The notes: a model not told the origin generated them from the letters alone. 64,000 bases of DNA from Macrostomum hystrix (GCA_950097015.1 CATNEN010000008.1:1178001-1242000); one strand, 5' to 3'; positions 1-64,000 are shown, numbered from the stretch's first letter. Program-made: numbers and translations.

Positions 1-630
1 ACGGCTGATTGATAGACTAATATATCTATGGGCTAATTGATAGACTAATATATCTATGGGCTGATTGATAGACTAATAGATCTACGGGCTGATTGATAGA
101 CTAATATATCTATGGGCTGATTGATAGACTAATATATCTATGGGCTGATTGATAGACTAATAGATCTACGGGCTGATTGATAGACTAATATATCTATGGG
201 CTGATTGATAGACTAATAGATCTACGGCTGATTGATAGACTAATAGATCTACGGCTAATTGATAGACTAATAGATCTACGGCTGATTGATAGACTAATAT
301 ATCTATGGGCTAATTGATAGACTAATATATCTATGGGCTGATTGATAGACTAATAGATCTACGGGCTGATTGATAGACTAATATATCTATGGGCTGATTG
401 ATAGACTAATATATCTATGGGCTGATTGATAGACTAATAGATCTACGGGCTGATTGATAGACTAATATATCTATGGGCTGATTGATAGACTAATATATCT
501 ATGGGCTGATTGATAGACTAATAGATCTACGGCTGATTGATAGACTAATAGATCTACGGCTGATTGATAGACTAATAGATCTATGTGGTGATTGATGGAC
601 CAATAGATCTATGTGATGATTGATAGACCA
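1..630. repeat. Minisatellite, 27-28 nt (GGCTGATTGATAGACTAATATATCTATG)
   Basis: Direct tandem periodicity. Confidence 0.92.
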
Positions 631-1989
631 ATATATTTGTGTGGTTGTACATACATAAATGGATGATAGACGTGTGAGACCATAACGATATAAAGTAACG
701 GAATGTAGAAGTTTTGCCAAAATTTTCTCAAACCGTCAGACACGCAATGCGCACTCGTCTAGGCCACTGAATTTGATTGACATAGCAAGTCAAATAATCT
801 GTCACAGGCAGCGTGGACCTTTGCCAAAAATGAATGAATAATGCAAACATACCGACCATGTCAGCTATGGTTGCATATGAGCAGATGAGTCCTACTCATA
901 TTTATGGACTATGCATTTGATGCTAGACTTCTCCGATTCAATTTCGTATCAAAAAAACCAGCAAGATACGCTCGTATAGCGACAACGGCCGAGCTTTGCT
1001 TCTGGGATGTGGGACTTGGGGATTAAGCAAGACTAACTAGAGGACGGGCACAGTAAGAAGGAAAATAATTGGGGGTAGCTGGGCCAGGGGCTTTAATCAG
1101 ATTTCTGTCGGCTCTTCTGTATGACAATTGGATTTTAGAATCAGGGCTGACGATTCTTACTGCATATTCGGTAAGCAGTAAGTAATATATATGCATTCTA
1201 TCCTTATGAGACTATAAGGAATATTTTTGACTTATCTATCAAATGCTTGAGTCAATTTGAGACCAAGAAAGTTACATGATTCTCTGGATTCTTTTACTCT
1301 TAACCCTCCCCCAGTCCATGGACTGAACAGCTGTACGAAGGTCCATTCGAAAAGTCTCCGAGCAGCCGCCCCACCTCTAATTCCGTTTCCTCGCCATCTC
1401 AGCTGGTAAAAAAATTTTCTTCCCCCAACCGCTGTTGCAGCGGCCGAGTCACTCGAGACTCAAATAGTCTGTTACAAGACAGCAAGCCAGCTGGGCCAGG
1501 CCCTCTTAACGAGCAGACTGACTCGAAAAGTGGGGAAAGAATTTTTTCGCGGAGAATTTAGGGCTTAAGCGGGACAATTTCTGGAATAGACCTGACGAGG
1601 CCGAATAAGGAAACTGCCTCGAGGGAGAATGAAAATTTTTTATCACCGTTAATTTCTCTCGTATCAATCACAGCCTGGCTACCGGGCTCACAGGACGCTC
1701 TCAGACAAGATTACACTCGAGGGATTATGCTACTACTAGATTATACATGCACGAGTAGTGCTTGACAGTCTCGAATTTCGTGTCAATCTTCAATGCAGTT
1801 GCTTTGAAAAACTAGATTCCCATGTCCTTTAGACTTGTCTTCGAATCCAGTGTTGGGCGCCGACGTGGTGCAAATAAAAACCGATAGACTCTTTTCTTAA
1901 TCCCCGTACTGTTTTCCCTTTTTCTTCTTCTCGTCTTTGCTGGTCGCTCCACATTATCTATTTTTCTGACAAAGAGTATTTTAATATTC

Positions 1990-2750
1990 TCCCCCTCTCT
2001 CCCCCTCTCTCCCCCCTCTCTCATTCTATCGCTCTCCCTCTCTCTCCCTATTTCCCCCCTCTCTCTCCCCTCTCTCCCCCTCTCTCATTCTATCGCTCTC
2101 CCTCTCTCTCCCTCTTTCCCCCTCTCTCTCCCCTCTCTCCCCCTCTCTCATTCTATCGCTCTCCCTCTCTCTCCCTCTTTCCCCCTCTCTCTCCCCTCTC
2201 TTCCCCCTCTCTCTCCTTCTATCGCTCTCCCTCTCTCTGTCTCTTCTCTCCCTCTCTCTGTCTCTTCTCTCCCTCTCTCTGTCTCTTCTCTCCCTCTCTC
2301 TGTCTCTTCTCTCCCTCTCTCTGTCTCTTCTCTCCCTCTCTCTGTCTCTTCTCTCCCTCTCTCTGTCTCTTCTCTCCCTCTCTCTGTCTCTTCTCTCCCT
2401 CTCTCTGTCTCTTCTCTCCCTCTCTCTGTCTCTTCTCTCCCTCTCTCTGTCTCTTCTCTCCCTCTCTCTGTCTCTTTGCGTCTGGGGTTGCCTTTGTTTC
2501 GAATCCGGATTTAAATTTTTTCGATACATATCGGAATCGATTCCAACATTATACTTTTTTAATTCAATGGGCAGTGTCCTCTCTCCTCTCTCCCGCTCTC
2601 TCTCTCCCTCTCTCCCTCTCTCTCCCTCTCCCTCTCTCTCCTTCTATCTCTCCCCCTCTCTCTCCCTCTCTCTCTCCTTTTATCTCTCTCCCTCTCTCTC
2701 TGTCTCTTCTCTCCCTCCCTCTGTCCTGTCCTGACTTTCTCATCGGCAAG
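1990..2750. repeat. CT-rich low-complexity array including a 21-nt unit (CTCCCTCTCTCTGTCTCTTCT)
   Basis: Direct periodicity. This array generates the RERERRD ORF. Confidence 0.9.
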
Positions 2751-3544
2751 CAGCTTGCACTGCAACAGTGCCTCGGAGTTGGCCCTTTATGGCCGTAAAT
2801 TACACGACAAGCCCCCAAGCCTTCTTTCAATGGGTACCTGTGGTGCGACTGTGGAACACACTCGAAAGCAGCTCAGCCTTACCTTAAAAAATATACAATT
2901 TATTTATGCCCTACTTGCAGTAGCGACGACCGCAAATAAAGAGTAGTTTGGAAATGCTTTCTAAAATTTACACTACGAGTAAATTAATCGCTATAGAGAT
3001 CAAAAGCAAAAGAAGATTTGGAAAGAAAAAAATTTCAATTAGAAATTGACTTCGATTATTGAATACAGAAAGTGAAAATATTATGTCACAGCCCAACCAC
3101 GATGAAGTTTGAAAATGTTGAAAAAATGTCAACTAATATGCATGCAAATCAGCCAGCGGTGATGCAAGCTAATATCACTTTATGACTCTCTAACATACTT
3201 TACATTTGGCCGTGTGTTTTCTAAGGTCTCGTCCATATTGGCTGATTCAAGCACGCCAGTGTGAAAAGGGTATAAAATCCCATGTGGTCGTCGGCTTCTC
3301 GACGTGGTCTGTAAGGACATCAAAAAACCCAGTCGAAAAGACTGAATGAGATTAGTTGAGAAAGATAAATTTACATTTTTGAGCATACCATTTGGCTGAA
3401 GGTTTAATCTCTTGAGCAGTCTTAGCGCATTGAGCCAGGAGCAACATAAGAGGATTCTGAACTCTCTCTTACAATGGTCGATTCCGAATGAAAAACATCC
3501 CTGCTGATTCTTAACTTCTCTGATTCTCACCTCTCGCTCTCCCG

Positions 3545-4135
3545 TCTACCTCCTGATTCTCACCCTCTCCTGATTCTCACCCTCTCCTGATTCTCACCCT
3601 CTCCTGATTCTCACCCTCTCCTGATTCTCACCCTCTCCGTTTTCTAACCCTCTCTAATTCTCACCCTCTCTGATTCTCACCCTCTCCTGATTCTAACCCT
3701 CTCCTAATTCTCACACTCTCCTGATTCTCACCCTATCCTGATTCTCACCCTCTTCTGATTCTCACCCTCTTCTGATTCTCACCCTCTTCTGATTCTCTCC
3801 CTCTCTGATTCTCACCCTCTTCTGATTCTCACCCTCTCCTGATTCTCACCCTATCCTGATTCTCACCCTCTTCTGATTCTCACCCTCTTCTGATTCTCAC
3901 CCTATCCTGATTCTCACCCTCTCTGATTCTCACCCTATCCTGATTCTCACCCTCTCCTGATTCTCACCCTCTCTGATTCTCACCCTCTCCTGATTCTCAC
4001 CCTCTCTGATTCTCACCCTCTCCTGATTCTCTCCCTCTCTGATTCTCACCCTCTTCTAATTCTCTCCCTCTCTGATTCTCACCCTCTCCTGATTCTCACC
4101 CTCTTCTGATTCTCACCCTCTACTGATTTTCACCC
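3545..4135. repeat. Minisatellite, 18-19 nt (CTGATTCTCACCCTCTC[C/T])
   Basis: Direct periodicity. Confidence 0.9.
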
Positions 4136-4629
4136 TATCTTGTTTTCAACATAAAGATGCGGGTTTTTGTCTCACATATCAAAGTCCCATAGGCCCTGAC
4201 ACTGAAGATCGAATACAAGCGAATACGATATGATTTTCTTGTGAGGAGAATTATGTCACTAAAAGCCCAACCTCTGAGCACACAATTCGTGAGCACGTAT
4301 CCCAAATGCATGACAATTATGCCGATCCGGCCGATAATGAGCCCGTAATGTCGTAGCCAGCTGCTCATAATCGAGATAATAAATCATCCTGTCCATTTTT
4401 GCTTCACCCCGAAACTGCATAGGGCGAGTTTAGGCTGGACTGGAAGCAATAAAAACCTTATGCACTTTTGCGGCAAGTCCGACTGAACTCATTCTAAGCT
4501 GAATCATCATACTCTTACATACAGGCCCCACTAAAGCTATGTAATTTATACATTTGTTTTTTACATAAAAACTAGGTGCTGCCTACTCTAAGAGGGTGTC
4601 CACTACCAGTTACGCGATATAGGCCCAGG

Positions 4630-4912
4630 AGGGTGTCCACTATCTACCTCCAAATGGTCAAGTAGGGTGTCCACTATCTACCTCCAAATGGTCAAGTAGG
4701 GTGTCCACTATCTACCTCCAATTGGTCAAGTAGGGTGTCCACTATCTACCTCCAATTGGTCAAGTAGGGTGTCCACTATCTACCTCCAAATGGTAAAGTA
4801 GGGTGTCCACTATCTATCCCCAAATGGTCAAGTAAGGTGTCCACTATCTACCTCCAATTGGTCAAGTAGGGTGTCCACTATCTACCTCCAATTGGTCAAG
4901 TAGGGTGTCCAA
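4630..4912. repeat. Minisatellite, 34 nt (GGGTGTCCACTATCTACCTCCAAATGGTCAAGTA), about 8 copies
   Basis: Units start at 4631, 4665 and so on, with no spacers. Confidence 0.9.
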
Positions 4913-5589
4913 TAAGCATTGAATTTCGACATTCAAATCATTTTTGTTATTTTTTGGTTTATTTTCTGTCACCAGACCCCACCTGTGGATCAATCAAGCC
5001 TGTCAAGCAATATTAATAACTAATGCGCTTCGCAACCAAAAGAAGGAGACACTCTGATTCTCCTTCTCATGAGAGTCGAAAGCCTCATTAGCAATGCCCA
5101 ACACATTTTCCGCACCCTCTTTGGCAACTAATTTATTTAATTGGTTCTAGGAAATCTCCTGGGACATGTCACCGCTTCTAGGGGGAGGGATAAATATTTA
5201 AGTCGGCGCGTAAAATTTCTTGTCCAGTTGGGAATCAAACTGACGGGAAATCTTTTTCGTTCGATTTTAATTTTAATTGATTTCCTGCCCCCGTTGTGGG
5301 GATGAGATTAGAAAATCGATTTTTGTTTTATGTTATTGAGTTCTCTGTCTCTTCAGCTTGACAGCTTGGAAGTTACTCGGATCCTTCTTATTCTGAGTCT
5401 GTCTTGTCTGCTTTTTTTATGTTATTGAGTTTTTTGCGCTCTGTTGAAGTCCACTCGAGATTCGACTGGGACCGATAGTAAGGCATTTTGAAATAAATAG
5501 CTGTGCCTCAGTTTCACGACATTTGTTTTCATGAATGTAAATGTTGTATATTGTGCGATAAGATTGATCACTTTTATTATGTGGGAGCA

Positions 5590-6432
5590 AAGTAGGGTAG
5601 AATTGAATAAAGTGCGATAGAGTTGGATAAAGTGGGATAGAGTTGGATAAAGTGGGATAGAATAGGATAAAGTGGGATAGAACAGGATAAAGTAGAGTAG
5701 AGTTGGATAAAGTGGGATTGAGTTGGATAAAGTGGGATTGAGTTGGATAAAGTAGGATAGAGTTGGATAAAGTGGGGGTAGAGTTGGAGAAAGTGGGGTA
5801 GAGTTGGATAAAGTAGGATAGACTTAGATAAAGTAGGATTAAGTTGGATAAAGTAGAGTAGAGTTGGATAAAGTGGGATTGAGTTGGATAAAGTAGGATA
5901 GAGTCGGGTAAAGTAGGATAGACTTGGATAAAGTAGGATAGAGTCGGGTAAAGTAGGATAGAATAGGATAAAGTGGGATAGAGCAGGATAAAGTAGAGTA
6001 GAGTTGGATAAAGTGGGATTGAGTTGGATAAAGTAGGATAGACTTAGATAAAGTGGGATTAAGTTGGATAAAGTAGAGTAGAGTTGGATAAAGTGGGATT
6101 GAGTTGGATAAAGTAGGATTGAGTTGGATAAAGTGGGATTGAGTTGGATAAAGTGGGGGTAGAGTTGGAGAAAGTGGGATTGAGTTGGATAAAGTGGGAT
6201 AGAACAGGATAAAGTAGGATAGAATAGGATAAAGTGGGATAGAACCGGAAAAAGTAGGATAGAATAGGATAAAGTGGGATAGAACAGGATAAAGTAGGAT
6301 AGAATAGGATAAAGTGGGATAGAACCGGATAAAGTAGGATAGAATAGGATAAAGTGGGATAGAACAGGATAAAGTAGGATAGAATAGGATAGAGTGGGAT
6401 AGAACAGGATAAAGTAGGATAGAATAGGATAG
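5590..6432. repeat. Minisatellite, 20 nt (GGATAAAGTGGGATAGAGTT)
   Basis: Direct periodicity. Confidence 0.9.
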
Positions 6433-7299
6433 AATGAAAAATTTGGGATGCATTATGATGGGGATTTATACTGACGGAGCCAATCAGTTCATTGTTGCTG
6501 GAACACTATCGATTCTTTTAGTCTCGAGTAGGGAAGGGATTTCGGGGATTTCGGCCGCGGATCGCCACGCCGGAAGCTGCCAATTCTGATTTATGACGGC
6601 ATTTCTCAGGCCGACGGGTCGTCAAGCCCTCCTCCTTCTCTGATCTGCGACCGAGTCGTAACTGGGAATTTACTCGCTAATATTAGGATCAGGCATTGGG
6701 GAAAAGGACCAAGAAACTGATCGATACACTACCAATGCGATGGGGGATTCGCGCCAGAAAAAAAGTCAACGGAGAGGAAAATTTTCCCTTCTCCCCACCA
6801 CCAACCCCCCAGCCAACAGAAGAATATCAGGCGGCCTTGCTTGATGTGAGAGGGCCGAGCTGCTCAGTCGAGCTTGAAGAATCTGCAACCAACCAACTCA
6901 CTCGCACTGTCTACCCCCTTTATCCCCGATCCCCAATTTCCCTGGCTCCCTTCGTATAATGTCTCGCCAGACAACGAATGAAACTCTGGCCTCCAAAATC
7001 GAGGTGAAATCTTTCCGGATGTAGGTCGCGGACTCGCGGACATGAGTCAATCGATTTCTTGGGAGATCTGACCAGCATTTGGGATTCTAGTAGTTGAAAT
7101 AAATAATTTCTTGCTCATATTTGAATTTAACACATGGTAAGTATAAAATATATCATTAATTTTTTTGCTTCCTTTCTTCATTAAGTACTTTTAGTAGTGC
7201 CTTTTGAATGAAATATTAAATCAGTGCCGTTTGATTGCCGTTAATGACGGAAGATAAAACTTAGTTGTTTGACTTTTAAATAAGAATATCAAGCCGGAA

Positions 7300-7790
7300 G
7301 AGAGGAGACAAGGGTGAGATGAGACAGGGGTGAGATGAGACAGGCTAGAGATGACACACTGGAGAGATGAGACAGGGAGAGATGAGACAGGGGAGAGATG
7401 AGACAGGGAGAGATGAGACGGGGGAGAGATGAGACGGGGGAGAGATGAGACAGGGAGAGATGAGACAGGGAGAGATGAGACAGGGAGAGATGAGACAGGG
7501 AGAGATGAGACAGGGAGAGATGAGACAGGGGAGAGATGAGACAGGGAGAGATGAGACAGGGAGAGATGAGACAGGGGAGAGATGAGACTGGGAAGAGATG
7601 AGACAAGGAGAGATGAGACAGGGGAGAGATGAGACAGGGGAGAGATGAGACAGGGGAGAGATGAGACTGGGAAGAGATGAGACAGGGGAGAGATGAGACA
7701 GGGGAGAGATGAGACTGGGAAGAGATGAGACAGGGGAGAGATGAGACAGGGGAGAGATGAGACAGGGGAGAGATGAGACAGGGAGTCGAG
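7300..7790. repeat. Minisatellite, 15-16 nt (GAGATGAGACAGGG[G]A); reverse-complement relatives at about 15990-16130
   Basis: Direct periodicity. Confidence 0.88.
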
Positions 7791-8311
7791 AGCAGGCCCT
7801 TTTTAAGGGCAAGTTGTTGGATTCTGCAGTTTAGCGGGCCGGAAGTGTGCCTAGCACTGATCTAAGAGAACAGACTGGCTGACAATTTCGGCACCTCTAT
7901 CTGGTTTGTTTCGAGCGTTGAAATTTGGACATTGGAGACAGACTGTGGGTGGGGATGTTGCATAATTCATAGGGTGAAGCAGCTGTAGAGAGTTCTGTTT
8001 TTTTGCTTTGCAGACGCAATTTTAGAGTCCCGGGCGAGCTGTAATTGCAGCTTTTATGAAGCAGAAGCTGAACAAGCAGCCTTTTATGCATTCTGCACTC
8101 CTAGCGACATGGGGATAAAAAACTGAAGGGAGACTGTCGATTGGGGCAGTCCCAAAAGACTATTATTGAAAATTAATAAGCCCGACTTTCCCTTCTCCCA
8201 TCTAATACAAATATTGGATTAAGGCTGCGAGGAATCAAGCCGATCTCTGCGACTGACATCTAGCTGCAACTGCCGCTGAATGATGAAACTGACAGAAGAG
8301 CAGAGAGAGGA

Positions 8312-9665
8312 CGACAGACACCCACAACTGACAGACACCCACAACTGACAGACACAGAACTGACAGATGCCCAGAGCTGACAGACACCCACAACTGACAT
8401 ACTCCCACAACTGACAGACACAGAACTGACAGATGCCCAGAGCTGACAGACACCCACAACTGACAGACACCCACAACTGACAGACACCCACAACTGACAG
8501 ACACCCACAACTGACATTCTCCCAGAACTGACAGACACCCACAACTGACAGACACCCACAACTGACAGACACCCACAACTGACAGACACCCACAACTGAC
8601 ATACTCCCAGAACTGACAGACACCCACAACTGACAGACACACACAACTGACAGACACCCACAACTGACAGACACCCACAACTGACAGACACAGAACTGAC
8701 AGATGCCCAGAGCTGACAGACACCCACAACTGACATACTCCCACAACTGACAGACACCCACAACTGACAGACACCCACAACTGACAGACACCCACAACTG
8801 ACATACTCCCAGAACTGACAGACACCCACAACTGACAGACACCCACAACTGACATACACCTAAAACTGACAGACACCCACAACTGACAGACACAGAACTG
8901 ACAGATGCCCAGAACTGACAGACACCCACAACTGACATACACCTACAACTGACAGACACACACAAGTGACAGACACCCAAAACTGACAGACACAGAACTG
9001 ACAGATGCCCAGAACTGACAGACACCCACAACTGACATACACCTAAAACTGACAGACACACACAAGTGACAGACACCCAAAACTGACAGACACAGAACTG
9101 ACAGATGCCCAGAGCTGACAGACACCCAAAACTGACAGACACACACAACTGACAGACACAGAACTGACAGATGCCCAGAGCTGACAGACACCCACAACTG
9201 AAACACACACACAACTGACAGACACAGAACTGACAGATGCCCAGAACTGACAGACACCCACAACTGACACACACACACAACTGACAGACACAAAACTGAC
9301 AGATGCCCAGAGCTGACAGACACCCAAAACTGACAGACACACACAACTGACAGACACAGAACTGACAGATGCCCAGAGCTGACAGACACCCACAACTGAC
9401 AGACACACACAACTGACAGACACAGAACTGACAGATGCCCAGAACTGACAGACACCCACAACTGACATACACCTAAAACTGACAGACACACACAACTGAC
9501 AGACACAGAACTGACAGATGCCCAGAGCTGACAGACACCCAAAACTGACAGACACACACAACTGACAGACACAGAACTGACAGATGCCCAGAGCTGACAG
9601 ACACCCACAACTGACAGACGACCTGAACTGACTGACAGACACAGTTGACAGTCACCCAGAACTGA
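8312..9665. repeat. Minisatellite, 17 nt (ACAACTGACAGACACCC) with higher-order variant pattern
   Basis: Direct periodicity. This array generates the Cys/Val-rich minus-strand ORFs. Confidence 0.9.
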
Positions 9666-10527
9666 CAGTTAGACCTCTCGCTGGGTCCAATCGGGATCTT
9701 GATAGAGAGGGCACCACTTGTATCGGCTCTCTCTTTAGCCGATCTTTCGGTGCTTTATTTTTACTTTTGCGCTTTTCTTTTCTTTCGACGTCTCCAAAAT
9801 TAGTTGCAGCCGATCACAAAGACAGGAAACTTTCATACTTGAATACTTCACACACAAGCATATACTTCACAGCCTCAGCACAGCAGCTGGATGGCTTAGC
9901 TTTCTTTCTAAGTGATTTTAGGGGGCCCTGGGACATCAGCAGAGCATTGTTTGCTACACTGCGGCTCAAGCTGAATGCCTTGGAGCTGGGCCAAATAGGA
10001 ACGCGCATGTCTGCGGAGTGAGATTGGCTGTGCGGAGACAGAGAGCGTGGCCGACATGCGAGAGATGGGATCAGCTGAGCATGGATTAGGAGGCCTGGGT
10101 AGAGCGACAGGGAGTGGGGAGAGTGACTTGGGATTTCCCCATGCTCTCTCATGCTGTCTAACACCAGTCAAGCTCTCTAGCGCACAATTTGAGCAGTACA
10201 TTTTCGTGCGGCTTCGGATCCGCCAACTCTCTTCCTCTCCCTCCATCTGTACCCTCCATCCTCTAGTTTCTCGCGCGTCTCACACTTCTCAACCCCTGTC
10301 TCCTTTCAGGCAACACTGAGGTGGCTGAGATGGGTGTTTTGAGATGGTGTTGCTCAACACCTCCCACCTCCCCCAAGCAAATAAAATTTGCCCCTAACCT
10401 CTCGTCTCCACCGCATCCTGCCTGACTCCCATAGTGGGACACGGGACTATTTGCCTCACTGTTTTCAATTGGGCGAAAAATTCGAACATCGAAAACTTGG
10501 AATAAAAGCTTTCGCTAGGTGTTTACT

Positions 10528-10559
10528 ATGGATGCGTCTGATGGCGTAAGAGGCCATCA

Positions 10560-10628
<69 letters not shown>

Positions 10629-10629
10629 G
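10528..10629 (+). CDS. Ank: Ankyrin alternative first coding exon A ([11 protein letters not shown]22-KQ)
   Basis: ATG at 10528, open frame through a CAA/CAG run, donor CAG|GTGAGA. Phase 0 matches the acceptor at 12777. Confidence 0.65.
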
Positions 10630-13600
10630 GTGAGAAATATAGCACAGTTAGTTTGGCGAAATCCTACGTTTTCCTTTCATTTTTCCTCCGAGGACTGATT
10701 AATTGGATGACTGTAAAAGGTTCGACCAAGTTGGGATAAATTCCCTTTTTTATTTCCCCACACATTCTGGCACAGGACGAAGCTCGGTTTGGGCAAAACG
10801 CAGCTTAGATTATAGCATTCCCTCTATAGCCTGCGCTCTCTCGCGCTTTGATTCCTAGGAAGACGGTAAGAGAGAAGTCCTGCATCCATTAGGTCCAACC
10901 CGGGCTGGTCAGCAACCGCAGCCCATCCCACGTCCACCCACTCCTGTTTCTTCGACTACGGTTCGGGCATATTCTTTTCTTTGGAAGACCCCAGCATTAT
11001 AACAAGCAGAGATCCACATTGCGAAGAAGGAGAAACGAAACTTGCTTTGAGGTGTGCAAGAAAGTCTTCCAAGAAAAAGGACAAATATATCGCCGTTAGG
11101 TTCGCTCTGATAAGACGCACGTAAATATCCCAAAAAACTAGCTTTTGCCCTCTTCCTCGGGCAAACCCGACCAATTTTAAACCTGCCCCAAAACACATTC
11201 CCACACCCCCAATTCCGACCCCAACCCCATTTCCTAGCTTTTCAAAGTTCTAAAATCTGAAAGTTTTGGAGGTGCTGCCGTTTTTTAAACGCCACCGACA
11301 GCCACCGTCTTCGAGCCATCCCGGGCTGCTCTGCCAACAGTGGAGCGGGAGCAGACTAGAGGCACTTCAATCGAGAAATCCCGAAGGAGAAGATTTCTTT
11401 TTTAATCCCTATTTTTCATTTCTGACCAGTGCCCATTGTTCCGTGCTTTCTTTCTGCTTTCAGGAGAAGTGATTTTCTTTCGTCACGAGGCAGAGAAGCT
11501 TAGAACTTAGGGCTAAGCTTTTGTCTACAGTTTTCGTCCTTCTCCGCCCACCTTCTTTGCCCATCGTCTTTTAAAAGCAGCTTTGCTTTTCTCCTATTTG
11601 CGGCAATTTTCGAGTTGACTAGATTCTGGAGAAACCATAGCTTAGTCTAGATAATTGGCGTCAAGCTTTTTTCTGCAACAATTAGAGCATGGGAAATACA
11701 GTGGCCCAACAGGTGAGTCTTTTTGCGTAGTCATTTACCGTCTTGCCATCATTGATTGACCGACCTTTCTCGTCTCGTATAATTATGCACGTTGGTGTAT
11801 TAACGTATCCACCTTAACGCATGCTAATGTGGAATATGTGCAATATGTTCAGCTCTCTTGAAACATTGGACTGCCCCAGGACCATTGGCATTGTAAGCAA
11901 CTTCCAGTAGTGTCGGACCGAAATTAGGGAAATCGATTTGCCAGCTTTAGCGGTTGTCGGCTGGCCGCATCGCAAATTTCGGTTTGACATCGCGAAACAC
12001 TCTCGCTCTCTCTCTAGCTGCAGGCGCTGGTGGGTGCATGCGTGACTGCTGTGCTGTTCTCGTGGATGTTGGAAGGCCTCTTCCATTGGTATTCTATTTC
12101 AGTATTCTAAGCACAGTGGCTCTCTCTCCCTCACTCCTTCTCTACGGGTTATCCCATCTGGCTGGGCCAGACAACGAGCATATGTGTTTATTCGTTAAGC
12201 GCGAGGACAAGCCCAGTATTCTGAATTCTTCCCCTTCTAAAATTTCCAAGCCCCAATGAGTGGCGTGACTTTGCAACGGGTGCAGCGGCTTTAGCCCCAC
12301 CCAGCTGTACAGTGTGGCGGGTTTTCAGATATTTTTTACACAACTGCAAGGCGTCGATCGTTTTAAATCTGTTTACAATATAACTCGACAAGTAAAACGA
12401 AAATACAAAGTTTTCTTATCTAAACTTTATCGTTATTTGACCAAAACTTGGTTCCAGACGAGATTATGCAGCTGCATAATTTAACACACAATTGGTTGAC
12501 ACTTCCATCGATTCATAATCACTGTTAAGTTAAGCCCTCATTTAGGGCTAAGCAGCTAATTCACTTCTCTAACCCAGAAATTACTTATTTCTAATTGGCT
12601 GACAACAATGGCATCAACCCCTCTGATACAACTCCTGTCCCCTGTGTACAGCATCATTGTACATTGCGCATCCAAGGATTCGTTTTTTCTAACCCAACCC
12701 AACTAAATTTTAATTGGCTAATATTTCCAACCACCATCCACCTCACTCCGCACTCCTCATTGAACAAACGCAACAGGCCGATCCGAGCCAGAACTTCCTG
12801 CGCGTTGCCAGAGCCGGCAATCTGGCCAAGGTGCTCGACTATCTGAACTGTGGCACTCGAATCGACACATGCAACGCGGTAAGCCAAACAGTGAATTTGT
12901 GAAAATTAATTCGATCCACGCAGCTGTCTCTGTAACAAATTTGTTAAGATTTACCAAAAAGTTTGTTTTATTAAGATTGCTCGCGCATGACCAAATTCTT
13001 CAATGTTTTCAGTTCTGTGAATTTTCTTTTTCTTATTTCGCCGACAGCCAAGCCTGACTTAAGCAAGCAACACAGTCTTCCTGCCTTGCGAAGATATCAA
13101 TATTGTGTCTCCGAATTTCTATATGTCGCGATTCGCACGCTGCAAGCTGTCTCAATACTCAATACTTCTCAATACTCAATACTTCTCTTCTCTCTTTGTA
13201 TATTTCATCTCCGAATCACACCCTGTTTGCGTGATGCCTATGATGTGGACACGAGGCAGCTGGGACCTTCGGGGCATGTCTCAATTCATCTACTCAGCTT
13301 GCCCCGTGTTTCTCCATTCCAGTATCGCAGTCTATTCATTCCAACAGCAACACTGCACAGCGGCCTAGGCTGAAGTATATTATTTTTATAAAATAGCCTC
13401 ATAAAGAGACACACTTGGTCCACTTTCCCGGCTAAAAGCAGCAATCGCTCACTGCAACCTGAGGCGGTCTCTCCCCTCTACCGCTCCCACTTGAGACAGC
13501 GGACCCTATAATCGCATATAATCTTGCTGTACTCATGAGCATCGATCGATAGACTATAAAGAAAATTACTAACGAGAAGCACAGAATAAAAATAAAATAA

Positions 13601-16600
13601 TTTTAGGAGGCTGCGGCCGATGGCACATCATTTGGTGACACTAGACCCGCAGCCAGCGAGGAGGCAATTCTGCCCATTCCGCTGACTCCTGAGCACACAC
13701 GCACACAGATACTGTACGCAGGCATACGCTCACACAGGTGTGTACATCTGCACTGACTTTCTCATCGCCAGGCAGTGTACACTCCCACTGTGCCTTGGAG
13801 GTTGGCCCTCAAGAGCGTAAATTGCGCGACATGCCTCCAAAGCCCTTTCTCCGTGGCTTCGCAAAAATGCACTCTGAAGTTTTTAAGTATATTTTGATGT
13901 AATATTTGTGCTTGCTCAGGAGTCAACGGAATGGGCAGAATTGCCTCCTTTCTGGCTGCGGGTCGACTGTCACCAAATGATGTGCCCACCTGAAAATAAA
14001 AATAAACTAAAGTACAGTTCAAGTTTAAAATTTGTATGTAAGGAAAGCTACCAACAGTAGAGTGTTACGATTAATAGTCGGAATTATTTATATTTGCCAG
14101 AATCGTGCTCAGAACAAGTTCCAGACTGTAACGGTGCCCAGTACTATCAAACGGAAGAGAAATTCGAAGGAATGCTACTAACAGTAGTATGTTAAGAAAG
14201 TCCCCTATACGAGATAATCGTAGATTTAAAACTTCCGCACGGACAGTGGACTGTGATCCATCAATTTTTTTTCATTACCCTATCTAAAAATACTTGGTGC
14301 CGCAATTAAGAATGCTCGTCGGAGGATTAAGTCAAGGACACAGTAGGGTTCAGTTGGGGACGAAACTTGGGAATACAACCAAATTCCCGAAGCCTGCAAT
14401 TCATCTGCTGCGGCGCAGCAGGGAGTCTGCGCTGTGCAATCGACGAAGAGAACTGGCCAGCTCTCAGTGTTGCATATCGCCGCATTTTCCACCTGCCGCA
14501 GAGTACAAGCGGAAGAGGACAAGCGAATAACTGGGACGAATTGCGCTAAATTGCCGGGAACAATTCATTATTTCAACTCCCGTTTGCTACAGACTGAGGA
14601 AGAAAAGACAAAAAATAACATTCAGTAGATATGTTCGTGTTTTACTTCTAGGGAAATAGCTTTCGAAAGCGTGGCATTGAACAGCCAGGTAGTCGTTGCC
14701 ATGGGTTCTGCTACATGCAAGCGAAGGTTACCAAAGCCCAGAATCCATACGCGACTTTTCTAGAACTTCCGTCTGGCTGCAGTTGTTGCAAAAAATATTT
14801 TATATTAGTAAATAAATTGTTAGTTCAACGATTTATTCTCCACTAAAACCTACATTAGAATGTCTCTCCATCTCTCTCCATCTCCATATCCCTGCCTATC
14901 TTTCTATCTCCCTCTGTCTCTCTCCATCTCTCTCTATCTCTCTCCATCTCTCTCTATCTCTCTCCAACTCTCTCCATCTCTCTCCATCTCTCTCTATCTC
15001 TCTCCATCTATCCATCTCTCTCCATCTCCTTATCCCTGCCCATCTCTCATCTTTTTCCATCTCTCTCCATCTCTCTCCATCTCTCTCCATCTTCTCCATC
15101 TCTCTCCATCTTCTCCATCTCTCTCCATCTCTCATTCTCTCCCTATCCCTCTCAATCTCTTAATCTTCCTCCATCTCTCATTATCTTTCCACGTCTCTCT
15201 TAATGATCTCCACCTTAAAAGAGAAAGCTAGAAAAATCTCTAGTTGCCATGCTAAATTTGTTGTAAAATTTTATAGAAGCTAAACAGGTTTTTATGAGTT
15301 AAGCTTTTGTCTCGGAATTCCGTTTCATCTGTCATCTGGCCTGGCATTGCCACGCCTGGCATTGCGTTTCTCGAGTCTTGACGAATTCAACTCCATCTCT
15401 TCTTTCACTACCCTTCTCTCCCCCTGCCAGTCAGAAAGTTTCGAAAGAGAAAATCAAATTTCAGTTTTCGTCCAATTGTAGGCCGCTAAAACTGGCCTAC
15501 AGATTTGCCTCTCAATCAACCAGTAGGTAGAATATAAAATGCGTTCCAGTTAGCTAGCATTGCCCAGGCAGAGCTACTGCGCCATCAGCAATATGTACCG
15601 TCGAGCAGCTATTCGGGACGGAGTCAGCGCTCTGCAACGTCCACCAGCGCTGCACCAAGCTCAGCAGCAGCTACTGGTTCCTCCAACATTGCCGCAGCAG
15701 CAGCCACCGCCGCAACAGCAGCGGCAGCAGCAGCACTCGTTTCAGTGGTTAAAGCTACGGCGAAGGCATCCGTTACGTTCACAGCACGGATTATCGCTGA
15801 CTCCGGAGATGGAGAAGTTCTTGCAGTTTCGCGATATGGCAGTGAGAGCTAACTAAACTCAGTAGAGAGTAGAGAGTTTAGAATTCAGAATAGAGAGTAG
15901 TGAGTGGAGACTTAAGAGTAGAGAGTAGAGCAGCGGTCGGCAAACTCCGGCCCGCGAGCCAGATGCGGCCCTCGAAGCTCCCAAATCCGGCCCTCTCTCC
16001 TCTCTCCCGTGTCTCATCTCACCTGTGTCTCATCTTCCCCTGTCTCATCTCTCCCTTTCTCATCTCTACAGTGTCTCATCTCACCCTTGTCTCATATCTC
16101 CTCCTGTCTTATCTCTCTCCTTTCTCATCTTCGCTCAGTCAATTCTGCCCGCTGTCGTATTTTAGCTCTCCGTGGCCCGCACGCTAATAAGCTTGCCGAC
16201 TCCTGGAGTAGAGAGTAGAGAGTTAGGAGTAGAGAGTAGAGGGTAGAGAGCTAAGAGTAGAGAGTAGAGAGTTAAGATTAGATAGTAGAGAGTTAAGATG
16301 AGAGAGTAAAGAGTGGAGAGCAAGGAGTATAGAGTCACGAATTGAGAATGAAGGCTAGAGAGTTGTAAGATTAGAATTGAGAACAGAGAGTAAATAGATG
16401 CTGACAGGCAGAAGAGAGAATAGGTGAGTTAAAAGAATAGTTAAGGGTAAAACAGAGCCAATTGTATGCGAGCAAATTGCACCGAAAGATGAGAGGCCTG
16501 ATAGATAAAAATATTCAGGCGAAAATTAAATGTTAAATCTAATTAAAAATTGCATTGGCATGTATAGCGCCAAATAGGGAGGCCAGAGAGACCATGCTGT

Positions 16601-19600
16601 TTTGTGAAGTGTTTGCCAGTCTGCATGCAGCAGCAGCAGCGGCGGCATGAGCAGTCCAGATCGTGTCCCCAGGGGCCCAGTGGCCTTCTCTCAATTTGTA
16701 ATCTCATTAACCTCCTGTCTGTGCGTGTTAACATTGCAACCCATGCTAAACTATGGTAACTTGACCTCTGATGTACAGTGAGCACACTATTTAATAGTAT
16801 AGTAGTAGTTGACGGTGCTCAGTGAGAATCCCTGGCCTCTTTTGTATTCCATTCCTGATGCTCATTTTTCCCAGTAGAAGCCTGAGGTAGGAAAGGAAAA
16901 TCCTTTAATTTAGTTCGTTAAAAATTTTTAATAAAATGGTAAAAATGTACTTTATATATTCGATTCGCTGGTTTCATGATAATTTGCATGGTAAAAGTTG
17001 GAAATAACTTGACAATTCGATCACAAAAATAGATTTCTAAGTTCAATCGTTAGAAGGCTGAGCTGGGGGGACATTCTTAGAAAACTCTCGGCAAAGTCCA
17101 ACGCTTTCTACCATGACTTTTCTACCATCAAGTGCATTTTAATCGATGGGCGAATGGTCGCTTTGGTGGAAAAGTCCCTCGATAAAGTAATTATGCGTTG
17201 ATCTAAAAAGGCCAACCCCACCAACCCCAAACAAACCCCACCTCCTCAGTGTCAGTCTCTCCGCAGTGTACACCGATGCCAACCAACCCCACCTCCCCAG
17301 TGTCAGTCTAAAGTGTACTATAGTACTAAAATACCTCACGCATACCCACCCGCCCCTGTTCGCACAGAATGGCCTCAATGCGCTTCACTTGGCCGCCAAG
17401 GAGGGCCACACGGCTGTAGTTCGCGAACTGCTGATGCGAAATGCCGACCCGGACGCCTGCACAAAGAAGGGCAACACGGCGCTCCACATCGCCTGCCTGG
17501 CCGGCCAGCTGGACGTCGCCCGCCTACTGATAGAGAAGGGCGCCAAAGTCAACTGCCAATCGCAGAACGGCTTCACTCCGCTATACATGGCCGCCCAGGA
17601 GAACCACGTAGAGGTTGTCCGCCTGCTACTAGCTTCGGGTGCTTCGCAGACACTAGCGACCACGGACGGCTTTACGCCGCTGGCGGTGGCTCTACAGCAG
17701 GGCCACGACAGGGTGGTAGCGATCCTGCTGGAGAACGACACGCGCGGACGCTCGCGAATGCCAGCGCTTCACGTGGCGGCCAAGAAAGACGATACCAGGT
17801 CGGCAGCGCTGCTCCTCACGGCTGACTGCGACGCCAACCAGCAGGCCGGCAGCGGCTTCACGGCGTTGCACATCGCCGCTCACTACGGCAGCGCCGGAGT
17901 CGCCGGTCTTCTGCTGGAGCGCGGCGCGGACCCGGGCTATCCGGCCAGGAACGGAATCGCCCCGCTACACGTGGCGGCAAAGTGGGGCACACTGGCCGTT
18001 GCGCAGCGCTTGCTGGACGCCGGAGCTGGGGTCGATTGCAAGACACGCGACGGCCTGACACCGTTGCACTGCGCGGCTCGCTCGGGGCAGACCGCAGTAC
18101 TGGAGCTGCTGCTGGCGAGACGGTCCGGCGTGGCCGTGCGCTCGCGAAGCGGCCTAACTCCGCTGCACATGGCGGTGAGTAGTCCTTTTGAAAATCAGAT
18201 TTTGTCTCGATTCCAGAGACGCATTACGGATTGAGCTGGTGCTGTGCTTCGGTTTAGGGTTAGGGTTAGGGTTAGGGTTAGGGTTATGGTTTGGGTTACC
18301 CAGTTTTTAATAGTTATAGTTTTCAGCTAAGTGTAATCTACACCCGGAACTACGAGCCCCATCAATCTCGTTATAGGTAACAAAGACTAGATAAGTTTTT
18401 GGTGGATTATCAAGTTCATTGTAAATTTCAGATACACATGAAACACTAGACTCAAAGCCAAGGCCGTAAACAAGCTCCCCAAGCCTTCTCTCCCCGGCTG
18501 AGCGCCATATGAATGCAGCCTTGCCACGGAATCGAGCTCTGGGACTTTAGCGCAAGAGGCAAATGCGATAACAGCTTTGCCACTTAATCTCCCAAACGCT
18601 GGTAGACGCAGCTAATTGGCAGCTTTTTTACTACAGGTTCAAGGCGATCACGCAGATTGTGCTCGTCTGTTGCTTAGCAACGGAGCGCACACAGAGGACG
18701 CCACGGTGGACCTGCTGACGCCGCTGCACGTGGCGGCGCACTGCGGGTTCGCCGGCTCCGCGCAGCTCCTGCTGGACCACGGATGCCGGGTGGCGCCACG
18801 CGCATTGAACGGCTTCACGCCTTTACACATCGCCTGCAAGAAGAATCGGCTTCGCGTCGTCGAGCTGCTGCTGGCGCGGGGCGCCGATCCGTCCGCGGCC
18901 ACGGAGTCCGGCCTCACTCCGCTGCATGTGGCGGCCTACATGGGTCACGCGGCGATTGTGTCCAGACTGCTGGAGCCGCCGCCGATAGCGTCGGAGTCCG
19001 GCGGCGGAGACTCCGCTGCGGACATCGGCAAGGCTTCGCAGGCGGCGGCTTTGGCGGCGATTTCAGCCACAACCGTCCGAGGCGAGACGCCGCTTCATCT
19101 GGCGGTGCGCGGAGGCCAGGCTGAGGTGGTCCGCCTGCTGCTGGAGAAAACCGGCCGCGGCTGTCCAGTGGACGCGACGGCCCGAGACAGCCAGACGGCG
19201 CTGCATATCGCCTGCAGAATCGGCAACTCGGAAGCGGTGGCTCTGCTGCTGCAGGTTAGGACAACGAGATCGCCATTTACTACTAGGGAACAGTAGCTAC
19301 GAGCGTAGAAATGCGCTGGTTTTTACTACGAGAGCACTAAAATTTGTAGTTTAATGCATTCGGATTTGAAAGAAATCGAAACAAATAGTTTAAATCATTT
19401 CATTAGTGTTCAAGATCACACTGATCCTTTTCAAACACCAACTGGACCAATTCAAACTCACACAAAGACCTTAATAATATTTGCAGAAGGGCTGTAGGCA
19501 TTGATTTGTCATTTGTTAATGTTATACCTGCGACCAGCGAGAGGCATTTCCGCCCATTTCACTGACTCCTGAGCACACACTAAAAAGGATACGTAAACAG

Positions 19601-22600
19601 GCGCACACTCACACAGAGGGGTGAACACCAACCCAGAGTTTTTTCAGTCAGTGCACACTCAAACCACAGAAGTGCTCAAACTCAATCTCCAAATTTGACT
19701 AGGCTGGCGCCGACCCCAACGCAGCCAGTAAGGACGCGTACACACCGCTGCACGCCGCCGCCAAGGAGGGACACGAGGAGCCGGTCCGACAGCTGCTGGA
19801 CGCCGGCGCAGACGCTCACGCGGCCACGCGTCGCGGAGCAACGCCGCTGCACACTGCGGCCAAGTACGACAGAGCCGGCGTCATTCACCAGCTGCTGGCC
19901 AGGGCCGATGCCGCAGAGGCCAACGTTCGCGGTCGGAACGGCCTCACGCCTTTGCACCTGGCGGCTCACTACAACCGCATGGCAGCCGCCCGCGCCCTGT
20001 TGAAAGCCGGCGCGAGCCCCGTCTGCGCCGCCAGCAACGGCTTCACGCCGGTGCACATCGCGGCCAGGCGCGGCGCCTCCGAGCTGGCCGCCTGCCTGCT
20101 TGACGCCGCCGGTTCCGGCGCCGCTTGCGCCTCGTCGAAGGGCGGTTTCGCGCCGTTGCACCTGGCCGCGCAGGAGGGCCACGCCGAGCTCTGCGACCTG
20201 CTGATTGCCCGCGGAGCGCGAGTTGATCAGGCCTCCAATGGCGGCGTGGCCCCGCTGCATCTAGCCGCTCAGGTGAATTCACGATGTACTCCGCAAAGCC
20301 GCAAATTTGTAATGGAGAAAATTTAAATAGATTCAGATCCAGAGATGACGCATTTGACCCTCGCGCTGAAGTCCCTGAGCTCGACTGAGACTTCCTCGGG
20401 GAGGCCACAGTTTAATTTATCTAAAGTACATGCAAGAGACTATCAACCGAGTAAGTTGTCTGTCAAGTGGCAGAGGGATCTAACGCGCCTTTTAGCCTGG
20501 AGAAGGCTTTGGGCTTGTCGTGTGATTTTCGACTATGAGGGCCAACTCCGAAGGCAGGGTATTTGTACACTGCCTGAAAATAATAAAAAAGGCATATGTA
20601 CAAACTTATGCCAGTTTGCTCCTGCGCACATATACTTTTACATTTAAAACTGTATCTGTACCTGCACACAAACATACTACAGGAGGACCGTCTGGCAGCG
20701 GCTGAGACGCTGGTCGTTCGCCACGGCGCTCAGGTGGACCCGACCACCCTGGCAGGCTTCACACCTCTACACGCCGCCTGCTATTTCGGCCGTCTGTCAG
20801 CCGCCCGCTTCCTGCTGGGCCACGGGGCTGCGTCTTCGGCGAGAGCCAACTCTGGCAGCTCCACGCCGCTTCACCTGGCAGCTCAGGAGGGCCACCTGCA
20901 GCTGGTGCTGGCGCTGCTGGCTGGGGGAGCTGAGCCCAGGCCTCTAAATGTGGTGAGGCGGTCAACTTGAAACCCTACAATGAACCAGGACTCCCCACAA
21001 TAAACTAAACCAGGACTCCCCACAATGAACCAGAATTACCTACAATAAACCAGAACTCCTCACAATGAACCAGAACACCCACAATGAACCAGAACTCCCC
21101 ACAATGAACCAGAACTCCTCACAATGAACCAGAACACCCACAATGAACCAGAACACCCCACAATGAACCAGAACACCCCGCAATGAACCAGAACACCCGC
21201 AATGAACCAGAACACCCCGCAATGAACCATGACTACCCACAATGAACCGGGACTTCCCACAATGAATAAGGAGACCCACAATCAACCAGGACACTACACA
21301 ATTACGAGCCCGTAATTAGGGCACTCGACTATAAACCACACACTAAAAGGGAGTGAGTGGCAAAGCGGTCAGCGCATTTGCCTCTCGCACGAAAGTCACC
21401 GAGCTTGATTCCGCGGCGAGGCCACGTTTATTTGGGGCTTTTCGCGCTATTTTCGTCCTCGACGGCCAATTTTTAAAGTCACAGCGAAAGTGAAAGTGAC
21501 AATGAGAAAGTCAGAACCAGATGTGAGCGGATGCCTGCGTTCGGTATCAGCTATAGGAGTCAGCTATTTGGCTCCTCTAAACCTGGACTAGAGACTCACA
21601 ATGAACCAGCACAACGCACACTATACCTGATACAAGAAACCTGTTTGAGCAGAAATTAGATTAAACTATCAAACTCTGGAATAAAAACAGGACAGAAAAC
21701 TAATTAGTGTTTTCCTAATGCTCATCGAAAAAAGTGTGTAAAATTTCTAGTTCTCTACTTATATTAGAGTAATGAATGTGTTGCAAATATCGTAGATCAG
21801 AAAAAAAGAAATTTAATTAAGAAATTTATCGCCTGCTCTCCAGCACGGTCACACGCCGGCCCAGTTAGCTCGATTCCGCGGTCATCGAGAAGTCTTCGAA
21901 GCTCTCCGTCAAGCTGAAGGCGGGGCCAGCGTGCACACCTGGGAAGAGGAGGAAGTGACCACAATCGAGGAAACTGTGGAGATCTGCCGCCCGGACACCT
22001 TGGTGGAGCAGAACATGTCCGATTCAGACGAGGATGCTGGTAGGCCTACTCACGAACTGGACCTCTTCAAACTCAGGAACTGGGCCTCTTCAAACTCACG
22101 AACTGGACCTCTTCAAACTCACGAACTGGACCTCTTCAAACTCACGAACTGGGCCTCTTCAAAATCACGAACTGGACCTCTTCAAACTCACGAACTGGAC
22201 CTCTTCAAACTCACGAACTGGACCTCTTCAAACTCAGGAACTGGACCTCTTCAAACTCACGAACTGGACCTCTTCAAACTCAGGAACTGGGCCTCTTCAA
22301 AATCACGAACTGGACCTCTTCAAACTCACGAACTGGACCTCTTCAAACTCAGGAACTGGGCCTCTTCAAAATCACGACTGGGCCTCTTCAAAATCACGAA
22401 CTGGACCTCTTCAAAATCACGAAATGGACCTCTTCAAACTCACGAACTGGGCCTCTTCAAAATCACGAACTGGACCTCTTCAAACTCACGAACTGGACCT
22501 CTTCAAACTCACGAACTGGACCTCTTCAAACTCACGAACTGGACCTCTTCGAATTCACGAACTGGACCTCTTCGAATTCATGAACTGGAGCTCTTCAAAC

Positions 22601-25600
22601 TCACGAACTGGACTTAAACACCCACAAACAACGAACCGAAAAAAAACTCAATTTAAGACTCATTCAATTTAATTAAGTGAAACGCATGCTGCACTTTTAA
22701 GACAAGACTTCTGAAACGACACAGAGAGACAGTAGTAAGTAGATCATTTTATCCCAACCGGCAAGGCCTTGCCGCTTCCTTCCTTCCCTCTGTCTCTCTG
22801 GGTCTCTCTGCTTGCTAGGCAAAGCCAGTTCTCTTTTCGTCTTCAAAGTCAGACGAAGGAAATTAAGAATATCGATTGGTCGTATTTCAAATCGTGTTGA
22901 GCCTGTGTCGTGTTGTTTCCGACATCCCCTCCTGTCTGATTTGGGTAAGGGCTTATCTCATCATCTTATCGAACTCAGCCACTGGTAGATGATGTACTTT
23001 TCCTACTCTGGAGTATATTAATTCCAAAAGGATAAATTTTTTACTATTTCGTCTGTCCACTCAACAGTGCAACAGTTTGAGTTCACTGAGATGCCGCCAT
23101 CGCCGAAATTCACGCCAATCACAACGAAACAATCAGCAAAAGCAGCAGCAGCAGCAGCGACTGGTTCAGACCAGGAGAAACCAAAGGGTTAATACCATCG
23201 GCTTTTTTAGGCTGAATCTTTGCTGTGATTTGCTGTACGAAAAAATGAATTGTTTGTCTGTTTTGAAATCGCATGCCATCACATCAGATACAAAATCAAG
23301 GGGTTCTGTAGCATCTATAAATCCAGTTATTTACAGGATCTATGAATTTACAGAATCTAGGCATTTACAGAATCTAGGAATTTAAATAATCTAGGAATTT
23401 ACAGAAATAGGAATTTACAGAATCTAGGAATTTACAGAATGTAGGAGTTCACGAAATCAAGGAATTTACAGAATCTAGGAACTTACAGAATCTAGGAATT
23501 TACAGAATGTAGGAATTTACAGAATCTAGGAATTTACAGAATCTAGGAATTTACAGAATCTAGGAGTTCACGAAATCAAGGAATTTACAGAATCTAGGAA
23601 TTTACAGAATATAGGAGTTCACGACATCAAGGAATTTACAGATTCTAGGAATTTACAGAAAAAGGAATTTACAGAATCTAGGAATTTACAGAATCTCGGA
23701 ATTTACAGAAAAAGGAATTTACAGAATCTAGGAATTTACAGAATCTAGGAACTTACAGAATCTAGGAATTTACAGAATCTAGGAACTTACAGAATCTAGG
23801 AATTTACAGAATCTAGGAATTTACAGAATCTCGGAATTTACAGAATCTAGGAATTTACAGAATCTAGGAATTTACAGAATCTAGGAATTTACAGAATCTG
23901 GGAACTTACAGAAATAGGAAATTACAGAATCTAGGAATTTACAGAAAAAGGAATTTACAGAATCTAGGAATTTACAGAATCTCGGAATTTACAGAAAAAG
24001 GAATTTACAGAATCTAGGAATTTACAGAATCTAGGAACTTACAGAATCTAGGAATTTACAGAATCTAGGAACTTACAGAATCTCGGAATTTACAGAAAAA
24101 GGAATTTACAGAATCTAGGAATTTACAGAATCTAGGAATTTACAGAATCTAGGAATTTACAGAATCTAGGAACTTACAGAATCTAGGAATTTACAGAATC
24201 TAGGAATTTACAGAATCTCGGAATTTACAGAATCTAGGAATTTACAGAATCTAGGAATTTACAGAATCTAGGAATTTACAGAATCTGGGAACTTACAGAA
24301 ATAGGAAATTACAGAATCTAGGAATTTACAGAATCTAGGAATTTACAGAATCTGGGAACTTACAGAAATAGGAAATTACAGAATCTAGGAACTTACAGAA
24401 TCTAGGAATTTACAGAATCTAGGAATTTACAGAATCTGGGAATTTACAGAATCTGGGAATTTACAGAATCTCAGAATTTACAGAATCTAGGAATTTACAG
24501 AATCTGGGAACTTACAGAAATAGGAAATTACAGAATCTAGGAATTTACAGAATCTGGGAACTTACAGAAATAGGAAATTACAGAATCTAGGAACTTACAG
24601 AAAAAGGAATTTACAGAATCTAGGAACTTACAGAATCTAGGAATTTACAGAATCTAGAAATTTACAGAATCTGGGAATTTACAGAATCTGGGAATTTACA
24701 GAATCTCAGAATTTACAGAATCTAGGAATTTACAGAATCTGGGAACTTACAGAAATAGGAAATTACAGAATCTAGGAACTTACAGAAATAGGAATTGACA
24801 GAATCTTAGAAATAAAAGAAAAGAGAATATAAAAATGTGTGGATAACAATGATATTTACAATTTTAGCGAATCTGCAGATCAGTTCACAAACATTCTATT
24901 TCTAATGCCCAAGGGCTAACTAGCAGTGCTTTCAAAGTAACTGCAGAAAATGAAACATCATATGGCAGAAATAATTCAATAAAATGTATCTATAAGAAAT
25001 TCCCCAAATTTCTCTGCCATAAAAATTAACATAAAATATGTTTAAGACAGAGCACGTGAATTATTATTTACGAGTACAAAACTACTTTATATTGGAGATC
25101 GGCAATTCATACTCGTTTACTCATTGTCAAGGGCTACAACCGACCAACAATTCAAATTTTAAAGTTCAAAATTATCCATTTGTCTGACTGTCATCATTCA
25201 TTATCCACTGTCTGACTGTCATCATTCATTATCCACTTGTCTGACTGTCATCATTCATTATCCACTTGTCTGACTGGCATCATTCATTATCCACTGTCTG
25301 ACTGTCATCATTCATTATCCACTGTCTGACTGTCATCATTCATTATCCACTTGTCTGACTGTCATCATTCATTATCCACTGTCTGACTGTCATCATTCAT
25401 TATCCACTTGTCTGACTGTCATCATTCATTATCCACTGTCTGACTGTCATCATTCATTATCCACTTGACTGACTGTCATCATTAATTATCCACTTGTCTG
25501 ACTGGCATCATTCATTATCCACTTGTCTGACTGGCATCATTCATTATCCACTGTCTGACTGTCATCATTCATTATTCACTTGACTGACTGTCATCATTAA

Positions 25601-28600
25601 TTATCCACTTGTCTGACTGGCATCATTCATTATCCACCTGTCTGACTGTCATCATTCATTATCCACTGTCTGACTGTCATCATTCATTATCCACCTGTCT
25701 GACTGTCATCATTCATTATCCACTGTCTGACTGTCATCATTCATTATCCACTGTCTGACTGTCATCATTCATTATCCACTGTCTGACTGTCATCATTCAT
25801 TATCCACTTGTCTGACTGTCATCATTCATTATCCACTTGTCTGACTGGCATCATTCATTATCCACTGTCTGACTGTCATCATTCATTATCCACCTGTCTG
25901 ACTGGCATCATTCATTATCCACTGTCTGACTGTCATCATTCATTATCCACTTGTCTGACTGTCATCATTCATTATCCACTTGACTGACTGTCATCATTCA
26001 TTATCCACTGTCTGACTGTCATCATTCATTATCCACTTGTCTGACTGTCATCATTCATTATCCACTTGACTGACTGTCATCATTCATTATCCACTTGTCT
26101 GACTGTCATCATTCATTATCCACCTGTCTGACTGGCATCATTAATTATCCACTTGTCTGACTGTCATCATTCATTATCCACTTGTCTGACTGTCATCATT
26201 CATTATCCACCTGTCTGACTGGCATCATTCATTATCCACTGTCTGACTGTCATCATTAATTATCCACTTGTCTGACTGTCATCATTCATTATCCACTTGA
26301 CTGACTGTCATCATTCATTATCCACTTGTCTGACTGTCATCATTCATTATCCACCTGTCTGACTGGCATCATTAATTATCCACTGTCTGACTGTCATCAT
26401 TCATTATCCACTTGTCTGACTGTCATCATTCATTATCCACTTGACTGACTGTCATCATTCATTATCCACTTGACTGACTGTCATCATTCATTATCCACTT
26501 GACTGACTGTCATCATTCATTATCCACCTGTCTGACTGGCATCATTCATTATCCACTTGACTGACTGTCATCATTCATTATCCACTTGACTGACTGTCAT
26601 CATTAATTATCCACTTGACTGACTGGCATCATTCATTATCCACTTGACTGACTGTCATCATTAATTATCCACTTGTCTGACTGTCATCATTCATTATCCA
26701 CTTGACTGACTGTCATCATTCATTATCCACTTGTCTGACTGTCATCATTCATTATCCACCTGTCTGACTGGCATCATTAATTATCCACTGTCTGACTGTC
26801 ATCATTAATTATCCACTTGTCTGACTGTCATCATTCATTATCCACTTGACTGACTGTCATCATTCATTATCCACTTGTCTGACTGTCATCATTCATTATC
26901 CACTTGACTGACTGGCATCATTCATTATCCACTTGTCTGACTGGCATCATTCATTATCCACTTGTCTGACTGTCATCATTCATTATCCACTTGACTGACT
27001 GTCATCATTCATTATCCACTTGACTGACTGTCATCATTCATTATCCACTTGTCTGACTGTCATCATTCATTATCCACCTGTCTGACTGGCATCATTCATT
27101 ATCCACTTGACTGACTGTCATCATTCATTATCCACTTGACTGACTGTCATCATTAATTATCCACTTGTCTGACTGTCATCATTCATTATCCACTGTCTGA
27201 CTGTCATCATTCATTATCCACTTGACTGACTGTCATCATTCATTATCCACTTGACTGACTGTCATCATTCATTATCCACTTGTCTGACTGGCATCATTCA
27301 TTATCCACTTGACTGACTGTCATCATTCATTATCCACTTGACTGACTGTCATCATTCATTATCCACTGTCTGACTATCATCATTAATTATCCACTTGTCT
27401 GACTGTCATCATTCATTATCCACCTGTCTGACTGTCATCATTCATTATCCACTTGACTGACTGTCATCATTCATTATCCACTGTCTGACTATCATCATTC
27501 ATTATCCACTTGTCTGACTGTCATCATTCATTATCCACTGTCTGACTGTCATCATTCATTATCCACTGTCTGACTGTCATCATTCATTATCCAATTGGCT
27601 GAATTATCATCATTATCAACAAACATTATTATAAGATACTAGAGGCATTCTTAATCGTTCAGACAATTACGAAATGCCTACTCATGACTGGCATTCATTA
27701 TTTAGTAGCTACAAAATTACTGTTCTTTTCTGTGTCCCGTAGCGAGCAATGTCTCGCCTCAAAAAACTAGTTTGTTTGGTGATGAGTTTAAATTGCAACT
27801 AAAGCTGTTTGCTATGAGGTCTGCGAGGCTTGCAGAGCGGGTTCGTACTGGTTGCTGGCCAAATTAAAAATGCCAATTATATCCGCTTACCAGTGTTTGC
27901 TTATTTTAGAAACTTAAATTAATTTTTTTGGCTTCTAAAACCCGCATGTTAAGGCTATGAAATTGTTTTAGCGTAGATAATGAATGCGACATCGCGACCG
28001 GATTCACCAGTTTAACAACAACAAGTTTTAAGTTTTTTTTCCATTCCAAACTTTGCAGGAGAGTCAAAGAGTCTAGACGAGACAACAGGAGATATTGAGA
28101 AGATGGGTACGCTGTCTACGCAGAAGGTAAGCGAGTAGATTGACTAGTAGATTGATAAATTGGTAGATTGATAGACTAGTAGATTGATAGACTAGTAGAT
28201 TGATAGACTAGTAGATTGATAGACTAGTAGATTGATAGACTAGTAGATTGATAGAATAGTAGATTGATAGACTAGTAGATTGATAGACTAGTAGATTGAT
28301 AGACTAGTAGATTGATCAACTAGATTGATAGACTAGTAGATTGATCAACTAGATTGATAGACTAGTAGATTGATCAACTAGATTGATAGACTAGTAGATT
28401 GATCAACTAGATTGATAGACTAGTGGATTGATAGACTAGGCTTTCTGGTTAATAGATTGATGACTCGTAAATCGCTAGTTATAAATATTCATATACTCGA
28501 GGTTTTAAAACTTATAGTCGCAAAGATTGATAGATTGATCGATTCGCTATTTGATATGTTTAAATGGTTCTAGATAGGAGGTTCAATAATAACTCTCTCT

Positions 28601-31600
28601 CATTTAACTTGATAAATTGATAAATTGATAGATTGATGGATTGATAGATTGACAAGGCCGCCGCCGATCCGCAGGACTTAGCCGCCCTGGACATTGTGGA
28701 GCCCAGCTCCTACAGCGGCCAGTACAGGGAGCCGAGTCAGCTGACACCGCTAGCCCAGCCAGCCGGGTCGGAGGTTCTTGGCGCTGACACATCCATTGCG
28801 GTCGCTACCGCCGCTGCAGAAGGGAAGGACAACACACCAACAACTGACAGAGTCCCGATTGTGTCCGGGTGAGATTCTCCATGAGATTATCTGAGAGATT
28901 CACGTTTATTTTCCTGTCATCCACAATGGTATTTTCGTTGATACAATCTTCCATTGCTAGCACATGTCCTCACTCGTCTGTTCTCTCTTATCTACTCTCC
29001 CTCTCTTATCTACTCTCCCTCTTTTATCTACTCTCCCTCTTTTATCTACTCTCCCTCTCTTATCTACTCTCCCTCTTTTATCTACTCTCCCTCTTTTATC
29101 TACTCTCCCTCTCTTATCTACTCTCCCTCTTTTATCTACTCTCCCTCTTTTATCTACTCTCCCTCTTTTATCTACTCTCCCTCTCTTATCTACTCTCCCT
29201 CTCTTATCTACTCTCCCTCTTTTATCTACTCTCCCTCTCTTATCTACTCTCCCTCTTTTATCTACTCTCCCTCTTTTATCTACTCTCCCTCTTTTATCTA
29301 CTCTCTCTCTCATCTACTATTCAGCATCTTTTCTGCCTCATCTACTATTCAGCATCTATTCTCTCTCGTCTACTATTCATCATCTATTCTGCCTTATCTA
29401 CTATCCAGCATCTATTCTGCCTTATCTACTATCCAGCATCTATTCTGCCTTATCTACTATCCAGCATCTATTCTGCCTCATCTAGTCTCCAGCATCTATT
29501 CTCTCATATCTACTCTCCAGCATCTATTCTGCCTCATCTAGTCTCCAGCATCTAATCTCTCTCATTTATTATCCAGCATCTATTCTCTCTCATCTAGTCT
29601 CCAGCATCTATTCTCTCATATCTACTCTCCAGCATCTATTCTGCCTCATCTAGTCTCCAGCATCTATTCTCTCTCATTTATTATCCAGCATCTATTCTCT
29701 CTCATCTAGTCTCCAGCATCTATTCTGTCTCATCTAGTCTCGAGCATCTATTCTGTCTCATCTAGTCTCCAGCATCTATTCCGTCTCATCTACTCTCCAG
29801 CATCTATTCTGCCTCATCTAGTCTCCAGCATCTGCCTCATCTGGTCTCTAGCATCTCATTCAAGAACTCGCACAAATGTATTCCCTTGTATTCCCCTAGG
29901 GACACGGTTTTCCTTCTCCCGGGGCTTTTACGGGTGAGCAGGCGAAGCCCTTTCGCCAAGCCTGAGAGTTGCTTTTTTATTCGATTGAGAGCCGAGCCGG
30001 GGTTTATACGCCTTCGATACACTTGCTGCTGAGGAACAGAAATAGCAGTATAGCAGTATAGCATTTACGTTTCCTTGCTTTGAAGAATGTCGTATGCATT
30101 ACTATTAGTTTCCTGTATAGCTTAGGTCTGCTGGTACGCATTATTAAGCCCTACATTGAGACGAAAAGCAAAGTAAAGAAATATATACAAAGCTTGAAGG
30201 ATCGATGCATTTGCTAAAAAATTAATTGAATACTCATTGGGTGCTTTCGGAGTTTTCCATGGGACTTGATGGATGCTCCGTATTGACTTGCCCCCCGATT
30301 AATTAAAGAGAGACTAAGGAGAAGGGTAGATATGTAGTATATTAGATTGAAGTAGATTAGATAGTGAGTAGATTAGATATGGAGTAGATTAGATAAGGAG
30401 TAGATTAGATAATGAGTAGATTAGATAATGAGTAGATTAGATAGGGAGTAGATTAGATATGGTGTAGATTAGATAATGAGTAGATTAGATAATGAGTAGA
30501 TTAGATAGGGAGTAGATTAGATATGGTGTAGATTAGATAATGAGTAGATTAGATAATGAGTAGATTAGATTGTGAGTAGATTAGATATGGAGTAGATCAG
30601 ATAATGACTAGATTAGATATGGAGTAGATTAGATAAGGAGTAGATTAGATATGGAGTAGATCAGATAATGACTAGATTAGATATGGAGTAGATCAGATAA
30701 TGACTAGATTAGATATGGAGTAGATCAGATAGTGAGTAGATTAGATATGGAGTAGATCAGATAATGAGTAGATCAGATATGGAGTAGATCAGATAATGAG
30801 TAGATCAGATAATGAGTAGATTAGATAGTGAGTAGATTAGATAGTGAGTAGATTAGATAGTGTCAGTGAGTAGATTAGATAATCAGTAGATTAGATAAGG
30901 AGTAGATTAGATAAGGAGTAGATTAGATAGTGAGTAGATTAGATAAGGAGTAGATTAGATAGTGAGTAGATTAGATAAGGAGTAGATCAGATAAGGAGTA
31001 GATTAGATAAGGAGTAGAGATGTCAATCAGTTTATCAGTTGACAGTTGACAGTTTAACATGACATCCTTAAGCTGGAAATTGTTGCAGCACAAAATTTCA
31101 GTATCAAATATTTGGCAATAATGTTCAACAAATGTATCAAGTGTTGGAAATCATAAATCGATATTTCCGGGTTGGGGAATGGGACGCAACAACTCCAGCC
31201 AAAAACTGACTCATATTTTCGTCTGTCCTCTGTGCTTGAGAGCGAAAGTGTGTAAAATATGAAATATGGAATATTTGCTGCTTGATTGCTGCCTATGGGC
31301 GATCAAAAAGTTCTGCAACCTACAAAAAGTTTTATTTCTCCTTCCTTGTAGAGTTTCAGTTGATTTCGAGAATCAGTTTCAGTTTTACTGGACACCAACC
31401 AACTCCAGTTTTCAGCCTGTACATGGAATCGTCAGAAGACAACATTCGCTTCTACATCTATATGCGCATGCATCTGGGGAAAAAGCTGTGGAAATTCACA
31501 GCGACTTAGTTTCAGTGTTGGCTGAAGCTGCGCCGTCATTTGACACTGTCGCACGCAGGATGTGCCACTTTACCGATGGACGAACGAGCTCCAAAGACGA

Positions 31601-34600
31601 GAGTCAGTCTAGACGACCCCGGACATCCGTGACCGAGGCATCAGTGGGCACCGCGAGGATTGCGGTGTGACACTGAGATTCCTTGCCTACGAGTTCGGTG
31701 TCAACTATGGAAGCGCCCACACCATCATGCATGAGCAGCTGGGCCGCTCCAAGACCTGCGCCCGCTGGGTGCCGCACCTGCTCACAATGGAACAGTGCGC
31801 TGAGCGCGTGCGAATCTGCCGCCTGTGGCTGGAGCTGGTCAAACCAAATGGTCCAAGAAGGCTTTCTGACGTCGTGACAGGAGACGAATGTCGGATTTCC
31901 TTCTTCACGATGAAGGACAAGCAGTCCAACATGGTCTTTTCTCGCATTCAGGACCTGGCACGAGCAGTCAAATCAGAACTCGAGAGACTACCAACATCAG
32001 AGTACCTCAGCTGCTTCCAGGCCTGGCGGATGCGAATGCAACGGTGCACTGAAGCTGAGGGGAAGTACTTTGAGGGAATGCGACACTGAATGTGTGCTCT
32101 AGTTTTCTCTGGACTTTGTAATAACGCAGCTTGCAGAACGTTTTGATCGCCCCTCGTTAAAATTGGGAGCAAACTTTCAACTCTGGTCAACAGGTTTGGC
32201 TCACTATATAATGACTCATACATTCCTTTCTGCCCCACCCCACCCTCCTTAGTTGTGTCTCAGTTTGCTCACGAATACTAGACCCTTGAGTCGTGAATTT
32301 TAATCCGGTTATCTTAGAATAGGAGTAGATAAGCGGTAAATAGATGCATACAAAACAGTTTTAGCACTTTTACCTGAACTCTCTATCTAGCTAAACTATG
32401 TAAGCTATGGAGATTAGATGAAGGCTATGGGAGACAGAATAAAAGTACTTTAGTATAGCTACGGACATTTTATAAAGTATGTAAAACTACAATGAGACTT
32501 TGGGAGATGCTATTCTCTCTCTTTGCTGTGGTAGGAGAAGTCGCATTGTGGGTGGAGCAAAATGCACGGACCTCCCGCAACCAAGCCCTTCAAATCCCAC
32601 AGCCCGTCTGCCTGTCTGCCTATTTTTTCTATCCTGTACAGTATAAACCAATCGCAAAATGAGACGGCCGACACTTATTTAGAAGTCTGGTTCTATCCGT
32701 GTCCGTTTGTCATTTACCTCAATAGCCTGCAACTTGCGCCGCAAGAGGTTTGCGTGTGTGCAAAAATACTTCTGGTCTAGAGCTTCTCTGTGAGCCAATG
32801 AGAATTGAGTCGAGCGACCAGCACAGCCAGACAGGGGAGGGGAGGTGAGCTTGAGTAGGGGAATAAGAGCTCACGTACGCCTGAGGTGTTCCTGTTAGTT
32901 CTTCCCGTTTCCAAACGCTCTCACGGAAGTGGGAGGAATTTAAATAATTTCTTCTCAACAAAGCTCAGCATGACTGTGACCAATGGAGTGCTGATTCAAG
33001 CTAACAACGAGGCCGAACAAGAAGAGGATGAGCAGATGTAAGACTCATTTTACGGATGTACTTTTGCCAGATTTGACAGGAGCAACATTATAACTCGCAT
33101 GGACAAAAGCTGGGCTGTATTGAAATGTCGTACTCTGGGCATTATTTGAATTTCGTCTGCAAACTCAGATTGTACTTTTATGATTGGAATGAAGTGACGG
33201 GCCGTGAGTTGTGACGTGCTACATCACAGAAGCATTGATCCGGAAAATAATACAGTAGTCTGTCAGTACCGATTTGGTCAATCGACTCGTTAAAAATAAG
33301 TATAGGTCCGTATAATGTGAGTATTCTGCTTACTACTGACAGTGCAGGCCAAATGAGTAGTAGGTTAATATCAAACTCCAGTCAAACCACTATTGTAAAT
33401 TATTTTTATATTCAAATATAAAAAACAAGGAACATCATATGATACAGACTAAAAGCGAAATTCAGAGAGAATAGTTGCTGGAGAATAGATGAGTGTGAAA
33501 AGATACCGGAGAGTAGATGAGAGAGAATAGATGCTGGAGAGTAGATAAGAGAGAATAGATGCTGGAGACTAGATGAGGCAAAATAGATGCTGGAGACTAG
33601 ATGAGGCAGAATAGATGCTGGAGACTAGATGAGTCAGAATAGATGCTGGAGACTAGATGAGAGAGAATAGATACTAGAGAGTAGATGAGAGAGAATAGAT
33701 TCGAGAGAATCGATTTTGCAGAGTAGATAAAAGAGAATAGATTGCTGGAGCCTAGATGATTGAGAATAGATTGCTAAAGAGTAGGTGAGAGAGAACAGAT
33801 TGTTAAAGAGTAGATGAGAGAGAATAGATGAGAGAGAATAGATGAGACAGAGTAGATATGAGAGAATAGATGCTGGATAGTAGATGATAGAGAATAGATG
33901 CTGGAGAGTAGATGAGAGAGAAAAGATACTGGAGAGTAGATGAGAGAGAATAGATACTAGAGAGTAGATGAGAGAGAATAGATTCGAAAGAATAGATTTT
34001 GCAGAGTAGATAAAAGAGAATAGATTGCTGGAGCCAAGATGATTGAGAATAGATTGCTAAAGAGTAGATGAGAGAGAACAGATTGTTAAAGAGTAGATGA
34101 GAGAGAATAGATGAGAGAGAATAGATGAGACAGAGTAGATATGAGAGAATAGATGCTGGATAGTAGATGATAGAGAATAGATGCTGGAGAGTAGATGAGA
34201 GAGAATAGATACTGGAGAGTAGATGAGAGAGAATAGATACTAGAGAGTAGATGAGAGAGAATAGATTCGAGAGAATAGATTTTGCAGAGTAGATAAAAGA
34301 GAATAGATTGCTGGAGCCAAGATGATTGAGAATAGATTGCTAAAGAGTAGATGAGAGAGAATAGATGAGACAGAGTAGATGAGAGAGAATAGATGCTGGA
34401 GAGTAGATAAGAGTGACACAAAGTGTGTGATCCAAATAAAGAAAGAAAACCTTTCTACCCTCGGCCTCAGGTTCCTGGTGTCATTCGTCGTGGACGCCCG
34501 AGGCGGCGCAATGTCCGGGGCGCGCTGTCCCGGTCTGCGCATTGTGGTGCCGCCAAACTCAGCCACCGGGCCGACCCGGGTCACCTGCCGGCTGCTCAGG

Positions 34601-37600
34601 CCCGGTCGGGTCAGCCGGCCGCCGCAGCTCAACGATGGCGAGGGCTTGGCTTGTCGAATTCTGGAATTCGGCTGCAGCTGCAAAGCCTTCGCCAACCCCG
34701 TGCTGCTGGAGGTGCCGCACATGGCCTCGCTGAGGGACACGGAGCGAGAGGTCGTTGTATACAGGTGGGTTCTAGAATCAGATTCTACTATCAGAGTTGA
34801 ATAAAGTAGAATAGAATAGAATAGAATAGAATATAATTGAATAGAACGAAAGTTGACGGAATCGGATGCAAAATAATTGAAACGAAACACGCATGTGATA
34901 TTGTAAGAGGGTATACAATGAATAGTGTCGAACACATGACACAACTGACTTAAAACTGTCGCCTCAGGTCGGACACTGGCGAGACCTGGAAGGAGCACTC
35001 GCAAGAAGCCACAGAGCAGGCGGTGCTGGATGTTGTCGGCGGCTTCTTCGGCAGCCCGCTGGAGACCAACGAGGAGCTGCGCCGGAAGCGCATTGTACGC
35101 ATCCTGACCGCCAGCCTGCCGCAGTACTTCGCCCTGGTGACGCGGCTACGTCAGGAGGCGGCGTTCATCGGGCCGGAGGGCGGCGTCATCGGCGCCACCC
35201 TGTCTGGCGGCCGCATTCAGTCGGTGTTCCCCGATGGCGCCCTCACCAAGAAGATTCGCGTCGGCGTCCAGGTGAGAGAGTCGGTCTGTTTGCGCTTATC
35301 TTTGTGTGTCATGGCATTAATAATTTGCAGAGTGCTGCAGACAGTGAGGCTTCATTTGATGACAGCCGACCAAATTTGCGTGCCTGCATGAACCCTAAAG
35401 GCACACACGCAGGCACGCAGTTGAAGACGTTCTATGTACATCTGTGCTGACTTTGGCATTGTCAGGTAGTGTAAACACACACCGGGCCTTAAAGAGGGTC
35501 CGCCCTCATGGGGGTCGCAACGGGCTCTCAGGCCCTCTCCCTTTAATCGAGCTCAGAGAACTTGGTGCGAGAGTCAGCTTTCCCGAAAACACCACCCGAA
35601 ACCCCCCTTCTAGGTGTTCCCGATCCCGGCAGAGGCGGCTGCCCGACTATTTGGCGGCTCCGATCAGCGCCGCATCGCCGCCTCACCGGTTGTGACCATC
35701 GAGCCACGGCGTCGCAAATTTCACAAGCCGATCACCCTCACCCTGCCTCTGCCGTCAACTTCAACGACAAAGGCAACGGCATCGGCTGCAGTCAGCACGC
35801 CGCCCACGCTTCGCCTTCTGTGCAGCATCACCGGCGGAGCTCAGCCGGCCACCTGGGAGGACATCACCGGCTCCACGGCGCTCTCACACGTGAAGGACAG
35901 CGTCTCTTTCACCACGACAGTGAGCGCCCGGTTCTGGCTAGTCGACTGTCAGAATCCAGCCGAGGCGGCCGAGATGGCCGGCCGGCTCTACAGGGAGGCG
36001 TCGGCTGTGCCCTACATTGCTCGCTTCGTGGTCTACGCTAAACGGACGCGTCTGGACGAGGCCAGGCTGCGGTGTCTCTGCGTGACGGACGATCGGGTGA
36101 GAGAGATTACGTTCCGAACATCACACTAGAGTAGCTATAGAACAGGGGTCGGCAAAATTTTTACCAAGCTTATTACAAAGGGAGAACCTAAAGACGACAG
36201 CGGGCCACATTGACGGTAGAAATACGAGTATTACGAGTATATGAAACAGGATACTGTATGTAAAACGGCCCGGATTTGGGAGCTTTGAGGACCGACCCCC
36301 GGAGAAGCAGATGAAATTTCGGCTGCATCTTTACGAGTATATACCCCCACTGGCAACCGGAAAATCGCAGGCGGACAAAACTCTCGAATCAGCGCAAGGC
36401 TATGAACGGAAGGCGGAGTCTCGCGAAGTTGAGATCCTCGACGGACGCCCGTTGTGGATCGAAGGCCTGGACAATCTGGCAACATTCCCTGTGGCTGCTG
36501 AGTCGCGCAGTCTGTTTGACAATCAGCTACACCAGCAACAGCAGCAGCAGCCGCCGTTCTTCACTGTCCGCGCCTTTCGCGAAAACCGTCTCACTTGCGG
36601 GGCGCGACCGCGCGACGCTGCCCAGCCGGCCGCCGGCCGGATCGCCTTCCTGGCCGAGCCCAGGACCTTGGCGACGCCTCCGTCTGCTGCAGCGGCTGCG
36701 ATTTGCACCCTGGAATTGGCCCTGCCAGACTATCAAGGACCTCCGGTGCCGTTGCCCCAGACGCCTGCCAAGCCTCTATTTGTGTCGCAGGAAGTGCCAA
36801 CTCCGAAGAAAAAGGCGAAGATGCCGACGGTGCGGACCTCCGAGCCAGTGGCGGCACAAGTGGTGGTGGAGCCGGAGCTGATCGCAACGGTGGACCCGAA
36901 CCATGGCGTTACCCGATTGCGTAGCGCCGAAGAGGAAGCCGCCGCTCGCAATAACAAGACGGAGGCCTATCTGGAGCTGACTCGCGCGCTGGACGAGCTC
37001 ATGCCGGAGCCGAAGCTCCTCGTAATGGGATCGGAATTGGACGACAAAGGTGAACTTTTTTAGATGCCGGCTTTTTTGAGTCTTTTCCACTTTCAAAACG
37101 GAAATGAGAAACTGTTCCCTTAACCGATCTAGAGCCCGTAGAGGAGTCCGAAATACTGTCATCTCGAGTGCAGGACTCACCAAAGCGAGCTGCAGCCCGC
37201 TCTGAAGCCGTCGAAGAGCTTCTGTCTAGTCTGGACGTTCGTCAGGACCAGTCGATGGCACCGGAGGCTGACACACCGGAAGAAGGTGAAGAATCTAAAA
37301 GACCTTTGAAATTTTTAGCACTGAGGAGTACTAGATAGTGAAAAAAATTGACCTAACACAATAGCCCTTTCTCTGTTTTTCAGAGGTGAATGTTCCTAAG
37401 ACTGTAAGTCAAGTTCACGCTCAGGTGCACACATCTCCTGAGGCCAGGGTCGAAGGTAAGTGCGTATTAAAGGAAACGCCATTTCCAAAGTTTCGTCTTT
37501 TAAATCAAAGTTTAAACTACGTTCGATGCACTTTCCAGCCTCAGTTGAGGAGACGCTTGAGAAGACTGATGCTAGGCAGGACCAATCGATGGCACCTGAA

Positions 37601-40600
37601 GCTGGGACACCCGAAAAAGGTCAGTCAGTCGTCCCAAATGTCAGAAATAAAAGCTCGCAGTTTTAACTAAACTAGTTTCAAACAGCAAGAGACCAAAATG
37701 TTGCTTTCATTTTGTTCGCAGTTATCGAGGTTCCTAAGACAGTTCAGCCGACTCAGGCACCGCCAACTCTACGCGATGAAGGTGAGCAGCAATTATCTAT
37801 AGATGTTTTTAGAGGAGCTTTAAAATACACTGAAAAAATCTTTCTCAAATGTACAGTCGAGGAGACTGTTCAAAGGAAGGATGTTAGTCAGGACCAATCC
37901 ATGGCTCCGGAGGCTGGAACACCTGAGGAAGGTGAGAATTGAAGCGAGTCGTTTAGTAACAAGCTAGAATCTGTTTGGTTTCTCAAAGCATTCCTGTCGT
38001 CCTGCCTTCCAGTGATAGAGGTACCAAAGACAGTTAGTCAGACCCACGCCGAACGACAGCTGACACCAACGGGCCCTGCTGATGACGAGTACGGTAAGAT
38101 ATTTTTATCTGTCAATGATCAGTGACGAATAGTTCTCTTGAATAACTAATTCACTTTACTTTCTAGAGTCCTCGTTGGCAGCTGAAGCAGCTGTGAAGAA
38201 GCAAGAAGAAGTCGCCGACGCAGAGGACGGTGAGCAGAAGGAAATTGCTTTTCCTCACAATTCGAATACTGAAAGCAAAAGTCACACATGACCTATGAGA
38301 CAGGCCTTATTAAGTACAATAGTTAAGGTAGAATGGTCTTTGAGATTTACGAGTGATATTCATATGTTATCGTATGTTCTTTCCTTAAGTTGTCTATGTA
38401 TACAAGTATGGAAATTTGTAAGAAGGTGAATTAATTTCATCACAGCTGACAATGGGTTCGAAATCACTGAACTAGAGTAAGTAGTCAGTGTATGGGAAAT
38501 TTTAAGAGACTCAGTGGCTAGCGAAATGACGGCACCAAGCAGGTAGTCAGTCCTTGAGATCCGCTGCCTCGGAGGCTGGCGAGGACTCCGGCACCTGGGC
38601 CACGCCAGACTCGCAGCGGCCCAGGCTGCGTCGTCAAAGGCAACCACGCAACGACAGCTCAGCTGACCGGTCCACGACAACTTCCGCTGATTTTACGGAC
38701 GTCACAACCGAGGCAAGCGAGGACACCCTGCTGGGTGCTGATGATCCATTGTCAGCGTCAGCTGATGAAGCATGGCGCGAGGCGCTGATGGAAGCTGCTT
38801 CGGCATCAGTGTCCGCCACGGCAACGGCTACGTCGACGTCATCGACGTTGGAGGAATCCACTGGGTGTCGCCCTAGCAGTGTCGTGGAAGGTATTCCAGC
38901 AGAAGCCTGATCTTGCCGTTCGATCGCCTTGCTGATTTTTTCTCCCAAATACGGAACTTTGCTGTTGGGAAGTAAATATAGGCAGGTTTGCATGAGAAAA
39001 ACCCTTAAGGAGATAGTAGCGCATGGTTACTGTATGACTAAAATTGTAAGGCATGTTAGAAAGCGCAATTTGCTGTGACCTAGCTACCAATCACCCCGCA
39101 TCCCCCCTACCCAAACTGTCCCAAACAAAAAACCTGCCAGCAACAGCGACTGCCGCCAGCTTCACGGACGCACAGATCACCGTGCCGAGGCGACACGCTT
39201 CGCCACCCACTCGTCTGCCGGTGGCCATCGCTGCGAGTGATGCCTCCAAAGACGTCACAGGTGACGTCACGGCGGAATCACCTGGCGGCGACACGCGGCG
39301 AAACTCGTTGAACTCGCTAATGCTGCGAAGCATGGAATTCGAGGAGAGCCTGCGCAGCAAGATGCGCCACGTCAGCATTGACGACGCGTTAAATGCGCCG
39401 GACGCCACGCCGCAGGTTGAAGAGAAGTCGATCTCGGAACTGACCCGTTCAATGTCCGGCGCTGATTCAGGTTCAGAGGCACCGACACCCATTGAAGAGA
39501 TGCCACCGATTGGCTTCAACGAAGCCACAGCCACGGGATCTAGGCGCAGTGCTACGGAAGACGTATTCTACGAGAGTGCTTCCTCAACGTCCTACACTTC
39601 AGCTTCGGCTACGGAGGGCGAAGACGAAGGGGAAGATGAGGAGACGCCTGCAGCAGCTGAAAAGACGAGCTTCTTCCGGCCGGAAGCTTTACCTCTCGGG
39701 CGGGGACTTTTTCACGAGGGTGGCATCAGACCGGAGGAGCTGGTCAGTCCGGCCAAGGACGAGTTGGCCAGTCCGCAGCAGGTGGGCGCAGCCGCATTCT
39801 CCAGACTGGTATCAGCTGAGTACGCTTACTCGCGAATAGAGGAAAAGCTGGACAGCCCCGTGCAGAGTCCGGTTGATGCCTACAAAAAGTTTCCAGGCGT
39901 TGGAGGCAATGGAGCTGCTGCTGGAGGTTCAGTGGCTGCATCTCCGATGGCTGAGCGCATGACGCAAATTGCTGAGGAAGAAGCGCAAGAAGAGGGGCAA
40001 GCTATCCATGATGTTCCAAGTCTTGGTGAAAAGGATCACACTCCGGTCCAAAGCGAACCAGCTCACTTTGAAGAGAAAGAGAAAGTTCATGATAAACCAG
40101 TCCACAGAGAACCAGTGCACTTTAAAGAGGAAGAGAAATTTCATGATCAACCAGTCTACAGAGAACCAGAACACTTTGAAGAGGAAGAGAGAGTTCATGA
40201 TGAACCAGTCCACAGAGAACCAGAACACTTTGAAGAGGAAGAGAAAGTTCATGATGAACCAGTCCACAGAGAACCAGTGCACTTTGAAGAGGAAGAGAAA
40301 GTTCACGAGGAACCAGTCCACAGAGCTCCAGAACACTTTGAAGTGGAAAAGAAAGAGCACGAGGAACCAGTCGACAGGCAAGAACCAGTGGACTTTAAAC
40401 ATGATGAGAAGGTCCGAGAGGAACCAATCCATAGTAAAGAAGAGCACTTTGAAGAGGAAGAGAAAGTTCACGACGAACCAGTCAACAGCCAAGAACCAGT
40501 GCACCTTGAAGAGGAAGAGAAAGTTCATGACGAACCAGTCCACAGAGAACCAGTGCACCTTGAAGAGGAACAGAAAGTTCATGATGAACCAGTCCACAGA

Positions 40601-43600
40601 GAACCAGTGCACCTTGAAGAGGAAGAGAAAGTTCATGACGAACCAGTCCACAGAGAACCAGTGCACCTTGAAGAGGAAGAGAAAGTTCATGACGAACCAG
40701 TCCACAGAGAACCAGTGCACCTTGAAGATGAAGAGAAAGTTCACGAGAAACCAGCCCACAGGGAAGAACCAGAACACTTTCAAGAGGATGAAAAGGTCAA
40801 AGAGGAGCCAGTCCACAGTGAACTAGAGCACTTTGAAGAGGAAGAGAACGTTCACGACGAACCAGTCCACAGAGAACCAGTGCACTTTAAAAAAGAAAGA
40901 GAGAGTTCATGATGAACCAGTCCACAGAGAACCAGTGCACCTTGAAGAGGAAGAGAAAGTTCACGAGGAACCAGTCCACAGGGAAGAACCAGAACACTTT
41001 CAAGAGGATGAAAAGGTCAGAGAGGAGCCAGTCCACAGTGAACAAGAGCACTTTGAAGAGGAAGAGAACGTTCACGACGAACCAGTCCATAGGCAAGATC
41101 CAGTGCACTTTAATGAAGAAGAGAAAGTTCACGACGAGCCAGTCCACAGGGAAGAACCAAGTGCACTTTGAGGAGGATCAGAAGGTCCGTGAAGAAGCAG
41201 CTCTAGTTAAACAAGTGCCGATAACAAATGAAAACACGTCACAAGTCAAACCTGCTCATGAGGAGCCATTACTCAAAGAGGAAGACATTAAAATTGAGCG
41301 TGATGAGGAAATGCTTGTGCTGGCCGTTCATCTTAAAATGCGAAGTGCTAACGAGACTCCAATGTCAGTAAGTTCTGTTAATAAATCTTACTGAAGAAAG
41401 AATAGACGAAATGGTACAATTGCACACAAAAGAAAGTTCCGAGGATGAGCCAGATCAATCAGAAGGATTGCAAACAGCAAAAGAAATGCATGCAGAAAAA
41501 GAAATTAATCAGAAAGAAGTACAAGACAAGGAAAAGGAACACGAGAAGCAAGATCCCTTTGAACATAGAGTTCACGATAAGCCCGAGCCCATTCATGTCG
41601 AAGGAAATGTTCATGAGAAACCAGAGCACCTAAAAGAACAGGCTCATATCGAGCCGGTTCATGTCGAAAAGAAGGTTCATGACGAGCCAAAGCACGTCGA
41701 AAAGAAGGTTCATGACGAGCTCGTTCATGTCGATGAGAAGGTTCATGACGAGCCAAAGCACCTGAAAGAGAAGACTTATGACGAGCCGGTTCACGTCGAA
41801 GAGAAGGTTTATGGTGAGCCGATTCATGTCAAACAGAAGGTTCACGATGAGCCTGAGCACCGGGAAGAGAAGGTTCATGATGAGCCAAAACACGTCGAAG
41901 AGAAGGTACATGATGAGCAGCTTCACGTCGAAGAGAAGGTTCATGATGAACCGATTTTCATCAAAGAAAAGGTTCATGATGAGCCTGAGCACCTGGAAGA
42001 GAAGGTTCATGAAGAGCTGGTTCATGTCGAAGAGAAGGTTCATGATGAGCCTGAGCGCCTGAAAGAGAAGGTTTATGACGAGCCGGTTCACGCCGAAGAG
42101 AAGATTCATGACGAGCCTGAGCACCTGAAAGAGAAGGCTCATGACGAGCCGGTTCACGTCGAAGAGAAGGTTCATCACGAGTCTGAGCACCTGAAAGAGA
42201 AGGTTTCTGACGAAGAGAAGGTTCATGAAGAGCTGGTTCATGTCGAAGAGACGATTCCTGATGAGCCTGAGCGTCTGGAAGAGAATGTTTATGACGAGCC
42301 AGTTCACGTCGAAGAGAAGGTTCATGACGAGCCGGTTCACGTCGAAGAGAAGGTTCATGAAGAGCTGGTTCATGTCGATGAGAAGGTTCATCGAGATTCT
42401 GAGCACCTTGAAGAGAAGGTTCATGACGAGTTAAAGCACGTAGAAGAGAAGGTACATAACAAGCCAGCTTATGTCGAAAACAAGGCTGATAATGTGCCGG
42501 TTCATGTCGAAGAGAAGGTTTATGAGGAACCTGAGCAGCTGGAAGAGAAGGTTCATGACGACCCGGTTCACGTCGAAGAGAAGGTTCATGAAGAGCTGGT
42601 TCATGTCGAAGAGAAGGTTCATGACGAGCCAAAACACGTCGAAGAGAAGGTTCATGAAGAGCTGGTTCATGTCGAAGAGAAGATTCATGATGAGCCAATT
42701 CACGTCAAACAAAAGGTTCATGACGAGTCGGCTTATGTCGGAGAAAAGGTTCATGACGAGCCGGTTAACGTTGAAGAGAAGTTTCATGACGAGCCAAAGC
42801 ACGTCGAAGAAAAGGTTCATGACGAGTCGGCTTATGTCGAAGAAAAGGGTCATGACGAGCTGGTTCACGTCGAAGAAAAGGTTCATGGCGAGCCTGAGCA
42901 CCTTGAAGAGAAGGTTCATGACGAGTCGGCTTATGTCGGAGAAAAGGTTCATGACGAGCCGGTTAACGTTGAAGAGAAGTTTCATGACGAGCCAAAGCAC
43001 ATCGAAGAGAAGTTTCATGACGAGCCAAAGCACGTCGAAGAGAAGTTTCATGACGAGCCAAAGCACGTCGAAGAGAAGTTTCATGACGAGCCAAAGCACG
43101 TCGAAGAGAAGGTTCATGACGAGCCAAAGCACGTCGAAGAGAAGGTTCATGACGAGCCAAAGCAAGTGGAAATGAAGGTTTATGACGAGCCGGTTCACGT
43201 CGAAGAAAAGGTTCATGGCGAGCCTGAGCAAATTGAAGAGAAGTTTCACGACGAGCCAAAGCACGTCGAAGAGAAGGTTCATAACGAGCCAAAGCAAGTG
43301 GAAATGAAGGTTTATGACGAGCCGGTTCACGTCGAAGAAAAGGTTCGTGGCGAGCCTGAGCACGTCGAAGAGAAGGTTCATGACGAGCCAAAGCAAGTGG
43401 AAATGAAGGTTCATGACGAGTCGGCTTATGTCGAAGAAAAGGTTCATGACGAGTCGGCTTATGTCGAAGAAAAGGGTCATGACGAGCCGGTTCACTTCGA
43501 AGAGAAGGTTCATGACGAGCCTGAGCACGTCGAAGAGAAAGTTCATGACGAGCCGGTTCACGTCGAAGAGAAGGTTCATGATGAGCCAATTCACGTCAAA

Positions 43601-46600
43601 CAAAAGGTTCATGACGAGTCGGCTTATGTCGGAGAAAAGGTTCATGACGAGCCGGTTAACGTTGAAGAGAAGTTTCATGACGAGCCAAAGCACGTCGAAG
43701 AGAAGGTTCATGACGAGCCGGTTCACGTCGAAGAAAAGGTTCATGACGAGTCGGCTTATGTCGAAGAAAAGGGTCATGACGAGCTGGTTCACGTCGAAGA
43801 AAAGGTTCATGGCGAGCCTGAGCACCTTGAAGAGAAGGTTCATGACGAGCCAAAACACGTCGAAGAGAAGATTCATGACGAGCCTGAGCACGTCGAAGAG
43901 AAGGTTCATGACGAGTCGGCTTATGTCGGCGAAAAGGTTCATGACGAGCTGGTTCACGTCGAAGAGAAGGTTCATGACGAGCTGGTTCACGTCGAAGAGA
44001 AGGTTCATGACGAGCCTGAGCACGTCGAAGAGAAGGTTCATGACGAGCCAAAACACGTCGAAGAAAATGTTCATGACGAGTCGGCTTATGTCGGCGAAAA
44101 GGTTCATGACGAGCCGGTTTACGTCGAAGAAAAGGTTCATGGCGAGCCTGAGCACATTGAAGAGAAGTTTCATGACGAGCCAAAGCACGTCGAAGAGAAG
44201 GTTCATAACGAGCCAAAGCAAATGGAAATGAAGGTTTATGACGAGCCGGTTCACGTCGAAGAAAAGGTTCAGGGCGAGCCTGAGCACCTTGAAGCGAAGG
44301 TTCATGACGAGCCAAAACACGTCGAAGAGAAGGTTCATGACGAGCCAAAGCAAATGGAAATGAAGGTTCATGACGAGCCAAAACACGTCGAAGAGAAGAT
44401 TCATGACGAGCCTGAGCACGTCGAAGAGAAGGTTCATGACGAGTCGGCTTATGTCGGCGAAAAGGTTCATGACGAGCTGGTTCACGTCGAAGAGAAGGTT
44501 CATGACGAGCTGGTTCACGTCGAAGAGAAGGTTCATGACGAGCCTGAGCACGTCGAAGAGAAGGTTCATGACGAGCCAAAACACGTCGAAGAAAATGTTC
44601 ATGACGAGTCGGCTTATGTCGGCGAAAAGGTTCATGACGAGCCGGTTTACGTCGAAGAAAAGGTTCATGGCGAGCCTGAGCACATTGAAGAGAAGTTTCA
44701 TGACGAGCCAAAGCACGTCGAAGAGAAGGTTCATAACGAGCCAAAGCAAATGGAAATGAAGGTTTATGACGAGCCGGTTCACGTCGAAGAAAAGGTTCAG
44801 GGCGAGCCTGAGCACCTTGAAGCGAAGGTTCATGACGAGCCAAAACACGTCGAAGAGAAGGTTCATGACGAGCCAAAGCAAATGGAAATGAAGGTTCATG
44901 ACGAGCCAAAACACGTCGAAGAGAAGATTCATGACGAGCCTGAGCACGTCGAAGAGAAGGTTCATGACGAGTCGGCTTATGTCGGCGAAAAGGTTCATGA
45001 CGAGCTGGTTCACGTCGAAGAGAAGGTTCATGACGAGCCTGAGCACGTCGAAGAGAAGGTTCATGACGAGCCAAAACTCGTCGAAGAGAAGGTTCATGAC
45101 GAGCCTGAGCACGTCGAAGAGAAGGTTCATGACGAGCCAAAACACGTCGAAGAAAATGTTCATGACGAGTCGGCTTATGTCGGCGAAAAGGTTCATGACG
45201 AGCCAAAGCAAATGGAAATGAAGGTTCATGACGAGCCAAAACACGTCGAAGAGAAGGTTCATGACGAGCCTGAGCACGTCGAAGAGAAGGTTCATGACGA
45301 GTCGGCTTATGTCGGCGAAAAGGTTCATGACGAGCTGGTTCACGTCGAAGAGAAGGTTCATGACGAGCTGGTTCACGTCGAAGAGAAGGTTCATGACGAG
45401 CCTGAGCACGTCGAAGAGAAGGTTCATGACGAGCCAAAACTCGTCGAAGAGAAGGTTCATGACGAGCCTGAGCACGTCGAAGAGAAGGTTCATGACGAGC
45501 CAAAACACGTCGAAGAAAATGTTCATGACGAGTCGGCTTATGTCGGCGAAAAGGTTCATGACGAGCCGGTCAACGTTGAAGAGAAGTTTCATGACGAGCC
45601 AAAGCAAGTGGAAATGAAGTTTCATGACGAGCCAAAGCAAATGGAAATGAAGTTTCATGACGAGCCAAAGCAAGTGGAAATGAAGTTTCATGACGAGCCA
45701 AAGCAAGTGGAAATGAAGTTTCATGACGAGCCGGATAACATCGATGAAAAGGCTCATGATGAGCTAGAGCTCGACGAAGAGAATGTTATTGGCGAGCCAG
45801 ACTTCATCGAAAAGAACCTTTTTGACGAGCCAGAGCATGGTGGTCCAAATGATGTTAAAAACACAATTCTTGTTGAACCAGAGCAGGCTACTGAAAAAAT
45901 TCATGAGAAACAGGTGCATGTAGCAATGAAGGAGCCTGTGTACACCGATGAGGTAGAGGTGCTTCCTGTGCAACTTCGAAAGCCTGATTATTCACTAGAC
46001 AGTAGCATGCAGCATTTGGAGTCCGTTGAAGCAGATTCCTTTCAGCGGGAAAGGGCTGCAACTGAGTCGCACACAGAGTCGGATCATCGGGAGGAGAGGT
46101 CTGTTCGCTCTGAAGTTCTGATGCAGCGAGAGAGAGCTCACTTCACAAGCGAACAGTTTGTAGCCGGGTCAGTGCATAGCGTTTCATTTCGATCGGAACG
46201 AAGCAGTGCTGTAGCTACAAGAGCAGAGGAGTCTTGCAGTGTCGTTCAAAGGCAAGAGATTTTTTCACATGGGGAAACGCATGTCTCAGCAACTCGATCT
46301 GCGGAGGTGTCGGAAAGGCTTCAGTTGGTCTCAAGCAGCGCACATAAAGAAATTAGCAAGTCGTTCCATGGCGAATCGACGACAACCTTGCATGAAGAAG
46401 TTCATCAAATAACCAGAAAAGAACTGGAAGAAGTTCAGCAACCAACCTACAAAGAGCATGAAAGGTTAGAACAGCCAAAGGATGAAGAGGACGATAACCT
46501 CGGTCACCCAACCTACGCAGAACGTCAAGAGGTAGAACAACCAGAGTACAAGGAGCCTGAAGAGGTTGAACAACAAGAGTACAAGGAGCTTGAAGAATTT

Positions 46601-49600
46601 GAGCACCCGACCTTCAAAGACCTGGAACAGGTTCAGCAAACAACCTGCGAAAACCCTAAAGAGGTTGAACAACCAGAGTACAAAAAGCCTGAAGAAGTTG
46701 AACAACCAGAGTACAAGGAGCCTGAAGAGGTTGAACAACCAGAGTACAAGGAGCCTGAAGAGGTAGAAAAACCAGAGTACAAGGAGCCTGAAGAAGTTGA
46801 ACAACCAGAGTACAAGGAGCCTGAAGAGGTTGAACAACCAGAGTACAAGGAGCCTGAAGAGGTAGAAAAACCAGAGTACAAGGAGCCTGAAGAGGTTGAA
46901 CAACCAGAGTACAAGGAGCCTGAAGAGGTTGAACAACCAGAGTACAAAAAGCCTGAAGAAGTTGAACAACCAGAGTACAAGGAGCCTGAAGAGGTTGAAC
47001 AACCAGAGTACAAGGAGCCTGAAGAGGTAGAAAAACCAGAGTACAAGGAGCCTGAAGAGGTAGAACAACCAGAGTACAAGAAGCCTGAAGAGGTAGAACA
47101 ACCAGAGTACAAGGAGCCTGAAGAGGTAGAACAACCAGAGTACAAGAAGCCTGAAGAGGTAGAACAACCAGAGCACAGAGAGCCTGAAGAATTTGAGCCC
47201 CAAACCTTCGAAGACCTGAAACAGGTTCAGCAATCACCCTACAAAGAGCCTAAAAAGGTTGAGCAACCGCTGTACCAAAAGCCTGAAATGTTTCAGCAAC
47301 CAACCTATAAAGAGCCTCAAGAGGTTGAACAACCAGAGTACAAGGAGCCTGAAGATGTTGAACAACCAGAGTACAAGGAGCCTGAAGATGTTGAACAACC
47401 AGAGTACAAGGAGCCTGAAGATGTTGAACAACCAGAGTACAAGGAGCCTGAAGATGTTGAACAACCAGAGTACAAGGAGCCTGAAGATGTTGAACAACCA
47501 GAGTACAAGGAGCCTGAAGATGTTGAACAACCAGAGTACAAGGAGCCTGAAGATGTTGAACAACCAGAGTACAAGGAGCCTGAAGATGTTGAACAACCAG
47601 AGTACAAGGAGCCTGAAGATGTTGAACAACCAGAGTACAAGGAGCCTGAAGATTTTGAGCACCCAACCTTCAAAGACGTGGAACAGGTTCAGCTAACAAC
47701 ATACGAAGAGCCTGAAGAGGTTGAGAAACCGCAGTACCATAAGCCAGAAAAGGCTGAGCAGCCAGCCTACAAAGAGCCTGAAAATATTGACCACTCAAAG
47801 TACAAAGACCCTGAAGAGGTTGAGCTCTCGACCAACACAGAGCCTGAAGAGCTTGAACAACCTGAGTACAACGAGCCTGAAGAGGTTGAGCGACCAGTGT
47901 ACAAGGATCCTGAAGATGTTATACAATCAGAGTACAAGGAGCCTGAAGAAGTTGAACAACCAGAGTATAAGGAGCCTGAAGAGATTGAACAACCAGAGTA
48001 TAAGGAGCCTGAAGAGATTGAAAAACCAGAGTGTAAGGAGCCTGAAGAGATTGAACAACCAAAGTATAAGGAGCCTGAAGAGATTGAACAACCAGAGTAT
48101 AAGGAGCCTGAAGAGATTGAACAACCAGAGTGTAAGGAGCCTGAAGAGATTGAACAACCAAAGTATAAGGAGCCTGAAGAGATTGAACAACCAGAGTATA
48201 AGGAGCCTGAAGAGATTGAACAACCAGAGTATAAGGAGCCTGAAGAGATTGAACAACCAGAGTATAAGGAGCCTGAAGAGATTGAACAACCAGAGTATAA
48301 GGAGCCTGAAGAGATTGAACAACCAGAGTATAAGGAGCCTGAAGAGATTGAACAACCAGAGTGTAAGGAGCCTGAAGAGATTGAACAACCAAAGTATAAG
48401 GAGCCTGAAGAGATTGAACAACCAGAGTATAAGGAGCCTGAAGAGATTGAACAACCAGAGTATAAGGAGCCTGAAGAGATTGAAAAACCAGAGTATAAGA
48501 AGCCTGAAGAGATTGAGCCCCCAACCTTCAAAGACCTGGAACAGGTTCAGCTAACAACCTACGAAGAGCCTGAAGAGATTGAACAACCAGAGTGCAATGA
48601 GCCTGAAGATGTTGATCAGCCAAAGCACAAAGTTGTCGAGACCTACAAAGACCTGGAACGGGTTTATCAACCAGCCTACGAAGAGCGTGAAGAGCCTAAA
48701 GAACCGCAGTACAAAGAGCTTGTGCGCCCAACCTACGAAGAAACCGAGAAGCTGGTGATGCCATCATTTGAAAAGCGAACAGACACCATGGCAAGACTGG
48801 AGTTGCATGGTATTCCCAGCGAACAGGAAGCGGAATTTTTCGGAGAGTCTGTCGAGCATTTAAGGGCTCATGATGAAAAAGTACCGGAAGAGCAGGAAAT
48901 TTTTGAGTACAAAGAGACCGCAGAGACTGTGGAACCCAGCACGGTGCCCAAAACCGTAGCCACCTTCGAGCAAAGTCATCCGTCTGGAAAAGAGGACGAC
49001 TGGGTTGTTTGTGAAAGAGCGAATCAGCTGGTGGAGTCGAGTGCGATGACGGAGGAGTCGACGCTGATGTCACAGCCGGGAACTCGAGTCTATCACGGAA
49101 TTCAGGCCTTCCCGCTGGCAAAGGCAGAGGAGGATGCGGCGACCGACCTACAGAAACAGACGCAGCCGCAGCAGACGCCAAAATTTCCAGCGGCTGCGGT
49201 AAATATCGCCGCGTCGCCGGCCTCGCCCGGCTCTGGACCTCCGTCGCCGACGCCAGAGTCGTTTGACTCTGTCATTCGCCGCTCGCTACCTTCAGCTGCT
49301 GTAGTTGCAGCGTCCGAATCTTCAAAAGCTTTGTCGCAGTCACCCGAGTCTGAAGAAGAGGAAATGACAGAGAGGAAAGCAGAAGAAGGCAGACAAGAAG
49401 ACGAGAGTGATGCGGACGAAATCAGCCTCGGCGCTGGCGTTGGCTCTCCTATGAAGGATGAAGACGACCAGTTCGAAATGGAATCCGAGACTGAGGTGAG
49501 AGATCCCGATGAAGCAGACGCAATGGAGACAGCAGCGGCAGCTTTCGTGCTACCTCGCGATACATCCTCGCTGAGCCAGGATGCCTCAAGGTCGAGTGAA

Positions 49601-52600
49601 ATGCCGAGCTCGGGTATCAGCGTCACCGGTGGCGGCGGCGGCGCCTACGCCAGCTGCGAAGCCACCGGAATCGGAGCTTCGGCCACCACAGACGACTTCG
49701 GCAGCATCGCGGGACTGGATGATAGCGGCTTCATTCTTGTCAGGGCTGCGGAGGGCGGAGCCGATACCAGCGAAAGTGACACAGAGCAACAGCTACCCAG
49801 ACGGTACGGTATTAGAGACGACGACGCCACAGACGTGTCAATGTCTCTCGCCAGCGAGGCAGCCTCCACTCTTGCCGGGCCAGATACCATGCAGAACTCC
49901 GAGATTGATGAAGCTGAAAGCATCGGTGAAGCTGACGTTGGTGATAAAGATGTTGAAGAGGCTGCCGTTGCGCTTGATACGCCGGAGGCACTGGTGTCGG
50001 CTATGGCAACGCTGAGAGCCACCAGAGTCCAGCCCCCTTCGCCTACGCGGGAGGACGAAGAAAGCAGATTCGAAGATCATAAGTCGAGCGACTCGTTTGA
50101 AGAAGTTAGTGTGCCGACTCCATTGGAATTAGCAGTGGAGGAAGGATCAACACTAACCGACTCAGAAGTCGAGTCGGTGGCTTCTCAGCTGGTTCTGGCG
50201 GCTCTAGCAAGCGCCTACGATACGTGGGAGAAATCGCCAGAGACCATGCAGGCTGCTCCAGAGTTGGCGCCCCTAGACACGCCGGAGCTTGAGCAGCGTG
50301 CTCTGGCCGCCGAGATGTCCGCTGAGCAGCATTTAATGGAGCTCGGTGGCGAACTGCTCGAAGGAGGCGAAGCCGAAATCTTAGAATTCGAAGCTGATGA
50401 TGACGAGGTCGACGTTGCGGAGGCCGAAAAGCCCGATCCTGAGGCGGTCATTATCGATGACAGCGTCCTGTCGCCAATCATCGAGCTGAAAGAGACACCG
50501 GAGAGTTCGCCAGAGCAGCAGCAACCACAGCCGACTTCAGCGACTGTGCCGATCCCCCAGAGGCCGGCATCGCAACCGCAGAGGACCTCTCAGATTCCGC
50601 GTCCAAGTGGCGCGGTGCAAAAGATAATTGGTTTCGAGATCGAAGAGGAAATGTCGGTGGAAATTTCCGAGGCATCCAGCCTCTCGAGCCAATCGACTGT
50701 GGTGCTGCGGCACCATCAGCAGCAAGACAGATTTCCCGAACTCATGGCAGAGTCGTGCAGCTCGGACGCCACCTCGGCGCAAGATCCTCTGCTGTCTGAG
50801 CTATCCGCCTCCCGCGACTCTTTGGAGGACTACGAATTGTTGTCCTCGCCGAGTGCGGCTTCGGCTGGTTCGCCAGCTGCCGCGAGTTTGGCGGCCCCGC
50901 CTGGCCGATCAGATCCGGTGCGGCTGGCCAAGCGGCAGCAGATGGCGGCAGCATCCTCGAGCGCCGCGCCTGCTGGCAGCGGCAGTCCTGTCAGCGGCCA
51001 AGCTCGATCGGTAGACAGCCGTTCGGCCTCTTCCTCGATTCCCTCGTCTCTGTCCGAGTTCGAGCGCCTTGAGCTGGAGATTGCTCAGCAAGTGAGCAGC
51101 ACCGGCTCACTGAAGAAGTCCTCCTCTAGCGGCGAGGCAGCGGCCAGTACTTCCGTCGGTGGCCGCTCTGTCAGCTCCTCGCTAGTCGAGTTTGAACGGC
51201 TCGAGCGCGAATGCGAAGCTGCAGCGGCTGCTACTTCCACCGGCTCGCCAGGGGACTTCTGGCGCCAGCAGCCGCTAGACGAAAGCCCGCTGGAGGAGGA
51301 GGAAGAGGAGGATGACGACGGAGCGCGTCTAGCAGCCGACTCGAAATCTTCCTCGCTCGACGAATTCGAGCAGCTGGAGCAGTCGGCTGCCGATGAGGAG
51401 CTATTTAGTGAGGCCTCAAAGATCGCTGAAGCTTTGGAGGCCGGCCAGCTGCCGACCGTAGGCGAGATGTCACCTGAGGAAGAGTCTGCTGCGGCATCAG
51501 CGGCCGCGTCTGCGGTGAATCCGCCTTCTACTGCAGCCGCCGCATTGGTCGCAACCGGTGATAGCTATCAACGCATTCACGAGATCCTGGCACATGGCTC
51601 TTCCCAGGAGGAACGCATCGATGCAGACAGCCTGAGCGGGCACGAAGCGGCACCTGACGAAGACGCGAAAGCCAAGAATGAGGAAGAACGCCCAGTTGGA
51701 GAAGAATATGATGATGACGAAGACGATGATGACGACCTGTCCTCGGTTCGCCAGCCATCGGTACTCGCGGCGCCAGTTGCGCAACAGTCCGGTGCTGCCG
51801 CAGCCATGATGGGCGCCAGCATGACGTCATCGCTTCTGGCGCCAAGTGAAGCCGACTCGCTGTCCTCGTCCACCGATGCCGCTGCGCTGATGGCAGCCAG
51901 CATCGACAGTATCGAAGGCATGCGCAGCGAAGAGGCAGCTGGCGGAGGTGGCAGCGGCTGGGCGCTTGCCTACTCTCTGCCCAGCGAAGGCGTCCGTGTT
52001 GTACGCGAGCAGTCGGCGATGGAGGCGTCCACGGACAGTTTGGATTTGGACGCGGAGGAGGCGGCGGCAGCTGCGGGCAGGACAGGCGGTGGTGCGATCT
52101 TGAACTTTTGCATTTACTTATTTGCTGTGCATGGCGTTAACTTATCTTCTATGAATTGTCATGCAGTGTGTTAGTTTTACATGTTTGCCTGTTTGCGACA
52201 TCGTGGCTGTTTGGGAAGGTTCTGCTTCTGCTCAGTTTAATTTATTTATTAAAAATTTGCTTTCGGTTCTTTCAGAAATGAGAAATTTCTGAAAAATGCG
52301 GAAAATCGTAGTAGCTTTTTAAACAATATTAATACTCGTACTACTGCTCATACTGAAGTAAGTAGGATTAAAGCTCGCATTCGAGTTTTTGACCATTGGC
52401 CATAACGCATCAAGCCAATGGGCACGAGGAAGAGAGCTTAGATTTTTTAGCAAAAACTTGCTTGAGGCTAGAGCTAGCCGAGCTCCAGATGAGAATACCC
52501 GGAACACCATGAGCGACTCAGTGGACGAGACGGCATCGGATGAGCGCCAGCAGCTGTTCAGGACGGAGAGCGCCGGGTCGGACAGCGACAGCGGCGAGTC

Positions 52601-54577
52601 GCTGTCTGAATCCGCCGACTCGACGGCCTCAGAAGAAACATCCGAAGGATCCGAATCCAACCCGGATTCCGGAGGCCTCAAAGCAGCAGCAGCAGCAGCA
52701 GCGGGACCGGCAGAGCTTCTGCCAGGGCAGACGAAGCATCACCGCCGCTGGTTGGAAGTCCGCGGCGGAGGCCTCCGACTTGGCCTCCTCAATCAGCATG
52801 GATGACGACTATGCGGTGGAAGTTGACCCCAGGGAGCACGACCACATTATCGATCGCGAGGGTCTGCGCCTGCCCGACCGGCGCGGCTGCGGGGGCGGCG
52901 GCGAGGGTAAACCGAGCTCCGAGTGGGGATGATCGATCAGGTCCCAGCTGTTCACGAATCCCACTTCCCACTCATTGTGCTCACACTGGCGCTCGTGCTG
53001 GGGCAGATGTACATCTGCTCTGAGAATCGGTCTCATTGTCAGGCAGTCTACAAACCAAGTGGATTCGGATAAGGATAAATATGGAACTATTTTTAGATCG
53101 AGGAAACAGAGGCTTTCAGAGGACTTCAGATTGCCTGCGATTGATTCTCGGCCGGGACAAAAAGCAGATTTAATCACTCGGAAACTAAAATTCATGATTA
53201 AGCAACAGTACAAAGACTTTGAAAATTGAAATGCATGTTGAGTGTGTCTTTGAGTATGCTTTCTCCTTTCATTTGACAATGCTTTTCCTGACAGAACAGT
53301 TTCAATTTTTTGTAATTTGCGTAATTTATAAGACTTTATTAGCCATTTCTGTTTACCTTTTAAACATCCAAATTTCAGGAGAAGCTGGGGAGAACTCGGC
53401 CAGGTAGGCAGCGCATGGCAACTCAACCGATGAATGCAGCATGAAGATGACAAGTCGATTGCTTGAAGTGCAGTGAACTAACCGGAGTGATTCATAATTA
53501 CCTATGTTGCTAATGTCCACATTTCCCAGTCGGGTCGTCATTTTTTAACCAAATCGTTTCTTTTTATTCGCTCTAGTGTGTCGTTTATGATAGTTTTCGC
53601 TAGGAAGCGGTAAAAAATGAGAACCGACCCTTTTTTGACTGATAATCCTACGCATGCGATCATCTAACAAAAATACTCGTATTTTCGTCTCAATTCTCTG
53701 TCAGCATTGCTAAGCCCACTCACACCCAACACAGCCTAATTTCGTTTCAAATTCTCGTTTGCACTATTGCTAAATGTTCTTAGTGTCTGCAAAAATTCAT
53801 TTTTACAAACAAGCCAGCTTTTTTCAACAAAAGCAACAATGCAGCAGCAGAGGAAATAGCGAAGACAGTAAAAAAATAGGAAAATTCTGCTCTCAGACAA
53901 AATTATCACAACAGACAGACAGAAGTCAAACGCTTCAACAATGATATTCACATCTCTGCTTTTGCTACGTTCCGCATGTCTGTAGATCTCGTAGAAAAGC
54001 AGAATTCAACAATTTCATTCCGCCTCATGCACGGCTCTGAGCCTAAGAGAACTGAATGCCGACCTGCCCTAAAATTCGAGTGTTTTGCTTGAGCTATACA
54101 GACCCTTTCAATCTAATCAGTTCGCCCAGTTTAATGAGAAAATTGTCTTTAATTATCCTACAAAGCTCTTCACTCTCAAATCCGTGCTCAACCTGGTACT
54201 CATCCTGTATCCTTCTGCCTTCTGTCTCCATCTCTCACGATTCCCACACAAGCCCCCGTGCTCGACGCAGTGGTTGAAGTGCAGCAAGCTACCAACGCCA
54301 ACCCAGTAGAAGTACATAAAATTTAACGGATTAACGAATTCTTTTTTGTCTGATTCACACAAAAAGCCTGGTGCTGCGAGTCGAGCAGAGGGCGCGGTAC
54401 TATGCCAATCCTGGTCGGCCGAACCAGAGACTCCTCATTGACAAAAAGCGCTTCGTATCGGTTTGGCAGGAGGGAGCCCGACCTCCAGCGTCCATCCAAG
54501 CCGACATGGACCGACAGGCCGCTGAATTCATGGCCGAATGTCGCGACAACAACTCCGACCAATATTCTCCTTTCTGA
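10528..54577 (+). CDS. Ank: Giant ankyrin gene, multi-exon span (ANK x24 - ZU5 - ZU5 - UPA - giant exon - short C-terminus)
   Basis: Exons chained by GT/AG sites with matching phases. Translation gives the canonical ankyrin order: [22 protein letters not shown], 24 ANK repeats, [12 protein letters not shown] (ZU5A), ZU5B, ADKTLE...FRENRL (UPA). Confidence 0.95.
10558..10623 (+). repeat. CAG microsatellite (22 Gln codons if exon A is real)
   Basis: CAG CAA (CAG)20. Confidence 0.95.
11689..11712 (+). CDS. Ank: Ankyrin alternative first coding exon B (MGNTVAQQ)
   Basis: ATG GGA at 11689, strong donor CAG|GTGAGT. Phase 0 matches the acceptor at 12777. Confidence 0.65.
12777..12878 (+). CDS. Ank: Ankyrin exon, ANK repeat 1 ([34 protein letters not shown])
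   Basis: CAG acceptor and GTAAGC donor, 102 nt, phase 0-0. Closely resembles the first repeat of animal ankyrins. Confidence 0.93.
13622..13986. mobile_element. Hairpin/MITE-like element with 74-bp inverted arms (13622-13695 and 13913-13986)
   Basis: The arms are near-perfect reverse complements. Related partial copies occur near 19530-19660, 20560-20630 and 35400-35480. Confidence 0.65.
14862..15185. repeat. CTCTCTCCAT-type low-complexity array
   Basis: Direct periodicity. Confidence 0.85.
15593..15841 (+). CDS. Possible additional first exon C ([10 protein letters not shown]...Q-rich...[11 protein letters not shown])
   Basis: GC-rich open frame inside an AT-rich intron, donor GCA|GTGAGA in phase 0. 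It could splice to 17368 and bypass ANK repeat 1. No homology recognised. Confidence 0.35.
17368..18174 (+). CDS. Ank: Ankyrin exon, ANK repeats 2-10
   Basis: CAG|AAT GGC CTC ([13 protein letters not shown]) to LHMA|GTGAGT, 807 nt, phase 0-0. Confidence 0.95.
18254..18298 (+). repeat. Interstitial telomeric repeat, (TTAGGG)5 plus two degenerate units
   Basis: Read directly from the sequence. Confidence 0.9.
18637..19254 (+). CDS. Ank: Ankyrin exon, ANK repeats 10-15
   Basis: TACAG|GTT CAA GGC (VQGDH) to LLLQ|GTTAGG, 618 nt, phase 0-0. Confidence 0.93.
19703..20272 (+). CDS. Ank: Ankyrin exon, ANK repeats 16-21
   Basis: TAG|GCT GGC GCC ([17 protein letters not shown]) to LHLAAQ|GTGAAT, 570 nt, phase 0-0. 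Confidence 0.93.
20683..20952 (+). CDS. Ank: Ankyrin exon, ANK repeats 21-23
   Basis: TACAG|GAG GAC (EDRLAAAE) to RPLNV|GTGAGG, 270 nt, phase 0-0. Confidence 0.92.
20975..21290. repeat. Minisatellite, about 20 nt (CACAATGAACCAGAACACCC)
   Basis: Direct periodicity. Confidence 0.85.
21350..21424 (+). other. Degenerate tRNA-like sequence (tRNA-derived SINE head or pseudo-tRNA, Val-like)
   Basis: A-box-like TGGCAAAGCGG at 21358, degenerate B-box GAGCTTGATTCC at 21401. The middle part resembles tRNA-Val GCCTCACACGCGAAAGGTC. Confidence 0.4.
21844..22039 (+). CDS. Ank: Ankyrin exon, ANK repeat 24 and start of linker ([13 protein letters not shown]...[16 protein letters not shown])
   Basis: CTCTCCAG acceptor, donor G|GTAGGC, phase 0-1. 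The tail resembles the ankyrin PETMxE...SDxE linker motif. Confidence 0.88.
22048..22612. repeat. Minisatellite, 23 nt (ACTCACGAACTGGACCTCTTCAA) starting just after the 22039 donor
   Basis: Direct periodicity. The 23-aa ORF repeat cycles through all three frames. Confidence 0.9.
23068..23187 (+). CDS. Ank: Probable cassette exon in linker ([40 protein letters not shown])
   Basis: CAACAG acceptor, weak donor G|GTTAAT. 120 nt, symmetric phase 1-1, open frame. Confidence 0.55.
23335..24810. repeat. Minisatellite, 17 nt (AATCTAGGAATTTACAG)
   Basis: Direct periodicity. Confidence 0.92.
25180..27595. repeat. Satellite, 28-29 nt (TGTCTGACTGTCATCATTCATTATCCAC[T]), 2.4 kb
   Basis: Direct periodicity. 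Confidence 0.93.
28059..28126 (+). CDS. Ank: Linker exon ([22 protein letters not shown])
   Basis: TTTGCAG acceptor, AAG|GTAAGC donor, phase 1-0. Confidence 0.75.
28135..28440. repeat. Minisatellite, 16 nt (TAGATTGATAGACTAG), sharing a GATTGATAGACTA core with the array at 1-630
   Basis: Direct periodicity. Confidence 0.85.
28648..28868 (+). CDS. Ank: Linker exon ending in ...RVPIVSG (acceptor could be 28648, 28657 or 28675)
   Basis: Open GC-rich frame, donor GG|GTGAGA in phase 2. Joins 34471 to give PIVSG-FLVSF, as in other ankyrins (PxHSG-FLVSF). Confidence 0.8.
28985..29850. repeat. 18-nt array (TTATCTACTCTCCCTCT[C/T]) followed by a CATCTAGTCTCCAGCATCTATTCTG-type array
   Basis: Direct periodicity. 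Confidence 0.88.
29900..29933 (+). CDS. Ank: Candidate 34-nt micro-exon ([12 protein letters not shown])
   Basis: Strong acceptor TTCCCTTGTATTCCCCTAG and donor CGG|GTGAGC. Read as phase 1 in / phase 2 out, it links 22039 or 23187 directly to 34471. Confidence 0.45.
30340..31020. repeat. Minisatellite, about 16 nt (GAGTAGATTAGATAAT and variants)
   Basis: Direct periodicity. Confidence 0.88.
31294..32158 (+). mobile_element. Internally deleted, frameshifted Tc1/mariner (mariner-type) transposon in an ankyrin intron
   Basis: Inverted repeats GGGCGATCAAAAAGTTCTGCAA (31297-31318) and TTGCAGAACGTTTTGATCGCCC (32131-32152). Transposase pieces from ATG 31423 show the HTH, WVPHLLT, VTGDE and C-terminal RC..AEGKYFE motifs. 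The second and third catalytic Asp region and YSPDL are missing. Confidence 0.92.
32969..33037 (+). CDS. Ank: Cassette exon or alternative first exon ([22 protein letters not shown]) just before ZU5
   Basis: CTCAG acceptor, ATG at 32970, donor AT|GTAAGA in phase 2. 69 nt, symmetric 2-2. Confidence 0.6.
33470..34410. repeat. GAATAGATGCTGGAGAGTAGATGAGA-type array, reverse complement of the 29310-29850 family
   Basis: GCAGAATAGATGCTGGAGACTAGATGAG near 33606 is complementary to the unit near 29641. Confidence 0.85.
34471..34764 (+). CDS. Ank: ZU5A exon ([28 protein letters not shown]...)
   Basis: Spectrin-binding DARGG motif. CTCAG acceptor, AG|GTGGGT donor, phase 2-2. Confidence 0.95.
34968..35271 (+). 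CDS. Ank: ZU5A/ZU5B exon ([11 protein letters not shown]...[15 protein letters not shown])
   Basis: Phase 2-0, donor CAG|GTGAGA. Conserved ankyrin sequence. Confidence 0.95.
35614..36096 (+). CDS. Ank: ZU5B/UPA exon ([22 protein letters not shown]...[15 protein letters not shown]...[11 protein letters not shown])
   Basis: TTCTAG acceptor, CGG|GTGAGA donor, 483 nt, phase 0-0. Confidence 0.95.
36371..37049 (+). CDS. Ank: UPA exon plus Pro-rich post-UPA region
   Basis: CAG|GCG GAC AAA (ADKTLE), [15 protein letters not shown]. Donor G|GTGAAC, phase 0-1. Confidence 0.92.
37133..38229 (+). CDS. Ank: Cluster of seven symmetric phase-1 mini-exons: 37133-37285, 37384-37455, 37539-37619, 37722-37781, 37857-37931, 38013-38093, 38167-38229
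   Basis: Each has an AG acceptor and GT donor and a length divisible by 3 (153, 72, 81, 60, 75, 81, 63 nt). All frames are open. Confidence 0.85.
38543..38890 (+). CDS. Ank: Ser/Thr/Ala-rich exon before the giant exon ([19 protein letters not shown]...)
   Basis: 348 nt, symmetric phase 1-1. Acceptor AAGCAG and donor G|GTATTC are both weak. Read-through ends at TGA 38910. Confidence 0.6.
39084..52091 (+). CDS. Ank: Giant ankyrin exon (~13 kb, ~4,300 aa), interrupted by three +1 frameshifts near 40890, 41160 and 41384
   Basis: Phase-1 acceptor CCTAG|CT. ORFs 39053-40912, 40833-41171, 40909-41394 and 41411-52174 carry one continuous acidic repeat protein. The 3' donor is estimated (G|GTGCGA at 52091 or G|GTGGTG at 52088). 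Confidence 0.85.
40060..41170 (+). repeat. Coding tandem repeat, 54-nt/18-aa unit ([18 protein letters not shown]) with 19-aa variants
   Basis: The 54-nt period is visible directly, e.g. at 40499 and 40553. Confidence 0.9.
41640..45730 (+). repeat. Coding tandem repeat, 33-nt/11-aa unit ([11 protein letters not shown]), roughly 120 units with higher-order duplications
   Basis: Translation of ORF 41411. Identical multi-unit blocks recur 528 nt and 330 nt apart. Confidence 0.92.
46530..48610 (+). repeat. Coding tandem repeat, 33-nt/11-aa unit (EQPEYKEPE[E/D][V/I]) in three homogenised sub-arrays
   Basis: EEV, EDV and EEI sub-arrays separated by related [11 protein letters not shown]-type spacer units. 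Confidence 0.92.
52489..52906 (+). CDS. Ank: Post-giant exon ([14 protein letters not shown]...[21 protein letters not shown]...GE), needing a +1 frame change near 52680 or an internal acceptor at 52562
   Basis: CTCCAG acceptor in phase 1, donor G|GTAAAC in phase 1 but in the next frame. Confidence 0.55.
53379..53403 (+). CDS. Ank: 25-nt micro-exon (GEAGENSA)
   Basis: TTTCAG acceptor, AG|GTAGGC donor. Phase 1-2 fits both neighbouring exons. Confidence 0.6.
54367..54577 (+). CDS. Ank: Probable terminal ankyrin exon ([37 protein letters not shown]...QYSPF*)
   Basis: GC-rich open frame ending in TGA. The AAG acceptor is weak but in the required phase 2. Confidence 0.6.
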
Positions 54578-56029
54578 GTTGATCAAAGCCCATTGTGGTG
54601 TAGCGATGTACAGGTGGTGCGGTACATAATTGGGTCTTTAAGTAGTAAAACTTTCAAGCAAATTTCCCTGATTTCAATAGTGCTTCAAGCTGCTGAAAAT
54701 CATTCATCAATTAAAAACTTTTCTTTGCAATTTTCACATTAAAAGACCAATCAATTTCAGCTATGCACATGCAACATCTGGAAACCATTTTTTCTCTGCT
54801 GTCACTAATAATAATTTTCTAGTCAGCTTCAATTTTTTTAATTTAATTATATACAAGTATCTTATATTACCATAGTTTGCAACGGCCGTCAATACGGATG
54901 GGTCACTATTGTTGCTTTTTAGTTCTAGAAATTTCTGCAACCCTCGAAGCGATCGCTTATCTTCATGGATCGCTAATTGTTTTGCTAGCAGTTTCAAAAA
55001 TACCTGTCGTACCTTTTAACGCTTATAATTTATGTACTCGTGCGTACATGTTGCTAAAGACGCTAGTTTATTTAGTCCTGCGAACCATTTCAACTTGCAA
55101 ACCGGTAAATATTTCTAAAAGTACCCTTTCTCCTTTCAATAATCCTAAGTCAAGAGCGCAATTGTGAGGCAACAATCCGTAACTGTAAGTCTGCACCGCC
55201 CGTTTCGACTTTCGATACGCTCACAGCTCTGCTTTTCTTTCATAGCCAGCACTTAGTTCCAGTCATTTTGTTTCAGCCATTTCTTCAGTAACAAATCTGA
55301 CGTCGCTAAATAATCATTCGATTCAATCTCGTGCTCAAAGTATAGAATAAATTTTTAGTTTTTGAAAAGCTATAACAAATCAGACATTGACAGAAACGAC
55401 TTTGAACACTCGAATGTCAATTATTTAACGATTTTATTTATAAAAACGGAACTAAAATGAAAAATAGACATTTTTTCTCGTGTTCAATAGCCCGATTCCA
55501 GGTGAAGAGGCGCGACCGGGGGGAGACAGAGGTGTCACATTCGGGAAGATGATGTGAGAATGAATTATTCCTTTCCAACGCGATGGCAGCTGGGACTGAT
55601 AATTCCTGTCTAGTCGTTCGCCTCTCTTCACACTGCAAAGGCTGCTTTTTGTACCGGGTTTCAATCCAAAAAAATTACTTGTCACCTTCTGCTGGCCCAA
55701 CCGTTTGTTATGCCTTTTTCCACCGCTTTTTCTTGACTATTTTATCTTACAAAACAAGATATCTGCATCGATATTACTGTGTACTGTGTTATTGCTGTTG
55801 TTTTTTAATTCTGAAACACGAAAATATCAAATTTACTACATTTAGTTTTCTTGAAAAATTTAAAATATATTTTATGGTACGTCCACGTAGCACAAGAACG
55901 AACTAAAGTGGGCCGAAAAATTCACTGCCATTGCTATAGCTTTCGTGATATAATATTAGAATATTTTCTAGTATTTTTTCTTTCTCAAAGCATTTTAAAA
56001 ACCACAACATTTTTTGAATTGTCACTGCT

Positions 56030-56962
56030 TCATCTGACAGCTCACTGCTTCATCTGACAGCTCACTGCTTCATCTGACAGCTCACTGCATCATCTGACAG
56101 CTCACTGCATCATCTGACAACTCACTGCATCATCTGACAACTCACTGCATCATCTGACAGCTCACTGCATCATCTGACAACTCACTGCATCATCTGACAA
56201 CTCACTGCATCATCTGACAGCTCACTGCATCATCTGACAACTCACTGCTCCATCTGACAACTCACTGCTTCATCTGACAACTCACTGCATCATCTGACAA
56301 CTCACTGCTTCATCTGACAACTCACTGCATCATCTGACAACTCACTGCTCCATCTGACAACTCACTGCTTCATCTGACAGCTCACTGCATCATCTGACAA
56401 CTCACTGCATCATCTGACAACTCACTGCATCATCTGACAACTCACTGCTCCATCTGACAACTCACTGCTCCATCTGACAACTCACTGCTTCATCTGACAA
56501 CTCACTGCTTCATCTGACAGCTCACTGCATCATCTGACAACTCACTGCATCATCTGACAGCTCACTCCATCATCTGACAGCTCATTGCATCATCTGACAA
56601 CTCACTGCTCCATCTGACAGCTCATTGCATCATCTGACAACTCACTGCATCATCTGACAACTCACTGCATCATCTGACAACTCACTGCATCATCTGACAA
56701 CTCACTGCATCATCTGACAACTCACTGCTCCATCTGACAACTCACTGCTTCATCTGACAACTCACTGCTTCATCTGACAGCTCACTGCATCATCTGACAA
56801 CTCACTGCATCATCTGACAGCTCACTCCATCATCTGACAGCTCATTGCATCATCTGACAGCTCACTGCATCATCTGACAGCTCACTGCATCATCTGACAG
56901 CTCACTGCATCATCTGACAGCTCACTGCATCATCTGACAGCTCACTGCATCATCTGACAACT
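56030..56962. repeat. Minisatellite, 20 nt (CTCACTGCATCATCTGACAA)
   Basis: Direct periodicity. Confidence 0.92.
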
Positions 56963-57574
56963 CGCTGAACTCTATTTTTGTAGCGAACTACGCTCGCATT
57001 TTGATCCGACTAAAATAAACATAGGCAAAGTAAATTCTCGTTTCCTTACATTTCTGGTCTGTTCCTGCATTATTTTTCAAGAAAACGCCTTCCTTGAATG
57101 TAGAGGATTATAATGAAATTGAATCACCGATCCATAATCTAATCTTTTGATTAATTAAAATTTTCTGATCAAGACAGTTATCAAAATGCACTTTAGTTAG
57201 ATTACTCGGCACCCGTAGTTCCGAATTCTGCTTTGAAAATCTTTTTCAAGCAATTTCGCTTCAGATCTCGGCTTTTCCTGCCGACCGCACCCCTTCACTG
57301 TTCCGTTCTGTGAGAAAAGCCAGTTCAATGCTAGCAACTGAGCAGAGCAATTTTCCAGTAAGAAATTTCTCTTCACCCCGACCTATCGGTCTTAAAGAAA
57401 AGAGGCGAGTTACTTGCGATACAAAGGAACTGAATAAAGAATTACAATCACAATGAGATTAAATGCGTGACTTGCGAAAGTTGGGACATTTTATGCGCTT
57501 TGGCCAGCTCTACTCACCTGTTCTGAAACACCTTTGTGTCTGGCTGTCAGCTCGACCGATCATACTAGCTAGCT

Positions 57575-59165
57575 GCCTCCATCTGCCTCCATCTACCTCC
57601 GTCTACCTCCGTCTACCTCCGTCTACCTCCATCTACCTCCGTCTACCTCCATCTACCTCCGTCTACCTCCATCTACCTCCGTCTACCTCCATCTATCTCC
57701 GTCTACCTCCATCTACCTCCATCTACCTCCATCTACCTCCATCTACCTCCATCTACCTCCGTCTACCTCCGTCTACCTCCATCTACCTCCATCTATCACC
57801 GTCAACCTACATCTACCTCCATCTACCTCCATCTACCTCCGTCTACCTCCATCTACCTCCATCTACCTCCATCTATCACCGTCAACCTACATCTACCTCC
57901 ATCTACCTCCATCTACCTCCATCTATCACCGTCTACCTCCATCTACCTACATTTACCTCCATCTATCTCCGTCTACCTCCATCTATCTCCGTCTACCTCC
58001 ATCTACCTCCATCTACCTCCATCTACCTCCGTCTACCTCCGTCTACCTCCATCTACCTCCATCTATCACCGTCAACCTACATCTACCTCCATCTACCTCC
58101 ATCTACCTCCGTCTACCTCCATCTACCTCCATCTACCTCCATCTATCACCGTCAACCTACATCTACCTCCATCTACCTCCATCTACCTCCATCTATCACC
58201 GTCTACCTCCATCTACCTACATTTACCTCCATCTATCTCCGTCTACCTCCATCAATCTCCGTCTACCTCCGTCTACCTCCATCTACCTCCGTCTACCTCC
58301 ATCTACCTCCATCTACCTCCATCTACCTCCATCTACCTCCATCTACCTCCGTCAACCTCCATCTACCTCCATCTACCTCCATCTACCTCCATCTACCTCC
58401 ATCTACCTCCGTCTACCTCCACCTTCCACCATCTATCTCCGTCTACCTCCACCTTCCTCCATCTACCTCCATCTATCTCCGTCTACCTCCATCTATCTCC
58501 GTCTACCTCCATCTACCTCCGTCTACCTCCATCTACCTCCATCTACCTCCATCTATCTCCATCTATCTCAGTCTACCTCCATCTACCTCCGTCTACCTCC
58601 ATCTACCTCCGTCTACCTCCATCTACCTCCGTCTACCTCCATCTATCTCCGTCTACCTCCATCTACCTCCATCTACCTCCATCTACCTCCATCTGTCTCC
58701 GTCCACCTCCATCTATCTCCGTTTACATCGATCTTCCTCCGTTTACATCGATCTTCCTCCGTTTACATCAATCTTCCTCCGTTTACATTGATCTTCCTCC
58801 GTTTACATTGATCTTCCTCCGTTTACATCCATCTGCCTCCATCTACCTCCATCTACCTCCATCTACCTCCGTGTACCTCCATCTGCCTCCATCTACCTCC
58901 ATCTATCTCCGTCTACCTCCATCTACCTCCGTCTACCTCCATCTACCTCCATCTACCTCCGTCTACCTCCATCTACCTCCGTCTACCTCCATCTATCTCC
59001 GTCTACCTCCATCTATCACCGTCTACCTCCGTCTCCCTCCATCTACCTCCGTCTACCTCCGGCTACCTCCATCTACCTACATTTACCTCCATCCATCTCC
59101 GTTTACCTTCATATCTACATCCATCTACCTCCATCTACCTCCATCTACCTCCATCGACCTACATT
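57575..59165. repeat. 10-nt satellite (ATCTACCTCC / GTCTACCTCC)
   Basis: Direct periodicity. Confidence 0.92.
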
Positions 59166-59482
59166 TACTTTAATTTACCTACAATTAGAACAGATGAAAG
59201 TAAATGGTTTCAGAATAAGCTGATATATTATTAGTATAGCAAGCTAAATCCCACGGAAAGTAGCCCGCTGGAAACTGGAAGCCCTTGCCTCAAATCACAT
59301 TGGCTTCAGCCTTCAGTATTCATAAATGTATTTATGATAGCCATATATTTCTATACTAGCATAAAACGCTGCGAATCCTAGCTAATCTACTTCTGATTAG
59401 GCCGCAAGGGTTATCCGAGCTTAAGTCTCCCAAGGCCTTAGCAACAACTATGGGGAGGCGAAAATGGCTAGGCGAGACTGGA

Positions 59483-62337
59483 TTAGTTTATCCTTCTGGC
59501 CAAGTTAATCGGCACTAATCTGGCTGACTCTCGGTGTGTCAAATTGCGGAACACGTTTGCATGGATAAAGTCATCAGCTGGACTAGCTAGGACTGCTGTG
59601 AATGGGAAATATGGGGTAAGGATGGTAGGATTGGGGATAAGGATGGAAGAGATGGGGATAAGGATGATAGGAATGGGGATAAGGATGATAGAAATGGGGA
59701 TAAGGATGATAGGAATGGGGGTAAGGATGCCAGGGATGGGGATAAGGATGGTAGGGATGGGGATAAGGGTGGTAGGGATGGGCATAAGGGTGGTAGGGAT
59801 GGGGAAAAGGATGGTAGGGATGGGGATATGGATGGTAGAATTGAGGATAAGGATGGTAGGGATGGGGTTATGGATGGTATTTTGGGTATAAGGATGGTAG
59901 AGATGGGGATAAGGATGGTAGAGATGGGGATAGGGATGGTAGAGATGAGGATAAGGATGGTAGGGATAGGGTTAAGGATGGTATTTATGGGTATAAGGAT
60001 GGTAGAGATGGGGATAGGGATGGTTGAGATGAGGATAGGGATGGTAGGGATGGGGATAAGGGTGGTAGGGATGGGGGATAAGGGTGGTAGGGATGGGGAC
60101 AAGGGTGGTAGGGATGGGGACAAGGATGGTATGGATGGGGACAAGGATGTCAGGGATGGGGATAAGGGTGGTAGGGATGGGGATATGGATGGTAGAATTG
60201 AGGATAAGGATGGTAGAGATGGGGATAGGGATGGTAGAGATGAGGATAGGGATGGTAGGGATGGGGACAAGGGTGGTAGGGATGGGGATAAGGGTGGTAG
60301 GGGTGGGGATAAGGATGGTAGGGATGGGGGGATAAGGGTGGTAGGGATGGGGACAAGGATGGTAGGGATAGGGTTAAGGATGGTATTTATGGGTATAAGG
60401 ATGGTAGAGATGGGGATAGGGGTGGTAGAGATGAGGATAGGGATGGTAGGGATGGGGACAAGGGTGGTAGGGATGGGGATAAGGGTGGTAGGGATGGGGA
60501 TAAGGATGGTAGGGATGGGGGGATAAGGGTGGTTGGGATGGGGACAAGGATGGTAGGGATGGGGATAAGGATGGTAGGGATTGGGGGATAAGGGTGGTAG
60601 GGATGGGGATAATGGTGGTAGGGATGGGGATAAGGGTGGTAGGGATGGGGGGATAAGGGTGGTAGGGATGGGGACAATGATGGTAGGGATGGGGATAAGG
60701 ATGGTAGGGATTGGGGGATAAGGGTGGTAGGGATGGGGATAAGGGTGGTAGGGATGGGGATAACGAATGTAAGTATGGTTGGGATTGGGAAAAGTATAAG
60801 TGGCTATGGTTAGCAGATGACCGAAATTTAAAATACTTGGTTTTAAAATTTAGTTTCATTTCACAATTGCATGAGGATGGCGTAGGTGCTTCCAAGATCC
60901 CAAAACATCGCGTGCGCATATCGGCAAAGCCTCTTAAGTATCGTCAGTTTGGCCAGCTCAGTTGCGTGCATAGTCCGGATCAGAGTGAAAGCAGAATAGA
61001 AAAATATAGAATTGTGCGAAGAAAATAATCTCAGAAAAAAAATAGCGCAGACAGAAGCCTACAGGAGCTGGGTTGAGTATGTTTCTCGTCAGGCCATCAC
61101 AGGTCACCCGGATGCAACTCCAGCCGCTGAGACTGACCCGAGTGCTCGAGTTCGAGAGCGGATAGGTCCAACGCCTGTTGCTTGATTGATGGATTCCGAG
61201 TAATCCTTTCAGAATTCAGCGAGGACTAAGTTGGGATATTTCAAAGGTTGCAGAATATTTTTCTGACATCCCCTGTTGCTGACGAAAATCTTTGGCTATT
61301 GTGTGACCTGAACGATGCTATGAGGTAGTGCGGTGAGAGTGGCTGAATGGGTGAGAGTGGGTGAATGGGTGAGAGTGAGTGAATGGGTGAGAGTGGGTGA
61401 ATGGGTGAGAGTGAGTGAATGGGTGAGAGTGAGTGGTAGGGTGAGAGTGAGTGAATGGGTGAGAGTGAGTGAATGGGTGAGAGTGAGTGAATGGGTGAGA
61501 GTGGGTGAATGGGTGAGAGTGGGTGAATGGGTGAGAGTGAGTGAATGGGTGAGAGTGGGTGAATGGGTGAGAGTGAGTGAATGGGTGAGAGTGAGTGAAT
61601 GGGTGAGAGTGGGTGAATGGGTGAGAGTGGGTGAATGGGTGAGAGTGAGTGAATGGGTGAGAGTGGGTGAATGGATGAGAGTGGGTGAATGGATGAGAGT
61701 GGGTGAATGGGTGAGAGTGAGTGAATGGGTGAGAGTGGGTGAATGGGTGAGAGTGAGTGAATGGGTGAGAGTGGGTGAATGGGTGAGAGCGTGTGAAGGG
61801 TGAGAGCAGGAACTACTAAATACTCTCCTTTTACTTAATACTTTATTCTTTCTTTAAACTTTAAAGGATCGCGATATATTTTAATGAAACCACATACATG
61901 TATAACATTAAGCTGACTCCTTTATTTTAAAAAATCGATAAAAAACAAAAAACTTTTTTGGTGAAATCCGTTAATTATATAAACCAATTTGATATACTTT
62001 GACGAAAGATCAGTTTTATATTTACCAAAAAGCAACTAAATTATCCATGGGGGAATGGCATTTTCCATTTCTTGCAACTGTTGGAAGCCGGCAAGGCAAG
62101 CCAAAGTCCTGTTTAGGGGACAGTGGTGAAGAATGGGGGTGGGTCCTATATTGGTAAAGAAAAATCGATATTAGCAAGATGTTGGAATTACGAACGTGAC
62201 GTTCGCCCCAGTTTTTGGTCATCCTAATTTCCTAAACAAGGCCCGTCCGAACGCCATTTGTTTGATTCCTTAAGTACGTAAGCATCCCATTCTCACCCCT
62301 CCAGCATACTTGCGCAGATAAGAAGGGTTTGGCGTCA
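59483..62337 (-). CDS. Possible 3' exons of a minus-strand gene (62337-62297, from 61174, and a terminal exon ending 59483)
   Basis: Plausible splice sites with compatible phases give VTPNPSYLRKYAGG-ALDLSALELEHSGQSQRLELHP-AVLASPADDFIHANVFRNLTHRESARLVPINLARRIN*. No homolog recognised, and other frames are also open. Confidence 0.3.
59612..60775. repeat. G-rich minisatellite, 21 nt (GGGATAAGGATGGTAGGGATG)
   Basis: Direct periodicity. Confidence 0.9.
61333..61805. repeat. Minisatellite, 18 nt (GGGTGAGAGTG[A/G]GTGAAT)
   Basis: Direct periodicity. Confidence 0.92.
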
Positions 62338-62629
62338 CTGCAGGAGACGAATGAATCTAGTGTACATTGGAGTGTACATTCAGCCCCAAAGTTCTAAAAA
62401 TAGCCTATTGATAATGAAAGGCTTCTATCCTTGCATACACGACTGGGCGAACATCACCCTCTCAGTCCCCCACCACCCCAAAATAGGGTTCCACAACACT
62501 AAGACTAAGACCTACCCGGGTCTTGGTAGCCCCAACCCCCGATCCACAAAGTCTTTATAAGTATTGTGACAAGTAATATGGTCTCGTGAGTCGAGACTTC
62601 AGATCGCAGCGCAGACACCGGGCCACGCC

Positions 62630-63701
62630 ATGGAAGAGCAACAAGAGGAAACTCCGAAACTGACTGAGGAGGACACTGCTACCGCTCAAGCTGTCCAAGC
62701 CCAAGGTCAAGGAGCTGAAGCCGACGAGCAAGGCGACGATAAGGACGACGACAACGGAGGAGGAGACGAAGAGGATGAAGATGAACGGGGAAAGAAGAAT
62801 CTTACAGAAGCTGCTGCAGCGGAAGAGGCAGGAGATGATGAAGAAACTGAAGAGTCGCCGCGCGGAGCAACAGCTGCTGCTGCTAGCGGTGAGACATGAA
62901 CTTATTGACCCATGACCAATTGGCAATTTATTTCTTCCATTTCTGAATGTTAGCCTATGTTATAAATTCTTTGCCAATCGACTTTTTAAGTCGAATTTTG
63001 GTTTATGATATCAGAATCAGAGAATAAGTTAAATCAGAGCTAGGCATCATATCGCTAAAAAGTTATTCCCCTGTTAACACTCGACAACCTAGTTGCCTTT
63101 TTTAATTTGTTTTAATTAATCTGAAGAAAAACTATTTTTTTACTACAATACACGTCTGACTACTTACAGTAGCTAAACAGCAAATAAAAAAATTAACACT
63201 GACCCATCCTCAGGTTCAGCATCAGCTTCGGCACCTTCAACGGGTGCAGCCGCCGCCGCCTCACCCGCCGCCGCCCCTGCTATCCAGCCACTAAAGCCGC
63301 CGTCGCGAGTAACTATTCACAAGAAGCGAGCGCACACAGTCCGACTCTGTCTAAGCATTGAGGGCGTCAAGCCCAAGCTGGATCTGCACTCAAAGCTGCT
63401 ACGCCGGCCCAGCCGATGGACATCCGCGGAGCCGGCCGAGGGCGACCTGACAGTGAAGCTGGAGCCGGACTCTGTCCTAGTTGAGTTTGTTAGGCGCAGA
63501 GGCGACCTACCGCATCGATGTTTTATTAGCGAACTCTGCGCCCGCATCGACAAGGACAAGAGCAGCTTCGAGGTTGGCGACGGCTTCGTGAAAGTCTACC
63601 TGGTCAGGGACACGACCGATGCAGCTTGGGAGCAGTTCGACCTGATTGCGGCTGATCCGGCTAGGCTGGATGAGGACTGCCTGCGTCGCATTGCTGACTG
63701 A
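62630..63701 (+). CDS. Two-exon gene (62630-62888, 63214-63701; 248 aa): acidic/Ala-rich N-terminus plus C-terminal CS/p23 (HSP20-like) domain
   Basis: GCC ATG G start, phase 1-1 intron with G|GTGAGA and CCTCAG|G, open frame. The C-terminus (VKLEPDSVLVEF...LCARIDKDKSSFEVGDGFVKVYLVR...W) fits the CS-domain pattern by eye. Confidence 0.7.
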
Positions 63702-63739
63702 TCGCTTCACGAGAGTCAGTTGCGCTTGGGACTTAAACT

Positions 63740-63990
63740 GGTTGCTATGGGGTTGTGTTATAGGGAGTCCAAATTGTTGCTAAGGTGCTAGATGTGCAAT
63801 CTAAGGAGTCAAATTGGTTGCCAGGGTGTTAGACTGATCACAATGGTTGCTATAGGGTGTTAGACTGATCTGAATGGTTTCTACAGGGTGTTAGACTGAT
63901 CACAATGGTTGCTATGGGGTGTTAGACTTGCAATTATTCTGATCAATCTTTAACACCCTAGCTATCATTCTGATCAAACTTTAACACCCT
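63740..63990. repeat. Degenerate repeat of about 31 nt (GGTTGCTATAGGGTGTTAGACTGATCACAAT) with inverted copies near the window end
   Basis: Direct comparison. AACACCCTAGCAACC near the end is complementary to the unit. Confidence 0.6.
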
Positions 63991-64000
63991 AGCAACCACT

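What the first reader, a model, noticed from the sequence alone, without database searches (positions are those of the whole stretch)
39084..52091. A ~13-kb single giant ankyrin exon with its own repeat architecture
Seen: after UPA and the mini-exons, one uninterrupted coding block of about 4,300 aa contains three successive acidic tandem arrays (18-aa, 11-aa His-rich, 11-aa Tyr/Pro) and then a non-repetitive motif-rich tail. Established: giant exons define neuronal ankyrins (vertebrate 480-kDa AnkG and 440-kDa AnkB, Drosophila Ank2-L/XL, C. elegans UNC-44L), and the Ank2-XL tandem repeats set microtubule spacing and axon calibre. Inference: this is an invertebrate giant ankyrin, possibly from a flatworm, whose repeats expanded independently as a length-tuned spacer. 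Automated annotation would probably fragment it.
Basis: partly seen in the sequence, partly recalled or inferred. Interest (0 to 1): 0.85.

Follow-up and report, generated by a model that had tools for sequence, protein, structure and literature searches.

The report
Flatworm giant ankyrin exon, transcribed
This is a real, expressed, roughly 13-kb alternative exon of a Macrostomum flatworm ankyrin gene that adds about 4,300 acidic, mostly repetitive residues; it puts flatworms on the list of animals with giant ankyrins but is not a new kind of gene.

Summary
The three tandem arrays are real: 54 nt x ~21 (40046-41177), 33 nt x ~126 (41603-45790) and 33 nt x ~69 (46442-48718). A non-repetitive tail follows.

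The block is not uninterrupted as written in the window. The frame breaks at about 40896, 41160 and 41391. Contigs of one DNA run and three spliced RNA runs each leave out one letter at those places, so the breaks are assembly errors. With those three letters removed the exon has 4,316 codons and no stop.

RNA contigs join the UPA exon, through seven mini-exons, to the block at 39141, not 39084. A second isoform skips the block (38890 to 53379). The 3' donor at 52091 fits the phase but is not verified.

The gene has ANK repeats, ZU5 and UPA. No death domain was found. The nearest relatives are Macrostomum lignano ankyrin models. The ortholog model has the conserved flanks and tail but none of these arrays, and the paralog carries different arrays.

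This matches the known bilaterian giant-ankyrin pattern (Jegla 2016), which had not been reported for flatworms. The spacer and microtubule-link function is inferred, not tested. The scan also noted a paralogous giant ankyrin elsewhere in this genome (s1-300496).

The parts
17191..20949 (+). Exons encoding the ANK repeat domain of the same gene
   Evidence: Pfam Ank/Ank_2, E 1e-33 to 1e-60; collinear tblastn match of M. lignano ankyrin P0004
34379..37049 (+). ZU5 and UPA exons (spectrin-binding cassette)
   Evidence: Pfam ZU5 1.9e-22; UPA_2 6.8e-17 and 3.8e-10; RNA donor at 37049
37133..38229 (+). Seven mini-exons (153, 72, 81, 60, 75, 81 and 63 nt) separated by GT..AG introns of 73-102 nt
   Evidence: Spliced contigs in RNA runs X2, X3 and X5; no joints in DNA run X1
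38543..38890 (+). Alternative 348-nt exon (phase 1-1) of the short isoform, spliced on to 53379
   Evidence: Joint 38229>38543 in X3 and X5; loose letters behind 38891 match 53380-53403 exactly
39141..52091 (+). Giant alternative exon: 12,951 nt in the assembly, 12,948 nt (4,316 codons) after three surplus letters are removed
   Evidence: Joint 38229>39141 in X2 and X5; no joints inside 39141-41640; tail words held at 0.82-0.92 by the seven smaller runs X2-X8, three of which (X2, X3, X5) were shown to be spliced RNA; no stop after correction. The 3' end is inferred from phase only
39141..40045 (+). Non-repetitive N-terminal part with blocks conserved in the M. lignano ortholog and paralog (for example [40 protein letters not shown])
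   Evidence: 66% identity to P0005 804-1126; the same blocks occur in P0004; RNA contigs cover it
40046..41178 (+). Array 1: 18-aa His-rich acidic unit, about 21 copies
   Evidence: TRF period 54; register view; covered in pieces by RNA contigs
40896..40899 (+). Surplus letter 1 of the assembly (in an A run)
   Evidence: One letter left out in X1 and X5 contigs
41159..41161 (+). Surplus letter 2 of the assembly
   Evidence: One letter left out in X1, X2, X3 and X5 at full depth
41391..41392 (+). Surplus letter 3 of the assembly; removing it abolishes the frame-0 TGA
   Evidence: One letter left out in X1, X3 and X5
41603..45790 (+). Array 2: 11-aa unit [11 protein letters not shown], about 126 copies in register; 196 His
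   Evidence: A 677-nt exact duplicate at shift 528 (from 43834); pN/pS 0.46. The unit shares a 30-nt core with array 1
45791..46441 (+). Unique spacer 2 (217 aa)
   Evidence: No other + frame has a stop-free stretch of 80 aa or more lying within it; no homolog found
46442..48718 (+). Array 3: 11-aa unit [11 protein letters not shown], about 69 copies in three homogenised blocks punctuated by a [10 protein letters not shown] motif
   Evidence: Ten identical units from 47324; pN/pS 0.46
48719..52091 (+). Non-repetitive Ser/Ala/Glu-rich tail with conserved short motifs
   Evidence: P0001 E 1.5e-217; alignment A1; AlphaFold2 model has 835 of 997 residues under pLDDT 50
50582..50605 (+). RTSQIPRP: the one SxIP-type motif in a basic patch, conserved in ortholog and paralog
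51044..51388 (+). Three SSLxEFExLE motifs, each a predicted helix
   Evidence: Conserved in L001 and in the distant contig L002; helices 649-667, 692-713 and 751-780, with 10-residue block-mean pLDDT peaking at 80-82
52506..52905 (+). Conserved coding element after the giant exon ([18 protein letters not shown]), probably a further exon; it changes frame near 52690 in the assembly
   Evidence: tblastn of the P0005 C-terminus; not verified by RNA
53379..53403 (+). 25-nt micro-exon reached by the isoform that skips the giant exon
54367..54577 (+). Probable shared terminal coding exon with stop
   Evidence: 69% identity to the end of P0005; acceptor and phase fit; not verified by RNA

Best explanation
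The block is the alternatively included long exon of a canonical ankyrin gene of a Macrostomum flatworm. Shown here: it is transcribed and spliced to the UPA-side exons at 39141. Its true reading frame is continuous for 4,316 codons. A second isoform skips it. Inferred: including it adds about 497 kDa of strongly acidic, disordered polypeptide (pI 4.5, net charge about -830) between the membrane- and spectrin-binding core and a short common C-terminus. About 2,500 residues are three Pro-punctuated Glu-rich arrays, resembling titin's PEVK region in composition. They most likely act as an extended, self-repelling spacer whose length changes by unequal crossing-over. The conserved, non-repetitive tail carries the binding sites. 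These are one SxIP-type motif in a basic patch, a likely EB-protein/microtubule link as in 480-kDa ankyrin-G, and three helical SSLxEFExLE motifs with an unknown partner. I put the identity at about 0.9 and the spacer-plus-microtubule-link mechanism at about 0.45.
For: Domains: ANK, ZU5 and UPA upstream. RNA: GT..AG joints appear only in runs X2, X3 and X5, including 38229>39141 (seen in two studies), and there are no joints inside 39141-41640. The tail is held by all seven smaller runs of the species at 0.82-0.92 of words. Frame: the three breaks are absent from DNA and RNA contigs, and the corrected frame is open. Coding constraint in the arrays: periods are multiples of 3, the register is kept over 4.2 kb and 2.3 kb, the third codon position varies most, and pN/pS is 0.46. 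Homology: M. lignano models join ZU5-UPA to the same flanks and tail. Composition: S+E 29.5% and S,E,T,D,K,P 54.5%, against about 25% and >55% reported for ankyrin long exons (PMC5135030). Skipping isoform: 38890>53379. Charge and disorder. SxIP conserved in ortholog and paralog. 480-kDa ankyrin-G binds EB proteins through SxIP motifs, and one added motif was enough to make 270-kDa ankyrin-G track microtubule ends (PMC6839619).
Against: No reads were laid on 41641-52091, so transcription of arrays 2 and 3 as one piece rests on the open frame, the codon pattern and the expressed flanks. The 3' donor is weak and unverified. The M. lignano ortholog model lacks the whole middle part, which could mean that part is removable. 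No death domain was found. Tissue specificity is unknown. One SxIP motif in 4,316 residues is thin evidence. The arrays' copy number comes from an assembly that made three indel errors within 500 nt.
Confidence: 0.85

Rival explanations
1. The block is two or more exons. The N-terminal part and the tail are coding, while arrays 2 and 3 (about 7 kb) are usually removed as an intron, as the M. lignano ortholog model suggests.
For: P0005 passes from the N-terminal part to the tail with only about 70 residues between. No reads were laid on 41641-48700. Arrays alone can stay open by chance: a 1,108-aa open frame lies on the minus strand at 42431-45757.
Against: RNA contigs run unspliced through array 1 and spacer 1 into the first units of array 2. 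The unique spacer 2 has no stop-free stretch of 80 aa or more in any other + frame. Both arrays are in frame with both flanks. pN/pS is 0.46 and the third codon position varies most. P0005's bridging residues contain no unit of these arrays, as a collapsed transcript would.
Confidence: 0.07
2. The giant exon is a terminal exon. Translation runs to the stop at 52172-52174 and the transcript ends near the ATTAAA at about 52248, so the giant isoform lacks the common C-terminus.
For: All in-phase donors near the end are weak. A stop and an ATTAAA follow closely. In the paralog the frame stops at the equivalent place.
Against: The last 27 codons are hydrophobic, unlike the rest, and are not conserved. 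An end at 52091 makes the exon exactly phase 1-1, like the alternative exon it replaces. Both M. lignano models continue into the counterpart of 52506-52905.
Confidence: 0.2
3. The arrays are binding modules rather than a passive spacer. The roughly 250 His of arrays 1 and 2 (HDEP/HVEE context) would bind Zn or other metals, or sense pH. The Tyr of each array-3 unit would be a phosphorylation-dependent docking site.
For: His is 14-15% of arrays 1 and 2. Protonating it would change net charge per residue from -0.22 to -0.08 in array 2. His and Tyr positions are among the best kept in the consensus. In mammalian giant ankyrin-B, 15 short repeats bind microtubules directly (PMC7401806).
Against: No homolog or known metal site was found. 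The ortholog model and the paralog lack these units, so the function would be species-specific. The ankyrin-B repeats are basic (pI 10.6), whereas these are acidic.
Confidence: 0.15
4. The block is a decaying pseudo-exon carrying three frameshifts.
For: Three frame breaks in the window's letters.
Against: All three are absent from contigs of the DNA run and of three RNA runs. The rest of the frame is intact over 12.9 kb.
Confidence: 0.01

Closest known systems
[quoted passage not shown] 2016, PMC5135030), for example the 13,344-bp exon of Ciona ankyrin
   Same: A canonical ANK/ZU5/UPA gene with one multi-kb exon that is alternatively included. The exon size is within the reported range (8103 +/- 4850 bp). 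The Ser/Glu-rich composition fits. Repeat arrays are lineage-specific (reported range 5 to >160 copies of 36-228 bp).
   Different: Flatworms are not mentioned in that paper's main text. The 33-bp units are slightly shorter than the reported range. Three arrays lie in one exon. No death domain was found, so the protostome rule 'long exon after the death domain' cannot be applied.
Drosophila Ank2-XL (93 repeats of 76 aa, proposed as a molecular spacer; as summarised in PMC5135030)
   Same: A protostome giant ankyrin whose bulk is a tandem array read as a spacer between membrane skeleton and microtubules.
   Different: Unit length and sequence are unrelated. In Drosophila the long exons follow the death domain. 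Here three arrays of 11-18 aa units are followed by a conserved tail.
Vertebrate 480-kDa ankyrin-G and 440-kDa ankyrin-B
   Same: The long exon comes directly after UPA. The insert is disordered. There is an SxIP-type motif (ankyrin-G has ten; PMC6839619). There is a lineage-specific expansion of a short repeat (15 x 12 aa in mammalian ankyrin-B; PMC7401806).
   Different: No detectable sequence homology. The ankyrin-B repeats are basic and bind microtubules directly, whereas these are acidic. Vertebrate genes keep a death domain after the insert.
Titin PEVK region (a comparison of how it may work only; from my own knowledge)
   Same: Pro/Glu/Val/Lys-dominated short repeats giving a disordered, extensible segment.
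   Different: A different gene family and cell type; no homology is claimed.

Membership tests
Giant (long-exon) isoform of a canonical ankyrin | ANK repeat domain plus ZU5-ZU5-UPA cassette in the same gene | tested here: met
   Pfam hits; collinear match of the 24-repeat-length M. lignano ankyrin P0004. The exact number of ANK repeats in the window was not counted.
Giant (long-exon) isoform of a canonical ankyrin | A single multi-kb exon spliced to the core exons in mRNA | tested here: met
   Joint 38229>39141 in RNA runs of two studies. One contig runs from upstream of 37131 into the exon. No internal joints up to 41640. 41641-52091 rests on the open frame and on word shares.
Giant (long-exon) isoform of a canonical ankyrin | Alternative inclusion: a short isoform lacks the exon | tested here: met
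   Contigs join 38229>38543-38890>53379 and so skip the exon.
Giant (long-exon) isoform of a canonical ankyrin | Composition bias of long-exon polypeptides (S+E about 25%; S,E,T,D,K,P >55%) | tested here: met
   29.5% and 54.5%, compared with PMC5135030. The second value is marginally under.
Giant (long-exon) isoform of a canonical ankyrin | Death domain in the gene | tested here: not met
   No Pfam Death hit in window pieces after UPA, in P0004 or in P0005, including its C-terminus, at E up to 1. Jegla et al. also found none in Branchiostoma and note that it is hard to detect.
Giant (long-exon) isoform of a canonical ankyrin | Neuron-specific expression and axonal role | not testable with these tools
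   The tissue or cell source of the runs is not on record in the tool output, so expression cannot be assigned to neurons.
EB-binding +TIP proteins (SxIP class) | S/T-x-I/L-P in a basic, Ser/Pro-rich, disordered context | tested here: met
   RTSQIPRP has local net charge +4 and is conserved in ortholog and paralog. Binding itself was not tested.

The most novel reading that the evidence does not exclude
All three arrays (about 7.6 kb, 2,500 residues) arose after this species split from M. lignano. The ortholog there would keep only about 70 residues at that place, and each paralog grew its own arrays. Giant-ankyrin reach would then vary several-fold within one genus. Macrostomum would become a natural series for testing whether array length sets microtubule spacing or axon calibre. 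The His-rich arrays might add a pH- or Zn-responsive change of length.
Probability: 0.3. Interest if true: 0.6.

Novelty: new member of a known kind. Interest (0 to 1): 0.4.

Why it matters
It adds Platyhelminthes to the phyla with a documented, RNA-supported giant ankyrin. This fits the single-origin view of Jegla et al. It is also a protostome case in which the long exon follows UPA directly and no death domain is detectable.

It shows how badly such exons are handled in practice. The assembly carries three false frameshifts in 500 nt, and every M. lignano model is partial or skips the middle.

Macrostomum allows RNAi and has transgenic lines and many sequenced congeners. The locus is therefore a practical place to test the spacer idea for giant-ankyrin repeats.

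Tried and rejected
- Mini-intron at 41368 (GTAAGT) to explain the third frame break: no GT..AG pair restores the frame, and the reads show a surplus letter instead.
- One intron removing 40890-41400: no such joint appears in RNA.
- Homolog searches for the tail among proteins of 1,980-6,300 aa, and for spacer 2 plus array ends among proteins of 257-817 aa: nothing found.
- Look-ups of the M. lignano ortholog locus by P0001 and P0005: not on record. Whether the ortholog DNA has arrays could therefore not be checked.
- tblastx of the regions after the giant exon between the window and paralog locus L001: no hit.
- ESM Atlas feature search of the tail: best score 0.83, uninformative.
- PDB sequence search of the tail: nothing.
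- A giant-ankyrin LIR-like reading of EDDWVVC (48992-49012): the paralog aligns with gaps at that place, so conservation could not be shown, and the idea was dropped.
- Relation of array 3 to arrays 1 and 2: not above shuffles.
- The repeat finder on the arrays gave redundant output; my own shift scan replaced it.
- L002 could not be shown to belong to an ankyrin gene, because its giant frame runs off the contig end.
Full report
**Observation.**
The + strand between 39 and 52 kb holds three tandem arrays:
- 40046-41177: period 54, 20.6 copies.
- 41650-45801: period 33, with a 132-nt higher order.
- 46527-48630: period 33, 63.8 copies.

Read as protein in register, these are an 18-aa His-rich acidic unit and about 126 units of 11 aa with consensus [11 protein letters not shown]. 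The third array has about 69 units of 11 aa with consensus [11 protein letters not shown], arranged in three homogenised blocks separated by a [10 protein letters not shown] punctuation. A non-repetitive tail of 1,125 residues follows.

The window's letters, however, do not give one open frame. Frame 1 is open 39050-40909. The repeat then continues in frame 2 to about 41156, then in frame 0 to 41391, and frame 1 resumes from 41372 to 52171.

**Reads.**
Nine public runs hold the tail. I laid four of them on 37000-41640.
- X1 behaves as DNA: one 5.3-kb contig, no joints.
- X2, X3 and X5, from two studies, behave as RNA. Their contigs skip seven GT..AG introns of 73-102 nt between 37049 and 38229.

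From 38229 two paths exist.
- X2 and X5 join to 39141 (acceptor cag|C) and run on into the block.
- X3 and X5 join to 38543-38890, whose continuation matches 53380-53403 exactly.

The block is therefore spliced to the ankyrin core, starts at 39141 rather than 39084, and is skipped in a second isoform. No joint lies inside 39141-41640.

At each frame break the contigs leave out one letter:
- 40896/40899 in X1 and X5.
- 41159/41161 in all four runs, at full depth.
- 41391/41392 in X1, X3 and X5.

The three breaks are surplus letters of the assembly. With them removed, 39141-52091 is 12,948 nt, 4,316 codons, no stop, phase 1 at both ends. The alternative 348-nt exon has the same phase, and that phase reads in frame into the micro-exon at 53379.

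**What the gene is.**
Upstream pieces carry ANK repeats (17191-20323), ZU5 (34379-34801) and UPA (35614-37060). The tail's only strong relative among 1.84 billion representatives is a Macrostomum lignano protein (P0001, E 1.5e-217).

A second M. lignano model, P0005, contains in order:
- ZU5 and UPA, the mini-exons and the alternative exon;
- the N-terminal part of the block and the tail;
- counterparts of 52506-52905, the micro-exon and 54367-54577.

A paralog, PAA50710.1 (P0004), joins 24 repeat-lengths of ANK, ZU5 and UPA to a giant region with the same conserved flanking blocks. The window is therefore from a Macrostomum-like flatworm that is not identical to the M. lignano models (55-77% identity).

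No death domain was found in the window after UPA, nor in either M. lignano model.

**Is the middle coding?**
I could not lay reads on arrays 2 and 3. The indirect evidence is consistent.
- Both arrays keep their 33-nt register over 4.2 and 2.3 kb, apart from one 7-aa slip.
- Both are in frame with both flanks.
- The third codon position varies most (0.29 against 0.20 and 0.14 in array 2), and pN/pS among units is 0.46.
- The unique spacers have no long open stretch in any other + frame.
- As a control, 8 of the 12 minisatellites elsewhere in this window have a period that is not a multiple of 3.
- The tail is held at 0.82-0.92 of its words by all seven smaller runs X2-X8.

**Dynamics.**
- Array 2 contains a 677-nt exact duplicate at a shift of 528 nt.
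- Array 3 contains ten identical units.
- Arrays 1 and 2 share a 30-nt core (25 of 30 bases; none of 300 shuffles reached the score). Array 3 is not detectably related to them.
- The M. lignano ortholog model has about 70 unrelated residues where the arrays lie and contains no unit of them.
- The paralog locus has a 45-nt array and a 60/75-nt array of other sequence.
- A search with spacer 2 plus array ends found nothing.

This agrees with Jegla et al. 2016, who found that only repeats of very closely related species are recognisably homologous. I could not fetch the ortholog's DNA, so absence of the arrays in M. lignano is not proven.

**Properties and likely mechanism.**
The exon encodes about 497 kDa, with 23% Glu, pI 4.5 and net charge about -830. 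S+E is 29.5% and S,E,T,D,K,P is 54.5%, close to the composition signature of ankyrin long exons.

In the arrays about half the residues are charged, net charge per residue is -0.22 to -0.27, and Pro recurs at least once per unit. I read them as an extended, self-repelling spacer; this is an inference.

The tail is predicted disordered (835 of 997 residues under pLDDT 50) with a few confident helices. These include the three SSLxEFExLE motifs, which are conserved in the paralog and in a distant AT-rich eukaryotic contig, L002.

One SxIP-type motif, RTSQIPRP, sits in a basic patch and is conserved in ortholog and paralog. In 480-kDa ankyrin-G, SxIP motifs bind EB proteins, and a single added motif confers microtubule-end tracking. 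A microtubule link through the tail is therefore the most likely working model, and it is untested.

Mammalian ankyrin-B shows that short repeats in a giant exon can expand in one lineage. Those repeats are basic and bind microtubules directly, whereas these are acidic.

**Open points.**
- The 3' end. 52088 and 52091 are the only plausible in-phase donors and both are weak. The frame's own stop is at 52172, and an ATTAAA follows.
- Whether 52506-52905 belongs to the giant isoform. That element also changes frame near 52690 in the assembly.
- Copy numbers of the arrays come from an assembly that is error-prone here.

**Verdict.**
This is a correct and now RNA-supported identification of a giant ankyrin exon in a flatworm. 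It is a new member of a well-described kind, and the proposed function is a reasonable but untested inference.

Noticed in passing
window 40896-41392: The assembly has three single-letter insertions within 500 nt, in or beside the 54-nt array. All three are contradicted by short-read contigs of DNA and RNA. Other open frames in repeat-rich parts of this assembly may be falsely broken.
   Followed up: yes
window 52506-52905: A conserved coding element between the giant exon and the micro-exon ([24 protein letters not shown], 55% identical to M. lignano P0005). The match switches from frame 2 to frame 0 near 52690, in a CAG run. This may be another assembly indel. The element is probably a further exon of the giant isoform.
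   Followed up: partly
window 37133-38229: Seven in-phase mini-exons of 60-153 nt, six ending in ..AAG|GT or ..ACG|GT and encoding similar acidic peptides. They look like an exon-level tandem duplication in the linker after UPA.
   Followed up: partly
window 53379-53403 and 54367-54577: A 25-nt micro-exon and a probable terminal exon ([16 protein letters not shown]...), conserved with M. lignano. Together they would be the common C-terminus of short and giant isoforms. There is no Pfam match and no death domain.
   Followed up: partly
window 3-636, 3550-4136, 5589-6431, 8313-9668, 22048-22613, 23329-24806, 25171-27617, 30327-31018, 33537-34395, 56022-56967, 57576-59180, 59611-60763, 61332-61806: The introns and flanks of this gene are packed with minisatellites of 16-30 nt units (one of 283 nt), up to 2.4 kb long and often strongly strand-skewed. 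The array at 57576-59180 is open in all three + frames and mimics a coding repeat.
   Followed up: no
L001 27093-31342 and 36249-36911 (M. lignano NIVC01003580.1): The M. lignano paralog has a 4.2-kb array of 60/75-nt units (EVTETSETDVQVCPGVTTEL-like, with many indels) upstream of its 5.6-kb giant frame, and a 45-nt x 14.7 array inside that frame. The upstream array may be a second long exon that the gene model omits.
   Followed up: partly
L002 1-12000 (ENA ERZ25333528 contig, GC 32%): An unidentified AT-rich eukaryote has a nearly open frame of at least 12 kb, with at least 12 copies of a roughly 163-aa acidic repeat and a tail with the same triple SSLxEFExLE motif and STDSL motifs. It may be a distant giant-ankyrin tail, but the frame runs off the contig end.
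   Followed up: partly
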